NCBI GenBank assembly: GCA_016200345.1 | Contig: JACQEX010000005.1 | Coordinates: forward strand, 7,968-71,967 | DNA from: Nitrospinota bacterium | GTDB taxonomy: Bacteria; Nitrospinota_A; UBA7883; JACRGQ01 | Reading direction: 5' to 3' | Length of the DNA: 64,000 bases | In this document: piece after piece, positions 1 to 64,000 of the stretch | How positions within the stretch are numbered: position 1 is the stretch's first letter | How the letters are laid out: each line of letters starts with the position of its first letter | Translations under genes and position numbers: made by a program | The notes under the pieces: generated by a model | What the model saw: the letters and a program-made list of their open reading frames with translations, nothing else | Database searches by the model: none | What the model was told of the DNA's origin: nothing

Positions 1-46
1 CGATGTCAACCCCGGCGGATCTGTATGTAACCTTGTCGTCCTTCAA
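1..46 (-). CDS. purM: Phosphoribosylformylglycinamidine cyclo-ligase, 5' end only (runs off window)
   Basis: TTG at 46-44 overlaps the pcm stop (TTGA) and reads [15 protein letters not shown], matching the PurM N-terminal Y-x-x-AGVDI motif. Only 15 codons are visible. Confidence 0.7.
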
Positions 47-723
47 TTTGCTCCGTTCTCCCCCCAGCCGTAACGCCCGACAAGCTTTACGAATGTGCAG
101 GGGGTGTCCTCGATGCTTTTAACCCCGTTTGCGTCTTTAACGACGGTGCGGAGCGCCTGCCCCGTTTCGCCGCCGACCGGAATAATCATCCGTCCGCCGT
201 CCGCCAACTGCTCGACCAACGGCGCCGGAACGTCCGGCCCCCCGGCCGACACTATTATCGCGTCGAACGGCGCGAAGTCCGACCAGCCGATGGTTCCGTC
301 GCCGACCTTCAGCGCCACGTTGTGCAGGCCGAGTGACTCGATGACCTTTCGCGCCTTGAACAACAGCGGGGCGATTCTTTCCACGGAGTATACACGACCG
401 GCAAGAAGACCCAAAACGGAGGTTTCATAGCCGGAGCCGGTTCCAATCTCCAAAATTTTCTCGTCCCCCTTCATGCCGAGCCTTTCACACATCAGCGCCA
501 CCATGTAAGGCTGGCTTATGGTCTGTTTTTCGCCGATGGGGAGGGGGAAGTCCTCATACGCGGTGGAGCGCATCGCCTCTTCCACGAAAAGGTGCCTCGG
601 CACGAGGCGCATCGCCTCCAGAACGCGAGCGTCGGTTATGCCCCGCTTTACCAACTGGGTCTCCACCATCTCAAGCCTCGGTTTTTTATAAAGGTCGTCG
701 CCGGTGTAACCGTTTAATTTCAT
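43..723 (-). CDS. pcm: Protein-L-isoaspartate O-methyltransferase
   Basis: 226 aa; [29 protein letters not shown] motif, GDGTIGW, PFDAIIV. Confidence 0.95.
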
Positions 724-820
724 CGGGGTATTTTACTAGGAAAGTCGCGATTTTGCGCCGATTTACTCTCCTCTGAAGACGTATTATCACTTTAATGTTA
801 AACTGACGTCAGGAGGAAGC

Positions 821-1051
821 ATGGAACCGCAATCAGGACCGATTGAGCTAAAAGGGGAGGACTCAATATGGGTCTGCACCTGCATGCAGTCCGAGGTATG
901 GCCGATATGCGACGGCTCCCACCACACCTTCGGGGGGCAGGGGCCGGAGGAGGTTTTGCTCGACCCCGCAAAAACCTATAAAATTTGCCAGTGTTTTGAG
1001 ACCAAGACCAGGCCGTTTTGCGACGGCTCCCACCTAAAGAAAAACAAATAG
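821..1051 (+). CDS. Tandem CDGSH iron-sulfur domain protein (MiNT/CISD3-like)
   Basis: Two C-x-C-x2-(S/T)-x3-P-x-CDGSH motifs; GGAGG RBS. Confidence 0.9.
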   Translation: MEPQSGPIELKGEDSIWVCTCMQSEVWPICDGSHHTFGGQGPEEVLLDPAKTYKICQCFETKTRPFCDGSHLKKNK

Positions 1052-1113
1052 CGGGGCGTAGAATTTTTTTTGGTATATTGGCGGTGGGAAGGCATGACAG
1101 AGGTGACGCTATA

Positions 1114-1326
1114 ATGAAGATTGCAAAACTTTCCGATTTGTTCCTTGCCGCCGGTCTCTTATTTACCGCCGGCTGTTCATACGCCCCTTATCCGGACGGC
1201 GAGCCGAAAAACTACGTCGAGTGCATGGAAAAGAGCACGAAAAATTTCACGTCGTCGGAGATGGACAGGGAAAGGGTGGTAACGCTGACCGAAAAAGCCT
1301 GCACCGAAAAATTCCCCCACCAGTAA
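1114..1326 (+). CDS. Small lipoprotein of unknown function
   Basis: ATG 1114 after a GAGGTG RBS; MKIAKLSDLFLAAGLLFTAGC lipobox; two further Cys. Confidence 0.65.
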   Translation: MKIAKLSDLFLAAGLLFTAGCSYAPYPDGEPKNYVECMEKSTKNFTSSEMDRERVVTLTEKACTEKFPHQ

Positions 1327-1341
1327 TAATCGTTAGAGTAA

Positions 1342-2778
1342 TTATGTAAGGGTGTCCTTCACAAATTGAGACATTATGAGGTCTTGTAGGCGCAATCCCT
1401 TTTTCGCGTGTTTGTCTTCCAAACATAATTGTCCAAAGGCCGCCGATAAAAAGCTGGTTGGATAAAACTTAATTATTATTCGACCGTTTGATACCGTCTC
1501 GCTTTCCACTGAATAGGTTGAGACTATCGGAGAAAGTCCCAATTCCCCAGAGAATTCCAATGCGCCCTTTATTTCTCCATGGTTGCCAACAGGTCTGTCG
1601 GACCATTTTACCTCGATGCAATCATGCGGTTTGCCGTTGTGCAATATTACGAAATCAACCTCTCTGTCCTTCCAATTGGCGTAGCAGAGTTCTTTGTCCC
1701 AAAGGATTAACTGGCTGTGCACCGCAGTCTCCACCAACGCTCCGATAGCCTCGCTTTTTTCATCCACCGAGCCGAACATTGCCGCATACATGGAGGGGTT
1801 TGTCAGATAGACCTTAAAGTTTGCCTCCCTCTTGTACCGTTTCCCGGCTTGGTCAATCCGGTACAAGCGTTTTATTAAAAACGCCGCCTCAAGAAATTCT
1901 ATGTACCGTTTTAGTGTCGGTTTTTTCACCCCCGTGTTTTGGGAGAGTCCGTCCATTGAAACTATTTGCGCCGTGTTGAAAGCGAGATAAGTGAACAGCC
2001 TGTAAAGCTCCTGAACGTCCGTTATCCCGTAAAGACTGGGCAAGTCCCTGAGTAGTACCTTGTCAATGATGTCGCTTTGAATAAACCTAGACGGATTTTC
2101 TTGGATTTTTTGCGAAAATATTGCCTCGGGAAAACCGCCATAATTCAAATAATTTATGAAGTCTCTGTTTAAGGCTTCAATTTTATAATTTCTCCAAAGA
2201 ACCATCATTTTTTTCTGTAGGAAAAGAAATTCATAAAACAAAAGGGGAGGCAAAAGAAATTCTGTAAATCTTCCGGCGCCAGACTCATTGCTTTTTAGTT
2301 TTAAGGCCGCCGCCGCAGAACCGGAGGCGATGAACTTAACCGTTGGATAACTGTCCACGAGGGTCTTAAGATGCGCCTCCCAGTCTTTCAAATACTGAAT
2401 CTCGTCAAAAAAAACAAAAACTCCGGAAAGGCCCCGATTAAGTTTATCGCCAATAGCCAACTCCACCAATCGCTCCAAGCCAAGCCCGGTGTAGTTGGGC
2501 GAATCAATTGAGAGATAAATTATGTCCCTGGCCTCGGCCTTTTTTTCCTCCAAAAGTCTTTGGATTGCGTGGAAAATCATCACCGTTTTCCCCGCCCTTC
2601 TAGGGCCCATTAAAACCACCGCCCTGTTTATGGTCGTATTGGCGAAAAGATCGTAGAACAACGGGAGGTATGCTCTAGGTTTCATTTCTTTGTAGTCTTG
2701 AAAAATTGCAGATGTTATCCACCAAGGATTCTGTGAGCTAATTTTTTTCTTAATTTCAATATCCGTTATTTTTAGCAT
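1342..2778 (-). CDS. AAA_14 / DUF4143 ATP-binding protein
   Basis: Walker A GPRRAGKT, Walker B FFDEIQ, YLNYGGFPE, C-terminal EVDFV...IEVKW nuclease-like motif; AT-rich. Confidence 0.85.
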   Translation of the reverse strand: MLKITDIEIKKKISSQNPWWITSAIFQDYKEMKPRAYLPLFYDLFANTTINRAVVLMGPRRAGKTVMIFHAIQRLLEEKKAEARDIIYLSIDSPNYTGLGLERLVELAIGDKLNRGLSGVFVFFDEIQYLKDWEAHLKTLVDSYPTVKFIASGSAAAALKLKSNESGAGRFTEFLLPPLLFYEFLFLQKKMMVLWRNYKIEALNRDFINYLNYGGFPEAIFSQKIQENPSRFIQSDIIDKVLLRDLPSLYGITDVQELYRLFTYLAFNTAQIVSMDGLSQNTGVKKPTLKRYIEFLEAAFLIKRLYRIDQAGKRYKREANFKVYLTNPSMYAAMFGSVDEKSEAIGALVETAVHSQLILWDKELCYANWKDREVDFVILHNGKPHDCIEVKWSDRPVGNHGEIKGALEFSGELGLSPIVSTYSVESETVSNGRIIIKFYPTSFLSAAFGQLCLEDKHAKKGLRLQDLIMSQFVKDTLT

Positions 2779-2800
2779 TTTGCATATTCCTTATATTATT

Positions 2801-2860
2801 AAATAAGCACTTAAAACGTAGTCTAAAATATAAAATAAGCATTGTCAATAGTGCTTATTT
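2801..2860 (-). promoter_or_regulatory. Sigma70 promoter with overlapping inverted-repeat operator
   Basis: Minus strand TTGACA (2848-2843)-17 nt-TAGACT (2825-2820); AAATAAGCA at 2801 and 2833, inverse TGCTTATTT at 2852-2860. Confidence 0.6.
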
Positions 2861-2924
2861 AAAATATAGATATATATGACATTAAATCATTTAGTTACGT
2901 TCTAATATAATTTCAAAAAATCCG

Positions 2925-4619
2925 CTATGGAGAACCTGCGCTGATGGTGTAACTGCCGTACTCCGCCTTGGCAACCCCTTTTCCAGTGGCGCCGGTGTAC
3001 AGATATATGTCCGAGCTAACGTATGGCCTGTAAGGCTCGCAAAGCAGGTAGACGGTTTTTGTGCCGTTCGCCACCCAAACGATTTTCGAGGCGAGGTCGT
3101 TGTCCCCGTCCGTGTATGTGTTGTCCGGCGTCACGGCGTCGTTGTCCGCCTCGTAGTCGTCGTTCTGGGCCAGCATGGTCTTGCCGTCGGAGTCAAACAG
3201 GGTCAGCATCGTGTCGGCCCCGTCGCCGAGGCTCGACGTTGCAAACGTGTATTGAGACCCCGACCCGACGGAGATTGCATAATAATGTTTGGCGCCGGCC
3301 GGGAAAAAGTTGTGGACGGTCTGCGTGGTCCCGGGGGTTAGGGTGGTCAACGCGGTGCCGGTCGAACTGTGGGTGCCGTAGGCGTCGGCCACATACCTTA
3401 TCGTCCTGTCGCTTAAAATCGAGGCCATCTGGCCCGGATGGCCCGCGTTCCAGCCGTCGTAAAACCTGTCCAACGTCGCATATATGGCGCTTGTCATTCC
3501 CGGCAGGTATGTGGCAAAGGTGCTCCAAATGCTCCCGTCCGAAAGCCCAAGATAGGGGCTTGTGAGTGACGATCCGGTGGACGCATAAACGTGCCAAAGA
3601 ACGGTTGAGACCGCCAGTTCGTTGTCCGCTCCGGTGGCCTGTGACGAGTAACTCGGGCTGTCTATCTCAAACGCGAAGACCGTCCCGGAAAGCGGCGTTC
3701 CGTCGGCGTTGAGCCAGCCCGGAGTGTCCACGTACCATTTGGGGTAGTCCGCCCCGGTTATCGGCCTCAGGCTTCTGGACATGGCCGAAAAAAATGTAGC
3801 CCACCCCTCGGACCAAGTGAGCCGCAAATCGTAATGCATGTTTATGTAGTGCGCCCCACCGGGGGAGTTGTCCCTCGAATAGTTGGAGGCCGCGTAATGT
3901 CCCGTCTCGTGCATTACCACCGCGTCGTCGTACGCGTCGTTCCCCCCGGCGGCGACCGTGGACGCGCCGTAGACCGATATGGTGTTGCTACCGTTGGTGT
4001 AGTCGGTTCCGCTGTTCCCCTGGTACCAGACCCCCGTGACCCTTGACGGATAGCTTCCCGAGAGGAGGTGGTCAACGTCCTGCGCTCTTATAAGGCAGTC
4101 AAAGATGTTAAAGACGTTTCCCGCGTCGGAGTGGGAGGCCAGTAAATTCACTTTCCAAGACTGGCCCGAGGCGAATGTGAAATCGCTCGACCTAAGCGCG
4201 TAGGTCGCGGAGGCGTTGTCCACCACCGTCGCCGAATAGGGCGAGACCGCGTCGGAAAGTATGCGGACGTAAACCCCTCCCGTCACGGAGACGGAAGGAA
4301 ACGAATAGTAACCGGTGGAATCGCTCGTGGCGGTGGCTACGGCCGCGCCGTTTTGAACCAGTTCCACCCTGGCGTATCTAATCGGCGGCGCCGGGGAAAT
4401 CAGCCTGCCGGTGAGCCCCGACGAGTTCCATTCGAGTTTTTCATAAGTCGCCGTGCCGTAAATCGGCGAGGGGCCGCCGGGAGAGAGGGCCGGCGCGGTC
4501 AGCGAAACGCCGGGCGCCGAAGGGGATGCGACCGTCCCGCCGCTTGTCGAGCCGCTACAGGAGGAGAGCAGAGCGCACATCACCGCGGCAAGATACGCGC
4601 ATTTTTTAACGCGGTGCAT
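2925..4619 (-). CDS. Lipoprotein zinc metallopeptidase (HExxH...E) with C-terminal PPC-like domain
   Basis: Start reassigned to ATG 4619 (MHRVKKCAYLAAVMCALLSSC lipobox); HETGH plus downstream WSEGWA; DTMLTLFDSDG...NDD PPC-like motif; S/T/G rich. Confidence 0.75.
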   Translation of the reverse strand: MHRVKKCAYLAAVMCALLSSCSGSTSGGTVASPSAPGVSLTAPALSPGGPSPIYGTATYEKLEWNSSGLTGRLISPAPPIRYARVELVQNGAAVATATSDSTGYYSFPSVSVTGGVYVRILSDAVSPYSATVVDNASATYALRSSDFTFASGQSWKVNLLASHSDAGNVFNIFDCLIRAQDVDHLLSGSYPSRVTGVWYQGNSGTDYTNGSNTISVYGASTVAAGGNDAYDDAVVMHETGHYAASNYSRDNSPGGAHYINMHYDLRLTWSEGWATFFSAMSRSLRPITGADYPKWYVDTPGWLNADGTPLSGTVFAFEIDSPSYSSQATGADNELAVSTVLWHVYASTGSSLTSPYLGLSDGSIWSTFATYLPGMTSAIYATLDRFYDGWNAGHPGQMASILSDRTIRYVADAYGTHSSTGTALTTLTPGTTQTVHNFFPAGAKHYYAISVGSGSQYTFATSSLGDGADTMLTLFDSDGKTMLAQNDDYEADNDAVTPDNTYTDGDNDLASKIVWVANGTKTVYLLCEPYRPYVSSDIYLYTGATGKGVAKAEYGSYTISAGSP

Positions 4620-6303
4620 TGACCAGCTCAATGAGGGCGGAGTTGTCGTCCTCGTAAAGCGTTTTGCCGAATCGCGAGCTAAAATCTGCAAACACGTTCC
4701 ACGAGTCGCTCCGGGTTAAAAATTGTCTCATGACGCCCTTATTATAAATCACGTGGGTTATTTTTCTGGCGCCCAGCTCCCTGGCAATTTCGCCGGCGTC
4801 GGCATAGGGCTTTAAAAGCCTCATAAAAGTGATGCCGTCCCAGAAGGCGTCGTAATAATACGGCACGTCGCAATAATAAACTTGGTTCCCAAAAAAGACG
4901 AAATAGACCTTGTCCTTTTGGCCGAGGTGCGCGTTGGCGAACATCGTGGCGCCGTAGCCCGCCACCGTCTTTGACAAAAATTCTACGTTGGATTCCCTCC
5001 CCAAAAGCCGGTTCCAGCCCTCGAACCGCGAGGCCGCCAGCGCGTAGCCGCGCAGATCTAAAATCAATAGAAGCGCGGCGCCGCCAAGCGCTAGCGCCAC
5101 CCTTTTTTCCGCCAGCGCGGAGAGCCACCCCGCCGAGAGAAAAATCATGACTGGCAGTACCGGCAGATAATATCGTGCGGTTATGGCAAACAGCAGGCTG
5201 GCCGAGACCATAAAAAGTCCGGCGGAGGCCGCTAAAAATTTCCTGTCTCGGCCCGAAAAAAAGAACGGGGCGCAAAACATCCCAAAAATTAGGAGTAGTG
5301 GGTTAAGCCCGCCGTCGTACCCGCATTTGTTCCCCTCCTCCCCCTCGAAAAAAAGCCTGACGGGGGAGGCGAGGGCGTAGGCGAACGAATCCCCGCATAA
5401 GGCGACCCGTTCTTGCAACGGCCCGTGGAACATCGGGGCGGGGGCGGAGGGGTGTTCGTGGGCGAACCTAATCCACCACGGGGAGCAAAAAAATAGGGCG
5501 GCCAAAAACGAGGCTGACGCCACCTTAAGCCTTGGCGCCCATATGCGGCTCCTGAGGCAGTCGAGAAACAAAACCACGAGGATGCAGGCCAAAAACAGGC
5601 CGGCGTTGTACTTTATCGCGCTTGCCCCCGCCAGCGCCACGGCGCCTTTGTAGCCGTCCGCCGGGAGGTTTTCGCGCAGGTGGCGCCAAAAATAATATGC
5701 CCCGGCGCTGGAGAAAAATAGGACCGCCGGGTCGTTGTAGGCGGTCGTGGAAAGCCTGAAAAACAGCGGCTCCAAAAGTAGCGCACCGCCGGCAAAGATT
5801 CCCCATCCGGCTCCAAACTCCTCCTTTACCCAATGGGCCAAGACCAATGCGGTTCCGAGGTAAAAAAACGCGGGGAGGAACGAAACAGCCCGGTCCAGAC
5901 CGGCGTTTAAAAGCACCAGGTTAAATGGCAGGAGGGCGTTTGGGAACACGGAGCTTGGTTGAAACGGGATGGGAACCCACGCCCCGGCGTGGAGGATGTG
6001 CTTTGGGAGCGCTAGGTGGATGATGAGGTCGTCCCTAAAATACGGCGGAAGGGACGTCAGCCAAAAAACCCACGCCGCAAAAATCCCGAAGGCCGCCCTA
6101 GACCATGTCGGGAGCCCGAAAAATATCCCGCCCCTTGCGACGGTCCAAATTAGGGACGCCAGCCAGAGAAAAAGCAAAATCGAGCCGACGAGCAGGGCCG
6201 GTTTAAGCCCGGCCGTGTTTGCCATAGTGAACAGAAACACCCCCGCGACCGGCATGGAGATGAAAAGGAAAAATAACCTGTCAATTATCTGTTTGGACCC
6301 CAT
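4606..6303 (-). CDS. Polytopic membrane glycosyltransferase, GT-C (ArnT/PMT-like)
   Basis: 565 aa with many TM segments; RDDLIIHL acidic motif in the first loop; AYND, IKYN and RYYLP motifs. Confidence 0.7.
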   Translation of the reverse strand: MGSKQIIDRLFFLFISMPVAGVFLFTMANTAGLKPALLVGSILLFLWLASLIWTVARGGIFFGLPTWSRAAFGIFAAWVFWLTSLPPYFRDDLIIHLALPKHILHAGAWVPIPFQPSSVFPNALLPFNLVLLNAGLDRAVSFLPAFFYLGTALVLAHWVKEEFGAGWGIFAGGALLLEPLFFRLSTTAYNDPAVLFFSSAGAYYFWRHLRENLPADGYKGAVALAGASAIKYNAGLFLACILVVLFLDCLRSRIWAPRLKVASASFLAALFFCSPWWIRFAHEHPSAPAPMFHGPLQERVALCGDSFAYALASPVRLFFEGEEGNKCGYDGGLNPLLLIFGMFCAPFFFSGRDRKFLAASAGLFMVSASLLFAITARYYLPVLPVMIFLSAGWLSALAEKRVALALGGAALLLILDLRGYALAASRFEGWNRLLGRESNVEFLSKTVAGYGATMFANAHLGQKDKVYFVFFGNQVYYCDVPYYYDAFWDGITFMRLLKPYADAGEIARELGARKITHVIYNKGVMRQFLTRSDSWNVFADFSSRFGKTLYEDDNSALIELVNAPR

Positions 6304-6431
6304 TCCCCCAGTCTACCGCACCGAAGGCAAAACTTGGTAACTTGGCCGATTTGTGATACTGTTAGGGCTTAAGACTGAGACGCTGATGCAACAAGAGGGG
6401 CGACTTTTTATCACAATATTTTGAGGTAGGC

Positions 6432-6893
6432 ATGGAAATCCAAAAAAAGTTGGCGATAATGTCCGAAATCGCGCTGTTCGACGGGTTCTCGACCGAGGAA
6501 AAAACCGCCATCGCAAAATTGATGGAGGTCACCACGATTCAACCGGGCGACATTCTGATAAAAGAGGACAGCTACGGCAGTAGCATGTATTACGTCGTGC
6601 GCGGTCGCATAGAAATAAGGAAAAAATCCGACGACGGGAGGCACATTTTTCTAGCGCAATTGTCGCAGGGGAGCATGATAGGGGAACTGGCCATGGTGGA
6701 GAACGAGTCCTACCGTAGCGCAACCGCCGTGGCCCTGGAGGTGTGCGAACTGTTGACGCTTACGAGGACCGGGTTCGACGCAGTGTCAAAAACCATGCCC
6801 GGACTAGGGCTGGAGATGCTAAGGGAAATCGGAGCCAGCATAGCCTCCAGGTTGCGCAACGCAAACAGGAATTTCGCAAACCTCGGCAAATAG
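6432..6893 (+). CDS. Stand-alone cyclic-nucleotide-binding domain protein
   Basis: GELAM...RSATA phosphate-binding cassette; no HTH. Confidence 0.9.
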   Translation: MEIQKKLAIMSEIALFDGFSTEEKTAIAKLMEVTTIQPGDILIKEDSYGSSMYYVVRGRIEIRKKSDDGRHIFLAQLSQGSMIGELAMVENESYRSATAVALEVCELLTLTRTGFDAVSKTMPGLGLEMLREIGASIASRLRNANRNFANLGK

Positions 6894-6912
6894 TCTCGCA
6901 TAAGGGGGAGTT

Positions 6913-7371
6913 GTGGACTTGACGGAAAAAAAGGGGCTGATGATGGAGGTTCCTATTTTTGACCAACTCTCGCCGGACGAGCAGGAAATAGTGGCAAAAC
7001 GACTCGACGTTTCCAACCTTGGAAAGGGGGAGGTGCTGTTTAAGGAGGGGAGCCTCGGCAACACGCTCTACTACCTAATTTCGGGGAAGATGGAGGTCCA
7101 TAAGGCCTCCATGGACGGCAAGCAAACGGTTCTTTCGACCTTTTCGCGCGGTTCGATAATAGGGGAGCAGGCGTTGTTGGAACTGGAGCCGCGGCGCGGG
7201 GCCACGATGGTGGCCGTGGAGGATTGCAGGCTTTTTTTGCTTAACAGGAACGTTTTTGACGACATGGTCAACGATTATCCGCGCGTGGGCGTGGCCATTT
7301 TAAGGGGCGTCGGCAGAATGTTGTCGGAACGCCTGAGGACGATTAGCGGCAGGTTTGCGGACAGCAATTAG
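6913..7371 (+). CDS. Stand-alone cyclic-nucleotide-binding domain protein (paralog)
   Basis: GTG start; GEQAL...RRGAT cassette; no HTH. Confidence 0.9.
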   Translation: MDLTEKKGLMMEVPIFDQLSPDEQEIVAKRLDVSNLGKGEVLFKEGSLGNTLYYLISGKMEVHKASMDGKQTVLSTFSRGSIIGEQALLELEPRRGATMVAVEDCRLFLLNRNVFDDMVNDYPRVGVAILRGVGRMLSERLRTISGRFADSN

Positions 7372-7459
7372 CCCCGGCGCCCGGAAAGTTTTCGATAAAT
7401 TCACCGAACATCCCATTTCCGAAAGTGATACAATCCAACGCTTAGCGCGATTCTTGCGT

Positions 7460-7589
<130 letters not shown>

Positions 7590-7601
7590 GGGTAGTGATG
7601 C

Positions 7602-7799
7602 AGGGATTCGAAGGCGAGCTTGCGGCGCGCGCTGGAGCGAAGCGGAAGTGCGCCGGTAGCCGCTTAGGTATAACTCCCTATGCGGCGGACTGTGAGAGGG
7701 AGCGCAAAACAAACAGGACGTTTGTTTTAGCAAGCGAGGTGAGGTTACGCAGGAAAAAACGTGATGTTTTTTCCGTAGTAACCGTTAATCCCTCCCTCT
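7602..7799. other. tRNA-associated multi-hairpin element bounded by sequences derived from the tRNA 3' end
   Basis: 7602-7612 is the reverse complement of tRNA 7527-7537; 7787-7799 duplicates tRNA 7531-7543; four internal hairpins. Confidence 0.6.
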
Positions 7800-8451
7800 A
7801 TTTGGCAACTTTGATTATTCCGGCCTCGCTTGCGTTGGCGATGGCCTCGTGGCGGCAGGTGGCGTGAAGTTTGTCGTAAATGTTTTTCACGTGAGCGTTT
7901 ACGGTGTGCCAGCTAATTCCCCGGCTGACCGCAATCTCCTTGTAGGTGTGCCCTTCGCTGAGGCCGACGAGAACGGCCAGCTCGGTAATCGTCAATTCGT
8001 TCGTCTGCGAAATCCTTCGTCTTTGAAACTCCAGCACCGTGGCCCGCGCGATTCCCGAGCTCATAGGCGCCCCCCCGTTATGAAGATCCACGACATAATC
8101 CGCAATCCTCTCGTTGTCGTCACCCTTCACAAGATAGCCGTCCGCGCCGGCCTTGAATGCGATGAACGCCGCGTTGGTGTCCTTAAGGGCGGTGACGACC
8201 AATATCCGCGTGTTTTTAAGCCTCTCCCTGACTTTTAGAATCAGCTCTATTCCCGATATTCCCGGCAGGGCAAGATCCACCAAAAGAACGTCCGGCCTTA
8301 ATTTGTCCAGGCCTATCTCCCCGTCCTCCGCCGACGGGAAAATTCCGACGACCTCCATCCTGTCGTCATGCGCGAGGCTTACCTTAAGAAAATAGGAAAA
8401 CGCCTTGTCATCCTCGATTATAACAACGCTGATTTTTTTATTTTTCGACAC
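7798..8451 (-). CDS. NarL/LuxR-family response regulator
   Basis: REC domain (IIEDD, LVDLALP) plus LuxR HTH (YKEIA...WHTVNAHVKNIYDKL). Confidence 0.92.
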   Translation of the reverse strand: MSKNKKISVVIIEDDKAFSYFLKVSLAHDDRMEVVGIFPSAEDGEIGLDKLRPDVLLVDLALPGISGIELILKVRERLKNTRILVVTALKDTNAAFIAFKAGADGYLVKGDDNERIADYVVDLHNGGAPMSSGIARATVLEFQRRRISQTNELTITELAVLVGLSEGHTYKEIAVSRGISWHTVNAHVKNIYDKLHATCRHEAIANASEAGIIKVAK

Positions 8452-8680
8452 AAGTCACCTGAAACATGTTGTTGTCCGCCATTTTCACCAGAATGAACGG
8501 ATTATTATCGCTGACGCCATTATAATCAGATTGCGCTTATGTCGAATCCCTAATGTTAGGGATTGTAAAGAAAGCCTAAAAACCAAAGAATGAGTCAGGT
8601 TGGTTTCACGATGGCATTCGGACGTTTTCATAATCTTGGGGAGCAAACAGGCTGGTCGCCTTTTTTGGGAGGGAACGATT

Positions 8681-9055
8681 TTGTTTAAGGTGCTGGTGGT
8701 TGACGACGACCCGGTGCTTCGATACGCCCTCACTCTAACCCTGGAGGGGACGGGAAAATTCAAGGTCACAGAGGCCGTCAACGGCGAGGAGGGGCTTGTT
8801 TGCCTTGCGTCGGACGGCCAGATTCGCGCGATAATCACCGACTTCAAAATGCCGATAATGGACGGTCTGGAACTTATAAACAAGGTTCGTGCGACCGGCT
8901 CCAAAATCCCAATACTTATGGTCAGCTCCGATGACAGCGCGCAAACGAAAAACGACTCGAAAAAAATCGGCGCCACCGCCTTTATGTCAAAGACCAATTT
9001 TTCCCCCGAAAACCTATTGGCCTGGGTGGAAACGCATTTGCAAATGGAGGGCTGA
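8681..9055 (+). CDS. Single-domain response regulator (CheY-like)
   Basis: Probable TTG start at 8681 after GGAGG; VLVVDDD, ITDFKMP, VSS, MSK. Confidence 0.88.
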   Translation: MFKVLVVDDDPVLRYALTLTLEGTGKFKVTEAVNGEEGLVCLASDGQIRAIITDFKMPIMDGLELINKVRATGSKIPILMVSSDDSAQTKNDSKKIGATAFMSKTNFSPENLLAWVETHLQMEG

Positions 9056-9284
9056 AAAACCGCCTGACTCCGCCCCTTATAAAACCTAAAAGCCCGGCCC
9101 CAAATTTTTGTGAACTATAATTCGTTTCGACACAAATCGTAGCAAAATCATGAAGTTGCGCTAGTCCGTTCGCATATAATGACTGCATTTTCAATACATT
9201 AAACATCCACGTGACTCTTGGCCTTGGAATTGCAAAAGTCAAAGCTATTAGGGCCGATTTTTTCAATGTTTGGAGGGTTTTTTG

Positions 9285-9446
9285 ATGACAACTTTATTGA
9301 GGAAAGCCTGGCTGAGGTTCAAGGGGAGAAACGTCCCTTCTTTTTGCACAAAATGCCGGTACTTGGATTTCGAGAGCATGGGCTGTCCCAAAGGGGAGTG
9401 TTCCAAGCTAAATTCGGAGTGGGAATGCAGATATTTCGAATGGTGA
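9285..9446 (+). CDS. 53-aa cysteine-rich small protein (absent from ORF track)
   Basis: GGAGG RBS; MTTLLRKAWLRFKGRNVPSFCTKCRYLDFESMGCPKGECSKLNSEWECRYFEW; its stop overlaps a GTG (GTGA). Confidence 0.65.
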   Translation: MTTLLRKAWLRFKGRNVPSFCTKCRYLDFESMGCPKGECSKLNSEWECRYFEW

Positions 9447-10167
9447 AAAAAACATTTTAGACAAGGTAAAAAAGAGGCTTGCCGGGGCGCGTTCCGTCGT
9501 CGTCCTTTCCGGCGCCGGGGTCTCCGCCGAAAGCGGGGTGCCAACTTTTCGGGGGCCGCAGGGGCTTTGGAAAAATTTTCGACCCGAGGAACTCGCCACG
9601 CCGGAGGCTTTTAACCGAGACCCCGTGCTGGTTTGGGAATGGTACGACTGGCGGCGCCGGACGATATCCTCCCTCAGCCCAAACCCCGGGCACACCGCCG
9701 TCGCGAGGATGGAAAAAATCCACCCCGAATTTCTTTTGATAACGCAAAACGTGGACGGGCTACACTCGGCGGCCGGGAGCAAAAAAATTGCCGAGTTGCA
9801 CGGCAACATCTGGCACGTGCGGTGCGTCGCCGAGGGGGTCGTGACGGAAAACCGCGAGGTTCCGCTTGCGGAAATTCCCCCAAAATGCAAATGCGGGGCT
9901 CTGCTCCGGCCCCACATCGTCTGGTTCGGCGAGGCTTTGGACGCGGACACGGTGCGGCGGAGTTGGTCGGCCAGCAAGAACTGCGAGGTGATGATTGTCG
10001 CCGGAACGTCGTCGGTGGTTCAACCGGCGGCCTCGCTGGCAGAGGTGGCAAAATCGGCCGGGGCGTTCGTTGTGGAGATAAACCCGGAGGAGACGCCGAT
10101 ATCGGATTTTGTTGACGCCGGCCTTCGCGGAAAATCGGGCGAAATCCTCCCCCTTTTAATCCCCTGA
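9443..10167 (+). CDS. cobB: NAD-dependent protein deacylase (sirtuin); 5' end frameshifted or initiated at a non-canonical codon
   Basis: VVVLSGAGVSAESGVPTFRG, TQNVDGLH, ELHG, CxxC...CxC, RPHIVWFGE, GTS, EIN. The conserved N-terminus lies upstream of the first in-frame canonical start (9538). Confidence 0.85.
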
Positions 10168-10210
10168 CCGCGAGAGACAAAAAATGCCGGGAAAGGGTTA
10201 TAATGCCTCA

Positions 10211-11206
10211 ATGAAAAAAATCACCATCGCCTTGCTCGCGTCCTTGTTGCTCACCGCGCAGTTTTCGTTCGCGGAGACCAAGACCTTCGAGAAGGAATAC
10301 ACCTATCAAGCGAGCGAGCTGGACAGCAAATCCTCGTGCAGGGTGATGGCGACCGACCAGGTGAAAAGGCTACTGCTACAGGAGATCGGCGTGTACGTCC
10401 AAAGCAAGTTCACGGACAAATCGTCGGAAGGGAAAACGCCCGACCAAGTGAAGCAGGAGATAACCACCCTTACGGCCGGGATTGTGGAAACCAAGATAAT
10501 GGACGAAAAATGGGACGGCGAAAAATATTGGTTGAAGGCCCGCATGACGGTGGATCCGGACGACGTCGCCAGGCAGTTGCAGGAAATGCGCAAAGACTCG
10601 GAAAACAAGGAGACGGTTGACGAACTTAACGCGCAATTGGCCGAGCAGAGAAAAGAGATAGAGAGGCTTCGGGCCGCCGCCCAAGGTTCGAAATCGGAGC
10701 CGAAGGAGAAAATGGAAAAAAATCGCGCGGAATACGCCAAGGCGGTCGAGGCGATGTCGGCAAGCGAGTTTTTGATGGAAGCCCGCCAATTAATGCAATC
10801 GAAACGATTCAACGAGGCACTGCCGCTGTTTTCAAAGGCCGTGGAGGTTAATCCAAGCCTTGCGGCGGCCTATCTGGGGCGCGGAAACGCGTACAACGGC
10901 CTCAAGCAGTTCGAAATGGCGATAAGGGAATACAACCGCGCGGTCGAGCTAAATCCGAGGCTCGGGGCGGCCTTTTTGGGGCGCGGGCACTCTCGTTTTA
11001 TGCTCGCCGATTTTAACGCGGCGTTGGAGGACTTAAACCGGGCGATAGAAATTAATCCGTCGCTGGACTGGGCGTACCTGAACAGGGGCAAAGTTTACAA
11101 AAGGCTCGGCAAACCCAATCTGGCCGTTCAGGATTTTAAAACCGCCGCAAGCCTAGGCAACCAGAAGGCGCGGGAAATTTTGGCCGAGGGTCGTCGGGAA
11201 AAATAG
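10211..11206 (+). CDS. Secreted coiled-coil and TPR protein
   Basis: Signal peptide MKKITIALLASLLLTAQFSFA; four C-terminal TPRs (AYLGRG...A...Y..A...NP). Confidence 0.8.
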   Translation: MKKITIALLASLLLTAQFSFAETKTFEKEYTYQASELDSKSSCRVMATDQVKRLLLQEIGVYVQSKFTDKSSEGKTPDQVKQEITTLTAGIVETKIMDEKWDGEKYWLKARMTVDPDDVARQLQEMRKDSENKETVDELNAQLAEQRKEIERLRAAAQGSKSEPKEKMEKNRAEYAKAVEAMSASEFLMEARQLMQSKRFNEALPLFSKAVEVNPSLAAAYLGRGNAYNGLKQFEMAIREYNRAVELNPRLGAAFLGRGHSRFMLADFNAALEDLNRAIEINPSLDWAYLNRGKVYKRLGKPNLAVQDFKTAASLGNQKAREILAEGRREK

Positions 11207-11221
11207 CCCCCTTTGCGTCCC

Positions 11222-11263
11222 ATGATATTTATCATTTGAGATTCCGTTCGAAACCCATATTCT
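11222..11263 (+). promoter_or_regulatory. FNR/DNR-like palindrome plus sigma70 promoter of the cupin gene
   Basis: ATGAT-ATTT-ATCAT (11222-11235) directly upstream of TTGAGA-16 nt-TATTCT. Confidence 0.4.
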
Positions 11264-11298
11264 GTTTCCAACACACAATTTACAAATAGGAGACAGAA

Positions 11299-11598
11299 AT
11301 GGAAATCATCAACATTGGCGAGAGGTCTAGTTTTGGGGCGCAGTTCGCGCCGATTGTATTGCGCGTCTCAAAAAAATACAAAACCCCGCTTATCTGCATG
11401 AACCCGGGGCAGGAGATACCGCCGCACCCGAGCGCGACCGGCGTCTTTTACATCGTCGGCGGAAGCGCGGTCATGACGGTCAACGGGCAGGAACACAACG
11501 TGAAGGCCGGAGACATGGTTTTTGTGGACGACGGCGACACAAGGGGAATAAGGGCGGTGGAAAAACTTACGGCGTTTGCGGTGCACATCTCGTCCTAG
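11299..11598 (+). CDS. Cupin domain protein
   Basis: 99 aa; PGQEIPPH, FYIVGG, VKAGDMVFV; AGGAG RBS. Confidence 0.85.
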   Translation: MEIINIGERSSFGAQFAPIVLRVSKKYKTPLICMNPGQEIPPHPSATGVFYIVGGSAVMTVNGQEHNVKAGDMVFVDDGDTRGIRAVEKLTAFAVHISS

Positions 11599-11742
11599 TG
11601 TGGCGTCCCAGCATCATCTATGCGGCGACACAAATTGGTGGCAACGGGATTTATCCTGTTGTTGCGCCCTCAGGGGCGCAAGGCAGGCTAAAGCCCGCCG
11701 CTACCAACGAATGGTAAAGCCGTTATTGGGACACTACGCTAG
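11595..11742. mobile_element. CTAG-bounded MITE containing an inverted pair of REP hairpins (copy A)
   Basis: 17-bp imperfect TIRs at 11595-11611 and 11726-11742; REPs at 11638-11661 (+) and 11681-11704 (-); homologous to 62067-62366. Confidence 0.75.
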
Positions 11743-11768
11743 GCGCGGATCCCGCCGAACACTTTCGC

Positions 11769-11797
11769 TTGCAAATAGGGCCGCGCGGTTTTATCCT
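11769..11797 (+). promoter_or_regulatory. Sigma70 promoter of tRNA-Leu
   Basis: TTGCAA-17 nt-TATCCT. Confidence 0.6.
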
Positions 11798-11812
11798 TAT
11801 ATGCCTGATTAC

Positions 11813-11899
11813 GCCGGAGTGGTGAAATTGGTAGACGCACGGGACTCAAAATCCCGCGAGGGGAACCTCATGTCGGTTCGATTCCGACCTCCGGCACCA
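11813..11899 (+). tRNA. tRNA-Leu(CAA)
   Basis: GCCGGAG/CTCCGGC acceptor stem, CGGGA-CTCAAAA-TCCCG anticodon arm, long variable arm, CCA. Confidence 0.97.
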
Positions 11900-11939
11900 A
11901 ATACCCTCCGAAAATCCGCCGGTTTCCCGGGCCTCCAGA

Positions 11940-12791
11940 TTAGTACGGCACTGTCATCGCCCTGCTCTTAAGGTAGAGAGGCACGAGAATAAGTTGTTTT
12001 TTCTTGTCCAGCGTTATGTTTGCCGGGGAGACCAGACCACGCACCATAATCGTCGTGCGGAGGTTTTTGTCCACCTTGAAAATAATCCCCCTGTTAAAAC
12101 TCGACACATAGACGTTGTCCTCCGCGTCGAAGTCAACCCCCGAAAGGCTCTTTACGGGCATCTTGACGAATTTTTGCGGCGCCCCGTTCAAATCCACCGT
12201 CGCCAGCACGCTAAACCCCATCGTCACAAAAAACTTGTTCAGCTTCGGGGAGAACGCTATGCCGCTGGGCGAGTCAATCCCCTTGCCGGACGCGAAAAGT
12301 TCCGCCTTGTTTTTCTGGTCTGGGTGGATTACAAAAATCGCGTTTCCGACCGTTTCCGTGACGAATATGCGTCCGTCCGGTCCCGTGGCAAGCCCGTTAA
12401 GAAATTTTGCCTTTAGCGAGGAGAGGTCAATCTCCCCCTTTTTTGCGCCGGTCAGTTTGTCAAAGACGCGCACGAACGGCGTGTCCGCCACATAGAGCGA
12501 GTCGCCAATCACCAACAGGCCCCGCGGGGTGTTCAGCGTAACATCCCCGCGCCCCCCCTCGATTAGTTTTAGCTTCGACACTTTGCCTTCCGCGTTGAGC
12601 ATGGTCACAAACCCGGCGTTGCCTTTTGAAAACGCCCTTCCCTTGACGTTTGATATGTAGTAGTTGCCGGTCTCGGCGTCCACTATGAAATTTTGCGGGC
12701 TGGCAAGGCCGCCGACCTCGAATGCGCGCGCCTCGCCGAAAAGCGACAGCGTCGCGTAGAAAACAAAAACGGCGGCAAACCACCGGAACAT
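11940..12791 (-). CDS. Secreted beta-propeller protein (SMP-30/gluconolactonase or NHL-like)
   Basis: Start reassigned to ATG 12791 (signal MFRWFAAVFVFYATLSLFGEARA); repeated P-x-G blades, LYVAD, LNGLATGPDG. Confidence 0.75.
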   Translation of the reverse strand: MFRWFAAVFVFYATLSLFGEARAFEVGGLASPQNFIVDAETGNYYISNVKGRAFSKGNAGFVTMLNAEGKVSKLKLIEGGRGDVTLNTPRGLLVIGDSLYVADTPFVRVFDKLTGAKKGEIDLSSLKAKFLNGLATGPDGRIFVTETVGNAIFVIHPDQKNKAELFASGKGIDSPSGIAFSPKLNKFFVTMGFSVLATVDLNGAPQKFVKMPVKSLSGVDFDAEDNVYVSSFNRGIIFKVDKNLRTTIMVRGLVSPANITLDKKKQLILVPLYLKSRAMTVPY

Positions 12792-12799
12792 TCCTTTTT

Positions 12800-12985
12800 T
12801 CAATTTGAGCCAGCTCCCGCAAGCTGGCCGGCCCTCGCGCCTTTGGCGGAGCCGAAGGCGAGATTGCTGAGGCAAAGGTCGTCGCTTTTTTCCAAAAGCT
12901 TGCGCAAAAACGCCTCGCTTTTCATCTCCATTTCAAGCCGTTCCATCTCGGCCGCAAGACCGTCCATAAAACTTTCTATGTCCAC
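12800..12985 (-). CDS. Small hypothetical protein
   Basis: AAGGAG RBS, GTG start, tightly packed in the operon between gspB and the propeller gene. Confidence 0.5.
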   Translation of the reverse strand: MDIESFMDGLAAEMERLEMEMKSEAFLRKLLEKSDDLCLSNLAFGSAKGARAGQLAGAGSN

Positions 12986-13033
12986 GCGTCGCTCCTTTTA
13001 AAATATTTTATTGTCGCCTTTGGCGAAGAAGCC

Positions 13034-13885
13034 CTATTCCACCCTTAGGTCGGTTTTTTTCGCGCCGTCGTCAAGGACGACCTTTTCCCTCTCGATGGCG
13101 GCCACCTTTAAGTTTCCTATTGAATCGCCAATTTTTACCAGCATCCCCGAGCCGCCGCCTACGCGCACGATGGCCGAGCGTTTTTCCGGGTCGTTGTTAA
13201 AAATAATTCCCTCCAACGACACGGACGACGCCGGCGCGCCCTGCGCCTTTTGCGTCGTCGTTTTTTGGGGGGGCGTCCGAGAAGGCTCGGGGGCCGCCTG
13301 TGACTCCACGATGGGCACAGGCGGCTCGCTCCCTGCCACGTTTTCTTTTTCAGGCGCGCGGGGAGAGGAAGAGATTGCCGACGCCTTTTTCGCGGTCGCC
13401 TCCCCTTTCGCCGACTTTCCCGGCTGTACCGGGACGACACCCGTCGGCAATTTCTCCTCCTTCTCCGCCACGCTCTTTTCCGCCTGCACCAACCCGTTCT
13501 TCCTCTCCTGCTCCATCCCTCGGCCCAAAGGCTCCACCTGGTTTTGTGGCGTACTAGGCAAATCCAGCGCCGGGTTGACAACCGGCGCCATATTGTTTGA
13601 ATTTAACTGCTTATCCGGGGCGTTTACCGCAACGGCGGGCGCGGACTGCCCAACCGCCGTTTTTGCGGTCGGCTCCGTTCCGGCCGTCTTTGAGTACGCC
13701 ACATAACCGACGGTCGCCACGGCCAGCATCACGGCAAAAATCAACGCCCCCGCCACGCCGGACGAGGCGGCGACTCTATTGGGGGCGTGCCCCGAAAGGA
13801 TTTTTTGCTTAATGTCTATATCAGGCGATTGTTGGTCGTTTTTTTCGTCCTAGGCCTTCCGTAGCGCGTCCAATATTATGCTCAT
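13034..13885 (-). pseudogene. gspB: GspB/ExeB-like protein with in-frame amber stop at codon 12
   Basis: ATG 13885 reads MSIILDALRKA*DEK (TAG at 13852-13850), in frame with the 240-aa ORF; TM helix, P-rich linker, C-terminal SLEGIIF...AIV...GDSIG domain. Confidence 0.75.
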
Positions 13886-13894
13886 CTCGTTCCT

Positions 13895-15493
13895 TTACAG
13901 AGTGGAAATCCGCGGGATTTTGACGTCCTGAAGCTTTCCCAAAATCATCATCCTTGTCGTTTCGCCTGCCATGCCGTCCGGGTTTAGGCCGTTCTCCTGT
14001 TGGAACCGCTTGATGGCCCTCTCGGTTTTTGCCCCGAACGTCCCGTTCACGCCAATCGTGAAGTAACCGAGTTTTTTTAGGTTCGTCTGTAATTTGGCGA
14101 CGTCGTCCCCGAACGCGCCCTTTCTCAACTCATCGGGAGCGTCGGCAAAGTCCCTCCAAAAAATCAAAACGTCGCCGGTCCAATTTTTGAAGGCCCACTC
14201 GCTCTCTATTTCCAAACCGGAAATTCCCGTGGATAATCCGTCCTTTGTGAAGCCGACCACCGGCAGGTACCCTTTTTTCCCGTCCTCGCCGTTTAACAGC
14301 ATTATCGCGGGGTAGGCGAGTTTCTCCAGCAACACCTTGTCAATGCGCCCGTCAAAACATTTCAAATTTCGTTTCTCCGCTATCTGCTCCATTGTGGAGG
14401 CAGCCTCGTCTTTTTCCGCGATCCCCTCAACGCCCCATTTCGCAAGAAGAATGTTGGCGGCCACGTTTCTCGCCGAGGGGGAATAAATCGCGTCGGCGGG
14501 CTTTTGCGGCGCGGGGGGCGCGATTTTAACGGGCGCGACCTCCAACTTTGCCATGGGGGGTGGCGCAACCACGACGGTGGAACGCCGGCCGTCGAAGAAC
14601 CACGCGGAAACCGCGATTAAAATGAGCGCCAAACCCCCGATGGCGACAACCCTGCCGGTGACACCACCCAGCAAGTTCCTCGACGGCGGGGCGCCCGTGA
14701 CGTCGCGTATGCACTCCTTTACCGTCTTCACGTCGAGCGTCCGCACCCCCTTGGAATACGCCGCCAGCAACGCCCTGTCGCACACCAGATTAATGAGGCG
14801 CGGGATTCCCTTGGAAAACTTGTAAATCTCCTTCAGAACCTTCGGGGTAAAAATATCCAAGTGCGCGCCGCCGGCCATCTCCATCCTGTGTTTAATGTAT
14901 TGGGCGGTCTCGTCGTAATTTAGCGGGAAAAGACGGCACCAAACCGAAACCCTCTGCCGCAACTGCCTTAAGGACTGGCTGCCAAGCATAAAATCCAGCT
15001 CCGGCTGGCCCACCAAAATTATCTGCATTAGTTTTTGCGTCTCCGTCTCTAGGTTCGACAGCAGGCGTATCTGTTCCAGCACCTCGGGGGAGAGGTTTTG
15101 CGCCTCGTCAATCAATAAAATGGTCCTTTTGCCGGCGGACTTCTGCTCCAACAGGTGGGCGTACAAGGCGTCCTCCAGTCCCTTTTTCTCGGTGGACTCG
15201 TAGGGAATGCCAAGTTCCTTGTTCAGGCTTTGAAGGAGTTGCACGTCGTTGTGGTTTGGGTTGAATATGTAGGCCACCCTGTAATCATCGCCAAGCTGGT
15301 TTATAAACGACCTGCAAATGGTTGTTTTACCGGTTCCCACCTCGCCCGTCAAAACCACAAACCCGACGTTTTCTTTGACGCTATAAAAAAGCTGGGCGTA
15401 GCTCTCTTGGTGCGACTTGCCCAAATAGAGATATTTGGGGTCGGGCGTCAGATTGAACGGTTTTTCTTTAATCCAAAAAAACTTTGTGTACAT
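13895..15493 (-). CDS. exeA: ExeA/GspA AAA ATPase with peptidoglycan-binding domain
   Basis: YTKFFWIKEKPFNLTPDP, GEVGTGKTT, LIDEAQNL, GIPRLINLVCDRALL, C-terminal PG-binding motif (FQQENGLNPDG). Confidence 0.9.
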   Translation of the reverse strand: MYTKFFWIKEKPFNLTPDPKYLYLGKSHQESYAQLFYSVKENVGFVVLTGEVGTGKTTICRSFINQLGDDYRVAYIFNPNHNDVQLLQSLNKELGIPYESTEKKGLEDALYAHLLEQKSAGKRTILLIDEAQNLSPEVLEQIRLLSNLETETQKLMQIILVGQPELDFMLGSQSLRQLRQRVSVWCRLFPLNYDETAQYIKHRMEMAGGAHLDIFTPKVLKEIYKFSKGIPRLINLVCDRALLAAYSKGVRTLDVKTVKECIRDVTGAPPSRNLLGGVTGRVVAIGGLALILIAVSAWFFDGRRSTVVVAPPPMAKLEVAPVKIAPPAPQKPADAIYSPSARNVAANILLAKWGVEGIAEKDEAASTMEQIAEKRNLKCFDGRIDKVLLEKLAYPAIMLLNGEDGKKGYLPVVGFTKDGLSTGISGLEIESEWAFKNWTGDVLIFWRDFADAPDELRKGAFGDDVAKLQTNLKKLGYFTIGVNGTFGAKTERAIKRFQQENGLNPDGMAGETTRMMILGKLQDVKIPRISTL

Positions 15494-15521
15494 TTTTTTT
15501 ATTCCTTGTCGAGACTAACTA

Positions 15522-15537
15522 ACAAGTTGCGTGCCAA
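15522..15537 (-). promoter_or_regulatory. Possible sigma54 promoter of exeA-gspB
   Basis: Minus strand TTGGCAC-GCAAC-TTGT (one mismatch at -12), about 30 nt upstream of the ATG. Confidence 0.4.
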
Positions 15538-15979
15538 ATTAAATTTACGAGCGTATCTCTTTGTTTTTTTAGGTAGATATCGAAGGCAAAGTTTTCTTCG
15601 CCTAATAAGCGTCCAATTTTTTGTAGCCAATTTATCTTAATTCAACAATTTTAGAGGGGACAAAATTCTCTTTTTGCCACCCACGCCCCTCCTTGAACCG
15701 GCCTTATATGGCGAGGCAAAAATAGGGGTTATATAAATCCCTTTGATTACCGATATCTAATCCTATGAGATACAAAGGCGTCATTTTGGAAAAAAGGGTC
15801 TTGGCTATGGAGCTAAAAGGGCTTGAACAGGAGTTTTGCGCGCTGGAAAGGATGGCATGGGAGGTCACGCATCCAAAACATCCATTTGGCGTGTTTATTG
15901 CTTACAATATAGACAGGTTGTTTGGACTGTTCCAAAAACCAACGAGACGTCAATAGCAACATGGCAAGGAGCGCTGAAA

Positions 15980-16651
15980 ATGGAAAGGACGGGAATAAAG
16001 ACGATTTTATTTCTCCTTGCGTTTGTCGCTCAATCGCACGCGGAGGTCAAGCCGGACAGCACCGTGTTTCCGACCCACGCCGTATATGAAATAACCCAAG
16101 AAAGCGAAATATCCTACGCCATTGACCTAAAAATCCTCCTGGCCTTCCAGACGACAATCAGCGGAAAAACAAGCGACATAAAGGGCGAGATAACCCTTTT
16201 GCCGGAACCGGCCTCGGACTCCGTTGAAAAAAAACAGCCGGTGACCGGCGAGCTTTTTGTCGCCGCCGGCACGTTTAGATCCGGCGTCGGCAGGCGCGAC
16301 GCGGACATAAGGGAGATATTGCAGTCGGCCAAATATCCGCAGATAATTTTTTCAATATCTGGCATCGAGTCCGGCCCGGACGTTAAATTCTCCCGGCTTT
16401 CAGGAGCCATGGTCGTCAAAGGCGTGCTGGATTTCAAAGGCAAGAAAAAGGAGATAGCGCTCCCGGTTCAGGCAACCCCCAAGGGGGACAAACTGTTGGT
16501 GGACGGAAAACTTGAGTTGAAACTAAGCGATTTTGGAATAACTCCGCCCACCTTCGGATATTTCTTGGGGCGCACCTCGGACAACATCACCCTTACGCTC
16601 CACCTTGTGGCGGAAAATAAGAAAGCGGGATTTTTCTCGACATCTTTGTAA
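15980..16651 (+). CDS. YceI-family periplasmic lipid/polyisoprenoid-binding protein
   Basis: ATG 15980 after AAGGAG; signal peptide; RRDADI...YPQIIF, GVLDFKG, LSDFGI. Confidence 0.85.
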   Translation: MERTGIKTILFLLAFVAQSHAEVKPDSTVFPTHAVYEITQESEISYAIDLKILLAFQTTISGKTSDIKGEITLLPEPASDSVEKKQPVTGELFVAAGTFRSGVGRRDADIREILQSAKYPQIIFSISGIESGPDVKFSRLSGAMVVKGVLDFKGKKKEIALPVQATPKGDKLLVDGKLELKLSDFGITPPTFGYFLGRTSDNITLTLHLVAENKKAGFFSTSL

Positions 16652-16706
16652 ACCCGCTCTTTTTCTCCCCCTTCTATACGACCTAAAAAGGGGATATCAT
16701 TAGCCC

Positions 16707-17156
16707 ATGGAAAATAGCGAGGCTTGCGAGATTCCCTTGTACTCCGGCGACAACGAGTTGGCGAAGAAAATAGTCACGCAATACAAAACCGTGGCAATCG
16801 TCGGCATCTCCCAAAAAGAGGATAGGGACAGCTATCGCGTGGCCGCATACCTAAAGGGGCGCGGGTTCAAAATAATCCCCGTAAACCCGCAGGCCGACGA
16901 AATACTGGGTGAAAAATGCTATGCGCGGCTGGCGGACATTCCGTTCAAGGCGGACGTTGTGGACGTGTTCCGAAAGCCGTCCGCCCTTCCGGAACTGGCG
17001 GACGAGATAGTCGCCTACCGCCCGAAATCGGCCTGGTTTCAGCTTGGCGTGATAAACAACTCGGCGGCGAAAAAAATCGCCGACGCCGGGATAGAGGTGG
17101 TTCAAAACCTCTGCATTAAAATCGAACACGCGCGTTACACAATGGCCTCGGCGTGA
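16707..17156 (+). CDS. CoA-binding protein (YccU-like)
   Basis: VAIVGIS...[31 protein letters not shown]. Confidence 0.9.
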
Positions 17157-17809
17157 AAAAATACAAGTGCTCCGTCTGCGGATACGTTTACAACCCGGAG
17201 ACGGGCGACCCGATAGCCGGCATTGCGCCCGGCACCCCGTTCGAGGCGCTTCCCCATTCGTGGGCCTGCCCCAAGTGCAACGCGCTGAAGGACAAGTTCC
17301 ACGCGGTGGGCGACCACGAGACGACGCACGAGCTGTTAAGGAAGTTTTACCTGGCCGAGGACGTCGCGTACTACTTCATAGCGGTGATACTTTTCATCGC
17401 GGCGATTTCGATTATCGGCATAACCATCACCCATTTTTTAAAGGGGTTCAACACCGTAAACATTCTCAACGTGGTGAACGACATATTGTTGGTGGTCATC
17501 ATTTTGGAGATTTTCAGCACGGTCTTGATTTATCTGACCGAGAGGCGGATATCGCTCACGCCGTTCATTTTAATCGGGCTTATCTCCTCCATACGGCGGA
17601 TTTTGATGGTGACGGCCATGATGAGCGCGAGGGAGACGACGACGGACGTGGAGTTCAGCCGTTCAATACAGGAGCTTGTCGTCAGCGCGGGGATTGTGCT
17701 TACGCTGATTGTCTGCTACTACATTTTGTCGAAGGTTACGAAATCCGCCGAGAGGTGCATAGGGTGCACCGGCTTTGAGAAACGCGACGACGCGCCGCCT
17801 GGCGTGTGA
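17153..17809 (+). CDS. Rubredoxin fused to PsiE-family membrane domain
   Basis: CSVCGYVY...WACPKC rubredoxin; four TM helices with [10 protein letters not shown]...[15 protein letters not shown] PsiE motif; GTGA overlap with the upstream gene. Confidence 0.85.
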
Positions 17810-17854
17810 CCTTTTTTGCCATTCTTAGACCGAATAAATTTTTAAATTGTTCGC

Positions 17855-17883
17855 TTGCTCCCGGCGTGGATGTACTTTAGAAT
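17855..17883 (+). promoter_or_regulatory. Sigma70 promoter of tRNA-Lys
   Basis: TTGCTC-17 nt-TAGAAT. Confidence 0.6.
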
Positions 17884-17908
17884 AGCCCCCTTGTTCGCAA
17901 AGTAGCGT

Positions 17909-17984
<76 letters not shown>

Positions 17985-18112
17985 TTTTTTCAAAAGGCCG
18001 CGACATTTAGACCGTCCGCATATTTTCTGCCGCATGCACCTCGAAAGCAAATTGTGTAAAGCTCCATGTGGTGCGATACGATGATTCAAATCGCAACGCT
18101 TTGGAGGGATAA

Positions 18113-18370
18113 ATGTTATTTGTTCATTTTCTGATTGACACGCCGGTGGTGGCGTTTCTATTGCTCTTAGTTCTGCTCGTCACCGTCGTGCCTTTTGCCA
18201 TTGGTTGGTTTTCACGCCGGAAGGCCGCGAGGCTTGGTGTTGCGGATGTGCCGCCTAAAAATCCTCCGAGCACGCGATTTCTCGGAATCCAACTCGACAT
18301 TGCCATCCTGATTTTTGGGTTGTTGTTTCTTTTCGGTTTGGCCGGATGGGTAAAAAAGACGTTCTTTTAA
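18113..18370 (+). CDS. Small two-TM membrane protein
   Basis: GGAGG RBS; two hydrophobic helices; 85 aa. Confidence 0.6.
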   Translation: MLFVHFLIDTPVVAFLLLLVLLVTVVPFAIGWFSRRKAARLGVADVPPKNPPSTRFLGIQLDIAILIFGLLFLFGLAGWVKKTFF

Positions 18371-18386
18371 CAACGCCCCGCACTCT

Positions 18387-18554
18387 TTAAGATTCCAATC
18401 GGTAGGTACGGGCTTTAGCCTGTACTCTTCCTTGTTTCCCGGCGATTTCTTCCGCCTCCCGCTTGTCAAGAGTGAGCAACAGATAAGATTCCGCGGCCGG
18501 GTAATCCTTCTCCTCCGGCTCCGGCAACCATTTTATATCGTATTTATTCCCCAT
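18387..18554 (-). pseudogene. N-terminal fragment of a conserved hypothetical (ParB/Srx-like) protein
   Basis: MGNKYDIKWLPEPEEKDYPAAESYL resembles the N-terminus of a longer conserved family (recalled, not searched); the reading frame runs into a REP hairpin and stops. Confidence 0.5.
18402..18425 (+). repeat. Solo GTAG-type REP
   Basis: GTAG-GTACGGGC-TTTA-GCCTGTAC. Confidence 0.75.
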
Positions 18555-18663
18555 TTCTTCCTCCACATGTTGGCTGTCACGCGCCGATTCCACCATTTTC
18601 GGCCCAGGCCAGGAGTTTAATAAATCACGCTTGCGCGCAACAATAAAATAATGTGAGTGCTAA

Positions 18664-18692
18664 TTGAGTCGGGGGCTACTATGTGGTATGCT
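18664..18692 (+). promoter_or_regulatory. Sigma70 promoter (extended -10) of the large lipoprotein gene
   Basis: TTGAGT-17 nt-TATGCT with a TG extension. Confidence 0.55.
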
Positions 18693-18777
18693 TAGGCCAG
18701 CGCGTTATTTAACAGAACAGGCGTTGAGGGGTTTTCTTAACGGCCTTGCGAAAGGGTCTTCAGCATAGGAGGTTTTC

Positions 18778-21537
18778 ATGGGCGCTCTAAAAAATTTCAA
18801 ATTGTTCACTATAGTCTTGTTTTTCGCCGCGACTTCGTTTTTTCTAGTGGCGTGCAGCGGTGGCGGTGGTAGTTCCTCAACGGCAAGTAGCGGCCCGGTT
18901 GTCGGCGCGGTCGGCGTGACCGGGCTAACGATGGCCAGTAAAGTCAGCGCCGCCAGCGCCGGCACGGGCGGATCGCTAAAGCCGGACGTGATAGGGCTAA
19001 AGATTATGGACACGAAAGCCAATCTTAACGGGTGGGCCTCCACGGTGGACTACTACAAGGATACCACCAGCGTCTACACCCGTGAGAGGACGGACGAGGC
19101 CCTCCAGACCCCCAACATGATTCTTTGCATGATGAAGCAGGCGGCTTACGACACGATGGTCAACAGAGGGGATAAAAACGGATATTACATCGCGCAGGTC
19201 GATCAAAACCTCTGCTCCACGTCGCAGGATAGCGCGTCGAACGCCGGCAGTAGCAACCAGTCGTCCGGCTCGGCCGCGCCGAATTATTGGTTTTGGACGG
19301 TTCAATCCACCAGGGCGGACAGCAATCCCGGAACCCCTCAATACGTAAGAATATGGTTCCAGATGGACAAGGGCGGCGGCGGGAGCAATCAAAAGACCCA
19401 CGCCCTGATGCTGGTGGAAATTCTAATCACGTCCGGTTACACCACAACCAATCCGTACGGACTTTTCAATATGAACTTTGCCGCTTACCCGGCGGACGCC
19501 ACCGGTGTAATAACCTCCCAAACGCCGGTGATGAAGGGCATCCTTAGGGCGGTCAACGATCCCAACAACGCAGGTAAAGTTCTTTTGGAGTATTGGATGG
19601 CGGAGACGGGGGGAGGCCAGACCAACACTCAAGGGGCGACCGTCTCTAGGTCTTCGGACGGAGCGACCGGCGGAGGCGAGGTCACTTATACCGACTATAC
19701 TTGGGACAACACCAGTGGGCAGTCCACCGCCTCGCCAAAACGGGCCCGCTTTGCGTTCAGCACCGGCTCCGGCGCTTTCATAAGGCAAGGCCTCGATACC
19801 ACGTTGCCTTACAGCTCCTCCGGCGCCGCCATTTGTGAGGACACCGCTAACTTTAAGTATTCCGTCTGGAGCTACGGCATGTACGACGTCAACGGCGCAA
19901 GGGTAAACTTGATGTCGGGCTTCCCGATTAAGTATACCGACAGCAGAGATCATTACGGCTACGTCGGCAACTGGGGTATGAACTTCATGGACGACGTCAC
20001 GGTGGCCGACGGCGCCACAGTTTACAAGCAGGTCTGGTCGAATGGCGCGCCCTCTTCAACCCCCTACACGCTGAAAAAGAGCGGCGGTAAGCTGACTAAA
20101 TACACGCAGAGCGGGTCGTCCTTGAACCAACTTGACGGAGTGGGGTTGAGTTACGGCACCTCAAGCGGCGGTAGTTTTTCCAACTACAACCTGCATTGGA
20201 GCACCGCCTCCGGCGCGTTTGTGCTAGACTCCCTGTGGAATCAAAGCACCAACCAGATGACCCCGTTGACCGGCGCTTTGGACGTCTCCGCGTTGAAGTG
20301 GAACAATAACCTTCAAATGTTTTCCCAGTCTCTTGGCGGGCAGGTAATCATCATGCTACCGGCCTCCGGGGGATACTTCACAAGTTCCACGGCCAGCGGC
20401 ACTTTGGTGCCGGGGACAGGGACGACGTTTGGAGCAGGTACCGGTTCCGGCTGTTTGCTTACCCCCGCAGGATCCGGGAACAATTGGACAAATACTTGGA
20501 ATTGCTCATACGCGGTTTTAGATCCGGCGAAAATTGGGGTAATTTTCTACTCACGGCAGAATATATTCTCCGGCGATAGCGCGATATCCGGCACAGGGAT
20601 TACACTGACCTGTTATACCAACTGTCCGGACGCCACGGCGGTCGCCGCCAATGCGGGGGTGGCGTTCCTCCCGGCCTACGACGGCACCGGGAACCCGGTC
20701 CCCTACACCTACACGTTCAACAAGAGCGCCTACACCCTGAAGGACGGCACTGGCACGTCACTGGTCATGACCTCCAGCGGAAGCGGTTTGTCGGCAGGTA
20801 ATTACGGCGGCGGGGGGACCTTTAGTTGGGGTCTCCAAACTGGGGCGCTTTTCGACCCCACTGCGACGTTGACTACCGCCACGGGACAAACGATTACCTA
20901 CCTGCAAGCCCTGGCGTGTCCTTGGAATTCGGCCATGACCTGCGCTTGGAACGCCAGTAGCATTCTACCGGTTTATTATATTTGGGAGACCGGCTCGAAT
21001 CCTTGGAACACGCTTACCACGCTCCTTGACAGTTCAAACACGCCGTTGAAATTCGACGGCCAGGCGGACGTGGCCTACACGTATGGCAACGGCGCCGGAG
21101 CGTCGGGTAATTCTCTGGCTACCGACAACAAGTACAGCGGTAAAACTTTCCACCTGCAATACGGCGGTTTCGGTCAGTTGTGGGGCATCCCCGGTGTGTG
21201 CGTTAACGCGGACACCGGCGCGACGGACATAACGTGTAATATGAACGACAGGTATGTTCCGGAGTGGATAATACCGGCCGGTTCAAGCGCGAAGTATTCC
21301 TACACCAGTTCCGGCGGCACTTTGATATCCGGGACCGGCTACATCAAGGCGCTGGACGAGGAGAAACAGATGTTGTCAAAGACCTGTCCGGCTTACTCCC
21401 TGACTGCGTATACCATTCTGACGTCGGACGACTGGGTTGTTCCGGCCAACAGCCAGACCTTGCCGACCGTCATCAACCCGGCCCCGGCGGTCATAGCCGG
21501 AACGGTTCAATTGGCGGCGGGTACCGCGGCACATTAG
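18778..21537 (+). CDS. 919-aa S/T/G-rich surface lipoprotein of unknown function
   Basis: GGAGG RBS; lipobox FFLVAC followed by a SGGGGSSS tether; own promoter and terminator. Confidence 0.8.
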   Translation: MGALKNFKLFTIVLFFAATSFFLVACSGGGGSSSTASSGPVVGAVGVTGLTMASKVSAASAGTGGSLKPDVIGLKIMDTKANLNGWASTVDYYKDTTSVYTRERTDEALQTPNMILCMMKQAAYDTMVNRGDKNGYYIAQVDQNLCSTSQDSASNAGSSNQSSGSAAPNYWFWTVQSTRADSNPGTPQYVRIWFQMDKGGGGSNQKTHALMLVEILITSGYTTTNPYGLFNMNFAAYPADATGVITSQTPVMKGILRAVNDPNNAGKVLLEYWMAETGGGQTNTQGATVSRSSDGATGGGEVTYTDYTWDNTSGQSTASPKRARFAFSTGSGAFIRQGLDTTLPYSSSGAAICEDTANFKYSVWSYGMYDVNGARVNLMSGFPIKYTDSRDHYGYVGNWGMNFMDDVTVADGATVYKQVWSNGAPSSTPYTLKKSGGKLTKYTQSGSSLNQLDGVGLSYGTSSGGSFSNYNLHWSTASGAFVLDSLWNQSTNQMTPLTGALDVSALKWNNNLQMFSQSLGGQVIIMLPASGGYFTSSTASGTLVPGTGTTFGAGTGSGCLLTPAGSGNNWTNTWNCSYAVLDPAKIGVIFYSRQNIFSGDSAISGTGITLTCYTNCPDATAVAANAGVAFLPAYDGTGNPVPYTYTFNKSAYTLKDGTGTSLVMTSSGSGLSAGNYGGGGTFSWGLQTGALFDPTATLTTATGQTITYLQALACPWNSAMTCAWNASSILPVYYIWETGSNPWNTLTTLLDSSNTPLKFDGQADVAYTYGNGAGASGNSLATDNKYSGKTFHLQYGGFGQLWGIPGVCVNADTGATDITCNMNDRYVPEWIIPAGSSAKYSYTSSGGTLISGTGYIKALDEEKQMLSKTCPAYSLTAYTILTSDDWVVPANSQTLPTVINPAPAVIAGTVQLAAGTAAH

Positions 21538-21555
21538 CGACTTTTATTTGCTGAC

Positions 21556-21588
21556 AAAGGCCGCCCCCAAAAAGGGCGGCCTTTTTTT
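21556..21588 (+). terminator. Intrinsic terminator
   Basis: AAAGGCCGCCC-CCAAAAA-GGGCGGCCTTTTTTT. Confidence 0.9.
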
Positions 21589-21598
21589 GTATGAATTG

Positions 21599-21622
21599 GT
21601 AGGTGCGGGCTTCAGCCTGTAC
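21599..21622 (+). repeat. Solo GTAG-type REP
   Basis: GTAG-GTGCGGGC-TTCA-GCCTGTAC, near-identical to 18402-18425. Confidence 0.75.
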
Positions 21623-21624
21623 CA

Positions 21625-21852
21625 CTACGGGTACTGGCTTTTGAGCATCGAGTCCAGTTTTTCCTTGATATCCAGCTTTCGTTTTTTAAGCTCCAGCTGT
21701 TTCATCTCCAAGTCGGAGCTAAGGTGAAACGCCTTCGCCAGTTGGTCCGCCTCCAGGTGCAGTTTTTTATGTTCCTCCGTCAACTGGCGGAAAAGAACGT
21801 TGTGCTCGTAAAGATGGTCGAACCGTTTGTCCTGATGGAGCGATGAAAGCAT
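21625..21852 (-). CDS. DUF465/YdcH-like coiled-coil protein
   Basis: ATG 21852 after GGAGG; FRQLTEEHKKL...LKKRKLDIKEKL. Confidence 0.75.
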   Translation of the reverse strand: MLSSLHQDKRFDHLYEHNVLFRQLTEEHKKLHLEADQLAKAFHLSSDLEMKQLELKKRKLDIKEKLDSMLKSQYP

Positions 21853-21863
21853 TGTTAACCCTC

Positions 21864-22547
21864 CTAGACAATTGTTATGGATTTTTCGGCGAAACTTTTT
21901 TGGACGTAGTTTGGGGCAAGCATGGCCGCGTCGCCTTTCTCCCCCTTTCGAATCCGATTTTCGGCGCAAAACGCCGCGCCCGCCGAGGTTGAACAATCCA
22001 GCGACTTCATGTCGCCGGGAAAATTTGCCAGCCCGCTTTCCATGTCCGCCTTGTCGCAATAATAACTTTTTGCCCCGTCCCCGGCCGTCAACTCGCTTAT
22101 CGCCAGAAAACCGTCGGGCGAGAGCCTTTCCGGGCCGCCGTGGCCAAACGCGAAACGGGCGAAATATACGTTCCCCTTTCCGGCGTCGGCAACAATGGCG
22201 GCGTCGCCCAAAACGCCCGTTTTGTAGGCGCAGAACGCCATCGCCTCCAGCGTGCTCACGCCGAAAACCGGCACGCCAAGCGGAAGGGCCGCCCCCTGTA
22301 TGGTCGCCATGCCGATTCGTATGCCCGTGAAAGAGCCGGGGCCGGTTGCGACGGCGATGCAGTTGGAGGGGTTCTCCGAAAAGGAGCGTATCGAGAGGTT
22401 GTTTCTTTTTAACAGCTCCCCCGCCATCTCCAGAAGGGTCCTGGAAAACGAGGCGGTCGCGCCGGAAGAAATTTCGTCCAATGTCTCAAAATTATTCACC
22501 AGGGCAACACCTCCTCTTTTTGAAGACGTATCAACTCCTAGAATCAT
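21864..22547 (-). CDS. tsaB: tRNA threonylcarbamoyladenosine biosynthesis protein TsaB
   Basis: ILGVDTS, ATGPGSFTGIRIG, VSTLEAMA, P-x-Y C-terminus. Confidence 0.92.
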   Translation of the reverse strand: MILGVDTSSKRGGVALVNNFETLDEISSGATASFSRTLLEMAGELLKRNNLSIRSFSENPSNCIAVATGPGSFTGIRIGMATIQGAALPLGVPVFGVSTLEAMAFCAYKTGVLGDAAIVADAGKGNVYFARFAFGHGGPERLSPDGFLAISELTAGDGAKSYYCDKADMESGLANFPGDMKSLDCSTSAGAAFCAENRIRKGEKGDAAMLAPNYVQKSFAEKSITIV

Positions 22548-22676
22548 CCCGGGGCTATTTTACCACAAAATATCGCCGCATTTTTCCGTGAATATCTCCC
22601 GCAAAAAATGAGGTATGATATGCGCAAATCAATTACGAAACTGTGATTCTTTTTTTGCTGAAGGGGGGCTTTTATC

Positions 22677-24029
22677 ATGAAAGAACGAAAGATTATTCTC
22701 GCGGAAAGGGAAATCCCGCGCAAATGGTACAACGTCATGGCGGACATGCCCAACCCCGGCTCCCCGCCGTTGCATCCCGGCACCAAACAGCCGATAGGCC
22801 CCGCGGATCTTGCGCCGTTGTTCCCCATGCCGATTATCGAGCAGGAGGTAAGCACCCAAAGGTGGATAGACATACCGGAGGAGGTGCTCGACGTTCTTTC
22901 GTTGTGGAGGCCGACACCGCTTTTCCGCGCCTACAACCTGGAGAAGGCGATCGGCACCCCGGCGAAGATTTTTTACAAATACGAGGGGGTTGCCCCCTCC
23001 GGAAGCCACAAGCCGAACACCGCCGTCCCGCAGGCCTACTACAACAAAATCAGCGGCACCAAGCGGATAGCGACGGAGACCGGCGCCGGACAATGGGGAA
23101 GCGCGCTAAGTTTTGCCTGCGCCAAGTTCGGGCTGGAATGCACCGTCTACATGGTCAAGGTCTCGTTCCAACAAAAGCCCTATAGGCGGATAATGATGGA
23201 GACCTACGGATCCAAGGTCATGGCATCGCCGACCAACACGACAAACTCCGGCAGGAAAATTTTGGAGCAAAACCCCGATTCCACGGGCTCGCTCGGCATC
23301 GCCATTTCCGAGGCGGTGGAGGACGCGGCGACGCACGACGACACGAAATACTCCCTCGGCTCGGTGTTGAACCACGTTTTGTTGCACCAGACCGTCATAG
23401 GTTTGGAGACGAAAAAGCAGTTGGAGATGGTCGGCGAAAAGGCGGACGTGCTAATAGGCGCGTGCGGTGGCGGAAGCAACCTCGGCGGGCTTGTTTTGCC
23501 GTTTGTTCCGGACAAGCTTGGCGGCCAGAAAATAAGAATGGTCGCGGTGGAGCCGTCTGCCTGCCCCACGCTTACAAGGGGCGTTTACGCCTACGATTTC
23601 GGCGACACGGTGGGGCTTGCCCCGCTGGTGAAGATGTACACCCTCGGCTCGCAGTTCATGCCGGCGGGGATACACGCGGGCGGATTACGCTACCACGGCG
23701 ACTCGCCGCTTATTTCGCAGTTGGTGCACGAGAAGATGATTGAGGCCGTGGCCTTTTCGCAACTCGACACGTTCGAGGCGGCCACTCTCTTTGCCAAGAC
23801 GGAGGGGATAATCCCGGCGCCGGAATCCGCCCACGCCATAAAGGGGGCGATAGAGGAGGGCAAGAGGTGCTCGCGCGAGAACAAGTCCGAGACGATCGTC
23901 TTTAACCTGTCCGGCCACGGATATTTCGACCTCTCGGCCTACGACGACTTTACGAACAGAGAGCTTGTGGATCTCAAACTCTCGGAGGACGAGCTTAAGA
24001 GGACGCTGGCCGCGCTTCCGCAGATATGA
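22677..24029 (+). CDS. trpB2: Tryptophan synthase beta chain, type 2 (TrpB2)
   Basis: 450 aa; [19 protein letters not shown] lysine, [19 protein letters not shown]. Confidence 0.93.
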
Positions 24030-25228
24030 CAAAGAAAGGGGCCGCCCAACTGCCGGACAAGCGGGGGTATTTTGGGAATTTCGGGGGGAAGTACGTCATA
24101 GAGACGCTCGTCCCGGCCCTCGACCAGCTGGAGAAGGAATACCTAAAGGCGAAGCGGGACAAGCAGTTCCAAAAGGAGCTCGCCAATCTTTTGGCCGACT
24201 ACGTCGGACGGGAGACCCCGCTTTATTTCGCGAGCAGGCTGACCAAACTTCTCGGCGGCGCAAAGATTTATTTGAAGCGCGAGGATTTAAACCACACAGG
24301 CGCCCACAAAATTAACAACACCATCGGCCAGGCCCTGCTTGCAAAGAAAATGAAAAAGACCCGCGTGATAGCCGAGACCGGCGCCGGGCAACACGGCGTG
24401 GCGACGGCATCCGCCGCCGCACTGCTCGGGCTTAAGTGCGAGGTGTTCATGGGCTCCGAGGACATGGAGCGCCAAAAACTGAACGTATACCGGATGAGGA
24501 TGATGGACGCCACCGTCGTGCCCGTCACATCCGGGAGCAGGACGCTGAAGGACGCGATGAGCGAGGCGATGCGGGACTGGATTTCGACCGTGGGAAACAC
24601 CCATTACATAATCGGCTCCGCCGCCGGGCCGCACCCTTTTCCGATGATGGTGCGCGATTTTCAGTCGGTGATAGGCAGGGAGGCGAGAAAACAGATTCTG
24701 CACAAGGAGGGTCGCCTGCCGAATCTACTCGTCGCCTGCGTAGGCGGCGGTAGCAACTCCATCGGGCTTTTTCACGCCTTTTACGAAGACGCCAAGGTGA
24801 GGATGACCGGCGTGGAGGCCGGGGGCAAGGGGCAGGCAATCGGGCAACACGGCGCGTCGCTAACGCGCGGGAGCGTGGGCGTTCTGCACGGTAGCAAAGG
24901 CTATCTGTTGCAGGACGACAACGGGCAGATAGCCGAGACGCACTCGGTTTCGGCCGGGCTGGACTACCCCGGCGTCGGCCCGGAGCACTGTTTTTACAAG
25001 GATAGCAAACGAGCCGAATATGTGAACGTGACCGACGAGGAGGCGATAGAGGCGTTCGGCATGCTTAGCCGGACGGAGGGGATAATGCCCGCGCTTGAAA
25101 GCGCACACGCAATCGCGCACGTCCAAAAAATTGCGCCGAAAATGCGCAAGAACGAGATTATTGTGGTCTGCCTTTCGGGGCGCGGCGACAAGGACGTGGA
25201 CAGAATGGCCGCGCTGAGGGGAAAATGA
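24026..25228 (+). CDS. trpB: Tryptophan synthase beta chain, type 1
   Basis: [41 protein letters not shown]. Confidence 0.97.
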
Positions 25229-26028
25229 TCGAGACTTCGAGAATATCCGAAAAATTCGCCGCGCTAAAGGCGGAAAAGAAAAAAGGGCTGATTATTTTCG
25301 TCACCGCCGGCGACCCGGATTTGGGGACCACCGAAAGGCTTGTGCCGGAGCTTTTCAAGGCGGGGGCGGACGTGGTGGAGCTTGGCATACCGTTCTCCGA
25401 CCCGCTCGCGGACGGGCCGGTGATTCAGCAGTCGTTCAAACGCGCGCTGGACAACGGAGCGACGCTGGGGCGCATTCTGGACTCCACTAGAAGAATCCGC
25501 GAGCACTCGGACGGCCCCATCGTCTTTATGTCGGCTTACAATCTGGCGTTTCATTTCGGCTTGCCAAAGTTTGCAAAGATGGCGGTCCTGTGCGGGGTTG
25601 ACGGAGTCATTTTTCCCGACTTGATACCGGAGGAGGCGGAGGAGTCCAATTCAGCGTTGAAGGCGATTGGGTTGGACACGATATTTTTGGTCGCGCCGAC
25701 CACAAGCCCGGCAAGGACAAAAATGATAGCCTCGAATTGCGGCGGGTTCGTATACTACGTCTCGGTGTCCGGCGTCACCGGCGGTCAAAAACCGCTGGTG
25801 GAGGAGGTTAAGGGGCGCGTGGCTATGATTAAGCGGAACACCGACCTGCCGGTCGCGGTCGGGTTCGGCATCTCCACCCCGGAGCAGGTCGGCGTGATGG
25901 GGAAACACGCGGACGGCGTAATCGTCGGTAGCGCGGTGGTGAAGGCGATGGAGGGACTTTCTCCGGCCAGGGCCATTGAAAGCGCGGTCGGGCTCGTGCG
26001 CTCTTTGCGGACGGCGTTGGATAAGTAG
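25225..26028 (+). CDS. trpA: Tryptophan synthase alpha chain
   Basis: [42 protein letters not shown]. Confidence 0.97.
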
Positions 26029-26034
26029 GGAAAG

Positions 26035-26610
26035 GTGTCGGACGAGGCGCAGGAAAAATCGCTTGAGACGCTTCAGGAGGCGGTGCACGAAATCCACTCC
26101 GCCGAGGCGCGCGAGAAATGGATGGGGTGGGTCGCCCTGGCCTCCGGCCTGATAGCGGCCCTTGCGGCGGTCGTGGGGCTTTATGAGACGCAGGCCACCT
26201 CGAAGACGATTCTGACAAAGAACGAGGCGATACTCCTTCAGAGCAAGGCGAGCGACCAGTGGAATTTTTACCAGGCAAAAAGCATTAAGGGGCACATATA
26301 CGAGGTGGTGGGCAGGCTCCTCCCGTCGAAGGACGCGGAGTATTTTTTAAAAGAGGGGATGAAATACTCAGCCGACAAGGCCGAGATAAAAAAACGGGCC
26401 GAGGAGTTTGAAAAACAGGTCGAGGGAAAAAACGCCGAGGGCGAAAAATATTACGAGCAACACCACAAGCTTTCCTATGCCGAGACGTTTTTGCACATCG
26501 CAATCGCGCTTGCATCCATCAGCGCGCTTACGCGGCGCAAAGAGGTGCTTGTGGCGGCCGTGGGTCTGGCCGGGTGCGGCATATTTTTCTTCCTTCGCGG
26601 CGTCCTTTAA
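26035..26610 (+). CDS. DUF4337-family membrane protein
   Basis: ASDQWNFYQAKSIK motif; TM segments at both ends. Confidence 0.8.
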   Translation: MSDEAQEKSLETLQEAVHEIHSAEAREKWMGWVALASGLIAALAAVVGLYETQATSKTILTKNEAILLQSKASDQWNFYQAKSIKGHIYEVVGRLLPSKDAEYFLKEGMKYSADKAEIKKRAEEFEKQVEGKNAEGEKYYEQHHKLSYAETFLHIAIALASISALTRRKEVLVAAVGLAGCGIFFFLRGVL

Positions 26611-26620
26611 TTCTTGGGGG

Positions 26621-27352
26621 TTAGTCGTTATTTATTTGCGGCGGGGGGAGGAAAAGGCCGTCCGCGATTTCGCCTCCCTTCTCAACCCAGTTGAAGACGA
26701 AAGATATTTCCGAGTTAATCGAAACGGTCAGCGCCTCGGTCCCGTACGCGTATGAAAACTTCACGAGTCCGTCGTCGCGTTTTATAACCGCGCTTATGAT
26801 TCTCCATTCGCCGTCAAACTCCCATTTCTTTGTCAACCCGGCCCATTTTGCCGAAAGTTTTTTGCCGGAAAACTCCAGGGAGGCGGCCGCCAGCCCGGCC
26901 GGGTCGAATGACGGATACAAGTTTTCTATGACGTCTTCCGGGACGATTTTTAGCGGGCCGAGTTTTATGGGAACGCCAAGCTTTCTTTCAACCAGCGTCG
27001 GGGCCCCGTCTTTCGGCTCGGTGTAGAAAACGGACTCCTCGTTCACCACCAGCAAAAACCATGCGGTGCCGAACGCGTCGTGAAACATCGCCTTGAGTTT
27101 CGCCGGCCTTTTCAGGGCTACGGACGCCTTGGACGACGGTTGTTTCATTCTGGGGGCAAACTCCGCCCTTCCGGACATCCGCATCGAGTTGAACGGAGGG
27201 TTTGCCGCCGCCAATTTTTCCAAAACGCGCGACCGCTCCACGGCGGACGGCGGTTTGACCGGCGCCCCGGCGCAGGCGGTAATTAAAAGGGCGGCGGTCA
27301 AAAGTCCCAGCCCACGACGGGTTTTGCGGAAAAATCGGACGGGATTACTCAC
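26621..27352 (-). CDS. LolB-like / DUF4292-type lipoprotein
   Basis: Lipobox LLITAC; LolA/B-like strands (VALKRPAKLK...FG); directly downstream of a TPR lipoprotein gene. Confidence 0.6.
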   Translation of the reverse strand: MSNPVRFFRKTRRGLGLLTAALLITACAGAPVKPPSAVERSRVLEKLAAANPPFNSMRMSGRAEFAPRMKQPSSKASVALKRPAKLKAMFHDAFGTAWFLLVVNEESVFYTEPKDGAPTLVERKLGVPIKLGPLKIVPEDVIENLYPSFDPAGLAAASLEFSGKKLSAKWAGLTKKWEFDGEWRIISAVIKRDDGLVKFSYAYGTEALTVSINSEISFVFNWVEKGGEIADGLFLPPPQINND

Positions 27353-27364
27353 GTGGGAAATGGC

Positions 27365-29674
27365 TCACTTTTGGTCCGGCGCGTCCAAGAAGCCGTCCGA
27401 GGCCGTGCCCATGTTTCGCTTCTCCCTAATCTTGGCGCGGACTTTTCCCTCCCTTGTCGGATCCGCCATATTCCGCGTTTTCTCGATTTTTTGGTAAACC
27501 GCCGGGTCCACTTTAATTTTGACGGAGGCGGAATACGACTCAATCGCCTTGTCCCAGTTTTTCATCGCAAAATATATGTCGCCAAGGTGGTCCATAACCG
27601 TGGGGTCTTTTTCCTTCAAATCCGCCACCGCCTTAAGGATTGTTTCCAGCGCGAGGGGGTAGTTTTTTTCCTTGTAGTAAATCCACGCGAGGCTGTCCTC
27701 GTAATACCCGTTGTTTGGCTCTATCTCCATCGCCCGATCCACGTACTTCTTCGCCTCGGCCAGGTTCTCGCCCCCGTCCGCGTAAATATACCCTATGTAG
27801 TTAAGCGCGTCGCCGAACTTCGGGTTCAGCTCCACCGAGCGCTTCATCGCCTCGACGCATTTTTTATAATCCTGGGTTTTTTCGTAGACGACGCCCAGGT
27901 AAAAATGCACCTCGGCCTTTTGTGGCGCGATTTTTATGGAGCGCTCCAACTGCTCTATGGCCTTGGGATACTGCTCCTTTTTCACGTATAAAAGCCCGAG
28001 CATGTAAGCCAGCTCCGGGTCGTCCTTTTTAAGTCCGTCCGCCCTTAGGAGCGCCGCCTCGGCCTTGTCATAATTTTTCAGTTTTTCGTAGTCGCCCGAT
28101 ATGCGCACGGTAATCTCGGTCTTGTCGCTGTCCGTGGGGGCGGATTGAAAAAGGATTTCCCACTCGTCGGCGGCCTCTTGGAAAAGCCCCAGCTCCTCGT
28201 ACGCCCTTGCTATGTAAAACGGCACGACCTTGTTCGTGCCGTCGTTCAGCCGGAAGAGCTGGAGTTTTTCCAACGCCTGTTTGTAGTCCCCCTGCTGGAA
28301 GTAAAGAACGCCCATTCTAAACGGCAAATCGCCGGAGTTGGATTCGTTCAACTCCAAGTTTTTGTACACGTCCAGCGCCTCGCCGTAAGATTTCTTAAGA
28401 AGGTATACGTTTGCAAGGCGCTCCTGCAACTCGTGGTCGGGCGGATAATTTTCCAGATATTTTTTGTAGACCTCTATGGCCGGGTCGTATTTTTTCTGGA
28501 TGGAGTAAACCCACCCGAGCGTGGCGTAGCCCTGCGGGACGTCCGGGAAATCCAGAATGAATTTGGACAAAAACTCCTCCGCCTTGTAATAGTCCTTCAT
28601 CTCGACGTACGTCTTCGCCAAAAAAAGCATCGCCGTAACGGACGACGGGTTTGCCTTTAGCACCCCCAGGAACTCCTTCTCGGCGTTCTCGGGCTCTTTT
28701 AGCTCAAGATAGTTGTAGGCCAGGTTAAGGCGCACGTCCTCCCTGGTCGGGTCGCTGGCGATGGCCTTTTTCAAATACTCCTCGGCCCGCTTATATTCCT
28801 TGGAGTTGTGGTAGATGACGCCGAGCATGGAGTTTATCTGGACGTTGTCCGGTTCCAGCGCAAGCCCCCTTTGCGCGAAGCTCACCGCGTCGGAATATTT
28901 TCCCAACAACAGCGAGAGCCTCGCCAAATCTTCGTACGAGTCAACAAAGTACGGGTTGAAGTCCAAAATAAACTTAAGGTCGGCGATCGCCTCGGTTATT
29001 TGGTTTTCGTTCACCCGCATCTGGGCGCGCATAAAGTAAAATGTGGTGTCTCTTTCGATCTCCGACTTGCGCGCGAGTTCCTCCGCGGTCAGCTTTTTAC
29101 CTAATTTGGCCTTTTTTGCGATGGCCTGTTTCGCCTGTATTTCCGCCGGCGTGTTCTTTCCGCTTTGGGATGGCGCGCTAATCGTGGCGCAGGCCGAGGC
29201 CGTGCCGGCCACGAAGGCGAAAAACAGTAGTTTTTTTCCCCTCGCCAGCCCCACGGAGACGAGATGCGCAAGCGCGCCTTTTATCTCCGGGTCTTTGACA
29301 ATCTCAAGGGCCGCCTCCGTCTCCGCCGGAATCTCCGTCGCTGGAGCCAAGGCGTTTTTGACGTAATTTCCCGATGCTTTTTTCTCGTTGTATCTTATGC
29401 TGATGCCTTGCACTGGTGTGTCTCCTCCAAGAATTTTTTGCGTCTTCGCTAAAATTGCCATGCGCGAGTAGTCCAACGGCGCCAAAAACGCCGGGTCGTT
29501 CACGTGGACTATCAGGTTTTTTTGCCAGATATAGGCCGGACTGCAAACGCCGGCTAGGTCTTTGCCTACAATTTGCTCCCAGGCGGCGCTAATTTTGACA
29601 AGTTTCGCCACCGTGCCAAGTTTGACGCCCCCCAAAGCGCCTTCAAGAACATCTTTGATAGAAATCAACTTCAA
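27365..29674 (-). CDS. DciA(DUF721) domain fused in frame to an internal lipobox and long TPR array
   Basis: Residues ~1-140: AWEQIVGKDLA...P...LIVHV DUF721 pattern; RGKKLLFFAFVAGTASAC (Cys162); then many TPRs; no stop between the parts. Confidence 0.75.
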   Translation of the reverse strand: MKLISIKDVLEGALGGVKLGTVAKLVKISAAWEQIVGKDLAGVCSPAYIWQKNLIVHVNDPAFLAPLDYSRMAILAKTQKILGGDTPVQGISIRYNEKKASGNYVKNALAPATEIPAETEAALEIVKDPEIKGALAHLVSVGLARGKKLLFFAFVAGTASACATISAPSQSGKNTPAEIQAKQAIAKKAKLGKKLTAEELARKSEIERDTTFYFMRAQMRVNENQITEAIADLKFILDFNPYFVDSYEDLARLSLLLGKYSDAVSFAQRGLALEPDNVQINSMLGVIYHNSKEYKRAEEYLKKAIASDPTREDVRLNLAYNYLELKEPENAEKEFLGVLKANPSSVTAMLFLAKTYVEMKDYYKAEEFLSKFILDFPDVPQGYATLGWVYSIQKKYDPAIEVYKKYLENYPPDHELQERLANVYLLKKSYGEALDVYKNLELNESNSGDLPFRMGVLYFQQGDYKQALEKLQLFRLNDGTNKVVPFYIARAYEELGLFQEAADEWEILFQSAPTDSDKTEITVRISGDYEKLKNYDKAEAALLRADGLKKDDPELAYMLGLLYVKKEQYPKAIEQLERSIKIAPQKAEVHFYLGVVYEKTQDYKKCVEAMKRSVELNPKFGDALNYIGYIYADGGENLAEAKKYVDRAMEIEPNNGYYEDSLAWIYYKEKNYPLALETILKAVADLKEKDPTVMDHLGDIYFAMKNWDKAIESYSASVKIKVDPAVYQKIEKTRNMADPTREGKVRAKIREKRNMGTASDGFLDAPDQK

Positions 29675-29760
29675 CTCCTTTTCCGACGCATCATTAGAGC
29701 ATGATTATGCCCGTTTCTCAAGACGCCCGCTTTCAATCGGGTGTTTAATAGACGTGGAAA

Positions 29761-30954
29761 TTAAACCGCAACGCGCTTTCTGAGTTGTGTTGAAGGCTTA
29801 TAACGAGAATGGGTATTTGCACTCAATAGGCCGAACAATTCGGCACCGATAGCGTGAGCCAACCGTACTGGGACGGCGTTTCCGATTTGTCTCATTGCCT
29901 CCCCCCAAGTACCTGAAATTACATAATCATCAGGGAAGGTTTGAATTCTTTTGGCCTCCAAAACCGTAAAATATCTTATTTTGTCGTTCCTGAATCGAAT
30001 CATATTTTCCCCGCCCGGGACTCCATGCCCTCCGGCTTTTATAGTTTTTGAAGGCTGGTCATAATCACTACCGCTATGGCCGGAATATGACCTCGCACCG
30101 TCTCGGTAAATATGGTCTTGAATGCCATGGTCGGAATTAGGGCTTGGAAGGTTGGAAATGGCATCTCTGACCGTAAGCCAAGCACTTCCCGTTGGAGGAA
30201 ACATTCCAAATTTATTTATCAGTTCTTCTTTCAACATCTTTAACTCTGTTGTTGTTGCGTCCCACTCCGATTTTTTAACTTTATGCCTTTCCCAATATTC
30301 ATTCGTCGAATATTTCTCCCACTGCAACCTCTCCCGGCTATGGGTCGGTTTTGGAAATTTCCAGCTTAGGTTTAAATCGTCTCGTAATCCGACGATAACG
30401 ACGCGCTCCCTTGTTTGAGGCACGCCATAATCGGCTACATTAAGGAGCGCATAGCTTACATTGTATTCCGCATTTCCGCCGTCCAAACTCTGGTCGTGTC
30501 GGAGCGAGGTTAGATGCTTTGTCCACGAAACAAAGCTCGTGGCCTCATGGGAAGGTTGCCTTAGCCGCCTAATAATGTATTCAAAATAATCGGCAAACGA
30601 CTCCCTTAACAACCCCTTTACATTCTCAAAGATAAAGGCCTTTGGGGACAAAGTTTCAATTGCTTTAATCGCGTAAGGGAACATATCTCTGTTGTCATCT
30701 TTTCCAAGATGTTTTCCCCCCAATGAAAAGGGTTGGCATGGGGGGCCTCCGGCGATAAGGTCAACGGATGAGAAGTTGTTAAAATCCACGTTGCGAACGT
30801 CCGCCTCTTGGACAATTTCCGACGAGTAATTTTTCCTTAATGAAAGGCAGGCATCTTTATTAAATTCGACAAACGCCTTGTGTTGAAACCCGGCCGCCTC
30901 CAGTCCGCAGGCCAAACCTCCTGCCCCGGAGAACAATTCCAGCGAAGTGAACAT
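29761..30954 (-). CDS. C5-cytosine DNA methyltransferase, M.Eco29kI-like
   Basis: ELFSGAGG, GGPPCQPFS, ENVKG, YGVPQTRER, QIGNAVP; AT-rich. Confidence 0.93.
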   Translation of the reverse strand: MFTSLELFSGAGGLACGLEAAGFQHKAFVEFNKDACLSLRKNYSSEIVQEADVRNVDFNNFSSVDLIAGGPPCQPFSLGGKHLGKDDNRDMFPYAIKAIETLSPKAFIFENVKGLLRESFADYFEYIIRRLRQPSHEATSFVSWTKHLTSLRHDQSLDGGNAEYNVSYALLNVADYGVPQTRERVVIVGLRDDLNLSWKFPKPTHSRERLQWEKYSTNEYWERHKVKKSEWDATTTELKMLKEELINKFGMFPPTGSAWLTVRDAISNLPSPNSDHGIQDHIYRDGARSYSGHSGSDYDQPSKTIKAGGHGVPGGENMIRFRNDKIRYFTVLEAKRIQTFPDDYVISGTWGEAMRQIGNAVPVRLAHAIGAELFGLLSANTHSRYKPSTQLRKRVAV

Positions 30955-31582
30955 CAGGCGCTGCCTAAGGCGGTCATATGGGAGGCAATTTTGTCAATTA
31001 TTGATTTTTTGGCGTTATGTTTGCCTAAACATTTTTTCGCCCAGTATGGATTACGTTCCAATCTGGTTTAGCCCCGTCGTATCGCCCTTTACCCGGGTCG
31101 TGGTTTCCAAATCCGTCTAATACGGAGTTCCACAACGGTTTGTGTATTTTTATCAGGGCGGCCTCTATCGTGCCGATCATATCCGAGCCTTCGCTTTCAA
31201 AAATTACAAACCGGCACATGAAATCTTTGGAGGAGAGGTCAACAAGGTCAACGCTCCTTTTGTGTTGTGCGAGTCTTCCACAAAGCTCATTTGAGCGGTT
31301 TTCAGCTTTATCGTGCGTCCTTGATTGTCTCCATCCGCGAGGCACGGCCTTTCCCACATAAATCGGGAAATTGTATGAGAGGCGGTTTAGGAGAAAATAT
31401 TTTTCGTAAAGAGGACGTTTCCCAATGTAATAAAGGGCGTAAATGCCGCTTCCGGTAAATTTTTCCGCGGGAGGCAGATGGTGAACCGGCGTGCCGTTGA
31501 AAAACCTTACCGCGTCTTTGATTAGCTCGACTAATCCGTCGTTACGGTAAACATGTTTATTGCGGTCAAACCCCTGCTTCAT
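30954..31582 (-). pseudogene. Eco29kI-family GIY-YIG restriction endonuclease, frameshifted near the C-terminus
   Basis: GIYALYY...IYVGKAV, R-x3-H, IEAALI, LWN...DGFGNH. The ORF stops at 31025, but the -1 frame continues KCLGKH... to a TGA overlapping the MTase ATG. Confidence 0.8.
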
Positions 31583-31673
31583 ACAAGAAACAGTCTAATT
31601 GAAATTTTCCGTTCATCCAAGCTTCATGTTTCAAGCTTAGACAACGGGTGCCATCCGTGGTTAAATTGGCGGC

Positions 31674-32195
31674 ATGAAAGGCGCAAAAATTTTGGTCACT
31701 GGCGGGGTTAAAAGCGGAAAAAGCGACTACGCCCTCGAAAGGGGCGCGCGCGTTGACGGCGAAAAGATCTTTCTTGCCACCGCGCAGGCCCGCGACGAAG
31801 AGATGAAAGCCAGGATTGAAAACCACCGAAAAGAGAGGCCCGCCGAATGGCGGACCTTGGAGGAGCCGTTTAAAGTGGCCGACGCATTAAACCGGCGCAA
31901 AACGGGCGTTTTCATAATAGACTGTCTAACAATCTGGACGAGCAACCATCTGGAGGTTTCGGACGACGACGTCTTCCAAAGCCAGTCATTGCTTCTTGCC
32001 GAGGCGGTCGGCAATTTTGGCGGGACGGCGATACTCGTGACCAACGAGGTGGGGCTGGGAATAATCCCGGCGGACGCGGCCTCCAGAAAATACGGGCGGT
32101 GGCTCGGCTCGCTGAACAGGCAAATTGCGGCGGTTTGCGACGAGGTGGTTCTTATGGTCGCGGGCCAGCCGGTTTTTATCAAGAGGGGAATTTGA
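31674..32195 (+). CDS. cobU: Adenosylcobinamide kinase / cobinamide-phosphate guanylyltransferase
   Basis: TGGVKSGKS, RIENHR, IIDCLTIW, VTNEVGLG. Confidence 0.95.
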   Translation: MKGAKILVTGGVKSGKSDYALERGARVDGEKIFLATAQARDEEMKARIENHRKERPAEWRTLEEPFKVADALNRRKTGVFIIDCLTIWTSNHLEVSDDDVFQSQSLLLAEAVGNFGGTAILVTNEVGLGIIPADAASRKYGRWLGSLNRQIAAVCDEVVLMVAGQPVFIKRGI

Positions 32196-33244
32196 AAAAA
32201 GTATTGGATTACATTGCGGGAATAAAACCCGTGGACGTCTCGATGGACGTGGCGGCGCTCGACCATATAAACAGCCTTACGAAGCCGCCCGGCTCGCTTG
32301 GCAGGATGGAGGAGTTCGCCCTCAATTTTATCCGCGCCTCAAACTGCATTCCCCCCAAGCTGGATAAAAAAACCATTTTTATAATGGCGGGGGATCACGG
32401 CGTGGCGCAGGAGGGGGTAAGCGCGTTTCCGGCGGAGGTTACGCCGCAAATGGTGTTTAACTTTCTCTCGGGAGGCGCCGCGATAAACGTCCTTGCCCGG
32501 CACGCTGGGATTAAAACCGTGGTGGTGGACATGGGCGTCAACGCCGACCTTTCCGGCAGGCCGGGGCTGACAGACAAAAAAATCGGCATGGGAACAAAGA
32601 ACATCGCAAAACAACCGGCGATGACGAACGACGAGGCGGAGCGCGCCATTTTTGCCGGCATTGAACTGGCCGAGACCGCCGCCAAAGAGGGTTGCCACAT
32701 CATCGGCACCGGCGACATGGGGATTGCAAACACGACCCCCTCCACCGCGCTTTACTGCGCCCTGCTGGGCCTTTCGCCCGAGGAAATCTCAGGCCCCGGA
32801 ACGGGTCTGGACGAAAAGGGCGTTCGGCACAAGGCCGAGGTCGTCAAAAAGGCGGTTGCGCTTCACGCCCCATACGCCTCGCCTCTGGACGCGCTGGCAA
32901 AGCTTGGCGGGTTTGAAATAGCCGGTCTTACCGGCCTTATCCTTGGCGCGGCGAAAAATAACATACCCGTCGTCGTGGACGGCTTCATTTCGTCGGCCGC
33001 CGCGATGGTGGCGGTAAAATGCGCCCCGGCGGTGATGCAAAGGACGTTTTGGTCCCATATGTCAAACGAACGGGGGCACAAAAAAGTTTGCGAGACGATG
33101 GGCGTGCTCCCGATTTTGGATTTAAACCTTCGCCTTGGAGAGGGAACCGGGGCCGCGCTCGCCATTTGGATTATCGAGGGCTCCGTAAAGATTTACAACG
33201 AAATGGCCACTTTTAAAAACGCGGGGGTTTCCACGGCCGTTTAG
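32192..33244 (+). CDS. cobT: Nicotinate-nucleotide-dimethylbenzimidazole phosphoribosyltransferase
   Basis: TTG 32192 (TTGA overlap); LTKPPGSLGRME, AGDHGV, GDMGIANTT, LRLGEGTGA. Confidence 0.95.
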   Translation: MKKVLDYIAGIKPVDVSMDVAALDHINSLTKPPGSLGRMEEFALNFIRASNCIPPKLDKKTIFIMAGDHGVAQEGVSAFPAEVTPQMVFNFLSGGAAINVLARHAGIKTVVVDMGVNADLSGRPGLTDKKIGMGTKNIAKQPAMTNDEAERAIFAGIELAETAAKEGCHIIGTGDMGIANTTPSTALYCALLGLSPEEISGPGTGLDEKGVRHKAEVVKKAVALHAPYASPLDALAKLGGFEIAGLTGLILGAAKNNIPVVVDGFISSAAAMVAVKCAPAVMQRTFWSHMSNERGHKKVCETMGVLPILDLNLRLGEGTGAALAIWIIEGSVKIYNEMATFKNAGVSTAV

Positions 33245-33271
33245 AAACCGTGCTTTTTGCTTGAGGTTTGA

Positions 33272-34000
33272 TTGCTTAGAACCATTCGCCTTGCATTCGT
33301 ATTCCTTACGCGCCTCCCGCTTCCGGGGAGGGCGGACTACCAAGAGGGGGATTTTCCGAAGAGCTTCCTCTATTTTCCGCTTGTGGGGCTTTCGCTCGGG
33401 CTTTTTTTAGCCGGACTGGCGTGGGCGTTCATCTGGGTGGGGGTGGACGACAGGGTTTCGGCGTTTATTCTAATATTTACGATTGTGATGGTCACGGGCG
33501 GGCTTCATTTGGACGGCCTGGCCGACATGGTGGACGGATTTTTCTGCGGCAAGGGAACGGACGACATGCTGAGGATAATGCGCGAACCCTCGGCAGGTCC
33601 CTTCGGCATGACGGCCATTTTTCTAGTCCTCATAGGAAAATTCGCCGCTTTGTGGCACATACTGGAGTTTGGAAACATCGCAAACATTATTCCGGTGTTT
33701 GCCATGTCGCGGTGGGGGATGGCGTTCGCCTCCTTCGAGGCGGTTTACCCAAGGCCAGCTGGGGCGGGAAAGGCCTTCATCGGAAAGGTCTCGCCGCTGA
33801 CGCTGATTTACTCGCTCGTCTTCGCGTTGTTGGTCACTTTTTACTTTGCTAGAAAACAGTTGGTGGTATTTTTTGTGGTGACATTTTTCATCACCTACGC
33901 CGTCCGCCACATCTCGGACGCCAAAATTGGCGGCGTCACCGGGGACGTGCTTGGCGCCATAAACGAGGTTTTAGAGACCACGTTGTTGCTGGCTATTTAA
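33272..34000 (+). CDS. cobS: Adenosylcobinamide-GDP ribazoletransferase
   Basis: FLTRLP, TGGLHLDGLADMVDG, GGVTGDVLGA. Confidence 0.95.
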   Translation: MLRTIRLAFVFLTRLPLPGRADYQEGDFPKSFLYFPLVGLSLGLFLAGLAWAFIWVGVDDRVSAFILIFTIVMVTGGLHLDGLADMVDGFFCGKGTDDMLRIMREPSAGPFGMTAIFLVLIGKFAALWHILEFGNIANIIPVFAMSRWGMAFASFEAVYPRPAGAGKAFIGKVSPLTLIYSLVFALLVTFYFARKQLVVFFVVTFFITYAVRHISDAKIGGVTGDVLGAINEVLETTLLLAI

Positions 34001-34082
34001 GGCCCCAAAACCTTCTTCCGGGGCGAAAACTTGACCTAAGGTTAAATTTTGGTTAATATCCGCTCATGTTCATGGATATATT

Positions 34083-35009
34083 GTGACGGCAAAAGACGCG
34101 GCCACCGGAATGATTTTGGTGGTTGACGACTCGCTTACGGCGCGAATGATGCTGAAGGAGTACCTCAAGCCGATGGATCTTCCGTTGGTTATGGCGCAGG
34201 ACGGCCAGGAGGCGTGGGAGATGCTTTCCCGCTGGCCGGACAGATATTCCGCCGTTCTTTTGGACAGGGAGATGCCAAGGATGGACGGCATGCAGGTTCT
34301 AAACAAGATAAAGGCAGACAAGAATTTAAGGCACATTCCCGTCGTCATGCAGACCTCGTTGAGCCAGAAGAAGGACGTTTCCGATGGAATCAAGGCGGGC
34401 GCGTATTACTACCTCACAAAACCCTACTCCCCGCAGGACGCGATTGGCATAACCAGGGCCGCCGTGGCGAGTTTTGAAAAACACAAATCCATGTCGTCCG
34501 TCGCCCATGAAAGCGGGACGTCGCTCTACCGCGGGGATGAGCGCGAGTTTTATTTTTGCCACCCGTCGGAGGCGGAGGCCATTTCGAGGGTCTTGGCAAA
34601 AAAATGTCCCGAGCCGGAAAAAACCGCCATCGGCCTGTGGGAGCTGATGATAAACGCGATTGAGCATGGAAATCTTGGAATCACCTACGAGGAAAAATCG
34701 GATTTGATTGAAAACGGAAAATTGGAGTCCGAGGTCAGGGCGCGGCTTTCCGACCCCGCGTACTCCGCAAAAAAGGCGTTGGTTACCTTTGAAAGCTCCG
34801 AGGACTCGCTCCGCTTCCGAATCCGGGACGACGGGCCGGGATTCGAGTGGAAGCAGTTTCTAACGCTAAGCCCCGAGAGGGCGTTTGACTCGCACGGCAG
34901 GGGCATAGCCCTTTCCAAAGAAAAGTTTTTCGACCATTTGGAGTATTTTGGCTCAGGCAACGAGGTGCTGGCCTCCGTCAGTCTTAAAGCCGGCCGTCGC
35001 CCCTCGTAG
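34083..35009 (+). CDS. Response regulator with anti-sigma-type HATPase_c_2 output domain
   Basis: REC (VVDD, LLDREMP, YLTKP) plus ELMINAIEHGN...IRDDGPGF...HGRGI; no HisKA. Confidence 0.85.
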   Translation: MTAKDAATGMILVVDDSLTARMMLKEYLKPMDLPLVMAQDGQEAWEMLSRWPDRYSAVLLDREMPRMDGMQVLNKIKADKNLRHIPVVMQTSLSQKKDVSDGIKAGAYYYLTKPYSPQDAIGITRAAVASFEKHKSMSSVAHESGTSLYRGDEREFYFCHPSEAEAISRVLAKKCPEPEKTAIGLWELMINAIEHGNLGITYEEKSDLIENGKLESEVRARLSDPAYSAKKALVTFESSEDSLRFRIRDDGPGFEWKQFLTLSPERAFDSHGRGIALSKEKFFDHLEYFGSGNEVLASVSLKAGRRPS

Positions 35010-35129
35010 TTCTTTCTTCTCATATAAATTACGACGTCTTTCGCGCCCCATTTGACCCCTTTTTTGCCCCCTTATTCACAACGCTTTGAGAGGATGTCAA
35101 AGAGGGATAGAATACTCTCGGTGGTATGA

Positions 35130-37238
35130 ATGGATTACAGTAGCGAAAGCGAAATTTTTGACAACTTCCTTGCGGAGTCCGCCGAAATTTTGGGCGAACT
35201 CGAGCAGGGGGTCATCACGCTCGAAAGAACCCCGTCCGACCGCGAGCCGGTGGACAACATCTTCCGTTGCGTGCACTCGCTAAAGGGGAACAGCTCCCTT
35301 TTTGGAATCTCCGGCATCAAGATGCTTTCCCATTCCCTTGAAAACCTGATGAGCCGCATACGCGACCGCCAGATAGACGTAGACGGCGCAATCATAGGGC
35401 TTGTTCTAAGGGGTGTTGACCACCTAAAGGAGATGTTTTCCGCCCTCATGGCGGAGCGTAAGGAGACGCCCATAACCCAGGGGCAGGAGGAATTTCTCAC
35501 CGAGATCGAGGCCGTCCTGCAATCCAACGGAACCTCCAACCACGAGGAGATGCTAAGGTCGGACGTGATGAAATTTTTGTCCCGCGAGGAAGTGAAGGAG
35601 GAGCTTAAGATAAACCCCATCCTCAACGAGTTTTTGCAGATGATTATGAAAAATTCGCCAAAGCTAATCGCCGACAGACGGCAGAAGACCGGGAACGACC
35701 GTTTGTGTTACGCCGGGGTGAACGTTTCGAGGGAGTATTACGCGATCATGGTGGTGCTTGCGGAGGTCGCGGACGGCAAGCCGGACAGCACCCACTATCC
35801 CACGGTTTCCGCAAGCTTGGACGCGCTGGTCGCCAAACATACCGAGGCGAAGCACGACAAGCCGCTGGTGGTTCTAAAGGGGCTTAGGGACGACCTGGAG
35901 ATGATGTACCAGGACGAATCCGGCTTCGACGACGTGCTGGCCGGAATAACGAAGGACGCAATGGCCGCCTATGCCGCCATGCTGGACAAGGAGAAACAGG
36001 AGGCGCAGGCGGACAAGTCGGCCGACGGGCCGCGACAGCAAAAAATGATCAAGATTGACCAGGGAAAACTTGACCGCACCATAGACCTTTCGAGCGAGAT
36101 TGTGATTGTGTCGGAGTTTATGAACTATCTTCAATCCCAGTTTTCCGAGGGGAACGTGGATGCGAACATCAACAGCCTGAAGGACGCCACGGTTGCGCTT
36201 CAGGAGCACAGCGAGGCTCTTTCGAGGCACCTGTACGACATCAGAAAGGTCCCGATATCCGAGGCGTTTCAAAGCCTTCCGCGCGTGGTGCGCGACACAT
36301 GCGTGACCGTCGGCAAAATGGCAGGATTGGTTATTAGCGGCGAGTGGACGATGGTGGACAAAAGCGCCGTGCCGAAGCTCGAGACGATGCTTGTCCACAT
36401 AATTCGCAACAGCATTGACCACGGGCTGGAGACGCCGGAGAACCGCCACTCGGCCGGAAAACCGGAGGAGGGGGTCGTCACGCTTTCGGCGGCGCAACAG
36501 GGGGAGATGCTGGCGATAACCGTGTCGGACGACGGAAGGGGCATCGACGTCGAGAAGTTAAAACTGGCGCTCGTGGAAAAGGGGCTTGCGACCGCGCAGG
36601 CCGTTGCGGGAATGACCGACCAGCAGGCGGTGGACCATGTTTTTCTTCCCGGCTTTTCGATATCCAAAAAGGTTACGGAGACGTCCGGGCGCGGCGTGGG
36701 AATGGACGTCGTGCTCTCCTCCGCGCAGGAGATGGGGGGCCATGTGAGGCTTGAGAACCGGCCCGGGGTCGGGTTGAAGACCGTGATAACGATTCCTTTG
36801 GCGCACACGACGCTAATTAAAAAGGGGCTTGCGGTCGCGGTCGGGCACTCTGTTTTTCTCATCCCGAACGAGGAGGTAATGGAGTCGTTCCGCCCGTCGT
36901 CGGAGGAAATTTTCACGGTGCGCGGTAAAAAAGAGGTCGTAAAGCGGCGCGAGGAGATTATTCCGCTGGTGAGGCTTTACGACCTTTTCGGCATTAACGG
37001 CAACGTTAAAGACCCCAAAGAGGGTATACTTGTGCTCGTTCAAAACAAAAAGAACCGGGCCTGTTTTCTAGTGGACAACGTGATAGGCCAGCGGCAGATT
37101 ATTTACAAGGACTTGTCGGTGAAGACCACGACGGAGCCCTCCCCGTTCGAGGGGATTTCAATTTACGACGGCAACAAACTTGCCATGATACTGGATATGG
37201 ACGGCATAATTATGCAGTCGCAAATGGAGGAATGGTAG
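35130..37238 (+). CDS. cheA: Chemotaxis-type histidine kinase CheA
   Basis: Hpt FRCVHSLKG; dimerization IKIDQGKLD; HIIRNSIDHG, SDDGRG, FLPGFS, SGRGVGMD; C-terminal CheW domain. Confidence 0.93.
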   Translation: MDYSSESEIFDNFLAESAEILGELEQGVITLERTPSDREPVDNIFRCVHSLKGNSSLFGISGIKMLSHSLENLMSRIRDRQIDVDGAIIGLVLRGVDHLKEMFSALMAERKETPITQGQEEFLTEIEAVLQSNGTSNHEEMLRSDVMKFLSREEVKEELKINPILNEFLQMIMKNSPKLIADRRQKTGNDRLCYAGVNVSREYYAIMVVLAEVADGKPDSTHYPTVSASLDALVAKHTEAKHDKPLVVLKGLRDDLEMMYQDESGFDDVLAGITKDAMAAYAAMLDKEKQEAQADKSADGPRQQKMIKIDQGKLDRTIDLSSEIVIVSEFMNYLQSQFSEGNVDANINSLKDATVALQEHSEALSRHLYDIRKVPISEAFQSLPRVVRDTCVTVGKMAGLVISGEWTMVDKSAVPKLETMLVHIIRNSIDHGLETPENRHSAGKPEEGVVTLSAAQQGEMLAITVSDDGRGIDVEKLKLALVEKGLATAQAVAGMTDQQAVDHVFLPGFSISKKVTETSGRGVGMDVVLSSAQEMGGHVRLENRPGVGLKTVITIPLAHTTLIKKGLAVAVGHSVFLIPNEEVMESFRPSSEEIFTVRGKKEVVKRREEIIPLVRLYDLFGINGNVKDPKEGILVLVQNKKNRACFLVDNVIGQRQIIYKDLSVKTTTEPSPFEGISIYDGNKLAMILDMDGIIMQSQMEEW

Positions 37239-37241
37239 AAG

Positions 37242-38183
37242 GTGGCGGATCTTAAAAGAATTTTTCTTCTTCCCGGCGAGCTGGCCGTCTCGCGCCAGCC
37301 GGCGGAGCTTGCGACCCTGCTGGGGTCGTGCGTCGCCATCTGCCTTTTTAACACCCAGATTAAAGCCGGCGGCATGAACCATTATATGCTCCCCAGCGGC
37401 ACGAACGAGGACATGAAGGGGAAGTACGGCGACTATTCCACAAGAAAACTTATGGAGATGATGCAGAGGCTCGACCCAAACCCCAGAAACCTCGTGGCGC
37501 AGGTCTATGGCGGCGGGGCCGTGGTGGGGCACCTTAACACCGGCGTCGGCATAGGCGAGAAAAATATAGAAATCGCCCTTAGGATGTTGGCGGATTTCGG
37601 GGTGACCGTCACCAAAAAGGACGTGGGCGGCACAAACGGAAGAAAGATTTTCTTCAACACCGAAACGGGCGTAATAGCGATGCGTCCCATTGAAAAATCG
37701 GAGTTGTCCAAGGAGTTGGAGCACAAGAAAAAAACAATCGCGTCCAGAAAAATCAGGGTCATGGTGGTGGACGATTCGGCAACGATACGCCAAATCATCA
37801 TAAAGGCGATATCCTCGGATCCCGAAATAGAGGTGATAGGCCAGGCGGGAGACGCATACGAGGCGCGCTCCAGCATACTGGAGTTGGATCCGGACGTTTT
37901 GACGCTGGACATCATCATGCCCAAAATGGACGGGGTGACCTTCCTAAAAAAGCTGATGATGCACTTCCCCAAGCCGGTGATAGTGGTGAGCTCCATAGCC
38001 CAAAAGGACAGCAAGCAAAGGCAGAGGGCGCAGATGATTGGCGCGGTGGACGTGATAGACAAGGAGGATTTGAAGATGTACCAGGGCCTTGCCACCGCCA
38101 CCTCCATCCTCACGAACAAAATAAAAATCGCCGCCGTCACCGTGGTAAAAAAGAAGACCGAAGAGGAGATAGGGCACATCTGA
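37242..38183 (+). CDS. cheD: CheD deamidase fused to a CheB-type receiver domain
   Basis: LPGE...LLGSCV, GGMNHYMLP, DVGGTNGRKI; then VMVVDDSA...TLDIIMPKMDG...VVSS...DK; no methylesterase domain. Confidence 0.88.
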   Translation: MADLKRIFLLPGELAVSRQPAELATLLGSCVAICLFNTQIKAGGMNHYMLPSGTNEDMKGKYGDYSTRKLMEMMQRLDPNPRNLVAQVYGGGAVVGHLNTGVGIGEKNIEIALRMLADFGVTVTKKDVGGTNGRKIFFNTETGVIAMRPIEKSELSKELEHKKKTIASRKIRVMVVDDSATIRQIIIKAISSDPEIEVIGQAGDAYEARSSILELDPDVLTLDIIMPKMDGVTFLKKLMMHFPKPVIVVSSIAQKDSKQRQRAQMIGAVDVIDKEDLKMYQGLATATSILTNKIKIAAVTVVKKKTEEEIGHI

Positions 38184-38295
38184 CCCGCATGCGGAGCCGA
38201 ACCCGCACCGTCTTGGGTGCGAGGGGAGCCTGGCCTGCGTCGGTTTAAAAGCGACAGTTAGAGCATTTTAATTTATTTTAGACACGCATCTTTAA

Positions 38296-38378
38296 TGTCA
38301 TGCCGGGCTTGACCCGGCATCCAGCTCCTTAAGTTAGGTATTTTGAGGAAATGGATTCCCGCTTTCGCGGGAATGACA
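38296..38378. repeat. Palindromic intergenic element (dRS3/RPE-like)
   Basis: TGTCAT...ATGACA ends; ATGCCGGG-CTTGA-CCCGGCAT hairpin; ATTCCC-N8-GGGAAT at 38355-38374. Confidence 0.75.
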
Positions 38379-38409
38379 AATTATCGTATCAAAAGGAAGT
38401 TAAACCGCC

Positions 38410-39171
38410 CTAGCCGTAAATTTTACTTAGATATTCCAACGACTCCGCCATGTATCCGGGGGAAAAGATCTCTATAATCACCGCGCCGTCCATTTTCATT
38501 TCCGCAAAGCTGGCGATGATTTTCTTTAGCGTCGCCTGCGGTATGTTTGTCAGCGGGAGGTGGTCTCTGCCGCCCGCGACACCGTGGAGGTGCGCCATTC
38601 TTATCCTGTCGCCATATTTGTCAAAAAACTCCTCTGGATTTCCGCCCTCGAACAGCCAGTGCCCAACGTCGAAACATACCGAAACCCCAAGCCCCCTTAC
38701 GCTTTCCCAAGCCTCGGCAAACGGGGAGCCAATTATGTTTTCCACGCATATTCTTTCGGGGGACACCCCCGTTGCCTCCAATAGACTCGATATTCTTTCT
38801 GGAACGAGCGCGGGGTTCCATGCGTCGGACGACTTTTCAACATGAAGAACGTAGTTGCGAATTTGCGCCTTGTCGTACGCCAGCATGGTGTGAGACAAGA
38901 TTTTTTCCGGCGCCCCGCCCGGAAGCGCCATGGACGTCGGTATGGGAAGGTGCAGTGAATATCCAAATTCGGGGTCGTTTAACGAGCGCAGAGAACTCAA
39001 TTCCTCGTCGCTAATCGGGGATGTTACCGCGGGCTCGTACGCGGTCAACTGCACCTCTTTGAAAACCGGCTTTAATTTTGCCGCGTTCTCGGAGAACCCC
39101 GCCGGCCAGACGAACGAGGGGGCGCCAAGCCTGACGCCAAGGTTGGAGAACCGTCCGCGATACTTTTCCAT
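38410..39171 (-). CDS. AP-endonuclease-2/TIM-barrel metalloenzyme, probable cobamide remodelling phosphodiesterase CbiR-like
   Basis: RLGAPSFVWP, YSLHLP, YVLHV, ICVEN, CFDVGH, HLHG...DHLPL, IIEIF. Confidence 0.6.
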   Translation of the reverse strand: MEKYRGRFSNLGVRLGAPSFVWPAGFSENAAKLKPVFKEVQLTAYEPAVTSPISDEELSSLRSLNDPEFGYSLHLPIPTSMALPGGAPEKILSHTMLAYDKAQIRNYVLHVEKSSDAWNPALVPERISSLLEATGVSPERICVENIIGSPFAEAWESVRGLGVSVCFDVGHWLFEGGNPEEFFDKYGDRIRMAHLHGVAGGRDHLPLTNIPQATLKKIIASFAEMKMDGAVIIEIFSPGYMAESLEYLSKIYG

Positions 39172-39185
39172 CGGTTTTTAGCGGG

Positions 39186-39377
39186 CTATTTTAATATTTC
39201 TTCAATGCGCGGGGTGCATCGTTTGCCCTGGCACGAGCCGCTTCCGGCGCCAGTCGCCTTTTTTAGGCCGTGCACGGTATTTACGCCCTTCTCCACATGC
39301 TCAAGAAAAGCCTTCTTTTTTATTCCCTTGCAGAGGCACACCGATTTAAGTCCGTCAATTATCTTTTGTTGGTTCAT
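39186..39377 (-). CDS. BFD-like [2Fe-2S]-binding protein
   Basis: VCLCKGI...TGAGSGSCQGKRC. Confidence 0.8.
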   Translation of the reverse strand: MNQQKIIDGLKSVCLCKGIKKKAFLEHVEKGVNTVHGLKKATGAGSGSCQGKRCTPRIEEILK

Positions 39378-39495
39378 TCCCCCATTGTATCAAAATAATA
39401 CGGGATGGTTCACGCGAAGGCGCGAAAAAACAGGAATCTCCGCTTCGTGTCCCTTCGTGTTTTTCGTGGTTTGCTCCATTACTCTCTTTCGCAGT

Positions 39496-40377
39496 TTAAA
39501 TTTTTAGTTGGATTTGTTTGCCGGGGGAGCAGTAGCCGCCTACGTCCACGTTTGTAATTCTTCCCCCCTTTGTGGAGACCCATGTAAAAAGTTGCGAAAG
39601 ATGGCCGTAGCCCTGCAAAATTTCCAACTCCATTGTGCCGTCAGTGTCGGACAGGGCCCACCGACGGTTGATAAGGCAGGCCAGAGGCCCGCAACCGCTA
39701 CCTGTCGCCGGATCCTCCACCACCCCGAGCGCCGGGCAAAAGTTTCTGCAAAGCACCGTAGCGTCGTCAGCGAAAAATGGCATTACCGCGTCCATATGGT
39801 GCGTTTTTCGAACTTGGTCGTGAATTTTTGCGGAGATGCGCGCCTTTTTTAGCGCCGTTTTTGAGGAGAGCGGGATTATCAGATGCGGCAGGCCGGTGGA
39901 GACGACCTCGCCGTCCCCCGCGACGTCGCTTTCCCTCAACGACAAAAGCTTGGCGGACGTCTCTCGCCCGATCTTTTTCCCAAAACTCGGCACGCCTTGC
40001 GACATTGTTATTCTGCCGTCCGGAAGTCTTTTTAGGGGGATTTTCCTTTTCCCGATCTGTTGGACGTAGGCGCCCTTTTTGGCGACAAGCCCGCTTTTTT
40101 CCAGCACAAACAGGGTGCCCAAAGTCGGGTGGCCGGCGAAAGGGATTTCCTGCGCCGGGGTGAAAAATCGAACGATGTAGTCGGCCTTTGCTATTCCGGG
40201 CGGGAAGACAAAGGACGTCTCCGAAAACCCCAGTTTTTTCGCGATTTTTTGCATCTGCGCGTCGGAGAGTCCTGCGGCGTCGGTGACGACCCCCAGTTGG
40301 TTGCCGTGTCTGCCGTTTTTTGTAAAAACCCTGGCTGTCTCCACAACAACCGTTTTTCGGGGCCTGCAATTATTCAT
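39496..40377 (-). CDS. PhzF-family isomerase/epimerase
   Basis: GNQLGVV, SETSFV, RFFTP..EIPFAGHPTLG, EDPATGS. Confidence 0.92.
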   Translation of the reverse strand: MNNCRPRKTVVVETARVFTKNGRHGNQLGVVTDAAGLSDAQMQKIAKKLGFSETSFVFPPGIAKADYIVRFFTPAQEIPFAGHPTLGTLFVLEKSGLVAKKGAYVQQIGKRKIPLKRLPDGRITMSQGVPSFGKKIGRETSAKLLSLRESDVAGDGEVVSTGLPHLIIPLSSKTALKKARISAKIHDQVRKTHHMDAVMPFFADDATVLCRNFCPALGVVEDPATGSGCGPLACLINRRWALSDTDGTMELEILQGYGHLSQLFTWVSTKGGRITNVDVGGYCSPGKQIQLKI

Positions 40378-40413
40378 TCGTTTTTCCAGTGGTTTAGGTA
40401 ATATAATGGTCGA

Positions 40414-40779
40414 ATGCTAAGGGCATTCTACCATAACTTGGGAGTCGGCGTTTTTTGCGCCGTGGTTTTTTCCATTTTGTCCATGTCCGCCCCCTTGTCC
40501 GCTTTTGGCGAGGACGCGGCCACGGCATCTGAAGAAAAAGAGGTAACCATAACGGGAAGCATTGAAAAGGCCGCAATAGACGAAAAGGGCGCGGTGATAG
40601 CCGTTGAGATATGGGTCGAACAGGGGGACGCATACGATTATTTTCTTGTCAACGACTCGCCAAAAGGGAACGAGCTTTTGGGCCACGTGGGTAGCAGGAC
40701 GACCCTCTCCGGAATTTTGGAAGAGGACGAGGACGGCAACAAGATAGTCACCGTAAAATCATTTGCAATCGTGAAATGA
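40414..40779 (+). CDS. Exported acidic OB-fold-like hypothetical protein
   Basis: Signal-like N-terminus; V-T-I-T-G...V-T-L-S-G strands. Confidence 0.6.
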   Translation: MLRAFYHNLGVGVFCAVVFSILSMSAPLSAFGEDAATASEEKEVTITGSIEKAAIDEKGAVIAVEIWVEQGDAYDYFLVNDSPKGNELLGHVGSRTTLSGILEEDEDGNKIVTVKSFAIVK

Positions 40780-40841
40780 GGACTACGTCCGCGACTTCTT
40801 CGTTTTTTTTCGCCCCGGCATTTGACTAAATTAGTGTTCCC

Positions 40842-41753
40842 ATGAGCCAAAACTCCGAACAACTTGAAAAAAGGGTTTTTGTTGTCGAGGACGAGTTCAC
40901 AAAAAAATCGGGCCTTAGCGCCCTTCTTGCCGAAGTGGGGTTCGACGTGCGCTCGGCGCCGCACGGGGCCGACGTTCTGGCGGAGATAATTTCCGCCAAG
41001 CCGACCATAATAATAACCGACTTGGAAAAACAATCTTCGGACGACCCGTTTGTTCTAGTGGAAAAAATAATCGGCTCGCCCGAATTGAAGGGTTCGGAGG
41101 TGTTCGTTTACACAGAAAGCATAGACGTGGCGCTGGAGGTTCAACTTCGACGCTTAAAGCTTTCCGCATACTTTATTAAGGGGGAGACGTCCAAGTTTCT
41201 CGTCGAGGGGGTAAAAAATTTTTTCGTGAAGGAAGACCCGACGGACCTGGCCCCACCTCCGCCGGGGGAAAGCGAGAATTTTGACTCGGAGAATCCGGGG
41301 CCTCCGAACGCCGGCGAAAAAGGCGGCCCGGGCTTCGACGAATTTTCCGTAAAGGTCAACAAGGGCGTGGGGGACAACGACGGCGAGACGCTGTTTAACC
41401 TCGGCGTAAGCTATATGGAAATGGGATTGTTGCCCGAGGCCGAGCACGAGTTCTCGCTGGCCGCCAACGACCCCAAATTAAGGCTGGACGCGCTCGTTTC
41501 AGGCGGAATATGCCTTAGAAAAATGGGGAAGTTTAAGGAGGCCGCGGACAGGTTTAAGCTTGGTATGGAGTCCGCGCCGGATCGGGACAGGGTTTTGGAA
41601 TTTCGATACGAAATAGGGGTGACGCTCGAGGAGGCGGGAATGCTAAAAGAGGCGTTCAGTTTTTTTGGGTCGGTTTACAAGGAGGATAAAACCTTTCGAG
41701 ACGTGGGGGAAAGACTCGTAAAAATTCAGGGCGAATTAAAAAACTTGGCCTGA
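40842..41753 (+). CDS. Degenerate receiver domain plus C-terminal TPR module
   Basis: VFVVEDE...IITDL; FNLGVSYMEMGL...RYEIG...FRDVGERL. Confidence 0.7.
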   Translation: MSQNSEQLEKRVFVVEDEFTKKSGLSALLAEVGFDVRSAPHGADVLAEIISAKPTIIITDLEKQSSDDPFVLVEKIIGSPELKGSEVFVYTESIDVALEVQLRRLKLSAYFIKGETSKFLVEGVKNFFVKEDPTDLAPPPPGESENFDSENPGPPNAGEKGGPGFDEFSVKVNKGVGDNDGETLFNLGVSYMEMGLLPEAEHEFSLAANDPKLRLDALVSGGICLRKMGKFKEAADRFKLGMESAPDRDRVLEFRYEIGVTLEEAGMLKEAFSFFGSVYKEDKTFRDVGERLVKIQGELKNLA

Positions 41754-41793
41754 CACGCTTTATTTTTGCGTTGAATCGGGATAGACTGAGCCG

Positions 41794-42528
41794 ATGAATA
41801 TTATTCCTGCCATAGACATTAAAGGGGGGCGTTGCGTAAGACTTTCTCAGGGGGATATGGCCAAAGAAACGGTCTATTCCACCGACCCCGTGGACCAGGC
41901 CCTCAAGTGGGAGCAGGCCGGCGCGAAAATAATCCATATAGTGGATTTGGACGGCGCCGTGGAGGGTAAGCCAAAAAACGCGGCCTTGGTCAGGAAAATT
42001 TGTAGGTCTGTCGAATGCCGCATACAACTCGGCGGCGGGATAAGATCCTTGGAGATAGCGGAGCAACATTTCGAGTGCGGCGTTTCAAACATAGTCCTCG
42101 GAACAATGCTGATAAACAATTGGAAGCTCGCTCTGGAAATAATCAACAAGCACCCGGGCAGGGTCTTGGCCGGGATTGACACAAAAAACGGCATCATTTT
42201 GGGTAGCGGGTGGACGGAGGTCTCGGACCTTAAGGCAACCGTGTTTACCGCGACAAATTTGGCGCCGCTGACCGCCCTGGCGGGAATTGTTTTTACGGAC
42301 GTGTCGCGCGACGGAATGTTGCAGGGGACGAACCTAAAGGAGATTGAAAACATGGCCTCCCTCTCGGGCGGAAGGCTCATCGCCTCCGGGGGCGTGTCCA
42401 CCATGGCCGACTTGGACAAATTATCCAGAATCCCCGGCGTCTCCGGAGCCATCATCGGCAAGGCCATATACACCGGCGCCATCGACTTAAAAGGCGCCGT
42501 GGGCCGGTTTCAGTTTAAAGCGAAATAG
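41794..42528 (+). CDS. hisA: ProFAR isomerase
   Basis: [39 protein letters not shown]. Confidence 0.95.
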
Positions 42529-43283
42529 TGCTTACCCGTAGAATCATCCCCTGTTTGGACGTCAAGGACGGCAGGGTTGTAAAAGGGGTCAAGTTCGTGG
42601 GACTGCGCGACGCGGGCGACCCGGTCGAGGCCGCACAAAACTACGACCTGCAGGGGGCCGACGAGCTCACCTATCTTGACATCACCGCGAGCGTTGAAAA
42701 TCGAAACGCCATGATTGACGTCATAGAGCGCACGGCGGACAAAGTTTTCATGCCGCTGACAGTCGGCGGCGGGGTGCGCGGCGAGGAGGACATAAGGCAG
42801 TTGCTAAAGGCCGGCGCCGACAAGGTGGCCATAAACACTGCCGCGGTCACGAACACAGACATAATAAAAAAGGCGGCGTTTCGCTTTGGGACGCAGTGCA
42901 TAGTGGTCGCGATAGACGCAAAACGCTCCGGCGAGGGTTGGGAGGTGTACACGCACGGGGGGAGAAACCCAACCGGGCTGGACGCCGTGCAGTGGGCAAA
43001 AAAAATGCGCGACTTCGGCGCCGGGGAAATACTGCTTACGAGCATGGACAGGGACGGCACAAAAAACGGGTACGACATCGCGCTTACAAAGGCGGTGTCG
43101 TCTGCGGTGGACATCCCCGTGATAGCATCGGGCGGCGTGGGCACCTTGGAACACCTGTACCAAGGTTTCGCGGAAGGGGGAGCCTCGGCGGCGTTGGCGG
43201 CCTCGATTTTTCACTTCGCGGAGCACACGGTCGGCGAGGCGAAACAATACCTTCATGAAAAAGGAATACCGGTGAGGATATGA
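42528..43283 (+). CDS. hisF: Imidazole glycerol phosphate synthase cyclase subunit
   Basis: [32 protein letters not shown]. Confidence 0.97.
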
Positions 43284-43909
43284 GCGAAATAGATTTGAAG
43301 TTCGACGAAAAAGGGCTTCTCCCGGCCGTCATCCAGTCCGCCTCCACCCGCAAGGTCTTGATGATGGCCTACATGAACGCGGAAACGTTGCGGATGACCC
43401 TGGAAACGGGTTTCACGCATTTTTATTCGAGGTCTCGCGGGACGATTTGGAAAAAAGGGGAGACAAGCGGGAACACGCAAAAGGTCAAAAAAATTTCGTA
43501 TGACTGCGACTCGGACACCCTGCTTATAGAGGTGGACGAGCAGGGCCCCGCCTGCCACACGGGCCAGGAGACCTGTTTCTTTACGGAGATTGCCGGCGGG
43601 GACGTGATTCGCCAACAGCCCGTGGCGCACACGGAGAACATTCTTTCCCGAGTGTACCAAGTGATACAGCAAAGAAAAAGGGAGAGGCCGAAAGAGTCGT
43701 ACGTGACCAGCCTCTTTGAAAAGGGTGAGAACGCCTTTCTAAAAAAGATAGGCGAGGAGGGCGTGGAGTTTACGATGGCAGTCGTCAAAAGGGACCGCAC
43801 CGGCGCGATTTACGAGGCCGCCGACCTTTGGTTCCACACGCTCATCGCCCTCGCCTCGATGGACATCCCGCCAGAGGAAGTCTTCAAGGAATTACAGAAG
43901 AGAAGATAG
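43280..43909 (+). CDS. hisIE: Bifunctional PRA-CH / PRA-PH
   Basis: [18 protein letters not shown]...CF; SYVTSL, KKIGEE, YEAADL. Confidence 0.95.
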
Positions 43910-44081
43910 CTTATTACGCTGGGGGTTGAGGCACGGCATCGAAACTTAACTTATAATTGAATAAAAGCTTAAGCTTGGAATCCGTGAGGTTTCCATTGCG
44001 CAATCTATAATGATGACAATCGTTCATATTATGTCATTAAAAATATTTGGACACTTATCCTAAAAATGTCATAATAGGCGC

Positions 44082-44339
44082 ATGGGAACAACGAATAGAA
44101 CGAAAGTAAGCCGGGGCGGGCGCGTTGTCATCCCGGCCAAATACCGGAAAGCTCTTGGAATAGCGATTGGCGACAACGTGGTGCTTCGGATGGAGAAGGG
44201 GGAGTTGCGCATAAAAAGTCTTCGCGCGTCAATAAAGGCCGTACAAGACCTGTTTCGCGCCCATGTGGGGAAGAGCCGCTCCATCGTTGATGAACTTATT
44301 AAAGAGCGTCGCGCCGAGGCCAAGCGAGAGCGTGAATAG
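44082..44339 (+). CDS. AbrB/MazE-type antitoxin
   Basis: GRVVIPAKYRKALGI..GD motif. Confidence 0.9.
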   Translation: MGTTNRTKVSRGGRVVIPAKYRKALGIAIGDNVVLRMEKGELRIKSLRASIKAVQDLFRAHVGKSRSIVDELIKERRAEAKRERE

Positions 44340-44721
44340 CCATATCTTGGACGCCTCTGCGGTGTTGGCCGTGATAAACGGCGAAAACGGATCGGAAGTT
44401 GTGTTGCAAGCTATTGAGGGGGGCGACACGGCGATAAGCGCCGTCAATTATTCCGAGGTCGTGGCAAAATTGGCGACCGTTGGGATATCGCCCGACGCCG
44501 CTGACACAATGATAAACGCCCTAGAACTCACGGTGGTTCCGTTTGACGCCGAAACCGCCACAGAAGCGGGTTTGCTTTATTTGATAGGCGCCAAAGCAGG
44601 ACTCTCATTTGCCGATAGGGCTTGTCTCGCTCTTTCTAAACAGACCGGCCTTCCGGCCTTGACGGCGGACAAGGCGTGGGCAGGGCTTAAATTCACCCCG
44701 AAAATCAGGCTTATTCGATAG
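44332..44721 (+). CDS. vapC: VapC PIN-domain toxin
   Basis: GTG 44332 overlapping the antitoxin stop; ILDASAVLA, SAVNYSEV, LSFADRACLA, LTAD. Confidence 0.88.
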   Translation: MNSHILDASAVLAVINGENGSEVVLQAIEGGDTAISAVNYSEVVAKLATVGISPDAADTMINALELTVVPFDAETATEAGLLYLIGAKAGLSFADRACLALSKQTGLPALTADKAWAGLKFTPKIRLIR

Positions 44722-44789
44722 GTTTAAGAGGGGGGAGATATGGGAACCGGCGGACTGCACGGTTCCCCGAAGAGGGAACTGGATAAGAA

Positions 44790-45176
44790 TCAGACCTTGA
44801 GGACTTTTTTGAGTTTTTCCTCTAGGGTCGCCGCGTTGAACGGTTTTACGATGTAGTCGTTCACGCCGGCCTGCGCCGCCGCAACGACGTTGTCCTTCAG
44901 CGCCTCGGCGGTGACCATTATCACCGGAACGGATTTCATCGCGTCGTCGGAGCGCATCGCCTTTAGCAGTTCGAGGCCGGTCATGTTCGGCATGTTCCAG
45001 TCGAGCAGAACGATGTCGTATTTTGTGGCCTTCAGTTTTGGGAGCGCGGTGGAGCCGTCGTCCGCCTCGTCAACGTCCTTGATGCCAAGCTGACCAAGAA
45101 TATTTTTTTCAATTTTGCGCATGGTGGCGAAATCGTCCACCACGAGCACCTTCATATTTACGTCAAGATCGCCCAT
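44790..45176 (-). CDS. cheY: Chemotaxis response regulator CheY
   Basis: [34 protein letters not shown]. Confidence 0.93.
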
Positions 45177-45337
45177 ATTGCTCCCTCACTGAAATTGTTA
45201 AAGTATACCGGTGCATTCTACTTTAGTTTGCACCGTTAAATCAAAAGGAAAAAACGCCGTTTATTCCCGCGCTCACCGTCCTTTGCGTCACAGACGTCAA
45301 CAAATGTGATATAGTTACCGGCTTATAAGGAGTTAGA

Positions 45338-47626
45338 ATGAGAATAAGCGAACTGGCGACCGAACTTGGCGTGACTAGCGCCTTCATAATCGCCGAACTA
45401 AAGAAACTGAAAATAGACGGTAAAACGCCGTCTTCTTCCGTCACGGGGCAGTCCATATCCGCCGTTAAAAAGGCGGTTTCCTCCCTCTCCGCGAAACAAC
45501 TTGCGGATGAAAAAGAAAAGGCCGTTAAAGCCGCCAAGAAGCGCGGGACTGGCAAAACCGCTACGCCTAAAGCCGCCGCCCCCCTACAGGAGAAAGAGGT
45601 GGTAACGACCAAAGCGCCGGAAGTAGCCGAGGAGGTAGAGGTCGCGCACAATGCAAAGGCCAAGGCCGACGCCAAAAAGCGCGAGAGCGAGAAGGCGGCC
45701 GAGGAGGCCGGGGCAAAAAAGAAGATAGAGGTCGAGGAGGCCAGAAAAAAGGCCGAGGAGTCCAAGAAGGCAGAAAAAGAGCAGGCCTTAAAAAGAAAGG
45801 CCGAGGCCGAGGAAAACCGCGAAATCGAAAGAATGATAGCCGAGGAGGAGCGCCTTAAAAGAGAGGCCGAGTCCAAAACCGTAATCATAGAAGAGGCGAT
45901 GGTCGTAAAGGAGTTCGCCGAAAAACTCAAGGTTCCGGTTTCCGAGGTCATCAAGCGCCTCTTCCTAAAGGGCGTGGCCGTTACGTTAAACCAGATTATA
46001 GGCGTCGACCTTGCCCTAGACCTTGCCAAAGAGATGGGCTTCACCATCAAGGTGAAGGAGCTTGTCACGGCCCTGGCGGGAAAAATCGAGGGGGAGGACA
46101 AATCCAAATTTCCCATACGCCCTCCGGTTGTAACCATAATGGGGCACGTTGACCACGGTAAAACCTCCTTGCTCGACGCGATACGCAAGACGGACGTCGC
46201 GGGCAAAGAGGCCGGCGGCATAACACAGCACATCGGCGCCTACAGCATTTCAACCCCGAGCGGAAGCGTTACCTTTATAGACACGCCGGGCCACGAGGCA
46301 TTCACCGCGCTAAGGGCGCGAGGGGCGAAGGTTACCGACCTCGTTGTGTTGGTCGTTGCGGCGGACGACGGGGTCATGCCGCAGACGGTGGAGGCCATCA
46401 ACCACGCAAAGGCCGCAAACGTGCCGGTCATGGTGGCGGTGAACAAGATAGACAAGCCGGGCGCAAACCCGGAAAAGGTAAAGCAGGAGCTTACGAAGTA
46501 CAACCTCCTAACCGAGGAATGGGGCGGGCAGACGGTGTTTTGCAACGTGTCGGCGAAGGCCGGAACGGGGCTTGACCACTTGCTGGAGATGATTCAGCTA
46601 CAGTCCGAGGTCTTGGACCTTCGCGCCGACCCGGGGAGTCCCGCCGCCGCGACGATTATAGAGTCGCGCCTCGAGAAAAACCGGGGGCCGGTGATAACGG
46701 CGATTGTAAACTCCGGCACGTTGAGAATCGGCGACCCGTTTGTGGTCGGCACGGTAAGCGGAAAAGTTCGCGCGCTTGTAAACGACAAGGGATTGCAGAT
46801 AAAAGAGGCCGGCCCTTCGTCGCCGGTCGAGGTGCTAGGCGCCATAGACTCGTGCATGCCGGGCGAGATACTTACGGTTGTGGAGAGCGAGAGAAAGGCG
46901 AGGCAGATATGCCAGTCCAGGCTCGACTTGCAGAAAGATAAAAAAACGGCGGTCAAACAGCACGTTCGCCTCGAAAACGTCGTCGAGACGCTTGGCGAGG
47001 GTGGAATGTCCGACCTCAAGCTCGTCATAAAAGGGGACACCAAAGGCTCGGTCGAGGCCGTTTCCGAACTGTTGTCCAAGCTTTCGTTCGAGCAGGTGAA
47101 GCTACAGGTAATCCACTCCGGCGTCGGCGCGATAAACGAGACCGACGTGATGCTTGCCGACGCGTCGGACGCCATCGTCATAGGGTTCAACGTCCGGCCC
47201 ACCGAAAAGGCCAAGCAGTTGGGGCAAAGGGAGAAGATAGACGTCCGCCTTTACGGAATAATTTACGAGGTGGCCGACAGCATAACCGCCGCCGTAAAAG
47301 GAATGCTCAAGCCGGTCATTGTGGAGCGGACAATCGGAAGGGCCGAGGTTCGCAACACGTTCAGGATTTCCAAGGTCGGAATGATAGCCGGGTGCATGGT
47401 CGTGGACGGCGTAATACGCCGAAACGCGCAGTGCAGGCTCATTCGCGACAACGTGGTGGTCATCGGCGGCGTTGTGTCGTCGCTTAAAAGGTTCAAGGAC
47501 GACGCAAGGGAAGTGGCCACGGGCTACGAGTGCGGCATCGGCATCGAGAATTACAACGACATAAAGGTGGGCGACGTCATCGAGTTGTTCGTTAAAGAGG
47601 AGGCGGCCCAAAAGGCCGTCGGCTAA
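45338..47626 (+). CDS. infB: Translation initiation factor IF-2
   Basis: RPPVVTIMGHVDHGKTS, GGITQHIGA, DTPGHEAF, SLKRFKDD. Confidence 0.98.
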   Translation: MRISELATELGVTSAFIIAELKKLKIDGKTPSSSVTGQSISAVKKAVSSLSAKQLADEKEKAVKAAKKRGTGKTATPKAAAPLQEKEVVTTKAPEVAEEVEVAHNAKAKADAKKRESEKAAEEAGAKKKIEVEEARKKAEESKKAEKEQALKRKAEAEENREIERMIAEEERLKREAESKTVIIEEAMVVKEFAEKLKVPVSEVIKRLFLKGVAVTLNQIIGVDLALDLAKEMGFTIKVKELVTALAGKIEGEDKSKFPIRPPVVTIMGHVDHGKTSLLDAIRKTDVAGKEAGGITQHIGAYSISTPSGSVTFIDTPGHEAFTALRARGAKVTDLVVLVVAADDGVMPQTVEAINHAKAANVPVMVAVNKIDKPGANPEKVKQELTKYNLLTEEWGGQTVFCNVSAKAGTGLDHLLEMIQLQSEVLDLRADPGSPAAATIIESRLEKNRGPVITAIVNSGTLRIGDPFVVGTVSGKVRALVNDKGLQIKEAGPSSPVEVLGAIDSCMPGEILTVVESERKARQICQSRLDLQKDKKTAVKQHVRLENVVETLGEGGMSDLKLVIKGDTKGSVEAVSELLSKLSFEQVKLQVIHSGVGAINETDVMLADASDAIVIGFNVRPTEKAKQLGQREKIDVRLYGIIYEVADSITAAVKGMLKPVIVERTIGRAEVRNTFRISKVGMIAGCMVVDGVIRRNAQCRLIRDNVVVIGGVVSSLKRFKDDAREVATGYECGIGIENYNDIKVGDVIELFVKEEAAQKAVG

Positions 47627-47628
47627 CA

Positions 47629-47769
47629 ATGAAGCCGTTCCTCATGCTCGCCGTGCTGATCGGCGGCATTTATTTGGCCGTGAAGGCCACAAAATGGGCC
47701 AACCATTTCGCATTCGGCGAGAATCGCGAACGTCTCGAAAAGGGAAAACGAGATAAAGCCGACCAATAG
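47629..47769 (+). CDS. 46-aa single-TM small protein (absent from ORF track)
   Basis: ATG 2 nt after the infB stop; MKPFLMLAVLIGGIYLAVKATKWANHFAFGENRERLEKGKRDKADQ. Confidence 0.55.
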   Translation: MKPFLMLAVLIGGIYLAVKATKWANHFAFGENRERLEKGKRDKADQ

Positions 47770-47809
47770 CCCCGCCGCGCATGACCGCGCCGTCCACGCG
47801 CTACGCGCG

Positions 47810-50110
47810 TTGGAATTCGGCCAAATCTGCGGCCTGCTTGCCGAAAGGTGCAAGACACCCCCCGGGGCGGAACTTTGCGCCAGTCTCGCGCCCGCATCCG
47901 TCCCCGCCTTGGCGGAAAAATTACTCGACGAAACCTCGGAGATGATCGGGCTCTCGGCTTCGGGTTTGGTTTTGTTTCCAAACCGCACCTCGGGGCCGGA
48001 GGCGATTATCGCCGTCGTTCGCAAGGGGCTTCTGCCGGAAAAAGAGGAGATAGCCGATTTTATTTCCTTTCTTTCGCAGGCCGTGCGGATAGGCGGGTTT
48101 ATTGCCTCGCGCCCGTCGGCGCCGCGCCTGATGGAATTATGCAAAAACTTCCGCCCGTTGGACGAGGTTATCTCCTTCTTCAGTTCGGTTTTTTCCTCCG
48201 ACGGGACAATAAGGCCGGACTCCTCGGCGCTGCTTATGGATTTGGAGTCGCGCATCGGCGCCATCCGCCAGAGAATTCACGCCAAGGCGGACCGCATGCT
48301 GGCGAAAAAAGAGTTCGCCGACAAGCTTCAAGATTCGTACGTCACTGTTCGAAACGACCGCGTTGTGTTCCCCGTAAAGGCGGAGTACAAAAATGTTTTT
48401 CCGGGGATAATTCACGGCATTTCCGCCTCCGACAAAACGGCCTTTATTGAGCCGCAGGAATTGGTGGCGGACAACAACCTTCTGAGGGAGGCGTTCGCCG
48501 AAAGGGACGCAGAAATTTACAGGCTTATGCGCGAGGCCTCCATGCTCGTAACCTCCAACGAGGAGGCGGTGAGGGCCGACTATTCCATAGCGGGACAGCT
48601 GGATATGGTTTGCGCCAGAAGTTGGTTTTCGACCGAGATAAGCGGTTCGCGTCCGCAACTGACGGAAAAGGGGCCGGTGAGCCTGCTCGCCGTCCGACAC
48701 CCGATGATGGCTGTAAGGGGCGAAAACCCGGTGCCGAACGACGTCGCGATGGGGGAGGGGGAAAGAACCCTTGTCATTTCCGGCCCCAACGCAGGGGGGA
48801 AAACGGTTCTGCTAAAATCAGTCGGCCTTTGCGTCCTTCTTTCCGCGTGCGGAATCTTCCCGCCCGTCAGGCAAGGCTCCACCTTCCCGTTCGCAAAAAA
48901 AATGTACGCCATGGTGGGGGACGAGCAGTCAATCTCCGAGGGGGAGTCCACCTTCACCGCCCAGCTTGGCGGGATAAAAGAGGCGCTGGACGGCGGTAGC
49001 GAGGGCACGTGGGTGATAGTGGACGAAATATTAAACGGCACAGACCCGGCTCAGGCCGGAGTTTTGGCCGAGACGGTTTTGGAATACCTCGCGAAAAAGG
49101 GATGCCTTACTTTTGTCTCCACCCACCTGCCGGGGCTGAAGGTCGCCGCGCAGGAAAATTCCGACATGGTCAACGCGGCCATGGGCTCCGGGGCGGACTC
49201 GGCGTTTAAACTCGTCAAGGGGATGCCGGGAGTCAGCAATCCCTTGGGGGTCGCCTCCGCAATGGGAATACCGGAGGAAATTTTGGCCTCCGCAAGGGAA
49301 CGGCTCACCGACACGCGCGACAGATACCAGTCCGCATTGACGGAGCTAAGCGGAAAATCGGCGGAGTTGGAAAGGCGCCTTGGCGAGCTTGGCGGCCTGG
49401 AGGAAAAGGCGAGGCAGACCGCCGAAAATCTTTCCGCGCGGCTAATGGAGGCGGAGGCGGCGCGCGACGAGTTCGAACGGGAAAAACGAAAAAAGCTGAA
49501 GGTGGAGATTGCAAGGGTTCGCGAGGAGGTCTCGCAACTCGTCCAAACAGCGCGCGACGGGGATTTAAAGGCCAAAAAAGAGGCCGAGCAAAAGCTGAAA
49601 AAAATGGAGAGGGATATAATAGAGCAAATTCACAGGCCGGACTCCGTTCCGCTGGAAACGCTTGGGGAGGGGGATTTTGTTTGGATAACCGCGCTGGACA
49701 GAAAGGCCAAGCTTCTTCGGCTTTCAGGGAGTAGGGCGGAGGTTCTTTGCGGGGAGTCTCGCATGACGGTTGACGTTAAGGATATAATCGGCATCAAGGA
49801 AAAGGAAAAGGCGGACGCAAAGAAAAAATCCTCGAGAGGCGGGCTTGTTTTTGACGCCGAGGAAAAAGATGCGGCCGAGATAAACTTGATGGGGATGACC
49901 GGGGAGGACGCCCTGCTGGAGCTGGACAAATTTTTGGACACGCAATATCTGCGCGGGGCCGACAGGGTCAAGGTGATCCACGGTCGCTCGGTCTTGCGCG
50001 GAAAGGTCACCGGCTATTTTAAGACGTCGGCGTACGTAAAATCGTTTTCGCAGGGAAGCATGGCGGAGGGGGGGGACGCCGTGAGCCTTGTGGAGTTGAA
50101 GGAAGGTTGA
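47810..50110 (+). CDS. mutS2: MutS2 (Smr-domain) ATPase
   Basis: ISGPNAGGKT, GDEQSI...STF, DE...GTDP, STH, C-terminal Smr (INLMG...VIHG). The true start may lie slightly upstream. Confidence 0.9.
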   Translation: MEFGQICGLLAERCKTPPGAELCASLAPASVPALAEKLLDETSEMIGLSASGLVLFPNRTSGPEAIIAVVRKGLLPEKEEIADFISFLSQAVRIGGFIASRPSAPRLMELCKNFRPLDEVISFFSSVFSSDGTIRPDSSALLMDLESRIGAIRQRIHAKADRMLAKKEFADKLQDSYVTVRNDRVVFPVKAEYKNVFPGIIHGISASDKTAFIEPQELVADNNLLREAFAERDAEIYRLMREASMLVTSNEEAVRADYSIAGQLDMVCARSWFSTEISGSRPQLTEKGPVSLLAVRHPMMAVRGENPVPNDVAMGEGERTLVISGPNAGGKTVLLKSVGLCVLLSACGIFPPVRQGSTFPFAKKMYAMVGDEQSISEGESTFTAQLGGIKEALDGGSEGTWVIVDEILNGTDPAQAGVLAETVLEYLAKKGCLTFVSTHLPGLKVAAQENSDMVNAAMGSGADSAFKLVKGMPGVSNPLGVASAMGIPEEILASARERLTDTRDRYQSALTELSGKSAELERRLGELGGLEEKARQTAENLSARLMEAEAARDEFEREKRKKLKVEIARVREEVSQLVQTARDGDLKAKKEAEQKLKKMERDIIEQIHRPDSVPLETLGEGDFVWITALDRKAKLLRLSGSRAEVLCGESRMTVDVKDIIGIKEKEKADAKKKSSRGGLVFDAEEKDAAEINLMGMTGEDALLELDKFLDTQYLRGADRVKVIHGRSVLRGKVTGYFKTSAYVKSFSQGSMAEGGDAVSLVELKEG

Positions 50111-50111
50111 A

Positions 50112-50606
50112 ATGGAGACAGTGGGCTATAAGGGGCTAAGGGGATTTTTTGCGTGGGTGGTGTTGCTGGTGGTTGTTGACCAGGCCACGAAGGAGCTTGT
50201 GAGGGCGAACGTCCCGCTTTTTACCTCTATCAATGTCATCCCCGGTTTTTTTGACGTCACGCACCTTCAAAACAAGGGGGCCGCTTTTAGCTTTTTGTCC
50301 AACGTGGACAGCAAATGGGTGGGGCGCGGGTTTTCAGTCCTCGCGTTGCTTATGATTGCGTTCGTTTCTTATTTGTACGCCGGATTAAAGGTGAGCGACC
50401 GGCTAATAAAAATTGGTCTCACCCTAATTACCGGCGGCGCCGCCGGCAACTTGGCGGATCGCCTCACAATCGGCTCCGTAACAGACTTCATAGACATGTA
50501 TGTGGCCGGTCACCACTGGCCCCCGTACAACGTGGCCGACTCGTGCATCACCGTCGGCGCGATTATTATCGGCCTCGACATACTGAAATCCCCAAAATCC
50601 AAATAA
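50112..50606 (+). CDS. lspA: Lipoprotein signal peptidase II
   Basis: DQATK, NKGAAFS, GAAGNLADR, VTDFID, YNVADS. Confidence 0.96.
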   Translation: METVGYKGLRGFFAWVVLLVVVDQATKELVRANVPLFTSINVIPGFFDVTHLQNKGAAFSFLSNVDSKWVGRGFSVLALLMIAFVSYLYAGLKVSDRLIKIGLTLITGGAAGNLADRLTIGSVTDFIDMYVAGHHWPPYNVADSCITVGAIIIGLDILKSPKSK

Positions 50607-50689
50607 CCCCAGTCTCTTCCCTAAGCTGGAACAGCTTGTAATCCAATCTGTTACGCCTATACCGCCGTCGTGGCCTCGTTAAAATTGTG

Positions 50690-50945
50690 CTAATGGATTT
50701 TTTAGCGGATGACGATAAGGCTACATAACCCGCCATTGTGAAAAACAGGGCGGGTGAGAGCGCAAGTTTGCGCCGAGTAAGCGATTACGTGGCACTTTTC
50801 GAGACGAACGATGGATGACAGCGCGTTTTTCGGGAAATCGCCGGACGGATGGTAGGTCGGCGCAAGCCGGCGTTTTTCCGGTTGGTTGGCGTAAGCCGCC
50901 AATCAGCCGGAAAAAAAATTGGAACAATAATTTAAAGGCTGGATG
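50690..50945 (+). other. Hairpin-rich intergenic leader upstream of flgM (candidate structured RNA)
   Basis: Several stems with GNRA loops, a ~20-bp hairpin at 50874-50918, and four GGATG motifs. Confidence 0.35.
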
Positions 50946-51134
50946 AAGTTCATGGGAATGAAAGCGAGCAGTGCAAAATCGGGCAAAGGCGACGGGGTGC
51001 GCCCGGACGTCGTCAGGGAATTCCGACGGCAGATTAAAAACAAAAGCTACCAGGTAAAATCCGGCGAAATCGCATCGCGGATAGCCGGCGAGCTTTTTTC
51101 CTCAACCGCCGCCTTCAAAGGGCAGGTAAAGTAA
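50943..51134 (+). CDS. flgM: Short FlgM-like anti-sigma28 factor
   Basis: VRPDVV...QIKNKSYQV...IASRI matches the FlgM C-terminal motif. Confidence 0.65.
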   Translation: MKFMGMKASSAKSGKGDGVRPDVVREFRRQIKNKSYQVKSGEIASRIAGELFSSTAAFKGQVK

Positions 51135-51209
51135 CGGCCCAAATCGCGGTTTTCCCGTTCGAATAAAGGCGTTTGCCCTTTCCACCGGAAGGGGTAAAAT
51201 GGGGGCATC

Positions 51210-52583
51210 ATGACCCCCGAAGATCCGCAGGAAAACGACGAAAGTCAGCCGGGAAAGGCTTTTTCCGCGCCACACGGCCCGCTTAACGTCATTATCTCCG
51301 AGGGGGAATTCGTAAAACCGCTCGGCGACTCGGCGGTTCCCTTCTTCGCGCTTCTTTCGGTAGCGCTTGCGGACAGGCGGAATTTCAACAACCAGTTTTA
51401 CTTCAACCTCCTAAACGAGGCGGAAAAACTGGAGGTGTTTCTAGACGACCACGGCGCGAAGGAAAACATCACCTGGTATTACTTTCGCGAGATAATCGCC
51501 AGCATCCGAAACTGCGCCATAGCCGCGTTCCAATTAAGCCACATCCTTAACAGGTACGGCGACTACCACCCCGCCGAGCCGGCCCAATATTCCGCCGAAT
51601 TTCTTTCCCAGGGCGCGGACGCGATGGCGCACCTAAATAATTTCGTAGCCGTTCTGGGTAACGAGGCGGTGGCGGAGCTAAAAAAACTCGGGTGCGAGGT
51701 CTGCATGACGACGCCGGGAATCCCGGACTACAAGGACATCGGGAGCGTCGCAAAGCTTCCCCGAAACCTGCAAATGGAAAATTTCAAGACGAGCGAGCGG
51801 ATGATAATGCACATCGCCGAAAGCTACCGCAGAATCGCCGTAAAGGTAAACCGCGAGCACTTCGGAAAAAAGACCCCGCCCGCCGAGTTCGCAAACATGA
51901 TTCCCACGAGAATCAACGAGACGAAGATAAAAATACTCGAAAGCTCCCTGCACAACATCCAGTCGGAGTACGACACCCACATCCGCATGACGGGCAACGC
52001 CACCAACGACGCCGACCTGCTGGGACTGCGGGCATTTATATCGGCGCCGATGCACCTGCTGGAAATGGCGAGGTGGCTGATACACTTCTACGAACGGCAC
52101 GAGAGCGAGAGCTATTCCGGCGTGGGGCGCGGCAACGTGGCGCACCTGGTGGATAAAAACCTCGTGCTGGGGCTTGTCTCCGGCTTCGCGCTCTTTTTCG
52201 CCCACAGGTTCATGATGATGGGAAAAAGACAGGCCGAACAGATTATGTCGCGCATGGTTAGAATGACGCGGATTACCGTCCCGGTTCCGAAACCCGCCGG
52301 GTTTCACGCCCGCCCCGCATATTATGTGACCATAGTGGTGGAAGAGCACGGAACGGACGCGTTTTTGATAGTGGACGGGAGGAAGTTCGACGCCCGCTCG
52401 GTTTTGGACATTCTGGAGGCCGGCGGCATAGCGGCGGACAAAGAGCTGGAGACGGTGGAGTTCGAGGGGGACGAAAGAACGCTTACGGACCTAAAAATTC
52501 TTTCGGACTCCAACTTCTGTGAGAACGAGCAGATTCCCAAGGAGCTTAACTACATAAGAATAGCAAGGAACATAATGGTATGA
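51210..52583 (+). CDS. Large helical protein with C-terminal HPr domain
   Basis: GFHARPA (HPr His motif) and FDARSVLDIL near the C-terminus. Confidence 0.8.
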   Translation: MTPEDPQENDESQPGKAFSAPHGPLNVIISEGEFVKPLGDSAVPFFALLSVALADRRNFNNQFYFNLLNEAEKLEVFLDDHGAKENITWYYFREIIASIRNCAIAAFQLSHILNRYGDYHPAEPAQYSAEFLSQGADAMAHLNNFVAVLGNEAVAELKKLGCEVCMTTPGIPDYKDIGSVAKLPRNLQMENFKTSERMIMHIAESYRRIAVKVNREHFGKKTPPAEFANMIPTRINETKIKILESSLHNIQSEYDTHIRMTGNATNDADLLGLRAFISAPMHLLEMARWLIHFYERHESESYSGVGRGNVAHLVDKNLVLGLVSGFALFFAHRFMMMGKRQAEQIMSRMVRMTRITVPVPKPAGFHARPAYYVTIVVEEHGTDAFLIVDGRKFDARSVLDILEAGGIAADKELETVEFEGDERTLTDLKILSDSNFCENEQIPKELNYIRIARNIMV

Positions 52584-53743
52584 GCAGACTAACGGAGGCA
52601 AAAAAAGCGGTCTCAGCGCTGGTCCCGGCGGCGTCGGCCATCAGCAGGCGCATCTTCGAAAAACCGGAGCTAAACTTTGAGGAGGTCTTCGCGGCCGAGG
52701 CATTGACGGAGGCTTTTTCCGCCGAGGGTTTCAAAATAAGGCGCGGAACAAAAAAACTAAAGACCGCGTTCGAGGCAAAGTGGACGGGAAATAAAAACGG
52801 CCCCACCGTGGCTATACTGGCGGAGTACGACGCGCTTCCGAACATCGGCCACGCATGCGGGCACAACATGATTGCCGCCTCCGCGTTCGCATCCGCCGTC
52901 GCGGTAAAGCGCATCCTTGGCGAAAAATGCGGGACGCTAAAGGTCATCGGCACCCCGGCGGAAGAGGGGGGCGGCGGAAAGCTGTACATGATAAAAGATG
53001 GTTGGTTCAAAGGGGTGGACGCCGCGCTGATGGTTCACCCGGCAAACAGAAACCGCGCAATCGCGCGAATGCTCGCGGTGATGGAGTTGGAGTTCAAATT
53101 TTACGGCAAGGCCTCGCACGCCGCCGCGCATCCCGACAAGGGGATCAACGCGCTGGACGCGGTGATAACGCTTTTCAACACCATTAACGCCATGCGCCAG
53201 CAGACTCCGAATTTCAGCCGGGTGCACGGCATAATCACCCACGGCGGAGACGCGCCGAACATAATACCGGAGTTCGCCTCGGCGAAGTTTTTTGTGCGCG
53301 GCATAACGGTCTCCGATTTCGAGATGATGCTGAAAAAAGTTATCACATGCGCCAAAGGGGCCGCGCAGGCGACGGGGTGCAGGTTGAAGACCGTTAAAAA
53401 CCCGATTTTCTATCTGCCGTTCGAGCCGAACCGGACGATGGGAAAAGTGTTTAAGGGGTACATGGAGGCTGTCGGCCTCAAGGACGGCGGCGTTGCGGAA
53501 AACCTGGAGATAGGCTCTTCCGACATCGGCAACCTCTCGCAGGTCGTTCCGGCCCTGCACCCGGAGTTTTGCGTATCCGACCCGGAGGTGGTGAACCATT
53601 CGAGGGATTTTCTAAAGGCCGTCGTCTCGAAAAAAGGGGAGGGGGCGATGTTCAAGGCGGCCACCGCGCTAACCGCGACGGTGTGCGACCTGTTCACCAA
53701 ACCGGAGTTTTTGAAGGCCGTCCGCTCCGAGTTCGCCTCTTGA
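52580..53743 (+). CDS. M20-family amidohydrolase (AbgB/PM20D2-like)
   Basis: LAEYDALP.IGHACGHN, GTPAEEGGGGK, GKASHAA, GSSDIGN. Confidence 0.9.
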   Translation: MSRLTEAKKAVSALVPAASAISRRIFEKPELNFEEVFAAEALTEAFSAEGFKIRRGTKKLKTAFEAKWTGNKNGPTVAILAEYDALPNIGHACGHNMIAASAFASAVAVKRILGEKCGTLKVIGTPAEEGGGGKLYMIKDGWFKGVDAALMVHPANRNRAIARMLAVMELEFKFYGKASHAAAHPDKGINALDAVITLFNTINAMRQQTPNFSRVHGIITHGGDAPNIIPEFASAKFFVRGITVSDFEMMLKKVITCAKGAAQATGCRLKTVKNPIFYLPFEPNRTMGKVFKGYMEAVGLKDGGVAENLEIGSSDIGNLSQVVPALHPEFCVSDPEVVNHSRDFLKAVVSKKGEGAMFKAATALTATVCDLFTKPEFLKAVRSEFAS

Positions 53744-53770
53744 AACCGTTAAGGGGTATAATCAAACCTT

Positions 53771-54076
53771 ATGGAAATATTGAAGCAAATTAAGTCGAGG
53801 TTGGCGGAAGCCTACGGGAGCCGCCTTAAGGCCGTTGTGTTGTATGGTTCAGAGGCAAGGGGAGACTCAGAACCGGATAGCGATATTGATGTTCTCGTAG
53901 TTCTTGATGGAGAAATAAGGTTGGGCGAAGACGTCGTAAAAATAATAGATGTCCTTTATCCTTTGCAGTTGAAGGTCTTTCGTCCCATCCATGCCCTGCC
54001 GGTCAGTGCCGCTGATTACGCGGCGGGCGAGTACGCGCTTTACCGTAACGCCAAACGCCAGGGGGTTCCGGCTTGA
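53771..54076 (+). CDS. Minimal nucleotidyltransferase (MNT antitoxin type)
   Basis: LYGSEARG...SDIDVLV. Confidence 0.85.
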   Translation: MEILKQIKSRLAEAYGSRLKAVVLYGSEARGDSEPDSDIDVLVVLDGEIRLGEDVVKIIDVLYPLQLKVFRPIHALPVSAADYAAGEYALYRNAKRQGVPA

Positions 54077-54093
54077 GGGGGGGAGGCCAAGAA

Positions 54094-55071
54094 CTATATT
54101 TTTTGACCTTTTTTTAACCTAGTTTTAATTAATTTTCGGTAATTGGCCTTAGGTTCGTGGACGGATGGAAAGCCGTCCATCCAGGATAAATCCCTTCCTA
54201 TGACCAACTCCTCCATCGCGGCGTGGTGGGTGTTGTTCATCGGAATTAGACGCATTTGGAAGCCATGTTTTCTTGCTAGAATTTTCACTTCGTCGGCGTT
54301 GTCGTATGTCATTAGAAAGTCGCCCTTAACCTCTTCGCAAATTGAAAACAGCCGCTCGTGGTCAATCATGGAATGATTGTATAGTCTCTTGCCGGCCTTT
54401 TTCCCCCCGGCTGTGTATGGGGGATCAATAAAAAAAATAACATCGTCCCTTTTGGCAAATTCTTGCATCACTTTCAAACCGTCCTCGCGCCTAAAATCTA
54501 TTTTTTTTGAAAAGTCCCCGATGTTCAAAAGCCTGTTTGCTATCGTCCGTGGGTACCAACGCGAAGTGATGCCTTTGCCATTTTCGCCGTGTTTCAAAAT
54601 GCCGGAACCGGGAGCCAGTATCCCTCCGTGGAAGGTTCTGTTTTTTAAAATCGTATGAAACGCGATTTCCTTATTGGATTTAGTTGGCTTGCTGAGTTCC
54701 TTCAAAAGCGATTCTTTGGTCAGATTAAAAGTTAAAATCTTATCGGCCAGCCATTTTGCGTGTCCTTCGACAATCAATTTCCAAACTGCCGCCACCTCAT
54801 TGTCCAATTCGACCATAACCGCTTTTTGAGCTAAATTCTCAGATAATGCGGTAAGGCTGATTATTCCGCCCCCGGCAAACGGCTCCACTAGGAATTTTGG
54901 CTTTTGGTGGAGAGATGAGCACCACCCCCTGAATGTTGGCACAAACCATGTCTTTCCTCCGGGATACCTAAAAGGGCTTAGTTTGGCCACGGACGACACA
55001 TTTACCGGCTTTATTGTCCGGCTCCCACGCAATATATCTGGAAATAATGCAATTTGTTTATGTGGAGGCAT
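54094..55071 (-). CDS. Amino-DNA methyltransferase (Dam/D12-like)
   Basis: SPFRYPGGK, EPFAGGG, IDPPY; AT-rich. Confidence 0.9.
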   Translation of the reverse strand: MPPHKQIALFPDILRGSRTIKPVNVSSVAKLSPFRYPGGKTWFVPTFRGWCSSLHQKPKFLVEPFAGGGIISLTALSENLAQKAVMVELDNEVAAVWKLIVEGHAKWLADKILTFNLTKESLLKELSKPTKSNKEIAFHTILKNRTFHGGILAPGSGILKHGENGKGITSRWYPRTIANRLLNIGDFSKKIDFRREDGLKVMQEFAKRDDVIFFIDPPYTAGGKKAGKRLYNHSMIDHERLFSICEEVKGDFLMTYDNADEVKILARKHGFQMRLIPMNNTHHAAMEELVIGRDLSWMDGFPSVHEPKANYRKLIKTRLKKGQKI

Positions 55072-55074
55072 AAC

Positions 55075-55959
55075 TTAGAAGGGATTCTCAATTGTTTTAT
55101 TAATTGGGGGATTCTCAAGTTTGTCGTCCAGTTTTTCCTGCAAAAGCTTTACAAAATCACCTACATTACCCTGCAAAGGGGTAGTGATGGAAAAAAGAGA
55201 AGATGTGAATTCCGTATATATCTCGTCAACGACCTTTAGTCTATACTTTGGAGCTCCAGTATTTTTGTCCTCTTTCAATTCTAGGTCATATATAAACCAC
55301 GCCATATCAGCCTTTGATTGCGCAACTTTTTTAAGAGTCGGAAGCGTGGAAAAAAATCGTTTGTCGAGGGCGACGGCGCATTTCCTTTTCCAATTATGGA
55401 GAATTCCGCCCTTAAAAAGTAGCTGTGGCGCCAGTCTCTTCCTTGAGGATGAGAGAAAATCAGGACGGGGGTATCTGGGTTGTTTTGACCAGTCCATTAA
55501 TCCGCGTTCCGACGGTTTTTCCATATAATGCTCGAATGGGTCGCGCACATTGCCCGAAATATAAACGGCCTGAACCTCCAAGGCGCCGAAATCCACGACT
55601 TTACCGTTTTTATCGTAGGCTACCAAAATTACGTCAATGTTCCCCGCGGATTTCCCGTTCTTGTCGTTGAGCCGAACCTCGGTGAGGGAACTCCACTTTG
55701 TTCCCTCCTTAAAGAAAAACCTCGCGGCATCGTCAGTGATAATCCAATCCTCGCGGAAACGAATGGGGCAGGTTATTACCGGATGGTTTTTGTGAAAAAT
55801 CGAACATACTCCCAACGGATTTTTTGCCTTGTCCTTCGTGCAATTTGGCACGATGTTGTTGAACGGGCAATATTGATGCGAACGGTACCGTTTTGCGACA
55901 GTGGATTGGTCGGTTGTCAGGTGGCCGAAGACTTCCGCCAAAGGATGTTTGGGGGTCAT
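55075..55959 (-). CDS. NotI-family restriction endonuclease
   Basis: Start reassigned to ATG 55959 (MTPKHPLAEVFG); CPF...C.K...GVCS...CPIRF Cys4 metal site; GNIDV...LEVQAVY. Confidence 0.8.
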   Translation of the reverse strand: MTPKHPLAEVFGHLTTDQSTVAKRYRSHQYCPFNNIVPNCTKDKAKNPLGVCSIFHKNHPVITCPIRFREDWIITDDAARFFFKEGTKWSSLTEVRLNDKNGKSAGNIDVILVAYDKNGKVVDFGALEVQAVYISGNVRDPFEHYMEKPSERGLMDWSKQPRYPRPDFLSSSRKRLAPQLLFKGGILHNWKRKCAVALDKRFFSTLPTLKKVAQSKADMAWFIYDLELKEDKNTGAPKYRLKVVDEIYTEFTSSLFSITTPLQGNVGDFVKLLQEKLDDKLENPPINKTIENPF

Positions 55960-55982
55960 GTTCGGCCACTTAAAGCAAACAT

Positions 55983-56987
55983 CTAAACCAAAAACTTTTT
56001 GGCGGTTTCGACGTCGTCGTTGCTTCCTATATACAACGCGGTGCGCTGGTGCAGGGCCGTAGGCACGATGTCTAAAATCCTTTTGCCGGTCGCGTCCACC
56101 GCCTGCCCCCCCGCCTGCTCCGCTATGAACGCAAGCGGAATCGCCTCGTACATCAGCCGTAGCTTTCCCTGCGGGCTTCTCTTGTCGGGCGGATACATAA
56201 ATATCCCCCCCTTCGTGAGGTTTCTGTGGAAGTCCGCGACGAGCGAGCCGATGTAGCGCGACGAGTACGGCCTTCCGGTCGCCTTGTCGTCGGAGACGAA
56301 ATAATCCACCATCTTTTTTGTTTTGTCGTCCCAGAAAATTCTGTTCCCCTCGTTGACGCTGTAAATGCCCCCTTTTTTCGGCGATTTGATGTTCGGGTGA
56401 GAGAGGATGAACTCGCCAACGCCGGGGTCGAGCGTGAAGCCGTGGACCCCCAGACCGGTGCTGTATACGAACATCGTGGACGAGCCGTAGACCGCGTACC
56501 CGGCGGCGATCATCTGGTTGCCCGGCTGAAGGAAATCCTCCGCCGCGCATTTCGGGCCGGTTGATTTTTTCTTAAAAATAGAAAATATACTGCCGATGCT
56601 CACGTTCACGTCTATGTTTGAGGAGCCGTCCAGCGGGTCGAATAGCAGGACGTATTTGCCGCCCTGCGGGTGTCTGTCGGGGATGGGGATATAATCGTCC
56701 ACCTCCTCCGAGGCCATGCCGCAGAGATAGCCGGTGTGGTCCATCTTGTGGATTATGGTCGTGTTGGCGAAGACGTCGAGTTTTTGTTGAATCTCCCCCT
56801 GTATGTTCGTGGTTCCCGCCTGGCCGAGGATGTTCATAAGCCCCGCCTTGTTGACCTCGTAAGCGATTACCTTGAGCGCGACCACCAGCTCGTAGAGCAT
56901 CCCGGAAAAATCGCCCTTCGCGCCCGGAAACTGGCGCTGTTCCTCCATTATTTTTTTTGTTATCGTCGTTCCAAGCCTGGTAGTCAT
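55983..56987 (-). CDS. fbp: Fructose-1,6-bisphosphatase class 1
   Basis: EIQQKLDV, FDPLDGSSNID, RYIGSLVADFHR, KLRLMYE. Confidence 0.97.
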   Translation of the reverse strand: MTTRLGTTITKKIMEEQRQFPGAKGDFSGMLYELVVALKVIAYEVNKAGLMNILGQAGTTNIQGEIQQKLDVFANTTIIHKMDHTGYLCGMASEEVDDYIPIPDRHPQGGKYVLLFDPLDGSSNIDVNVSIGSIFSIFKKKSTGPKCAAEDFLQPGNQMIAAGYAVYGSSTMFVYSTGLGVHGFTLDPGVGEFILSHPNIKSPKKGGIYSVNEGNRIFWDDKTKKMVDYFVSDDKATGRPYSSRYIGSLVADFHRNLTKGGIFMYPPDKRSPQGKLRLMYEAIPLAFIAEQAGGQAVDATGKRILDIVPTALHQRTALYIGSNDDVETAKKFLV

Positions 56988-56988
56988 G

Positions 56989-57339
<351 letters not shown>

Positions 57340-58548
57340 TCAAAAGGCCATTGCGATTCCGCATGTGAACACGTCCTCGCCCTTCCAAGTGTCGCTTTGC
57401 GTTATGTTGCCCACCCGTCCGAACGCCGGGTCGTAGGTAAAGACGTAAAAAACGGAGCCGGTTACGTTTTTCCTAAAGTCATGTTTTATCCCCAAGGCCA
57501 GCCGCTGTTTGAGTTTTTGTTGCGGGGTCACGTCGGAATCAATGTCCGGCTTGTAAATCTCCCCCATCGCGGACAAAAGCGTTTTGGTCGAAACCCCGGC
57601 GGTTAGCTCCACTATCACCGAGTTCGCCCTTTGGAAGGTCGCCGGGGAGCAAACGCCGTTGTTGCAAATCCAAAGGCTGTTCACCGCGCTTGAATAACTG
57701 AATGAGGTGAGGGCCGAGCCGGTGGCGTTGTTCATCGAGGGGTCGGTGAACCACCCTTCCATGTAGACGTATTCAGCCATCAGGGAAAACACGGAGTAGT
57801 CGAGCTTTAAATCGGCCCCGTAGTGGTTGTTGCGTTGTTTAATCGGGGTCGAATATTTTGTCCCGTTGTAGCCGCTGACGCCGAAACTCCAGTTAAAATT
57901 CCCCGCAGGGTTGGCCACCGCGGGGTTGGGATAGTTTGTCGTCTCCAGCGTCTCCGGGTAAATCTCGCCGGTTTGCGCCGGGAACACAATCCTTGCCGCG
58001 AGTGATTTGTCGGAGTTGGAGTCCGTGCCCGCCGTCCCCTCGCCGTTTACAACCGCGACGGAGAAATCAAAAAAAGAAAAGCGCGAATCCAGCCTGGCCC
58101 CGTAGTCCCATTCGCGCCATCTGGGACTGCTCATCGGCCTTGCGGACTGGTTTAGGGCCAGCGTGTCGAACCGGGCGAAGGGGACTTTAACCGAGCCGAG
58201 CCTTAGCGACGTGGCCTCGGCGATGTTTGAGAATTGAAGGTATGTGTCGTCCACCTGGGCTGTCGGGGCGGCAAGCTGGCCATACGCTCTCGAAAACGGC
58301 CCCACGGTCGGTTGCCACTCGCCGGAGACCCGCACCAGCGCGTCCTCGTCAACCGCGTGGAGGACGTCCAGCTTTACTCGCGGGTAAAACGTGGACTCCG
58401 AGCCGGACCATCCGATGCCGTTGTCCCGAACGTACGAGAACTCCGCGTATCCGCGGACATCGGTTTTTCCGATCTCGCCTGCGAGGGCCGGGCTGAGTGC
58501 AAAGGAAAGGGCTAAAAGTTGAAAAAGGAAGAGCCTAATTTTTTTCAT
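57340..58548 (-). CDS. Outer-membrane porin-like beta-barrel
   Basis: Signal peptide, alternating strands, C-terminal Phe. Confidence 0.7.
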   Translation of the reverse strand: MKKIRLFLFQLLALSFALSPALAGEIGKTDVRGYAEFSYVRDNGIGWSGSESTFYPRVKLDVLHAVDEDALVRVSGEWQPTVGPFSRAYGQLAAPTAQVDDTYLQFSNIAEATSLRLGSVKVPFARFDTLALNQSARPMSSPRWREWDYGARLDSRFSFFDFSVAVVNGEGTAGTDSNSDKSLAARIVFPAQTGEIYPETLETTNYPNPAVANPAGNFNWSFGVSGYNGTKYSTPIKQRNNHYGADLKLDYSVFSLMAEYVYMEGWFTDPSMNNATGSALTSFSYSSAVNSLWICNNGVCSPATFQRANSVIVELTAGVSTKTLLSAMGEIYKPDIDSDVTPQQKLKQRLALGIKHDFRKNVTGSVFYVFTYDPAFGRVGNITQSDTWKGEDVFTCGIAMAF

Positions 58549-59521
58549 CGGTCCTCATTATAGAATAAATTTCTTCGGCGGATATCTCCTCCATGCAGTG
58601 ATGGTCGCCGTTGCATTCCCTTTTAAAGCATGGGGCGCAGTCGGAGTTTTGGGTCACCAGCCTGACGCAGTCCGCCATCGGCGCGGTTCTCGAATGGTCG
58701 GTCGGCCCGAAAATGGCTATGGTCTTCACCCCGGTCGCGCCCGCCACGTGAAGCGGGCCGGAGTCGTTCGCCACGACCCACGCGCACCTTGCCATCACCG
58801 CCGCCATTTGTCCTATCGTTGTTTTGCCGACGAGGTTCGTGATTTTTGTCGGCGCGACGTCCTCGAGGGCCTCGCCCTGCATTTCGTCCGAGTTTGTGCC
58901 CAACAGCACCACGCGCCTGTCGTCCCCGGCCGCCAATTTAATAAACGCCTTTAACTGCCGGTGCGGCCAGCATTTTGCCGAGCCGTACCGGGCCCCGAGC
59001 GGAATCGCCACCGCGTCGTCCAGCCCGGAAATATTTTCGGCAAAGGCCGCCTCCTCCGGCAAAAGCGGAAAATCGGCGTTTTGTCCGAACATGCGCACGC
59101 CGAACGGGCGCACGAGGTTAAGGTAGTAGTCCACCATGTGAACCCTCTTAAGCTTCGGCATGACGTTCGTGAGCAAAGGCCCGCGAAAATTTCCGCCGTA
59201 TCCCACGCGGACGGGGCATTTGGCGGCAAGCGCGTGGAGCGCCGAACGAAACGAGTTCGTGAAAAGAAACATGGCGTCGTATTTTCCGGCCAGCGCCTTG
59301 TGCGCTCCGAAAGAGTTTTTCTTCGTGATGTAATGGACTTCGTTTATAAAGCCGTACCTCTCAAAAAGGCCGTCGAGGGAGGCCGGCGCGACCACGGCAA
59401 GCTCCGGAGGCTCGAAGATTTCCGCAAGCCCCTTTATTGCGGGAAGCGACATTATGGCGTCCCCAAGCCAGTTCGGGGCGCGAACCAGTATGCGTCTTGC
59501 GGACTCCAAGTTAAGTTTCAT
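58535..59521 (-). CDS. waaF: LPS heptosyltransferase II
   Basis: ATG 59521; RAPNWLGDAIM, GARYGSAKCWP, ANDSGPLH, AIFGPT. Confidence 0.92.
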   Translation of the reverse strand: MKLNLESARRILVRAPNWLGDAIMSLPAIKGLAEIFEPPELAVVAPASLDGLFERYGFINEVHYITKKNSFGAHKALAGKYDAMFLFTNSFRSALHALAAKCPVRVGYGGNFRGPLLTNVMPKLKRVHMVDYYLNLVRPFGVRMFGQNADFPLLPEEAAFAENISGLDDAVAIPLGARYGSAKCWPHRQLKAFIKLAAGDDRRVVLLGTNSDEMQGEALEDVAPTKITNLVGKTTIGQMAAVMARCAWVVANDSGPLHVAGATGVKTIAIFGPTDHSRTAPMADCVRLVTQNSDCAPCFKRECNGDHHCMEEISAEEIYSIMRTDEKN

Positions 59522-60447
59522 GTCGGCCCGCCAAGCTCGGCAAGTTCCTTCTCGTTCGGCTGTATTTTCCACCTTCTGTGAATCCACAGCCACAAGTCGG
59601 GTCTTGTTGCTATGAAGTCCGCCTGCACGTCCGCAATTTTTTGGGTTATGCGCGCCACGTCGGCCTTTACGTCGCCGGTCGGCTCCGTCTTTATCTCGGG
59701 CAAAAAAACGGCGGTGTGCCGTCCGTCCTTTTCGTTGACGGAATAATACGGAATAATCGGCGCGCCCGTGCGCAGGTGCATCACCGCCGGTGATTTTATG
59801 GTGGAGGCCCACTTGCCGAAAAATTTTACGAATACGGAGTTAAACAGCGCGTTTTGATCCGCGGCTATCGCCACCACCCCCCCCTCGCGCAGGCGCCTTA
59901 TCATCTCGCCGGCCGCCCCTTCCCGCTTGATTATCTTCTGTCCGGACTCCTCGCGCATTTTGTCGGTCTTCTCGTCGAGCAGTTGGTTGTCCACCTTTCT
60001 GATGAGCGTGTGCACGGGGTAGCCTAGGACGGCGAGAGCGTAGTGCACCATCTCGAAGTTGTCGAAATGCGCCCAGACGAGCACCACGCCATTGCCGCGA
60101 TCGAAGGCCCTTTCGAAGTTTTCAAACCCCGTGAACGTGACGTATTGGCCCATGTTTTCCTTTGTTATGTACCGCATGTGGAAAAACTCGGTGGCAAGCC
60201 TTGAAATATTTGCGTACGAGCCTCGCGCGATTTTTAGCAGTTTGGGCTCCGGTTCGTTCGGAAAGGCGAGCCTTATGTGTTCGAGCGCCATCTTGAGCCT
60301 GCTTCTCCAAAGGAAATACGCCAGGGTCGTTAAACTGCCGTACCCCCAGTACCGCATGAACCTCGGGGCGTGGCGGGCGTAAATTCCAATCGCGGAGAGT
60401 ATAAACCACGGAACGTATTCGACGATTCCGGGGCGTTTTCCCTTCAT
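59518..60447 (-). CDS. lpxL: Lipid A late acyltransferase (LpxL/HtrB family)
   Basis: AHFDNFE H-x4-E motif, AADQ, VKFFG, WLWIHRRWK. Confidence 0.88.
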   Translation of the reverse strand: MKGKRPGIVEYVPWFILSAIGIYARHAPRFMRYWGYGSLTTLAYFLWRSRLKMALEHIRLAFPNEPEPKLLKIARGSYANISRLATEFFHMRYITKENMGQYVTFTGFENFERAFDRGNGVVLVWAHFDNFEMVHYALAVLGYPVHTLIRKVDNQLLDEKTDKMREESGQKIIKREGAAGEMIRRLREGGVVAIAADQNALFNSVFVKFFGKWASTIKSPAVMHLRTGAPIIPYYSVNEKDGRHTAVFLPEIKTEPTGDVKADVARITQKIADVQADFIATRPDLWLWIHRRWKIQPNEKELAELGGPT

Positions 60448-61055
60448 CCCCGGTCCGCGACACGGGAGAAGTTTTCCAGCATTTTGAGGCCCGCCGACTG
60501 GCTCTTCTCCGGGTGAAACTGCGTGGCGTACACGTTTTCTTTTTCCACCGACGAAACAAAATTAATCCCGTATTCCGTCGTGCCGGTGGCCACGTCCCCC
60601 TCGGGCGCGACGTAATAGGAATGGACGAAATAAAAATACGAGTCGGACGGGATGCCGTCGAAAAGGGCGGACTTTTTCGTCGTTTGTACGTTGTTCCAGC
60701 CCATATGCGGAACCTTAAGCTCGCCGTGCGGAAACCGCAAAACCTTACCCTTAAGAACACCCAGCCCCTTTTGGACGCCGAACTCCTCGCTCTCGTCGAA
60801 CAACAGCTGTAATCCAAGGCATATGCCGAGGAACGGCCTGCCCGACTCTATGTACTTTCTTATCGGGTTGGAGAGCGAGTAGCCGTCCAGCCGTTCCATG
60901 CAAAGGCCGAAGGCTCCGACCCCGGGCAGGACAAGGCCGGAGGCCGAGGCGATAAAGTCGGCGTCACGCGTGATGATGGCGGGTGAGCCGATTTTTTCAA
61001 ACGCCTTTTGGACGCTTCTGAGGTTGCCCATGCCGTAGTCCACTATGGCTATCAT
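60444..61055 (-). CDS. hisH: Imidazole glycerol phosphate synthase glutaminase subunit
   Basis: ATG 61055; IVDYGMGNL, LGICLGLQ, PHMGWN, QFHPEKS. Confidence 0.97.
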   Translation of the reverse strand: MIAIVDYGMGNLRSVQKAFEKIGSPAIITRDADFIASASGLVLPGVGAFGLCMERLDGYSLSNPIRKYIESGRPFLGICLGLQLLFDESEEFGVQKGLGVLKGKVLRFPHGELKVPHMGWNNVQTTKKSALFDGIPSDSYFYFVHSYYVAPEGDVATGTTEYGINFVSSVEKENVYATQFHPEKSQSAGLKMLENFSRVADRG

Positions 61056-61089
61056 TTTGCCGTCCGTTTCTTGGGGAGGCCCGCTGAAA

Positions 61090-61674
61090 TTAAAGCACGC
61101 CCTTGGTGGAGGGAACGCCCACGGACCTAGGCTCCCGCCTTGTCGCGGCATCTAGCGCGCGGGCGAGAGACTTAAAAACCGCCTCCGCTATGTGGTGCAG
61201 GTTCGTCCCGTGCTCCACCTTTACGTGCAGTGTGAGGCCCGCGGAGTTTGCGAAGGCCTGGAGAAATTCCTCTATAAGCTCCGCGTCGAAATCGCCTATC
61301 TTCCCCTTCGGGATATCCCCTTTGAAGACAAAGAAGGGCCTTCCGGAGCAGTCAACCGACACGGAGGCAAGCGCCTCGTTAAGCGGTATGCTTGCATGGC
61401 CGAATCTGGCAAGCCCCTTTTTGTCACCCAACGCCGCTTTGAATGCCTGGCCCAGCGCGATGCCGCAGTCCTCCACCGTGTGGTGGAAATCAATCGCCGT
61501 GTCCCCCACAGCCTTAATCTTTACGTCGAAAAAGCCGTGCTGGGAAATTTGGTTGATCATGTGGTCGAGGAACGGCACGGACGTGTCTATGGAACTCTCG
61601 CCGACGCCGTCAATTTTAAGTGAGAGGCTAATCCGCGTTTCCTTGGTGTTTCGCTCGATTGATACCGTTTCCAT
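61090..61674 (-). CDS. hisB: Imidazoleglycerol-phosphate dehydratase
   Basis: ATG 61674; RNTKET, FLDHM, HHTVED, NLHHIAEA, STKGVL. Confidence 0.97.
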   Translation of the reverse strand: METVSIERNTKETRISLSLKIDGVGESSIDTSVPFLDHMINQISQHGFFDVKIKAVGDTAIDFHHTVEDCGIALGQAFKAALGDKKGLARFGHASIPLNEALASVSVDCSGRPFFVFKGDIPKGKIGDFDAELIEEFLQAFANSAGLTLHVKVEHGTNLHHIAEAVFKSLARALDAATRREPRSVGVPSTKGVL

Positions 61675-61783
61675 CCGTACCAAACTATAGCATTTCCCGC
61701 GCCCCAATAACAGCCACCCCACTTCAATATGACGGTTGGCAAATGGTCTGGAAACATTAAGATATACTAATTAAAATATTTAG

Positions 61784-61812
61784 TTGACAAATATAGTAGG
61801 GTATATTATCCT
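61784..61812 (+). promoter_or_regulatory. Sigma70 promoter divergent from hisB
   Basis: TTGACA-17 nt-TATCCT. Confidence 0.6.
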
Positions 61813-61848
61813 TCCTTTACTTTAACGATTAAAGAAAGGAAAAGAGTC

Positions 61849-61968
61849 GTGAACGAGTTGATTGGTTTTTTGCTGATAGTCGTCGGATTGGTTCTTGCCT
61901 TCTGCCCCTTTATTCGCGGCGGGATATGCGAGACGTTGTCGGCAAAAGACAAGACGGAGCGGATGTAA
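61849..61968 (+). CDS. 39-aa single-TM small protein (absent from ORF track)
   Basis: AAAGGA RBS; MNELIGFLLIVVGLVLAFCPFIRGGICETLSAKDKTERM. Confidence 0.5.
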   Translation: MNELIGFLLIVVGLVLAFCPFIRGGICETLSAKDKTERM

Positions 61969-62066
61969 GTTTTGCGTTTAAGTACACACCTGTTTAAAAC
62001 GGAGACGCTTCCGAACGGAAACACCGTTTATCCGAACGTGGCCCAGGGCCAGGTGGTCTACTGGTT

Positions 62067-62366
62067 CTAGGGCGGTGTTCCAGTATCTCCTTTACAGGCG
62101 GCGCCTGCGCCAACACGAATTGGTAGCAACGGGATTCATCCTGTTTCTGCGCCCGCAGTGAATGGTTGAGACTTTAAAATGTGAATCAGAGCGAGCGGTT
62201 TGAGACTGTATGAGGGTTGACGAAGGCAGGGCGCAAGGCAGGCCGCAGTAAACGACCATATACTTCCGCCCTCGAAGTCAGAGCGTGTATTATTGCCACT
62301 AGAGGATGGTCGCCGAAAAGCCCGCCGCCACCATAGCGTAATTCTTTTACTGGGACACCGCACTAG
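62067..62366. mobile_element. CTAG-bounded MITE with REP hairpins (copy B, expanded)
   Basis: TIRs CTAGGGCGGTGTTCCAG / CTGGGACACCGCACTAG (15/17 complementary); internal blocks shared with 11595-11742. Confidence 0.75.
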
Positions 62367-62381
62367 GTGATATTCTACGAA

Positions 62382-63612
62382 TCAACCGCCGATGAAGCGG
62401 CGGACGCGCGGGAGCAGTTCGTCCTTGTTGACGGGCTTTGCAATAAAGTCCGAGGCGCCAAGTTGAAATGCCTTGGTGCGCTCCTCTATTCCAAAAGCGG
62501 TCATTAAAATCACCGGTATGTCCTTAAGGCTTGAATCCTTCTTTAGCTCTGAAAGCAGGCCGTAGCCGTCCATTTTTGGCATCTGGATGTCCGATAATAT
62601 CAGGTGGGGTCGCGCGGTTTTTATCTGTTCCAACGCCTCGGCCCCGTTGGTAGCCTCGCGAATAACGCACCCCAAGTGATCCAGAAGGGCGATTGTCAGC
62701 CTTCGCATGGGGCGGTCGTCGTCCACCACAAGAATCGAGGGTCTCACCCTAGGGAGGCGAATTGTAAAAGTGGAGCCCTTCCCCTGCTCGGACGCGACGT
62801 CAATGACCCCTCCGTGGGCTTTTACGATGTCGGCGCACAACGGCAGTCCAAATCCCGTTCCGGGTTCGTCGGCCGTGCCGAAGGCGGAGGTTTTTACCTC
62901 GTGTTTAAACAAGTCTGGCGTCAGTTTTGGATTTATCCCCACCCCCGTGTCGGTGATTGCCACCGCGCCCTCGTCCGACGCCGGCGAATGAAAACGGATG
63001 ACGTCCCCGTTTTTGCAGAACTTCACGGCGTTTGACGCAAGGTTGTTGAACACCTCCTGTAGAAGGGAGACGTCGCCGTACAAGGCAAGATTCTGCGGAA
63101 TTTCATTTACAAACCGAACGCCCTTTTTGTCGGCCACGGCTGAAAGCCCGGAAATTGCCCGTGCCGACAGCACGGCCGCCGAGGCAAAACTCGTGTGCAT
63201 AATCATTTTTCCGCCCTGCAGGCGCGAGATGTCCAGAAGGTCGTCCACCATTTGAACCGCGTTCCGGGCCGTTGTGGTGATGCGTTCGACAAATTCTTTG
63301 GGTGTATCTTTTCGACCAAAAATCGTAGTCGAAAGTCGCGTTCTCGACCCTCCTAAAACCGCGATAAAAATAAAATCGCATGGCGGTGAGGGCCAAGGCG
63401 GAGAAGCCCCAGGCAAAAAGGTGGTCTGGCATGGGGGGTTCGGTCAGTTCGAGTAACGTTAAAACCACGACCGCAACGGGAACGGAAACGAACGAATTTG
63501 TGAGGTTGTCGTAGGCGAGCCTTAATTGAAGGTGTTTAATCCTCATCGCGAGCGACGCCTGCCCGTCGCGAACGTCTAAATTGGCGTCCGCCGTTTTCAC
63601 ATTCGTTGACAT
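62382..63612 (-). pseudogene. Hybrid histidine kinase with internal deletion and frameshift
   Basis: Membrane-sensor N-terminus (63612 to ~63310) joins out of frame to the HisKA second helix, HATPase and REC; H-box absent. Confidence 0.75.
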
Positions 63613-63619
63613 ATTGTTG

Positions 63620-64000
63620 TTACCCTACAAATCTTCTTACCCTTGGGATGAAATCGATCCTGTCAATTTTTCCTTTTGTCACGAATTCATCCGCGCCCAG
63701 TTTGAAAACCGTGTTGCGAATCTCCATTCCATATTCCCCGCTGACGACAAAAACGGGAATATCCCTGGTGTTCAAATCGGCCTTGAGGAGTCGCAACAAT
63801 TCAAGGCCGTCCAGCACGGGCAATTTTAAGTCCGATATCACCAGGTGCGGGCGCCGGCTCGAAATGACCTCCAAAGCCTCGCGTCCGTTTTTTGCCTCCA
63901 AAATTTCCACGTCCATGATTTTTAAATAGGCAGACATCATGAGCCTAAAATCATTGTCGTCGTCCACCACCAATATTTTTGGGCGGACGAAGGGCAGTTT
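63620..64000 (-). CDS. C-terminal receiver domain of a hybrid histidine kinase (runs off window)
   Basis: Open to the window edge: KLPFVRPKILVVDDD...ISDLKLP...PRVRRFVG, paralogous to the 62382 C-terminus. Confidence 0.8.
   Translation of the reverse strand, partial: KLPFVRPKILVVDDDNDFRLMMSAYLKIMDVEILEAKNGREALEVISSRRPHLVISDLKLPVLDGLELLRLLKADLNTRDIPVFVVSGEYGMEIRNTVFKLGADEFVTKGKIDRIDFIPRVRRFVG

Follow-up and report, generated by a model that had tools for sequence, protein, structure and literature searches.

A CTAG-bounded composite repeat with inverted outer arms and a REP heterodimer core in Nitrospinota

The 64-kb stretch of Nitrospinota DNA analysed here (the window) carries a 148-bp element at 11595-11742, the first four nucleotides of which hold the stop codon of a cupin gene (Cupin_2). 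A preliminary description of this DNA had bounded the element by CTAG on either side and had reported imperfectly inverted 17-nt ends, two head-to-head REP hairpins with GT(A/G)G tags, a central palindrome and a second copy at 62067-62366, and our analysis bears out each of these features (Table 1): the left end CTAGTGTGGCGTCCCAG matches the reverse complement of the right end (CTAGCGTAGTGTCCCAA) at 13 of 17 positions, the four differences being transitions, the tags of the two REPs face outward, and the second copy has the same ends and core. Similarity between the inverted arms, as captured by an HMM, reaches approximately 30 nt. Read from the outside in, the element consists of the CTAG ends, the ~30-nt inverted arms, two diverged REPs (types A and B) and a GC-rich palindrome. 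The 20-mer core was seen twice in the window compared to 0.02 expected occurrences, and no other repeat family of comparable length was found within the 64 kb. The data support a repeated, non-coding, CTAG-flanked unit with inverted arms around a REP dyad.

Table 1. Features of the element, of its second copy and of the solo REPs in the window (coordinates are those of the 64-kb stretch).
Feature	Coordinates	Strand	Remarks
Left terminal CTAG	11595..11598	+	TAG at 11596-11598 is the stop of the cupin gene (11299-11598)
Left outer inverted arm	11595..11624	+	arm HMM match; first 17 nt are the inverted end of the preliminary description; encloses a small hairpin, GCAT-CATCT-ATGC
Left spacer	11625..11636	+	partly conserved in the alignment of copies; no counterpart on the right side
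REP type A	11637..11660	+	GGTGGC-AACGGGA-TTTA-TCCTGTT; G.T pair in stem
Central palindrome (element apex)	11662..11681	.	TTGCGCCC-TCAG-GGGCGCAA; stem kept, loop varies; one double compensatory change in L004
REP type B	11682..11705	-	GGTAGC-GGCGGGC-TTTA-GCCTGCC
Right outer inverted arm	11713..11742	-	arm HMM match 11742-11713; CTAG end at 11739-11742
Solo REP type C	18401..18425	+	GGTAG-GTACGGGC-TTTA-GCCTGTAC; intergenic, without outer arms; weak HMM match
Solo REP type C	21598..21622	+	GGTAG-GTGCGGGC-TTCA-GCCTGTAC; intergenic, without outer arms; directly after a terminator-like hairpin
Second copy	62067..62366	+	same orientation; between hisB start and hybrid kinase gene stop; CTAG at both ends
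Insertion 1 of second copy	62155..62228	+	in apex loop; bracketed GCAG...GCAG
Insertion 2 of second copy	62244..62319	+	in loop of REP type B; homologous to insertion 1

The inverted ends of the second copy match at 15 of 17 positions, and this copy carries two extra segments of ~75 nt, one in the apex loop and one in the loop of the right REP. These insertions may represent a tiny element that targets REP loops, and IS1397 likewise inserts into the loops of REPs. Insertion into REP sequences is also on record for ISPpu9, with the loops not specified (PMC12288879).

REPs also occur outside the composite unit. In addition to the two type C REPs of the window, a scan for the tag plus hairpin detected further solo REPs in the loci L019 and L030. 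Types A, B and C have in common the (TT)GGTAG sequence, the core CRGG-N-TTYA-N-CCTG and the length of the stem, they differ in the lower stem by compensatory changes, and the design of the REP is a GTAG or GTGG tag placed 1 nt 5' of a 7-8 bp hairpin with a TTYA loop. Because solo REPs of like design occur without the arms, the REP is a module of its own that is separable from the outer arms. The two solo REPs of the window flank, in direct orientation, a 919-aa ORF without Pfam match (18778-21537), and in L019 a 410-bp tandem duplication (5759-6428) beside TPR repeats bears the two solo REPs of that locus.

Genome and metagenome scans were queried with the REP pattern, the genome scan being run with the exact pattern on one genome per species. 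Seventeen of the 22 matches from the genome scan were coding or due to chance, and the true homologues (L004, L010, L014, L019 and L022) all reside in Nitrospinota MAGs; the metagenome scan yielded three loci, with two copies on one contig (L028), a truncated copy (L029) and the solo REP of L030. The family totals ten copies in at least five genomes, eight of them outside the window, where they are spread over no fewer than four further Nitrospinota MAGs or metagenomes. Three composite copies were found in one fragmented MAG, the window itself holds six REP units, and BLAST searches of plasmids with the element gave no match. As judged from cupin and hisB homologues, the host genomes are 63-85% identical in protein (74-82% for hisB alone). 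REP type A is unchanged in 9 of 9 aligned copies, although hisB of the hosts is so diverged, and exact matches to its 20-mer occur in Nitrospinota MAGs.

The polarity of the element is constant in all copies, with type A on the side of the arm ...GTATTYCCTTTACA and type B on the side of ...TGTAAAGCCGTTAC. The spacer on the right is short and differs between copies, and the arms of L004 and L010 are diverged and contain indels, with traces persisting. HMM searches of 222 kb of Nitrospinota DNA detected no outer arm without the REP dyad. The copies are confined to intergenic positions in either orientation, and relative to the neighbouring genes they lie in sense (copy 1, L004), in antisense (copy 2, L028B) or between divergent genes (L014, L019). 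An open frame of L010 (2075-3583) with a glycosyltransferase domain at its start spans the element copy at 3131-3200; the frame could be spurious, or this copy could lie within the 3' portion of a gene. The apparent copy number is low compared to classical REPINs (2 per 64 kb and few database matches). In the source species, three short-read contigs stop 12-14 nt into a REP, which fits a branch of the assembly graph at a repeat without being proof of it, since other causes are possible; assemblies of these genomes from short reads may be interrupted by the repeat. The element is a non-autonomous, lineage-restricted mobile repeat whose hosts are a few uncultured Nitrospinota of groundwater and sediment.

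The fold of the element has z-scores of -7.9 (plus strand) and -6.8 (minus strand) relative to shuffled sequences, and structure models were compared on nine aligned dyads. A cloverleaf, with separate folds for the apex and for each REP, leaves 94% of the cells paired and contains three pairs that are changed on both sides, two in type B (G-C to A-T in L010, L014 and L022) and one in the apex, its covariation exceeding that of all 500 shuffles. A continuous rod running across the REP dyad (83.8% paired, zero covariation) was rejected. The compensatory changes therefore indicate that each hairpin folds on its own. In 4 of the 9 copies, A.C mismatches occur in the helix that could form between the two tags, and thus the tags vary independently, as GTAG or GTGG, and not as a pair. 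The two REPs are mirror images of one another, and in most copies each has a G.T pair when read on its own strand, an arrangement that fits DNA hairpins on both strands rather than one RNA. Rfam searches of the whole window, along with a permissive scan of the locus, gave no match to the element and returned only tRNAs and noise. GC skew was too noisy to read a replication-strand bias.

CTAG is depleted five-fold in the window (46 observed versus 246 expected), and all four termini of the two copies are CTAG. The cupin homologues (12 of 12) share the position of the C-terminus to within one or two residues, and the nearest relative (L024, 80% identity) ends in TCC TAG with the element absent. 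Because the cupin C-terminus is conserved and L024 ends this way without the element, the stop codon at copy 1 is native, and the CTAG at the left end belongs to the target site. A DUF3187 gene of L022, which ends ...GVQF* and matches the Pfam profile up to position 318 of 320, has its minus-strand stop within the CTAG at the right end of the element. In two independent genes from two genomes, a native stop codon is located inside the terminal CTAG, and intact copies have CTAG at the far end too. We conclude that the terminal CTAG is target-derived and that the element entered at CTAG, with CTAG left on both sides. Empty sites were sought through the cupin and hisB neighbours and none was recovered from relatives at 63-85% protein identity, in which synteny is lost; same-species short-read contigs end within the element. 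An integron attC site was rejected, as the ends CTAGTG... and ...CGCTAG do not fit the R''/R' core sites RYYYAAC ... GTTRRRY.

We consider it probable, at roughly 0.85, that the element is a mobile REP-cored repeat that inserts at CTAG. As to how it moves, we tentatively favour, at somewhat short of even odds, a long REPIN- or BIME-like unit mobilised by a Y1 (RAYT-type) enzyme that cuts C^T. The whole unit would move as a folded single strand through the action of a Y1 HUH transposase of the RAYT type, which would bind the tag plus hairpin and cut C^T; in the folded strand, the paired outer arms would bring the two C^TAG cut sites next to each other, excision would reseal the CTAG of the donor site, and integration at a target C^TAG would recreate CTAG at both ends, such that no second enzyme class would be required. 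E. coli TnpA-REP requires GTAG and an irregularity in the stem, uses a single-strand substrate and cuts C^T on either side of the REP, at distances that can exceed 400 nt (PMC3333891), and for other RAYTs the AG of the tag selects CT, while GTGG shifts the cut to CC (PMC8266576). Since C^TAG cuts at both ends and in the target give the same CTAG...CTAG pattern, a DDE enzyme is not required. The Y1 model is favoured because variation is seen in the termini but neither in the tag nor in the type A hairpin, because REPs of like design occur alone and because 'double inverted repeats', in which a REP is combined with a stem-loop, are known and tied to tyrosine transposases (PMC3733652). Moreover, conservation is higher in the core than at the termini, whereas a DDE-dependent MITE would be expected to show the opposite.

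Several points count against a Y1 enzyme. The cut sites lie ~40 nt from the tags, the G.T mismatch is absent from some REP variants and the apparent copy number is low. To our knowledge, no study has demonstrated that integration driven by a RAYT selects a palindromic target of 4 nt, and inverted arms together with a palindromic CTAG or TA target are the classical signature of the IS630, IS5 and IS701 DDE enzymes. No RAYT gene was identified by Pfam among the 65 ORFs of the window or by motif scans of ~160 kb of related loci, neither motif scans nor Pfam on the 65 ORFs of the 64-kb window revealed a gene for a Y1, DDE or GIY-YIG enzyme, and no IS bearing the ends of the element (CTAG-TGTAGTGTCCCAG) was detected in ~222 kb of reachable Nitrospinota DNA.

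The same ends could be those of a classical MITE, whose inverted arms would be read as double-stranded DNA by a DDE transposase of the IS630 type (TA duplication inside CTAG) or of the IS5, IS427 or IS701 type (4-bp CTAG duplication), the REP dyad being a passenger of the founder copy. We regard this origin, the main rival to the Y1 model, as possible, albeit unlikely. Inverted arms of 17-30 nt coincide with CTAG at 4 of 4 window ends, intergenic position and size fit, and the CTAG is target-derived at two native stop codons, although this last pattern would be yielded equally by C^T cleavage. IS5, IS427 and IS701 types duplicate 4-bp YTAR targets. A preference of IS630 for TA within CTAG, as Tenzen & Ohtsubo 1991 are cited to this effect in PMC2170065, also counts for a MITE. 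However, no IS with these ends was found in the ~222 kb of Nitrospinota DNA or in plasmids, the window is devoid of a transposase (Pfam, 65 ORFs), the internal REP is invariant whereas the termini are less conserved, arms without the REP dyad are absent from the 222 kb, and comparison of copies 1 and 2 shows one compensatory change between the two arms, which is unexpected for arms that are read as duplex. The preliminary description had held that the element would simply be a long REPIN if the inverted ends never occurred without the REPs and if neither empty sites nor a cognate IS existed; the restriction of the arms, within the 222 kb, to units with a REP dyad agrees with the first half of that statement and covers only this half.

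The preliminary description itself had proposed a true hybrid, in which a RAYT would act on the REPs and a DDE transposase on the arms, either being able to move the unit. The cis features of both systems are indeed present and the solo REPs imply separate histories of the modules, yet neither enzyme was found in the ~222 kb covered, one enzyme class suffices, and all ten copies contain both modules, independent use of either route not being evident, so that we judge a dual route very improbable. Even less credence is given to a structured non-coding RNA or a cis-regulatory hairpin (terminator or mRNA stabiliser) that the host keeps and that does not move. The very stable fold, the covarying hairpins, the confinement of the copy 2 insertions to loops and the position of copy 1 directly after a stop codon would suit such an RNA, but Rfam matches are absent, the orientation to neighbouring genes is mixed, the tag helix has its A.C mismatches, the mirror-image REPs have a G.T each on its own strand, the genomic contexts are unrelated and the CTAG ends coincide with native stops. 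On account of the Rfam result, the mixed orientation, the A.C mismatches and the mirror-image REPs, a strand-specific RNA element was rejected. Returning to the Y1 model, we find it doubtful, as a combined proposition, that the copies are natural footprints of REP-dimer integration (a folded heterodimer placed at C^TAG by a RAYT-type Y1 enzyme, with CTAG regenerated) and that the hairpin module travels between phyla on phages. If true, such footprints would provide the first insertion-site rule for REPIN-like elements.

The element resembles REP, BIME and REPIN systems with RAYTs, such as the BIMEs of E. coli and the REPINs of P. fluorescens, in its GTAG-type tag 5' of a short imperfect hairpin, in the extragenic occurrence of singletons and head-to-head heterodimers, and in a dimer able to form either a single long hairpin or separate ones; the ends would be explained by C^T cleavage. 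In terms of the cis features by which REPs and REPINs are recognised, the tag lies 5' of the hairpin, doublets (nine A-B heterodimers) and singletons are present and the hairpin is kept. Unlike these systems, the element adds ~30-nt outer arms and a 4-nt palindromic target regenerated at both ends, its apparent copy number is low, it belongs to the phylum Nitrospinota, and no RAYT was found in the window or related loci. Terminal inverted repeats and a target-site duplication (CTAG), the hallmarks of MITEs, are present as well. With palindromic MITEs (Correia/NEMIS, ERIC and Nezha; IS630, IS5 and IS701 derivatives), the element shares a size in the range of 100-300 bp, inverted ends, TA or CTAG flanks, a long hairpin fold and intergenic insertion beside gene ends, but a GTAG-tagged REP dimer forms its core and is conserved more strongly than its ends, and no parental IS is known.

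IS200/IS605 elements and PATEs likewise have subterminal hairpins, a 5' tetranucleotide guide and insertion beside a specific tetranucleotide with no true duplication needed, whereas their end hairpins are direct on one strand and without inverted arms. The CGTC-tagged NTS/SRM repeats associated with Ssn GIY-YIG nucleases are also tagged, oriented hairpin repeats and have a dedicated single-strand nuclease, differing in the tag (CGTC, not GTAG) and in the class of the enzyme (PMC11893778). In 'double inverted repeats' and TIRtron repeats, a GTAG REP is joined to an unrelated stem-loop, and these genome-repeated units are tied to tyrosine transposases (PMC3733652). They flank RAYT/TIRYT genes in Pseudomonas and others (Di Nocera et al. 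2013), whereas the present element has no associated gene and a defined CTAG target. The view of the preliminary description that the arrangement had not been described is too strong, given that BIMEs, head-to-head heterodimers and 'double inverted repeats' are on record (PMC3733652): the build is unusual yet has precedent. What is new is that, in a repeat of Nitrospinota, a REP heterodimer core is combined with outer arms and with a CTAG target that is regenerated. GTAG-tagged repeats are hereby extended to this phylum. For studies of how REPs and REPINs move and choose their sites in vivo, a bounded REP dimer with a regenerated 4-nt target offers a testable substrate, the type A REP together with C^TAG. 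Were a DDE enzyme to move the element instead, it would be a MITE in which a REP dimer has become fixed as the part that is conserved best, a situation that would call for explanation.

A related hairpin was observed in viral contigs (IMG/VR, L039-L056). This 24-nt GTAG-tagged hairpin, GGTAG(C/T/G)-CGCAGGC-TTYA-GCCTGCG, has a perfect stem and the tag and loop of the element, and it occurs once or twice in each of 14 viral contigs, mostly unrelated and with a G+C content of 42-65% (for example, L053 8343-8366, L054 1990-2013 and L049 3026-3070). It lies mostly in sense in intergenic regions of the head module and at times in clusters of GTAG hairpins, forming a dyad in L049 and following other GTAG hairpins right after a stop codon in L042, L046 and L048. 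No Rfam family corresponds to this phage-type hairpin, a literature search retrieved no paper bearing the sequence, and BLAST against cultured phages gave chance matches only. L046 and L053, which are related viral contigs that both carry the GTAG hairpin, also encode type II hammerhead ribozymes (Rfam RF02276, above the gathering score) at 5837-5943 (minus strand) and 10875-10958 (plus strand), respectively.

In Oscillospiraceae MAGs (L002 6358-6587, L003 244-263 and L013 6123-6142), we noted inverted pairs, ~200 bp apart, of GTCGTAGGGCAACGGGATTTATCCTGTTAGGGGC (GTCGTAGGGCAACGGGATTTATCCTGTT), which include the 20-mer hairpin of the Nitrospinota type A REP with a GTAG tag ahead. Elsewhere in the window, at 7527-7612, the 3' end of a tRNA-Ser gene (7460-7549) has an inverted repeat 16 nt downstream, around a terminator-like hairpin with an A-run and a T-run. 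The window also contains two restriction-modification pairs (29764-31582 and 54097-56550), one composed of an Eco29kI-like endonuclease and a C5 methylase and the other of a NotI-like endonuclease and a putative DNA methyltransferase, the latter with a weak D12-class match over one third of the profile.

Follow-up and report, generated by a model that had tools for sequence, protein, structure and literature searches.

DciA loads the replicative helicase DnaB, touching its LH-DH module through a flexible extension. In the V. cholerae protein (VcDciA), the C-terminal domain binds DnaB, and the tail is required both for DnaB binding and for loading (PMC9912922). DciA domains have also been found joined to TPR repeats: such architectures have been catalogued in Nitrospinae and Ca. 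Rokubacteria, the latter with proteins such as OLB41025.1, and DciAs consisting of a single domain were reported for some Nitrospinae (Blaine et al. 2022, bioRxiv 10.1101/2022.01.24.477630; J Bacteriol). TPR proteins in turn have a known genomic context in β- and γ-Proteobacteria, where a TPR gene is syntenic with lolB (Smith et al. 2023, PMC9963962). Comparison of the locus described here with unfused relatives suggests that the TPR half is a lipoprotein that was once encoded by a neighboring gene.

The protein is encoded in a 64,000-nucleotide stretch of Nitrospinota DNA (the window), in which positions 27365..29674 of the reverse strand form a single uninterrupted open frame. A first-pass annotation of the window had recognized this frame but counted 769 codons, which places the start two codons too far upstream. 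The second in-frame TTG (29668) is the likely start: the AAGGAG at 29680-29675 is located 6 nt 5' of it, compared to directly abutting the first TTG (29674), and the sequence MI[SL]IKD opens all relatives at the equivalent codon. Based on this SD spacing and on the start of the relatives, the product should be 767 residues long, and the lipobox cysteine, for which the annotated codon (29191-29189) stands, is therefore renumbered from Cys162 to Cys160. A database protein (P0001) of 767 residues is 100% identical to this product. The features of the gene and its downstream neighbor are collected in Table 1.

Table 1. Features of the fused gene and of its downstream neighbor (window coordinates; residues in 767-aa numbering).
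Feature	Residues	Position	Strand	Basis or remarks
Fused gene		27365..29668	-	767 codons; stop 27365-27367; TTG start 29668; SD AAGGAG 29680-29675
DciA / DUF721 KH-like domain	1-93	29390..29668	-	PF05258, PDB profile, AF2 + Foldseek
Variable low-complexity linker	94-124	29297..29389	-	28% identity; relatives differ by in-frame indels
Conserved DciA C-terminal tail helix, KDPEIKGALAHLVSVGLA	125-142	29243..29296	-	Alignment, AF2, VcDciA-tail profile alignment
Predicted internal lipoprotein signal peptide, RGKK-LLFFAFVAGTASA-C160		29189..29242	-	n-region R143-G-K-K146; h-region L147-A159 (13 aa); lipobox A-S-A-C160
Polar Gly/Pro/Ser/Lys-rich tether	161-205	29054..29188	-	37% identity; ends at F/YYF..A motif
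TPR array	206-735	27464..29053	-	Pfam TPR families; homologous along its entire length to TPR proteins lipidated at the N-terminus
Downstream operon partner, 243-aa lipoprotein (LLITAC)		26621..27352	-	12 nt past the fused-gene stop; divergent DUF4292 / LolA-LolB-like

The N-terminal half belongs to the DciA family, and the DUF721/DciA pattern reported earlier for the first ~140 residues is upheld by concurring Pfam, PDB profile, and fold evidence. It matches PF05258 with an E value of 2.4e-12 and a score of 47.4 bits, where the gathering threshold is 24, covering positions 2-89 of the 89 in the profile; the match comprises aa 6-93 of the 769-codon ORF that was used as query, corresponding to aa 4-91 in P0001 numbering. 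A PDB profile search with the fused and stand-alone homologues retrieved the DciA DUF721 domain 7ykm (E 1.7e-14) and 8a3v_C (E 1.3e-3). The AF2 model of the domain, with a pLDDT of 90-97 in the core, displays the KH-like fold that DciA shares with domain I of DnaA. Indeed, the top three Foldseek matches are VcDciA (8a3v_C and 8a3v_D) and DrDciA (7ykm; target-normalised TM-score 0.83, rmsd 1.8 Å, probability 1.00), followed by chains of the SirA–DnaA domain I complex (4tps). The DUF721 domain is also the best conserved part of the protein, with a mean pairwise identity of 73% and 45 of 93 columns invariant. Beyond the linker, identity rises from 28% to 52% in the tail motif DPxLKxALxxL (aa 126-136); AF2 predicts a helix at 127-142, and in the alignment the tail is colinear with those of ~160-residue stand-alone DciAs, including VcDciA. 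With both the DUF721 domain and the C-terminal tail helix in place, the DciA half is to all appearances intact. No second DciA was found within the 64-kb window, nor were the dnaB, dnaA, or dnaC/dnaI-type families among the window ORFs scanned.

Between the tail and the TPR array lies a segment with the composition of a lipoprotein signal peptide. It contains the sole strongly hydrophobic stretch of the protein (aa 147-161, with a Kyte-Doolittle mean of 1.99 over 15 aa), and every relative likewise has a single such stretch. The lipobox core of PROSITE PS51257 occurs once per protein in six of six fused proteins, always ending at the same cysteine, which is invariant in nine aligned sequences and in P0121 and is located in a region of 37-40% identity. 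The basic-hydrophobic-lipobox segment of the first-pass annotation is thus borne out by the hydropathy peak, the PS51257 core, and the invariant cysteine. Across the fused proteins the h-region spans 12-14 residues, a length usual in signal peptides and small for a helix that would sit stably in the membrane. The window segment can be aligned with the N-terminal signal peptide of an unfused protein (L029, see below), and the sequence C-A-T/S at the cysteine is common to fused and unfused forms. Because the cysteine is invariant, the PS51257 core is found once per protein, the h-region keeps its length, and C-A-T/S is shared, the signal peptide is evidently still under selection. The cysteine of bacterial lipoproteins is usually found within roughly the first 35 residues of the precursor. 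Thus, the protein has the lipobox, the uncharged h-region, and the basic n-region of a lipoprotein precursor, whereas its cysteine, expected within the first ~15-35 residues, comes at position 160 when counted from the one start that the evidence supports.

The remainder of the protein resembles TPR lipoproteins. The motif at which the tether ends is common to unfused TPR lipoproteins, and Pfam TPR families span about aa 208-720. The TPR part is 44% identical to the 585-residue lipoprotein of L029 across 589 aa, a span that takes in the signal peptide (E 6e-165), and 23-29% identical, at 61-74% query coverage, to 560-590-residue lipoproteins of other phyla (P0010, P0013-P0019, P0022, P0024, P0029, and P0034), all of which have N-terminal lipoboxes. 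The long TPR array described previously is therefore confirmed by both Pfam and full-length matches, and its homology to proteins of ~560-595 residues, together with an F/YY[HY]F motif that follows the tether, places it in the family of TPR lipoproteins that pair with DUF4292-type lipoproteins. NCBIfam returned only sub-threshold TPR equivalogs for this half (such as PrsT, MamA, and PilW), from which no specific function is assignable.

The small gene downstream is kept after the fused gene in L001, L003, L005, L006, and L030 and also follows the separate TPR gene of L029 and L032; its product is 29% identical to the L029 partner (E 1e-24). It had been described as LolB-like, and its product is a lipoprotein with a LITAC lipobox. 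The protein itself has no Pfam or NCBIfam match even at E 10, with the HMMs for LolB (PF03550) and DUF4292 (PF14125) included, and no meaningful sequence match in the PDB; a homologue search returned only the protein itself, and its single-sequence AF2 model has a pLDDT of 41. At the family level, however, hhalign relates it to the DUF4292-type neighbors of unfused TPR lipoproteins (96.4%, E 1.3e-9), one of which, in L009, matches DUF4292 (PF14125) with E 1.4e-13 and LolB weakly with 5e-4. Since its own HMM searches miss and the match is to DUF4292 at the family level only, the LolB label has only indirect support for this protein.

Nine relatives with 37-59% identity, so far all from Nitrospinota or metagenome contigs, retain the single frame and the invariant cysteine. 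An exhaustive HMMER search was needed, as a word-indexed search with the N-terminal 240 aa matched nothing. P0002-P0008 are 743-761 residues long with 48-59% identity at 96-98% coverage, and P0121 has 737 residues with 37% identity over the N-terminal part; in all of them one frame is kept, and it persists across a linker that is rich in in-frame indels. The first-pass annotation had named the junction in related genomes as the place to look, and within the fused clade no stop is found there. In the GTDB genome collection, the fusion occurs in only three Nitrospinota species representatives, and as found so far it is confined to a small clade of groundwater Nitrospinota. Genomes that carry it include GCA_041643115.1, GCA_023248615.1, GCA_016212275.1, and the JACQBU01 assembly. 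As judged from these alignments, both halves are under purifying selection.

Unfused counterparts are found in four sister operons, namely L029 (GCA_024275955.1) and the metagenome contigs L032, L033, and L034. In each, a dciA gene of 96-100 codons (Pfam DciA E 1e-13 to 1e-15) is directly followed by the gene for the orthologous TPR lipoprotein, and the small lipoprotein gene comes third in L029 and L032. The genes are orthologous to those of the window and in the same order (44% identity for the TPR part, 29% for the small lipoprotein, and 38-43% for DUF721), but here they are separate ORFs, divided by a stop and a 3-nt spacer or overlapping in ATGA, and the TPR protein carries its signal peptide at the N-terminus. 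The sister DciA is also a short form without linker and tail, unlike the fused DciA. In L029, the dciA and TPR ORFs share the same frame, with TAG-CCG alone between them. NJ trees of the DUF721 and TPR parts, which are simple trees without support values, are congruent, with the fused proteins monophyletic and the unfused ones as their sister group. Taken together, the comparisons show an old, fixed, in-frame fusion of two neighboring operon genes, which the trees place as a single event. One partner is a complete dciA, and the other is a prolipoprotein gene with all its parts, from signal peptide and lipobox cysteine to tether and TPR array. The suggestion that the dciA stop had been lost consequently holds as evolutionary history, as illustrated by the sister operons and by the TAG and single codon of L029, but not as an error in this genome.

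Since a single base error could merge adjacent genes in the same frame, and an A7 run is located at the junction in the window, one might suspect an artefact of assembly or sequencing, or a recent stop loss, confined to this genome, that is turning the gene into a pseudogene. Such an explanation is scarcely credible and is already refuted by the comparative data: contigs built from two further sequencing runs match the gene at all 2304 of 2304 nt, at least ten divergent proteins from different studies and sources carry the fusion, and purifying selection acts on both halves. On this comparative evidence, the proposed fusion of a full DciA to a putative envelope TPR lipoprotein is confirmed as real and conserved. 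A different concern, raised in the first-pass annotation, is that two nested starts are used, so that the TPR lipoprotein is made from an internal codon and the DciA–TPR read-through is incidental. Starting at GTG 29254 (codon 139), for example, would give MGLARGKKLLFFAFVAGTASAC, a textbook lipoprotein signal peptide, and L006 has an ATG 20 codons before the cysteine. However, this GTG does lack an evident SD, as had been noted, since the 20 nt before it contain no SD-like motif, and no other candidate is preceded by an SD; each N-terminal start among the fused genes is preceded by an SD. No in-frame ATG, GTG, or TTG with an SD before the cysteine is conserved across the relatives, the candidate codons differ between them in position and identity, and L003 and L007 have none of the three codons within the 45 and 38 codons before the cysteine, respectively. 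Separate translation would, moreover, leave nothing to keep the frame through the indel-rich linker in ten divergent sequences, and there is no promoter-like site near the junction, and the scan did not rise above background. Internal initiation is thus improbable, and the sequences point to translation from a single start. An internal promoter or leaderless transcript was considered as well and rejected, the only same-strand promoter-like site being located inside the DUF721 coding region, with counts no higher than in shuffled sequences. The A7 run (29237-29231) coincides with the lysines of the n-region, and a -1 shift there would terminate after 17 codons and yield a soluble DciA of ~163 residues; conserved programmed frameshifting was nevertheless rejected, because L003, L006, and L030 lack the run and the distance to the out-of-frame stop varies from 4 to 94 codons.

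What becomes of the single translation product is less clear-cut, and the reading that we favor, with moderate confidence, is a precursor with a cytoplasmic DciA and an exported TPR part that is split at Cys160 by Lgt and LspA. The 146-residue DciA part would remain in the cytoplasm, while the internal basic-hydrophobic segment would serve as the signal/anchor with which Sec carries the following ~600 residues across the inner membrane, a role modelled on the N-terminal signal peptide of the unfused relatives. Lgt would then lipidate Cys160, and signal peptidase II (LspA) would cleave before it. The mature TPR lipoprotein would work with the DUF4292-like lipoprotein, as in the unfused relatives. 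Unless trimmed by signal-peptide peptidases, the DciA fragment would still end in the 13-residue h-region, which would anchor it to the membrane. The fusion would in this way be resolved post-translationally by the lipoprotein-maturation machinery, which would explain how both halves could stay functional. A lipobox 160 residues into the chain breaks the positional rule, however, and the -3 and -1 residues also fit signal peptidase I; furthermore, the h-region is only moderately hydrophobic, so that it may fail as a targeting signal when a folded domain of 146 residues precedes it. In the literature, we found no bacterial precedent for the processing of an internal lipobox and no DciA with a lipoprotein or membrane segment. 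The same topology evidence would equally suit an uncleaved bitopic protein, in which the segment is a permanent N-in/C-out signal anchor that links DciA at the inner face to a periplasmic TPR domain, the cysteine being lipidated without cleavage or kept for another reason. Type II membrane proteins with large cytoplasmic N-terminal domains are common, Lgt and LspA are not known to accept a lipobox placed this far inside a protein, and with CATISA after the cysteine the hydrophobic stretch of the window protein reaches ~19 residues. Even so, we consider a permanent anchor rather unlikely. The cysteine and the lipobox-compatible -3/-2/-1 residues are invariant over 37-59% divergence while their surroundings drift, which would be hard to explain if the motif were unused; in several relatives a Gly/Pro/Lys-rich polar sequence comes immediately after the segment, leaving only 12-14 hydrophobic residues; and a DnaB-binding-type tail ~5 residues from the bilayer would be awkward for docking a helicase hexamer. 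Membrane tethering and release by signal peptidase II, both put forward at the outset, are the two live models. The accompanying idea that replication initiation is coupled to envelope biogenesis fares less well, as the data show only joined operon neighbors with both halves under purifying selection, and nothing requires a regulatory link between the two processes. Finally, the TPR part could be a cytoplasmic replisome-adaptor module of a specialised DciA, with the hydrophobic segment as an incidental linker. This is implicit in Blaine et al. (2022), where the architecture is filed under 'domains associated with DNA replication', and TPRs do mediate protein–protein contacts. It is nonetheless very improbable, considering that sister genomes encode the ortholog of the TPR part as a protein of its own with an N-terminal lipobox, that homologous lipoproteins occur in other phyla without an upstream dciA, that the lipoprotein operon partner is retained, and that conservation extends to the hydrophobic segment, the charges of the n-region, and the cysteine. 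Taken to its full extent, cleavage at Cys160 would make the protein a natural 'polyprotein', from which LspA frees the TPR lipoprotein while the only DciA of the organism is left tail-anchored in the inner membrane and helicase loading in this Nitrospinota clade takes place at the membrane. We regard this extension as tentative and somewhat doubtful, but if true, Lgt and LspA would be documented for the first time to act as far as 160 residues inside a polypeptide, and DciA for the first time to be membrane-bound.

The fused proteins are a natural setting in which to test whether a lipobox remote from the N-terminus can be recognised by Lgt and LspA, and what becomes of a large cytoplasmic 'n-region' once it has been cleaved off; a DciA that stays anchored would be a rare case of a membrane-bound core replication-initiation factor. 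They are also a worked example of how the loss of a stop codon can fuse translationally coupled genes with products of different compartments, and a caution for function prediction through 'guilt by fusion' (Rosetta-stone).

Compared to the stand-alone DciAs of V. cholerae (8A3V), D. radiodurans (7YKM), C. crescentus, and M. tuberculosis, the fused protein shares the KH-like fold, the linker, and the C-terminal helix. However, the stand-alone proteins are soluble and end 10-25 residues past the tail motif, whereas the fused chain runs straight into a predicted signal peptide and 600 further residues. In its predicted topology, the uncleaved precursor resembles ToxR and CadC, which are type II (N-in) bitopic regulators with cytoplasmic nucleic-acid-binding and periplasmic domains; in both arrangements the N-terminal domain is cytoplasmic and a single membrane segment leads to a large C-terminal domain in the periplasm. 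The anchors of ToxR and CadC are not lipoprotein signal peptides, though, and neither protein arose from two independent genes or has a sequence relationship to the fused protein. As in the proteobacterial TPR–lolB pair, the TPR gene is located directly upstream of a gene for a small lipoprotein of outer-membrane type that probably belongs to the LolA/LolB superfamily, but the partner here is DUF4292-like rather than a Pfam LolB, and ispE/prs are not adjacent.

The closest described system is the architecture of Blaine et al. (DciA with TPR repeats and ANAPC3-type hits), which has the same Pfam domains and occurs in the same phylum; P0004 and P0008, which NCBI lists as DUF721 domain-containing protein [Nitrospinae bacterium], presumably belong to the 36 proteins of that study. 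The survey deals with Pfam domains only, with no occurrence of 'membrane' or 'transmembrane', no lipobox, and no gene neighbors, and it discusses the TPRs as replication-related, whereas the TPR half here appears to be a retained prolipoprotein. We therefore suggest that the Nitrospinota 'DciA-TPR' proteins be re-read, with the TPR half as a probable exported lipoprotein from a formerly neighboring gene rather than a replisome-interaction module, which makes it unsuitable for inferring partners of DciA. The DciA–TPR domain pair was thus already known, and what the present comparison adds is the predicted prolipoprotein nature of the TPR half, the unfused operon of the ancestral type, and the likely location of the two halves in different compartments.

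The minus-strand frame of the window is open from 29674 to a stop at 27367-27365 and has two in-frame TTG codons, at 29674 and 29668; the sequence AAGGAG (29680-29675) abuts the former and lies 6 nt from the latter. We number the protein from 29668, because all relatives open with MI[SL]IKD at the equivalent codon, each with its own Shine-Dalgarno (SD) sequence, and the database copy (P0001) is the 767-aa form. The lipobox cysteine placed by the first-pass annotation at residue 162 is thereby Cys160, its nucleotides (29191-29189) being unchanged. Pfam identifies DciA (PF05258; E 2.4e-12, 47.4 bits versus a cut-off of 24) at residues 6-93 of the queried 769-codon ORF, i.e., 4-91 in P0001 numbering, and a dense TPR array from ~208 to 720; NCBIfam gave only sub-threshold TPR equivalogs for the fused protein.

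That the fusion is real and translated as one, as the first-pass annotation proposed, is nearly certain. The 2304-nt gene is identical in two contigs (L001 and L002) from two other sequencing runs, and DciA and TPR occur in one protein in seven full-length relatives (P0002-P0008; 743-761 aa, 48-59% identity, 96-98% coverage) and one fragment, to which an exhaustive HMMER search with residues 1-205 added P0121 (737 aa, 37% identity). All named sources are Nitrospinota or Nitrospinales groundwater MAGs, and only three species representatives in the GTDB species collection carry the fusion. The linker between the halves has several indels among the fused sequences, all in frame, which together with the other assemblies and the fused relatives rules out an artefact.

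Judging from sequence profiles and a structural model, the DciA half is complete. A profile built from fused plus stand-alone homologues matches the DUF721 (DciA) domain of D. radiodurans DciA (7ykm, E 1.7e-14) as well as V. cholerae DciA (8a3v_C, E 1.3e-3). The AlphaFold2 model of residues 1-203 reaches a pLDDT of 90-97 in its core, and its best three PDB matches in Foldseek are 8a3v_C/D and 7ykm (the last with a TM-score of 0.83 normalised to the target and an rmsd of 1.8 Å), followed by chains of the SirA-DnaA domain I complex 4tps, as expected for a KH-like fold. Stand-alone DciAs of ~160 aa are colinear with the fused proteins through about residue 146, including a DP-x-L-[KR]-x-x-L helix (KDPEIKGALAHL in the window protein); their chains end 10-25 residues past this helix, whereas in the fused proteins the hydrophobic segment begins there. 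In V. cholerae DciA, DnaB binding depends on this tail, which folds onto the LH-DH module (PMC9912922). Mean pairwise identity is highest in the DUF721 domain (73%), compared to 60% in the TPR part and 28% in the linker. No second DciA was found within the 64-kb window.

The junction, R143-G-K-K / LLFFAFVAGTASA / C160-A-T in the window protein, reads as a complete lipoprotein signal peptide. Across the fused proteins, an n-region of G-[KRP]-[KR] precedes an uncharged h-region of 12-14 residues, lipobox-compatible residues at -3/-2/-1, an invariant Cys, and C-A-T/S leading into a Gly/Pro/Ser/Lys-rich tether. The PROSITE PS51257 core matches once per protein, each time at this Cys, and a 15-residue hydropathy scan of the window protein and all seven full-length relatives gave only one strong peak, at residues 147-161.

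The first-pass annotation had offered nested starts as an alternative, and we surveyed in-frame ATG, GTG, and TTG codons over the 45 codons that precede the Cys in the window and at four loci of fused relatives. The window has the GTG already annotated, 21 codons before the Cys and indeed without SD; L006 has an ATG at 20 codons, also without SD; L005 has TTGs at 27 and 31 codons, the distal one with a weak AAGG/AGGA 11-12 nt upstream and the other with no SD. L007 has no candidate closer than 38 codons and L003 none at all, which argues that in at least some clade members the TPR half can be made only as part of the fusion. With candidates so variable in position, nested starts are not supported, and no promoter-like site was found near the junction. 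An A7 run (29237-29231, minus strand) occupies the Gly-Lys-Lys codons of the n-region, where a -1 shift would end after 17 codons and yield a soluble, basic-tailed DciA of ~163 aa; relatives do not conserve the run, and it is probably incidental.

The stand-alone proteins most closely related to the DUF721 domain have 94-99 aa. At the unfused sister locus L029 (GCA_024275955.1), three genes lie in a row: a 99-aa dciA ending in TAG; a 585-aa TPR lipoprotein (starting MQNSLASMRTVLGAFLLLFAIFLSSC-ATK) whose ATG lies in frame with dciA, a single codon (CCG) past that stop; and a 232-aa small lipoprotein (29% identity to the window's downstream gene, E 1e-24). The 585-aa protein aligns with window residues 136-724 (44% identity, E 6e-165), its signal peptide falling on the internal hydrophobic segment. 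One substitution in the dciA stop codon would recreate a fusion. The TAG is immediately preceded by a homopolymer of 9 or more G (Gly-Gly-Gly codons), which doubles as SD region for the TPR gene starting 3 nt past the stop. A metagenome scan yielded three further unfused loci: L032, with an ATGA overlap and also the small lipoprotein, and L033 and L034, with lipoboxes LFTSC and ISFGC, respectively. Neighbor-joining trees (without support values) of the two halves are congruent and place the fused proteins, P0121 included, in one clade, sister to the unfused versions; the simplest history would be that the dciA stop codon was lost once, in an ancestor of the clade. The short unfused DciAs lack the linker and tail of ~50 residues present in the fused proteins, which may reflect either an ancestral long DciA or tail loss in the sisters.

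The gene is thus a conserved single-ORF fusion of an intact DciA and an intact prolipoprotein with its signal peptide, read from a single start. DciA would remain on the cytoplasmic side with the TPR part exported, since the orthologues are exported and the TPR part is still under selection; we consider this N-in/C-out topology very likely. Lgt and signal peptidase II would then act at Cys160 and separate the halves, which we regard as somewhat the better reading because the Cys and lipobox are invariant while their surroundings drift. The main alternative is the same precursor left uncleaved; the sole departure from the lipoprotein family rules is positional, the Cys lying 160 residues from the start versus 15-35. 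Cleavage would leave DciA with 13 hydrophobic residues at its C-terminus, making it membrane-associated unless trimmed. Nothing in the data points to the coupling of replication and envelope biogenesis proposed earlier; the genes were already neighbours before they fused, perhaps simply as members of one operon.

Immediately upstream of the fused gene, between it and cobU, lies a type II restriction-modification pair, which looks like an inserted island because L003/L004 lack it at this position and instead have a CheD-response-regulator gene right next to the fused gene. Gene calling in L002, from another run's assembly, gives a shorter methylase (342 versus 397 aa). Two consecutive PALP-family genes ahead of trpA look like a trpB2/trpB1 pair, and the trp arrangement and a DUF4337 gene are kept beside the operon in L001, L003, and L005.

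Coordinates of genes in the window and of the small lipoprotein and G run at related loci
Locus	Feature	Position	Detail
Window	C-5 cytosine methyltransferase	29761..30954 (-)	PF00145, E 1.4e-65
Window	Eco29kI-family endonuclease	31025..31582 (-)	PF09517
Window	Second restriction enzyme, NotI family	55075..56550 (-)	PF12183, E 1.4e-63
Window	919-aa ORF	18778..21537 (+)	no Pfam family at E <= 1e-5
Window	588-aa ORF	2925..4691 (-)	no Pfam family at E <= 1e-5
Window	457-aa ORF	51210..52583 (+)	no Pfam family at E <= 1e-5
Window	402-aa ORF	57340..58548 (-)	no Pfam family at E <= 1e-5
Window	PALP family (TrpB-like)	22677..24029 (+)	
Window	PALP family (TrpB-like)	24026..25228 (+)	
Window	trpA	25225..26028	
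Window	Small lipoprotein	26621..27352 (-)	
L009	Small lipoprotein	6788-7558	
L010	Small lipoprotein	2401-3174	
L011	Small lipoprotein	3161-3934	
L029	Small lipoprotein	7058-7756	
L029	G homopolymer	5287..5300	
L032	Small lipoprotein	6161-6916	

Blaine et al. 2022 (bioRxiv 10.1101/2022.01.24.477630) counted 36 TPR-bearing DciA homologues among Nitrospinae and Ca. Rokubacteria and treated DciA-TPR as an architecture associated with replication, drawing an analogy to eukaryotic replisome TPR proteins. Their text mentions no membrane segment or lipobox, whereas the Nitrospinota fusions carry an internal lipobox. The domain combination is therefore already known; new are the lipoprotein signal peptide inside the protein, the ancestor-type operon with unfused genes, and the predicted topology that puts the halves in two compartments. 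Our literature search turned up neither a bacterial internal lipobox nor a membrane-linked DciA.

Beyond the sisters, the nearest TPR-half homologues (23-29% identity, 560-595 aa) come from Desulfobacterota-type and other MAGs, have classical N-terminal lipoboxes, and, like the fused proteins, carry an F/YY[HY]F motif that follows the tether. Upstream of them lie genes unrelated to dciA, and downstream again lies a lipoprotein, of ~256 aa, one of which matches DUF4292 (E 1.4e-13) and, weakly, LolB (5e-4). The downstream gene called LolB-like by the first-pass annotation does encode a lipoprotein, and the Nitrospinota versions have no Pfam match of their own; their LolB-likeness is suggested transitively, by profile-profile matches to those neighbours (96.4%, E 1.3e-9). 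By this homology, the TPR half and its partner appear to belong to the envelope. The pairing of a TPR lipoprotein with a DUF4292 / LolA-LolB-like lipoprotein of ~230-257 aa is kept in Nitrospinota, Desulfobacterota-type, and other MAGs. The pair resembles the TPR-gene/lolB synteny documented in beta- and gamma-Proteobacteria, outside of which Smith et al. 2023 found no lolB by homology or synteny (PMC9963962). The small lipoprotein may be a candidate LolB analogue.

Follow-up and report, generated by a model that had tools for sequence, protein, structure and literature searches.

To our knowledge, no chemotaxis adaptation enzyme is less well understood than CheD, and we know of no control over it other than sequestration by CheC, which is enhanced by CheY-P. 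In Bacillus subtilis and Thermotoga maritima, the CheC/CheD/CheY-P system (PDB 2F9Z) makes the availability of CheD depend on kinase output. In CheB (Salmonella, PDB 1A2O), a phospho-receiver controls a receptor-modifying catalytic domain, in that case a Ser-His-Asp esterase. Response-regulator-controlled partner switches are also known (SypE, HsbR, CrsR). They belong to chemosensory pathways of the alternative cellular functions type, which act on partner switches or on transcription. In Vibrio fischeri (SypE), Pseudomonas aeruginosa (HsbR) and Shewanella (Che3-CrsR), a CheA-family kinase is combined with an RsbW-type HATPase_c_2 regulator, and these regulators also bear PP2C domains and have STAS partners. 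Finally, CheAs have been described that have additional or degenerate Hpt domains and no detectable P2 (Berry, Andrianova and Zhulin; PMC10542144).

The module described here is assembled wholly from known parts and looks like a stripped-down relative of the chemotaxis adaptation enzymes. It lies in a 64-kb stretch of DNA (64,000 nucleotides, the window) from a groundwater Nitrospinota bacterium, as part of a run of three co-directional genes encoding a response regulator with receiver and HATPase_c_2 domains (REC-HATPase_c_2), a CheA, and a CheD fused to a receiver (CheD-REC). The ORFs coincide exactly with those of the original prediction (Table 1). No published account of the CheD-REC family or of the cheA/cheD-REC pair was found in a literature search.

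Components of the CheD-REC locus

Table 1. Features of the locus and of the surrounding window (positions are those of the window)
Feature	Position	Strand	Details
REC-HATPase_c_2 response regulator	34083..35009	+	308 aa; Response_reg residues 11-119, HATPase_c_2 180-297 (Pfam)
Sigma-70-like promoter match, TTGAGA-16-TAGAAT	35086..35113	+	10/12, consensus match alone; in the 120-nt gap before cheA
CheA histidine kinase	35130..37238	+	702 aa; Pfam and NCBIfam CheA (3e-93)
CheA P1/Hpt (H49)	35151-35447
CheA helical insert at the place of P2	35442..36044	+	residues ~105-305; AF2, Foldseek
CheA P3	36042-36221
CheA P4	36378-36803
CheA P5/CheW-like	36825-37211
CheD-REC	37242..38183	+	313 aa; CheD residues 49-148, Response_reg 173-275 (Pfam)
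CheD deamidase part of CheD-REC	37242-37736
CheB-type receiver part of CheD-REC	37758-38066
CheB-linker-like conserved C-terminal tail of CheD-REC	38067-38180
Two GC-rich hairpins between convergent genes	38296..38384	.	ATGCCGGG...CCCGGCAT and TTCCCGC...GCGGGAA
REC-TPR protein	40842..41753	+	Pfam REC weak (1e-4) plus TPR
CheY-like single-domain receiver	44790..45176	-	Pfam REC 1e-31
FlgM-like anti-sigma-28 factor	50943..51134	+	63 aa; PF04316, E 1.2e-6, 29 bits vs cutoff 25

The CheD domain of CheD-REC (Pfam PF03975, 2e-21) has the same fold and catalytic triad as the CheD of T. maritima (2F9Z_C; Foldseek TM 0.86, rmsd 1.8), with T25, C30 and H47 aligned to the Thr, Cys and His of the solved structure. 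Across 116 sequences, T25 and H47 are invariant and C30 is nearly so, all three being at least 90% conserved. The receiver is of the CheB type: its top NCBIfam match is CheB (NF001965, model positions 2-139 of 357, E 8e-38), its fold matches the 3T8Y CheB receiver (Foldseek TM 0.90), it is 43% identical to 1A2O, and D177/D178, D223, S250 and K274 show little or no variation among 116 homologs. Pfam detects no CheB_methylest domain (PF01339) in the protein, and the chain stops 38 residues past the receiver. A CheD with intact Cys and His, fused to a CheB-type receiver with an intact phospho-Asp and no esterase, had been predicted, and Pfam, NCBIfam and Foldseek all agree with that description. 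CheD-REC shares with CheB the receiver and linker and the presumed logic of a receiver controlling a receptor-modifying domain, but its catalytic domain is a CheD (Cys-His-Thr) and is N-terminal, the reverse of the order in CheB, and it has no CheR partner nearby. The AF2 model is confident (pLDDT 94, pTM 0.69), with uncertain inter-domain geometry. A Shine-Dalgarno GGAGGA, 8 nt 5' of the GTG start codon, overlaps the 3' end of cheA, and the two genes are translationally coupled in this locus.

In the CheA, Pfam assigns Hpt (residues 8-106), H-kinase_dim (305-364), HATPase_c (417-558) and CheW (566-694) domains, and H49, N427, DDGxG467-471 and GRGVG520-524 are invariant in an alignment of its clade. 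That clade is distinct, with 36-100% full-length identity within it and ~30% to generic CheAs. Residues ~107-304 have no Pfam match, and no P2/CheY-binding domain was detected. An unrecognised region in place of a typical P2 had been foreseen; the region is present, at ~200 aa rather than ~170, and the missing P2 is ordinary, P2 being undetectable in >50% of CheAs (PMC10542144). The insert is all-helical in the AF2 model (eight helices, pLDDT 78.5), its top Foldseek matches are the CheA P1 domains 1TQG and 3KYJ (TM 0.60-0.67, E ~0.2), and a sequence-profile search of the PDB with it gave no match. In the model it forms two helical bundles with weak similarity to the Hpt fold. With such bundles following P1 and no detectable P2, this CheA resembles those with additional or degenerate Hpt domains (PMC10542144), but its insert, located between P1 and P3, is without a sequence-detectable Hpt signature, and conservation of the insert is confined to the CheA clade of Nitrospinota/Nitrospirota (16 loci) that pairs with CheD-REC.

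Pfam scans covering nearly every ORF of the 64-kb window detected no MCPsignal, stand-alone CheW, CheR, CheB_methylest, CheC or CheX, and no flagellar structural genes. The predicted absence of adjacent cheW, cheR, cheB, cheC and MCP genes thus extends across the window, and cheY and flgM do lie elsewhere in it, as predicted. Two members of the canonical CheA, CheW and MCP core, CheW and MCP, are missing from the window, and the locus had been called a minimal system, which adjacency alone cannot establish. The FlgM-like ORF hints at a flagellar regulon in the host, and the Nitrospinae core genome is reported to include genes for flagella and chemotaxis (PMC5029188); MCPs and CheW are therefore probably encoded elsewhere.

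Downstream, the hairpins are possibly a terminator or a REP-like element closing the unit. This region is a high-copy metagenome repeat (word depth 250-970x vs 12-30x for genes), at which contigs end in 4/4 runs. The REC-TPR gene and hisA/hisF/hisIE are recurrent neighbours of the cheA/cheD-REC pair in related Nitrospinota (the order at locus L086 is hisAFIE, cheA, cheD-REC, REC-TPR), and at locus L006 a 395-aa REC gene lies immediately 3' of the pair. The REC-TPR protein is tentatively a candidate for an extra phospho-acceptor.

Distribution of CheD-REC and its esterase-bearing relatives

The fusion could have been produced by mis-assembly that removed a cheB esterase, or be a frameshifted pseudogene. 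The chance of this is negligible: there are no joints or indels across 33900-38375 in four independently assembled runs, identical or near-identical ORFs occur on separate contigs, and homologs of equal length with a conserved C-terminus number in the hundreds. Assembly deletion of the esterase, a concern raised with the original prediction, is excluded by the agreement of the four assemblies. The fusion is present in at least 120 sequence clusters; all of the 120 best clusters have both domains and none has the esterase. CheD-REC occurs in ~63 species-level genomes from at least six phyla, its hosts including Nitrospinota, Nitrospirota, Omnitrophota, Thermodesulfobacteriota, Bdellovibrionota, Planctomycetota and Lentisphaeria.

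A new finding is a sister-clade relationship between this family and a larger one of CheD–REC–CheB-esterase fusions, a descent that the original prediction had not anticipated. The esterase-bearing proteins (CheD-REC-CheB_methylest, ~520 aa) account for 59 of the 97 full-length representatives and form a separate clade, and, set against stand-alone CheD and CheB receivers, the CheD and receiver domains of the fused proteins are each monophyletic. An N-terminal CheD and a CheB-type receiver are collinear and in the same order in the two families over ~300 residues, and the larger fusions too often have CheA upstream (L088), but the window protein stops at the CheB linker. Given the sister relationship, it appears to be an esterase-less relative or derivative of a CheD–CheB fusion. 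In 4/4 contexts examined, the larger family sits with CheW, CheR, CheA or CheB, which ties the lineage to receptor modification; the window neighbourhood lacks the accompanying CheW and CheR genes.

The loss of the esterase and of the CheR and CheW neighbours might also be taken as decay, CheD-REC being a degenerate CheD-CheB that drains phosphoryl groups from CheA and whose CheD has no regulated function. Phosphate sinks made of a receiver alone are known from multi-CheY systems. It is nonetheless highly improbable here, as CheD is strongly conserved across phyla, down to its catalytic residues, and a full-length ORF with a confident AF2 model is retained in >120 clusters.

Among the ~53 loci with enough flank, cheA is directly upstream of cheD-REC in 37, and the conserved unit is these two genes. 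Complete genomes with the pair include CP026657.1 and OY759590.1. An MCP lies within 10 kb at one of the ~63 CheD-REC loci and CheW at five, and CheR and CheC are nearly absent around them; no CheC/CheX was found in these loci, CheC appearing only in control loci with a stand-alone CheD, which carry the full MCP/CheW/CheR/CheC set. P5 is kept in 34/37 partner CheAs, with Omnitrophota partners lacking it. Certain CheD-REC members have no adjacent CheA or are paired with other kinases: in Sedimentisphaerales (Planctomycetota) the partner is a CheB-CheR-PAS-HK hybrid, and locus L026 has a second copy of CheD-REC, located after an HK-REC-REC-HATPase_c_2 fusion.

The upstream regulator and partner switching

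The product of the first gene was correctly described as a receiver joined to an RsbW/SpoIIAB-like ATPase (Pfam REC 6e-22; HATPase_c_2, PF13581, 7e-9). Its receiver retains DD15-16, D61, T91 and K113, as read from the sequence, and the ATP-binding motifs are intact (N-box ELMINAIEHGN, G1 DDGPGF, G2 GRGIAL). Homologs are 288-300 aa long, and translation probably begins at the ATG at 34110 instead.

All three genes could belong to one pathway in which this protein is an RsbW-like anti-sigma kinase and the output is transcription, not the motor. The genes share a strand with a gap of 120 nt, the receiver is CheY-like (its top PDB matches are CheY), the ATP-binding motifs are intact, the arrangement at L026 represents an independent association of both modules, and the SypE, HsbR and CrsR switches offer precedents. 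This output, part of the original prediction, nevertheless seems unlikely. Adjacency to cheA is confined to the window and locus L001, a single lineage among the ~63 loci; relatives of the gene are stand-alone or lie beside fliD/fliS, and an ortholog in MAG nzgw266 is unlinked to cheA/cheD-REC. Support is further weakened because, unlike the Che3-CrsR, HsbR and SypE systems, the 64-kb window has no STAS, PP2C or sigma factor gene, nor was one found near REC-HATPase_c_2 homologs in four contexts. The promoter-like site before cheA suggests that cheA/cheD-REC may be transcribed independently of the upstream gene. REC-HATPase_c_2 is a lineage-specific neighbour, outside the conserved module.

A proposed CheA to CheD-REC module

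In our main reading, to which we assign a probability of roughly 0.55, cheA and cheD-REC are a conserved two-gene signalling module in which a receiver phosphorylated by CheA gates CheD on receptors encoded elsewhere. CheA, here the presumed kinase, would autophosphorylate on H49, and D223 of the CheB-type receiver would accept the phosphoryl group in the way that CheB does. The phosphorylated receiver would constrain the CheD domain differently, and this switch would affect either CheD binding, or deamidation or de-esterification, at Gln/Glu sites of helical targets of the chemoreceptor type, whose genes would lie elsewhere in the genome. The Hpt-like insert of CheA may dock the partner, and the REC-HATPase_c_2 protein would at most be a second phospho-acceptor with a Ser/Thr-kinase-type output.

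We infer that the receiver attached to CheD is very likely phosphorylated by CheA, because the genes are paired at so many loci and translationally coupled, and the receiver is of the CheB type with an intact phospho-site. To this extent the predicted gating of CheD by CheA is partly supported, without its partner-switching output. The fused receiver may stand in for control of CheD by CheC and CheY-P; with CheC absent from the window and the related loci, receiver phosphorylation would be a natural replacement, acting in cis rather than by sequestration. Kinase activity would in this way act back, over a short path, on the state of the receptors. Because deamidation cannot be reversed, the loop would be a true feedback only if CheD worked through binding or through esterase activity.

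Some observations count against receptor gating, in which the receptor is a presumed target: 62 of the ~63 loci have no MCP within 10 kb, with CheW at few, and some members have no adjacent CheA, are paired with other kinases, or, in Omnitrophota, have partners without P5. The pair might then work without MCP or CheW, with regulation of CheA coming from the helical insert that it carries or from different inputs. The proposed CheD target in that case is a non-receptor protein, possibly the Hpt-like insert of CheA or another helical target. The contrast with the stand-alone-CheD controls favours this reading, as do the P5-less Omnitrophota partners, the non-CheA kinases of Planctomycetota and the restriction of the insert to the clade paired with CheD-REC. 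It is still rather improbable, as P5 is kept in nearly all partner CheAs, the sister family lies among CheW and CheR genes, no motif was found that could mark a candidate substrate, and MCP genes are commonly scattered in genomes. The FlgM-like ORF and the chemotaxis genes reported for Nitrospinae (PMC5029188) also speak against it. A specific device in which the phospho-gated CheD senses or modifies the CheA that it is paired with, or in which it deamidates another protein that is not an MCP, is a little less probable again. If true, no earlier CheD would have had a substrate outside the chemoreceptors and CheA would be working without MCP/CheW arrays, and a target other than an MCP would extend CheA-based signalling beyond its known range.

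CheD-REC behind CheA offers a simple test case for whether phosphorylation can gate a deamidase. The two families also suggest an evolutionary series, from separate cheD and cheB through a CheD-CheB fusion to loss of the esterase together with the CheR and CheW neighbours. This series would illustrate how methylation-based adaptation can be dismantled while the link from kinase to modifier is retained, in a module found in poorly studied phyla such as Nitrospinota, Omnitrophota and Planctomycetota, among others.

The CheD-receiver fusion and its proposed origin

The three co-directional ORFs of the original prediction were found with exactly the boundaries proposed (see table), and the claim at its centre, that CheD is fused to a CheB-type receiver without an esterase domain, is upheld by the domain matches and by the match to the CheB model. 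The top family match of the receiver is CheB, over model positions 2-139, which comprise the receiver and linker only. An AlphaFold model of CheD-REC, with 116 homologues as input, is confident (pLDDT 94); its CheD half superposes on T. maritima CheD (2F9Z_C, TM 0.86) and its receiver half on the CheB receiver (3T8Y, TM 0.90; 1A2O, 43% identity). In an alignment with T. maritima CheD, whose structure is solved, T25, C30 and H47 fall on the Thr, Cys and His that are reported to form the CheD catalytic triad (Chao et al. 2006). Across the CheD-REC family these three residues show little or no variation, and the same is true of D177/D178, D223, S250 and K274 in the receiver.

Coordinates of the three-gene set and of other features in the window
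Feature	Coordinates	Length	Content
REC-HATPase_c_2 (gene 1)	34083-35009	308 aa	receiver and HATPase_c_2 (RsbW/SpoIIAB-type)
CheA (gene 2)	35130-37238	702 aa	Hpt, dimerisation, HATPase_c and CheW-like domains
CheD-REC (gene 3)	37242-38183	313 aa	CheD, then receiver
Single-domain receiver (cheY)	44790-45176
FlgM ORF	50943-51134	63 aa
Two short GC-rich hairpins	38296-38384		ATGCCGGGCTTGACCCGGCAT and TTCCCGCTTTCGCGGGAA; convergent intergenic region
Restriction-modification pair	29761-31582		Eco29kI-family endonuclease and C5 DNA methylase
Restriction-modification pair	54094-56550		NotI-family endonuclease and D12-class N6-adenine methylase

The locus was found in four groundwater-metagenome runs, in which independent assemblies span 33900-38375 with no joints or indels, and the three-gene arrangement is identical on separate contigs. 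The best 120 sequence clusters (53-100% identity, ~312 aa) all have the CheD+REC architecture, and none has the esterase. An assembly artefact, in which the cheB esterase domain was deleted, is excluded by these four assemblies and by the 120 clusters. The architecture search for CheD+REC that the original prediction had called for was extended to one genome per GTDB species and returned ~63 fused loci, with two copies in several genomes, from Nitrospinota, Nitrospirota, Omnitrophota, Thermodesulfobacteriota (Desulfarculia, Adiutricales), Bdellovibrionota, Planctomycetota and Lentisphaeria.

An exhaustive search of 1.84 billion representative proteins with a CheD-REC profile places this family beside a larger one. 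The top 150 matches include 39 short forms of 280-370 aa and 78 proteins of 481-600 aa; the first ~300 residues of the latter cover the whole CheD-REC profile, and Pfam identifies them as full CheD-CheB fusions (CheD, REC and CheB_methylest). The order REC-CheB_methylest-CheD also exists (593 aa), in a set of profile-search proteins (P0432, P0487 and P0488) that also shows chains of ~935-1065 aa in which CheR and CheB_methylest are united with two stretches of receiver. A neighbour-joining tree built on the shared region groups 34 short forms in a single clade, whose sister group holds 59 forms with the esterase; four short forms nested in that sister group may be fragments or independent losses. 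The CheD and receiver domains of the short family are each monophyletic relative to sampled stand-alone CheDs and CheB receivers. Full fusions occur next to CheA and CheW (L088), CheR (L089), CheR, CheW and CheB (L091), or Hpt-CheW and CheW (L092). Read most simply, these sequences point to a fusion of cheD with cheB, genes that are often neighbours, followed by loss of the esterase in one lineage, which retained the receiver, the linker, a conserved tail and CheA while shedding its CheR and CheW neighbours. We infer this direction of change from a midpoint-rooted neighbour-joining tree, so it is not proven.

Pairing with CheA and the proposed control of CheD

For a neighbourhood survey, ORFs were called in all loci and labelled by domain probes, for which window proteins and Pfam-verified seeds served as sources. 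Of the ~53 loci whose upstream sequence extends for 2.3 kb or more, 37 have cheA directly 5' of cheD-REC, and P5 is kept in 34 of these 37 CheAs. In the window, 3 nt separate the two genes, and cheD-REC has a GTG start with GGAGGA 8 nt upstream, within the 3' end of cheA. Neither the phospho-His (H49) nor the ATP-binding boxes of this CheA vary within its clade.

This pairing, together with the residue conservation, supports the first step of the original proposal that phosphorylation by CheA gates CheD, namely the phosphotransfer, which is drawn from analogy with CheA and CheB. [quoted passage not shown] Since deamidation is irreversible, the feedback could be reversible only if CheD acted by binding or as an esterase. 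In B. subtilis, binding by CheD is reported to outweigh catalysis (PMC3513319). In B. subtilis and T. maritima, CheD is controlled by CheC and CheY-P, whereas in CheD-REC phosphorylation of the receiver is proposed to take their place.

The target chemoreceptors would have to be encoded elsewhere in the genome. Within 10 kb of CheD-REC, the ~63 loci hold an MCP signalling domain in one case, CheW in five, CheR in seven, the CheB esterase in seven and CheC in no case. A small number of control loci, in which a stand-alone cheD adjoins cheB, show the full MCP/CheW/CheR/CheB/CheC complement, and the domain probes therefore work. Pfam scans of essentially all ORFs in the 64-kb window found no MCP signalling domain, stand-alone CheW, CheR, CheB esterase, CheC/CheX, STAS, PP2C, sigma factor or flagellar structural gene. 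The predicted lack of adjacent cheW, cheR, cheB, cheC and MCP genes thus holds for the whole window, and cheY and flgM do lie elsewhere in it. Receptors at a distance are plausible because of this FlgM, because flagellar and chemotaxis genes are reported for the Nitrospinae core genome (PMC5029188), and because the sister fusions occur in CheW and CheR contexts.

The chief competing reading is that the module works independently of receptors, on a target other than an MCP, and it is kept alive by three observations: the systematic lack of MCP and CheW near CheD-REC loci, partner CheAs without P5, and partner kinases other than CheA. In Omnitrophota, where the pair is inserted in a full che cluster, the CheA adjoining CheD-REC lacks the P5/CheW-like domain (L029, L030 and L032; 521-538 aa), and in L030 it lies 3' of a second, full-length CheA in a complete cluster (MCP, CheW, CheR, CheB). 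On Sedimentisphaerales chromosomes (L060, 3904-9450, and L061), the partner kinase is a non-CheA, an 1848-aa CheB_methylest-CheR-PAS-HisKA-HATPase-REC hybrid directly 5' of CheD-REC, and a normal cheB follows. Other lineages have extra receivers, Hpt-REC and REC-histidine-kinase genes 5' of cheA.

In Nitrospinota the pair is usually found amid housekeeping genes, including hisAFIE (by Pfam) and leuB/leuC-, rho- and CCA-adding-enzyme-like genes (identified from translations only). Small ORFs 5' of cheA in this phylum were considered as CheW or STAS genes and rejected as spurious, since they are of low complexity and unconserved. A REC-TPR gene recurs near the pair (window 40842-41753; L086, 13115-14302; L006); its loose synteny, with hisA/hisF/hisIE, beside the pair in several Nitrospinota might mark another phospho-acceptor.

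The CheA insert, the upstream regulator and the flanks

CheA residues ~105-305 are conserved solely in the Nitrospinota/Nitrospirota CheA clade. Folded alone, this insert is predicted to form two helical bundles (pLDDT 78.5), its best Foldseek matches being the CheA P1/Hpt domains 1TQG and 3KYJ (TM 0.60-0.67, weak E-values), and a sequence-profile search against the PDB returned nothing significant. On these grounds the modelled insert is not an α/β P2. A tentative assignment, given the weak Foldseek matches, is to two degenerate Hpt-like domains such as other CheAs have been described to carry. The original prediction had remarked on an unrecognised region in place of P2; the region is a clade-specific insert, predicted to be helical. 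The lack of P2 is itself ordinary, P2 being undetectable in more than half of CheAs (PMC10542144); what stands out is that this insert is confined to the clade paired with CheD-REC. One speculation is that it could be a docking site for CheD-REC. A by-eye search of the insert for receptor-like methylation motifs, which are low in information, found none.

The sequence of gene 1 shows a receiver with its acidic pocket, phospho-Asp, Thr and Lys in place, and an ATPase with the N, G1 and G2 motifs for ATP binding. Its homologues are 288-300 aa long, and the true start is therefore probably the ATG at 34110. Proteins of this architecture abound (at least 120 clusters at 42% identity or above), two homologues are stand-alone genes, and gene 1 lies beside cheA only in the lineage of the window. 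In the MAG nzgw266, the orthologue is found between aconitase and a radical-SAM gene, with cheA and cheD-REC on other contigs. The 120-nt gap upstream of cheA holds a candidate promoter, a 10/12 match to a sigma-70-like consensus. The proposed partner-switching output is possible and is rated weak, since no STAS, PP2C or sigma factor lies nearby; the link finds support in a single case, the locus L026, in which an HK-REC-REC-HATPase_c_2 fusion precedes a second copy of CheD-REC. The closest homologue of gene 1 (60% identity; L093, 2850-6080) is directly 3' of fliD and fliS, a context hinting that regulators of this family are linked to the control of flagellar genes and not to CheA.

The three genes are flanked by housekeeping genes, with cobU/cobT/cobS upstream and genes for a PF01261 xylose-isomerase-like TIM-barrel protein, a PhzF-like protein and hisA/hisF/hisIE downstream. 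An Rfam scan of 33000-41000 found no match. The two hairpins have 20-30x the depth of the genes on either side and interrupt contigs in each of the four metagenome runs, which points to a high-copy REP- or MITE-like repeat in the community. GC content falls at both restriction-modification regions. Other features of the window include a 919-aa ORF without a Pfam match even at E 0.1 (18778-21537, +), preceded by ~1 kb without a confident gene (17809-18778); a tandem pair of small cNMP-binding proteins of ~150 aa (6432-7371, +) and, near them, a REC-GerE regulator (7798-8451, -); and an ORF for a small BFD-like [2Fe-2S] protein (39186-39377, -; 63 aa; PF04324, 1e-11).

Standing of the CheD-REC family

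All parts of the three-gene set belong to known families, and the database names of the proteins are generic ("response regulator", "CheD", "CheB"). No description of a CheD-REC or CheD-CheB fusion was found in the literature available; "cheBD" was considered as such a fusion and rejected, being shorthand for gene order. The observation behind the original prediction is thus confirmed and its interpretation supported in part, the partner-switching output being the weak element. The CheD-REC fusion is genuine, occurs widely in under-studied phyla, can be interpreted in evolutionary terms and lends itself to direct tests, but the biology proposed for it is unproven.

Follow-up and report, generated by a model that had tools for sequence, protein, structure and literature searches.

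A CTAG-ended MITE of a Nitrospinota bacterium that carries two copies of an unstructured 71-75-nt repeat module

The window analyzed here, a stretch of 64,000 nucleotides, lies within contig C59 of the 2.24-Mb assembly of a Nitrospinota bacterium (113 contigs, 54% G+C, 93% completeness). At positions 62067-62366 it contains a 300-nt copy of a CTAG-ended inverted-repeat element (a MITE), the base form of which is 157 nt long. The element is flanked by convergent units: just upstream, at 61784-61968, we observed a promoter-like site (TTGACA-17-TATCCT) followed by a hydrophobic 39-aa ORF that has no Pfam match and is unsupported as a gene, and on the other side the minus strand encodes a hybrid histidine kinase with HisKA, HATPase_c and Response_reg domains (62382-63416), whose stop codon is 15 nt from the element's right end.

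The element is bounded by two CTAG-ended terminal inverted repeats of 19 nt each (62067-62085 on the plus strand and 62348-62366 on the minus strand), which are 89% complementary with 2 mismatches. The arm of the window copy reads CTAGGGCGGTGTTCCAGTA and the opposite-strand arm is the same word with 2 mismatches; the GTAG word of the left arm lies within the family consensus CTAGTGTAGTGTCCCAGTA. The two arm matches in the window were reproduced in none of 100 shuffles. All of the inner parts were assigned to the plus strand. The left inner REP (62118-62145) consists of the tag GGTAGC and the hairpin AACGGGAT-TC-ATCCTGTT, and is the part conserved in relatives. It is followed by TGCGCCC (62148-62154), the left arm of the central hairpin that forms the apex of the base-element fold, and then by module copy 1 (62155-62225), a B-type copy of 71 nt situated in the apex loop, with a repeated GCA next to it at 62226-62228. 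The right arm of the central hairpin, GGGCGCA, runs into the left arm of the right REP, GGCAGGC (62229-62243). Module copy 2 (62245-62318), a C-type copy of 74 nt, stands where the right REP hairpin otherwise has its TAAA loop, and the right arm of this REP, GCCCGCC, comes next together with the tag GCCACC (62320-62332), a degenerate form of GCTACC, the complement of GGTAGC.

Copy A, at 11595-11742 on the plus strand of the window, represents the same MITE in its base form: it is 148 nt long and free of modules. A previous sequence-only reading had listed a series of motifs in the 300-nt copy, in the same order as in copy A, and every one of these motifs was recovered in that order: the 28-mer AATTGGTAGC...CCTGTT at 62118-62145 occurs again at 11633-11660 with 2 mismatches, and GGGCGCAAGGCAGGC is exact at both 62229-62243 and 11674-11688. 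The same reading had placed two extra segments at 62155-62228 and 62244-62316. Both are real, and our boundaries, set by comparison with empty MITE copies and with the module profile, are within 1-3 nt of those positions. The internal likeness that it described between the two inserts was confirmed as well, CCGCAGTGAA and CCGCAGTAAA starting 90 nt apart and TCAGAGCG occurring twice, 92 nt apart.

The left CTAG of both copies had also been read as supplying a stop codon to an upstream frame. For copy A this is correct, as its left CTAG closes a real 99-aa ORF, a Cupin_2 gene; for the window copy it is only nominal, the CTAG closing just a 32-aa TTG-start ORF (61972-62070) with no support as a gene. 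Across the genome, 8 of 39 CTAG-starting MITE ends (21%) form the stop of an inward-reading ORF of at least 90 aa. The word CTAG is itself strongly avoided in the genome, with 1,262 occurrences observed vs 8,626 expected (a ratio of 0.15), and a crude gene call locates 895 of them in genes, 79 at stop codons and 288 in intergenic DNA; stops thus account for 79 of 367 non-genic CTAGs (22%), both counts including the MITE's own ends. Even so, TAG makes up roughly one in four of the crudely called stop codons (499/2,072). With MITE ends and non-genic CTAGs so alike in this respect, the proposed preference for stop codons as targets has a simpler explanation: the element ends in CTAG, and a CTAG target together with the loss of insertions within genes is enough to produce the pattern.

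A search with the consensus arm gave 57 genome matches (up to 4 mismatches), among which 16 plus/minus arm pairs delimit 16 complete elements of 148-376 nt. Single copies have lengths of 148, 160, 206, 224, 229, 235, 374 and 376 nt, two copies each have 236 and 300 nt, and four have 157 nt. MITE backbone was found at 39 loci in the genome, which are unrelated in their flanks where compared. The 157-nt base form is a single long hairpin of -43.2 kcal/mol as single-stranded DNA (z = -9.2), and none of 200 shuffles folded as well; for the whole 300-nt element with its two inserts, the folding z is down to -1.16. The interior of the base form comprises, in order, the GGTAGC-tagged hairpin, the apex hairpin GCGCCC-GCA-GGGCGC and the hairpin GGCAGGC-TAAA-GCCCGCC with GCTACC. 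The first and the last of these are GTAG-type REPs that face in opposite directions within a longer palindrome, a build that the account of Di Nocera et al. 2013 (PMC3733652) describes in other bacteria. Each REP has a GTAG-type tag beside a short GC-rich hairpin, and the two form an inverted pair (GGTAGC+AACGGGAT..ATCCTGTT on the left, GGCAGGC..GCCCGCC+GC(T/C)ACC on the right). We classify the host element as a MITE on its terminal inverted repeats, its small, non-coding nature and its multiple copies at unrelated loci. Both of its ends are CTAG, compatible with a TA or CTAG target.

The two inserts are members of one repeat family of 71-75 nt, in which GCAGTRAAYG, RTCAGAGNG and GGTYGMCGAAR follow one another with a variable part in each of the two gaps, and which has about 100-120 profile matches in the genome. 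An nhmmer profile made from 16 segments gave 121 matches (77 nearly full-length); R1, a covariance model of sequence only that was derived from 40 diverse module copies, gave 108; and the strict pattern GCAGTRAAYG-N19-26-TCAGAG-N26-34-CGAA had 49 exact matches, 25 forward and 24 reverse, against none for the reversed control. An alignment of module copies shows three conserved blocks (5' GCAGTAAAYG, central AAGTCAGAGCG and 3' GGTTGCCGAAA), to which the invariant positions are confined, and two intervening parts with strong differences from one sub-type to the next. Identity is 92% within the B-type and 91% within the C-type, and 53% between B and C, with the three blocks shared. As read from the consensus, the module is devoid of terminal inverted repeats, its 5' end GCAGTAAACG not matching the complement of its 3' end (TTTCGGCAAC). 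In total the modules amount to 6.7 kb, or 0.3% of the assembly. Contig ends lie within 300 nt of a module or MITE in 23 of 226 cases, and these repeats may contribute to assembly fragmentation.

As members of a multi-copy family, the inserts are not unrelated random decay peculiar to one copy. The suggestion that they might be spacer-like or match phage or plasmid DNA fared no better, and a CRISPR-like spacer or captured foreign DNA was rejected on the family membership and on the lack of any blastn match in 50,697 phage and 72,556 plasmid records. An autonomous parent element was sought as 5' and 3' blocks 0.1-4 kb apart, and this search returned loose chance pairs and broken modules only. 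The locus itself was found in 4 DNA runs of one groundwater study (labelled groundwater metagenomes), the runs listed including none of RNA. Logan contigs of those 4 runs end inside the repeat and revealed no empty/filled polymorphism, and one contig joint skips 62155-62227 with TAA between, which fits paralogous copies without module B and not an allele at this position.

Of 98 strong module matches (E<1e-5), 45 are in or beside the 39 MITE-backbone loci and 53 are elsewhere. One to three modules are present in 10 of the 16 complete elements, and both backbone sub-families are represented among those 10. Three sites are used within the MITE: the apex loop (site 1, GCGCCC^[module]GCA-GGGCGC), the loop of the right REP (site 2, GGCAGGC-C[module]A-GCCCGCC) and the joint after the right REP (site 3, GCCCGCC^[module]GCTACC), all of them unpaired in the minimum-energy fold of the base element. 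Away from the MITE, modules occupy the loops of other REP families, such as GTACAGGCC[module]AAAGCCCGTAC-CTACC, found twice in tandem on C15; they also occur in the REP array beside a RAYT gene on C42 and directly 3' of the REP tag CCTACC. They are nested in each other, a B-type module being inserted at CATCACC^GCTAC of another module and an X-type module at AGAGCGA^GCGG of a B-type module. Finally, solo modules are found in otherwise unique spacers, e.g., at C38:24119, C99:1167 and C95:19931. When all module contexts, within and outside the MITE, are grouped by flanks, 32 are distinct, not all of them independent, and the C-type alone has at least five left flanks and at least seven right flanks with constant end points. 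The crude gene call shows no clear bias in the orientation of modules relative to neighboring genes.

In the filled form of sites 1 and 3 and of both module-in-module sites, exactly one module has been added to the empty form, immediately 5' of GC. This holds for 4 of 5 nested site types, and hence two to three bases (GC/GCA) are found at both sides of the module. Over the 32 contexts, the left flank has C at position -2 in 25 and C at position -1 in 18, and GC opens the right flank in 12, a number that rises to 20 with extra A's permitted after CGAAA. Site 2 is the exception, since AGGCC[module]AAGCCC is not derivable from AGGC-TAAA-GCCC by one insertion; in the C42 array, likewise, filled and empty REPs differ by replacement of the whole loop. 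The idea of loop-targeted insertion has to be qualified: all three sites are unpaired; however, one of them is a joint beside a hairpin, and the REP-loop form is not a clean insertion into the TAAA loop. The site pattern could also come from survival, if only loop insertions leave the MITE able to spread. Two further observations concern the surroundings of modules. The motif AATCTCCTTTGCGGCG(A/T)ACCGGCGCC, often followed by TGTCCAGTTTGTCC, stands directly 3' of several modules (C36:4029-4360, C98:34221-34260 and C75:3300-3345), which points to further members of a mosaic repeat set. At C96:22493-22650, two head-to-head modules surround a GCCGCGCAAGCG hairpin, and the same hairpin is located 5' of a module at C67:632.

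The 5' and 3' halves of modules reassort at the central GTCAGAG block. The X-type 5' half is paired with two different 3' halves, as are the B-type and C2-type 5' halves, and chimeric modules joined at the central block were identified at C77:38373, C93:247, C75:3672 and C72:33237. Deletions between neighboring modules were seen as well, e.g., at C1:94, C12:148, C24:136 and C52:15851. In the MITE copies on these four contigs (C1, C12, C24 and C52), one hybrid module has the left flank of site 2 and the right flank of site 3; the DNA between two neighboring modules has therefore been deleted.

The window copy shares its pair of modules, B plus C, with the copy at C112:14078-14377. Identity between the two is 95.8% and stops at the borders of the element, the flanks being unrelated. 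Two 300-nt copies in unrelated surroundings show that the enlarged MITE has kept spreading as one unit after module capture.

Taken together, these observations, all from one metagenome-assembled genome in 113 contigs, make it probable in our judgment that a non-coding hairpin MITE has been enlarged by two copies of an independent, structure-less, small non-autonomous mobile module. The host is an element in which CTAG-ended inverted arms enclose two opposed GTAG-type REP hairpins and a central GC hairpin, and this MITE has probably picked up two copies of a second, independent 71-75-nt repeat with precise ends. The module itself behaves like a very small piece of non-autonomous mobile DNA, as suggested by the occurrence of the same sub-type, with the same end points, in many unrelated contexts and by mutual nesting. 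Modules recombine at GTCAGAG, giving chimeras and deletions, and the enlarged MITE has since spread onward as one unit.

The same junctions can be read without any transposition, as the outcome of template switching or short-homology recombination in hairpin-rich DNA, after which REP arrays and MITEs would have carried the modules along passively, a route that the extra motifs of BIMEs may share. The 2-3 nt shared at the junctions (GC/GCA) are what microhomology leads one to expect; the chimeras at the central block and the deletions between neighboring modules, the replacement-like appearance of the REP-loop form and the fact that no dedicated enzyme was found in the assembly all agree with it. 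However, random switches would not give base-identical end points in 32 contexts together with conserved termini, and solo copies such as those at C38:24119 and C99:1167 are located in unique DNA without nearby homology. We therefore regard this explanation as unlikely.

Three nearly invariant blocks between fast-changing parts might instead indicate that the module is a selected functional unit, acting as a small RNA or as a site to which a host protein binds, and that its position in loops reflects this function. The folding data speak against this. Over 64 unique modules, mean z values range from -0.05 to +0.19 (both strands, RNA and DNA parameters), no better than shuffles, and on the two strands the window modules gave +1.06/+1.00 for copy B and -0.82/-1.13 for copy C. 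RNAalifold found no consensus structure for the modules on either strand, and a screen of column pairs in 40 module sequences retained no stem of 4 bp or more and no covariation. The module has no palindromic stem-loop of the kind that would make it a REP, and in being unstructured it differs both from the hairpin mini-modules usual inside REPs and from its host MITE. No Rfam 15 match at E up to 1 was obtained for either strand of 61000-63500, and a structured RNA or ribozyme was rejected on these grounds (no Rfam match, no consensus fold, no covarying stems and z about 0); a hammerhead-like look (...TGATGA..GAAA) noticed by eye in some module copies does not hold from one sub-type to another. 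Attempts to read the conserved blocks as IHF sites or promoters, by eye and with a promoter check, gave nothing convincing within the element. Considering also the lack of a clear orientation bias relative to neighboring genes and that no module was found in the same-genus genome G001, we judge a selected function very unlikely to explain the module.

The occurrence of the two repeats in relatives bears on the direction of change. A genome of another genus of the same family (G006) has 13 MITE-arm matches, and both of its complete copies that were examined are 173 nt long and have the same architecture with no module. In these copies (L215:1501-1673 and L037:1488-1660), we observed that the right REP is kept through changes on both arms (GACCGAC/GTCCGTC vs GGCAGGC/GCCCGCC); the middle position of its stem is mismatched in both species, a feature reminiscent of the irregular stem on which the E. 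coli RAYT depends. With model R1, no module was detected in 31 of 32 other Nitrospinota genomes, including G001 (94% complete), and the strict pattern detected no module in G001 or in the other Nitrospinota genomes searched. A 21-bit R1 match to the 5' half of the module was seen in a genome of another family (G021 C60:740-809, locus L197; CAGTAAC.GATCATATTCTT..TATTCCAAGTCA); it lies inside a 559-aa ORF and is probably due to chance. Two stricter-pattern scans of JGI metagenome contigs gave 0 module matches, exact patterns being apt to miss diverged relatives. A pattern scan of species-representative genome contigs gave at least 90 single matches. When 105 external loci (pattern matches together with later-fetched regions of the genome itself) were scored, the best reached 13.7 bits vs 45-68 bits for real module copies; by score, the species-representative matches listed and 15 viral matches look like chance.

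The growth by modules proposed in the sequence-only reading is thus upheld as a gain: the inserts are interrelated, modules are carried by most complete elements of this genome, and the G006 copies are without them. Because the G006 MITEs lack modules and modules were not found in the relatives searched, the comparison supports the base form as the older state and the modules as what would be a recent gain specific to this lineage. The opposite course, also raised in that reading, in which the long form came first and exact loss of the inserts produced short copies such as copy A, could draw on the short direct repeats (GCA, GC) that flank some modules and might support slippage deletion, and is nevertheless extremely improbable given the module-free outgroup copies and searched relatives, the modules outside the MITE and the fact that no single deletion turns filled site 2 into the empty form.

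If the module is mobile, as we favor, we can only suppose that it moves as single-stranded DNA through the action of an HUH/Y1 enzyme supplied in trans. Three proteins exceed the NCBIfam REP_Tyr_transpos (NF047646) cut-off, encoded at C42:381-869, C74:2923-3480 and C53:46-1005. Also present are one single-copy IS200-like gene, two Xer-like integrases and, where a contig breaks off, one rve fragment; searches of the assembly, 93% complete, gave no match to DDE_3 (IS630), DDE_Tnp_1, IS110, RVT_1 (reverse transcriptase) or TnpB. The IS200-like gene (C62:7902-8270) was rejected as a parent, being single-copy, placed beside tRNA genes and without module-like ends.

The three RAYT genes differ in their surroundings. 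The C42 gene, flanked by GGTAGG/GGTGGG-tagged hairpins as expected of a RAYT, is on the minus strand in a classic REPtron (C42:1-1200, L041/L217). Upstream of it are three GGTAGG-tagged hairpins and two GTACAGG-TTAAAA-CCTGTAC-CTACC hairpins, and the array on its downstream side is BIME-like: REPs alternate, spacers are fixed, and one and the same REP has either a TTAAAA loop or a 73-nt module. The C74 gene (region C74:2860-3700, L039/L223) has REPs of another type at its flanks, GGTAGAGG-CGACA-AGAG-TGTCC-CTCTACC. These flanks contain the motif GGGACACTC, which resembles the MITE arm GGGACACTAC, a likeness by which this RAYT may possibly be linked to the MITE. The C53 gene (L038) encodes a 319-aa RAYT-like protein with a C-terminal helix-turn-helix tail, and a series of GGGGTCAAGG/GGGGTCATGG repeats lies upstream of it; these may be similar to the motif of TIR-associated tyrosine transposases in the account of PMC3733652.

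A module is found within 300 nt of two of the three RAYT genes, a proximity confounded by REP clusters, and 11 of 13 family relatives without modules also have RAYT homologues. According to the work on RAYT cleavage in PMC8266576, these enzymes bind the GTAG-tagged hairpin and cut at CT or CA beside it, the dinucleotide being set by pairing with the tag. The MITE ends (CT^AG, three bases from GTAG) fit this picture and the module ends do not; tried on either strand, the CT-cleavage rule fails at the site after GCCCGCC. That a RAYT moves the module is argued by exclusion, because the three RAYT genes are the only intact transposase-like candidates, and we consider it possible but doubtful. Against any Y1 model, the module contains no hairpin of the type bound by Y1 enzymes, and the CT/CA rule shown for RAYTs in PMC8266576 does not hold at the module ends. 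The boldest version of the mobile reading, a new kind of ultra-small transposon with no inverted ends, hairpins or gene, which would enter unpaired repeat tips as single-stranded DNA under a 'GC' rule, cut by a RAYT-type Y1 enzyme that uses the REP hairpin as a handle, is in our view rather improbable. Under the proposed GC rule, the left flank and the element's own end both read ...GC on the bottom strand, as in IS200/IS605. If it were true, RAYTs could carry cargo, and the hairpin loops of REPs and MITEs would be landing pads.

Several known systems resemble the module and its host in part. ERIC elements reportedly carry insertions of roughly 70 bp at fixed internal sites, and they share with our element the lengthening of a palindromic intergenic repeat by ~70-bp inserts at specific internal positions. 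REP-targeting insertion sequences (IS1397/ISKpn1, IS110/IS1111 family) are full elements of at least 1 kb with a transposase gene. They insert into or beside REP hairpins, as the module does; however, the module is a 73-nt unit with no gene and no inverted ends, and the assembly has no matching IS. PATEs are small derivatives of IS200/IS605 elements, and like both of these the module has no inverted ends and no clear target duplication. It differs from IS200/IS605 in having no subterminal hairpins and in following the flank rule in just 12-20 of 32 contexts. On the bottom strand, the left flank often ends with GC and the element ends with CTGC, recalling the word that precedes both cleavage sites of IS200/IS605 as presented in PMC8266576.

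REPs themselves are described as IS targets in PMC3733652. Our elements share with REP, BIME and REPIN sequences and their RAYT (TnpA-REP) the GTAG/GTGG-tagged hairpins, their alternation and the conserved spacers (PMC3733652; Corneloup et al. 2021, PMC8266576); the RAYT genes on C42 and C74 are flanked by REPs, REPs with variable or long loops are known (PMC3733652), and a mosaic of REPs and extra motifs is shared with BIMEs. However, the long loops described in PMC3733652, of up to about 27 bp, are self-complementary; here, the loop holds an unstructured 73-nt unit found also away from REPs, and the module ends are without the CT/CA cleavage dinucleotide. The nearest analogue of an inverted-repeat element varying by modules is the pneumococcal BOX. 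The BOX of Streptococcus is made of boxA, a variable number of boxB and boxC, with extra boxD/E/F in S. suis (Croucher et al. 2011, PMC3049150). As portrayed there, it is likewise a composite enclosed by inverted repeats and owes its variable length to internal modules, which make few fold contacts and can be absent or multiple at no cost to the fold. In contrast, boxB in that account forms one tandem array at a single position, and here modules use three separate unpaired sites and are nested in each other; moreover, 53 of 98 strong matches are outside the host element, and there is no sequence relation to BOX. We found no paper linking Nitrospina with repetitive extragenic elements. Mosaic and nested bacterial repeats are thus known in kind, and what is new is a REP-type MITE that harbors an independent, unstructured repeat of 73 nt, a moderately unusual instance of nesting between selfish elements.

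This single genome shows small repeats growing by capture at positions that spare the hairpin, and then spreading. A 73-nt unit that has exact ends but does not fold is not readily reconciled with movement by inverted-repeat transposases or through the recognition of REP hairpins, and the module is a concrete substrate for asking what RAYT-type enzymes mobilize. Between the genes of this bacterium, the module and MITE repeats create hot spots of short-homology recombination.
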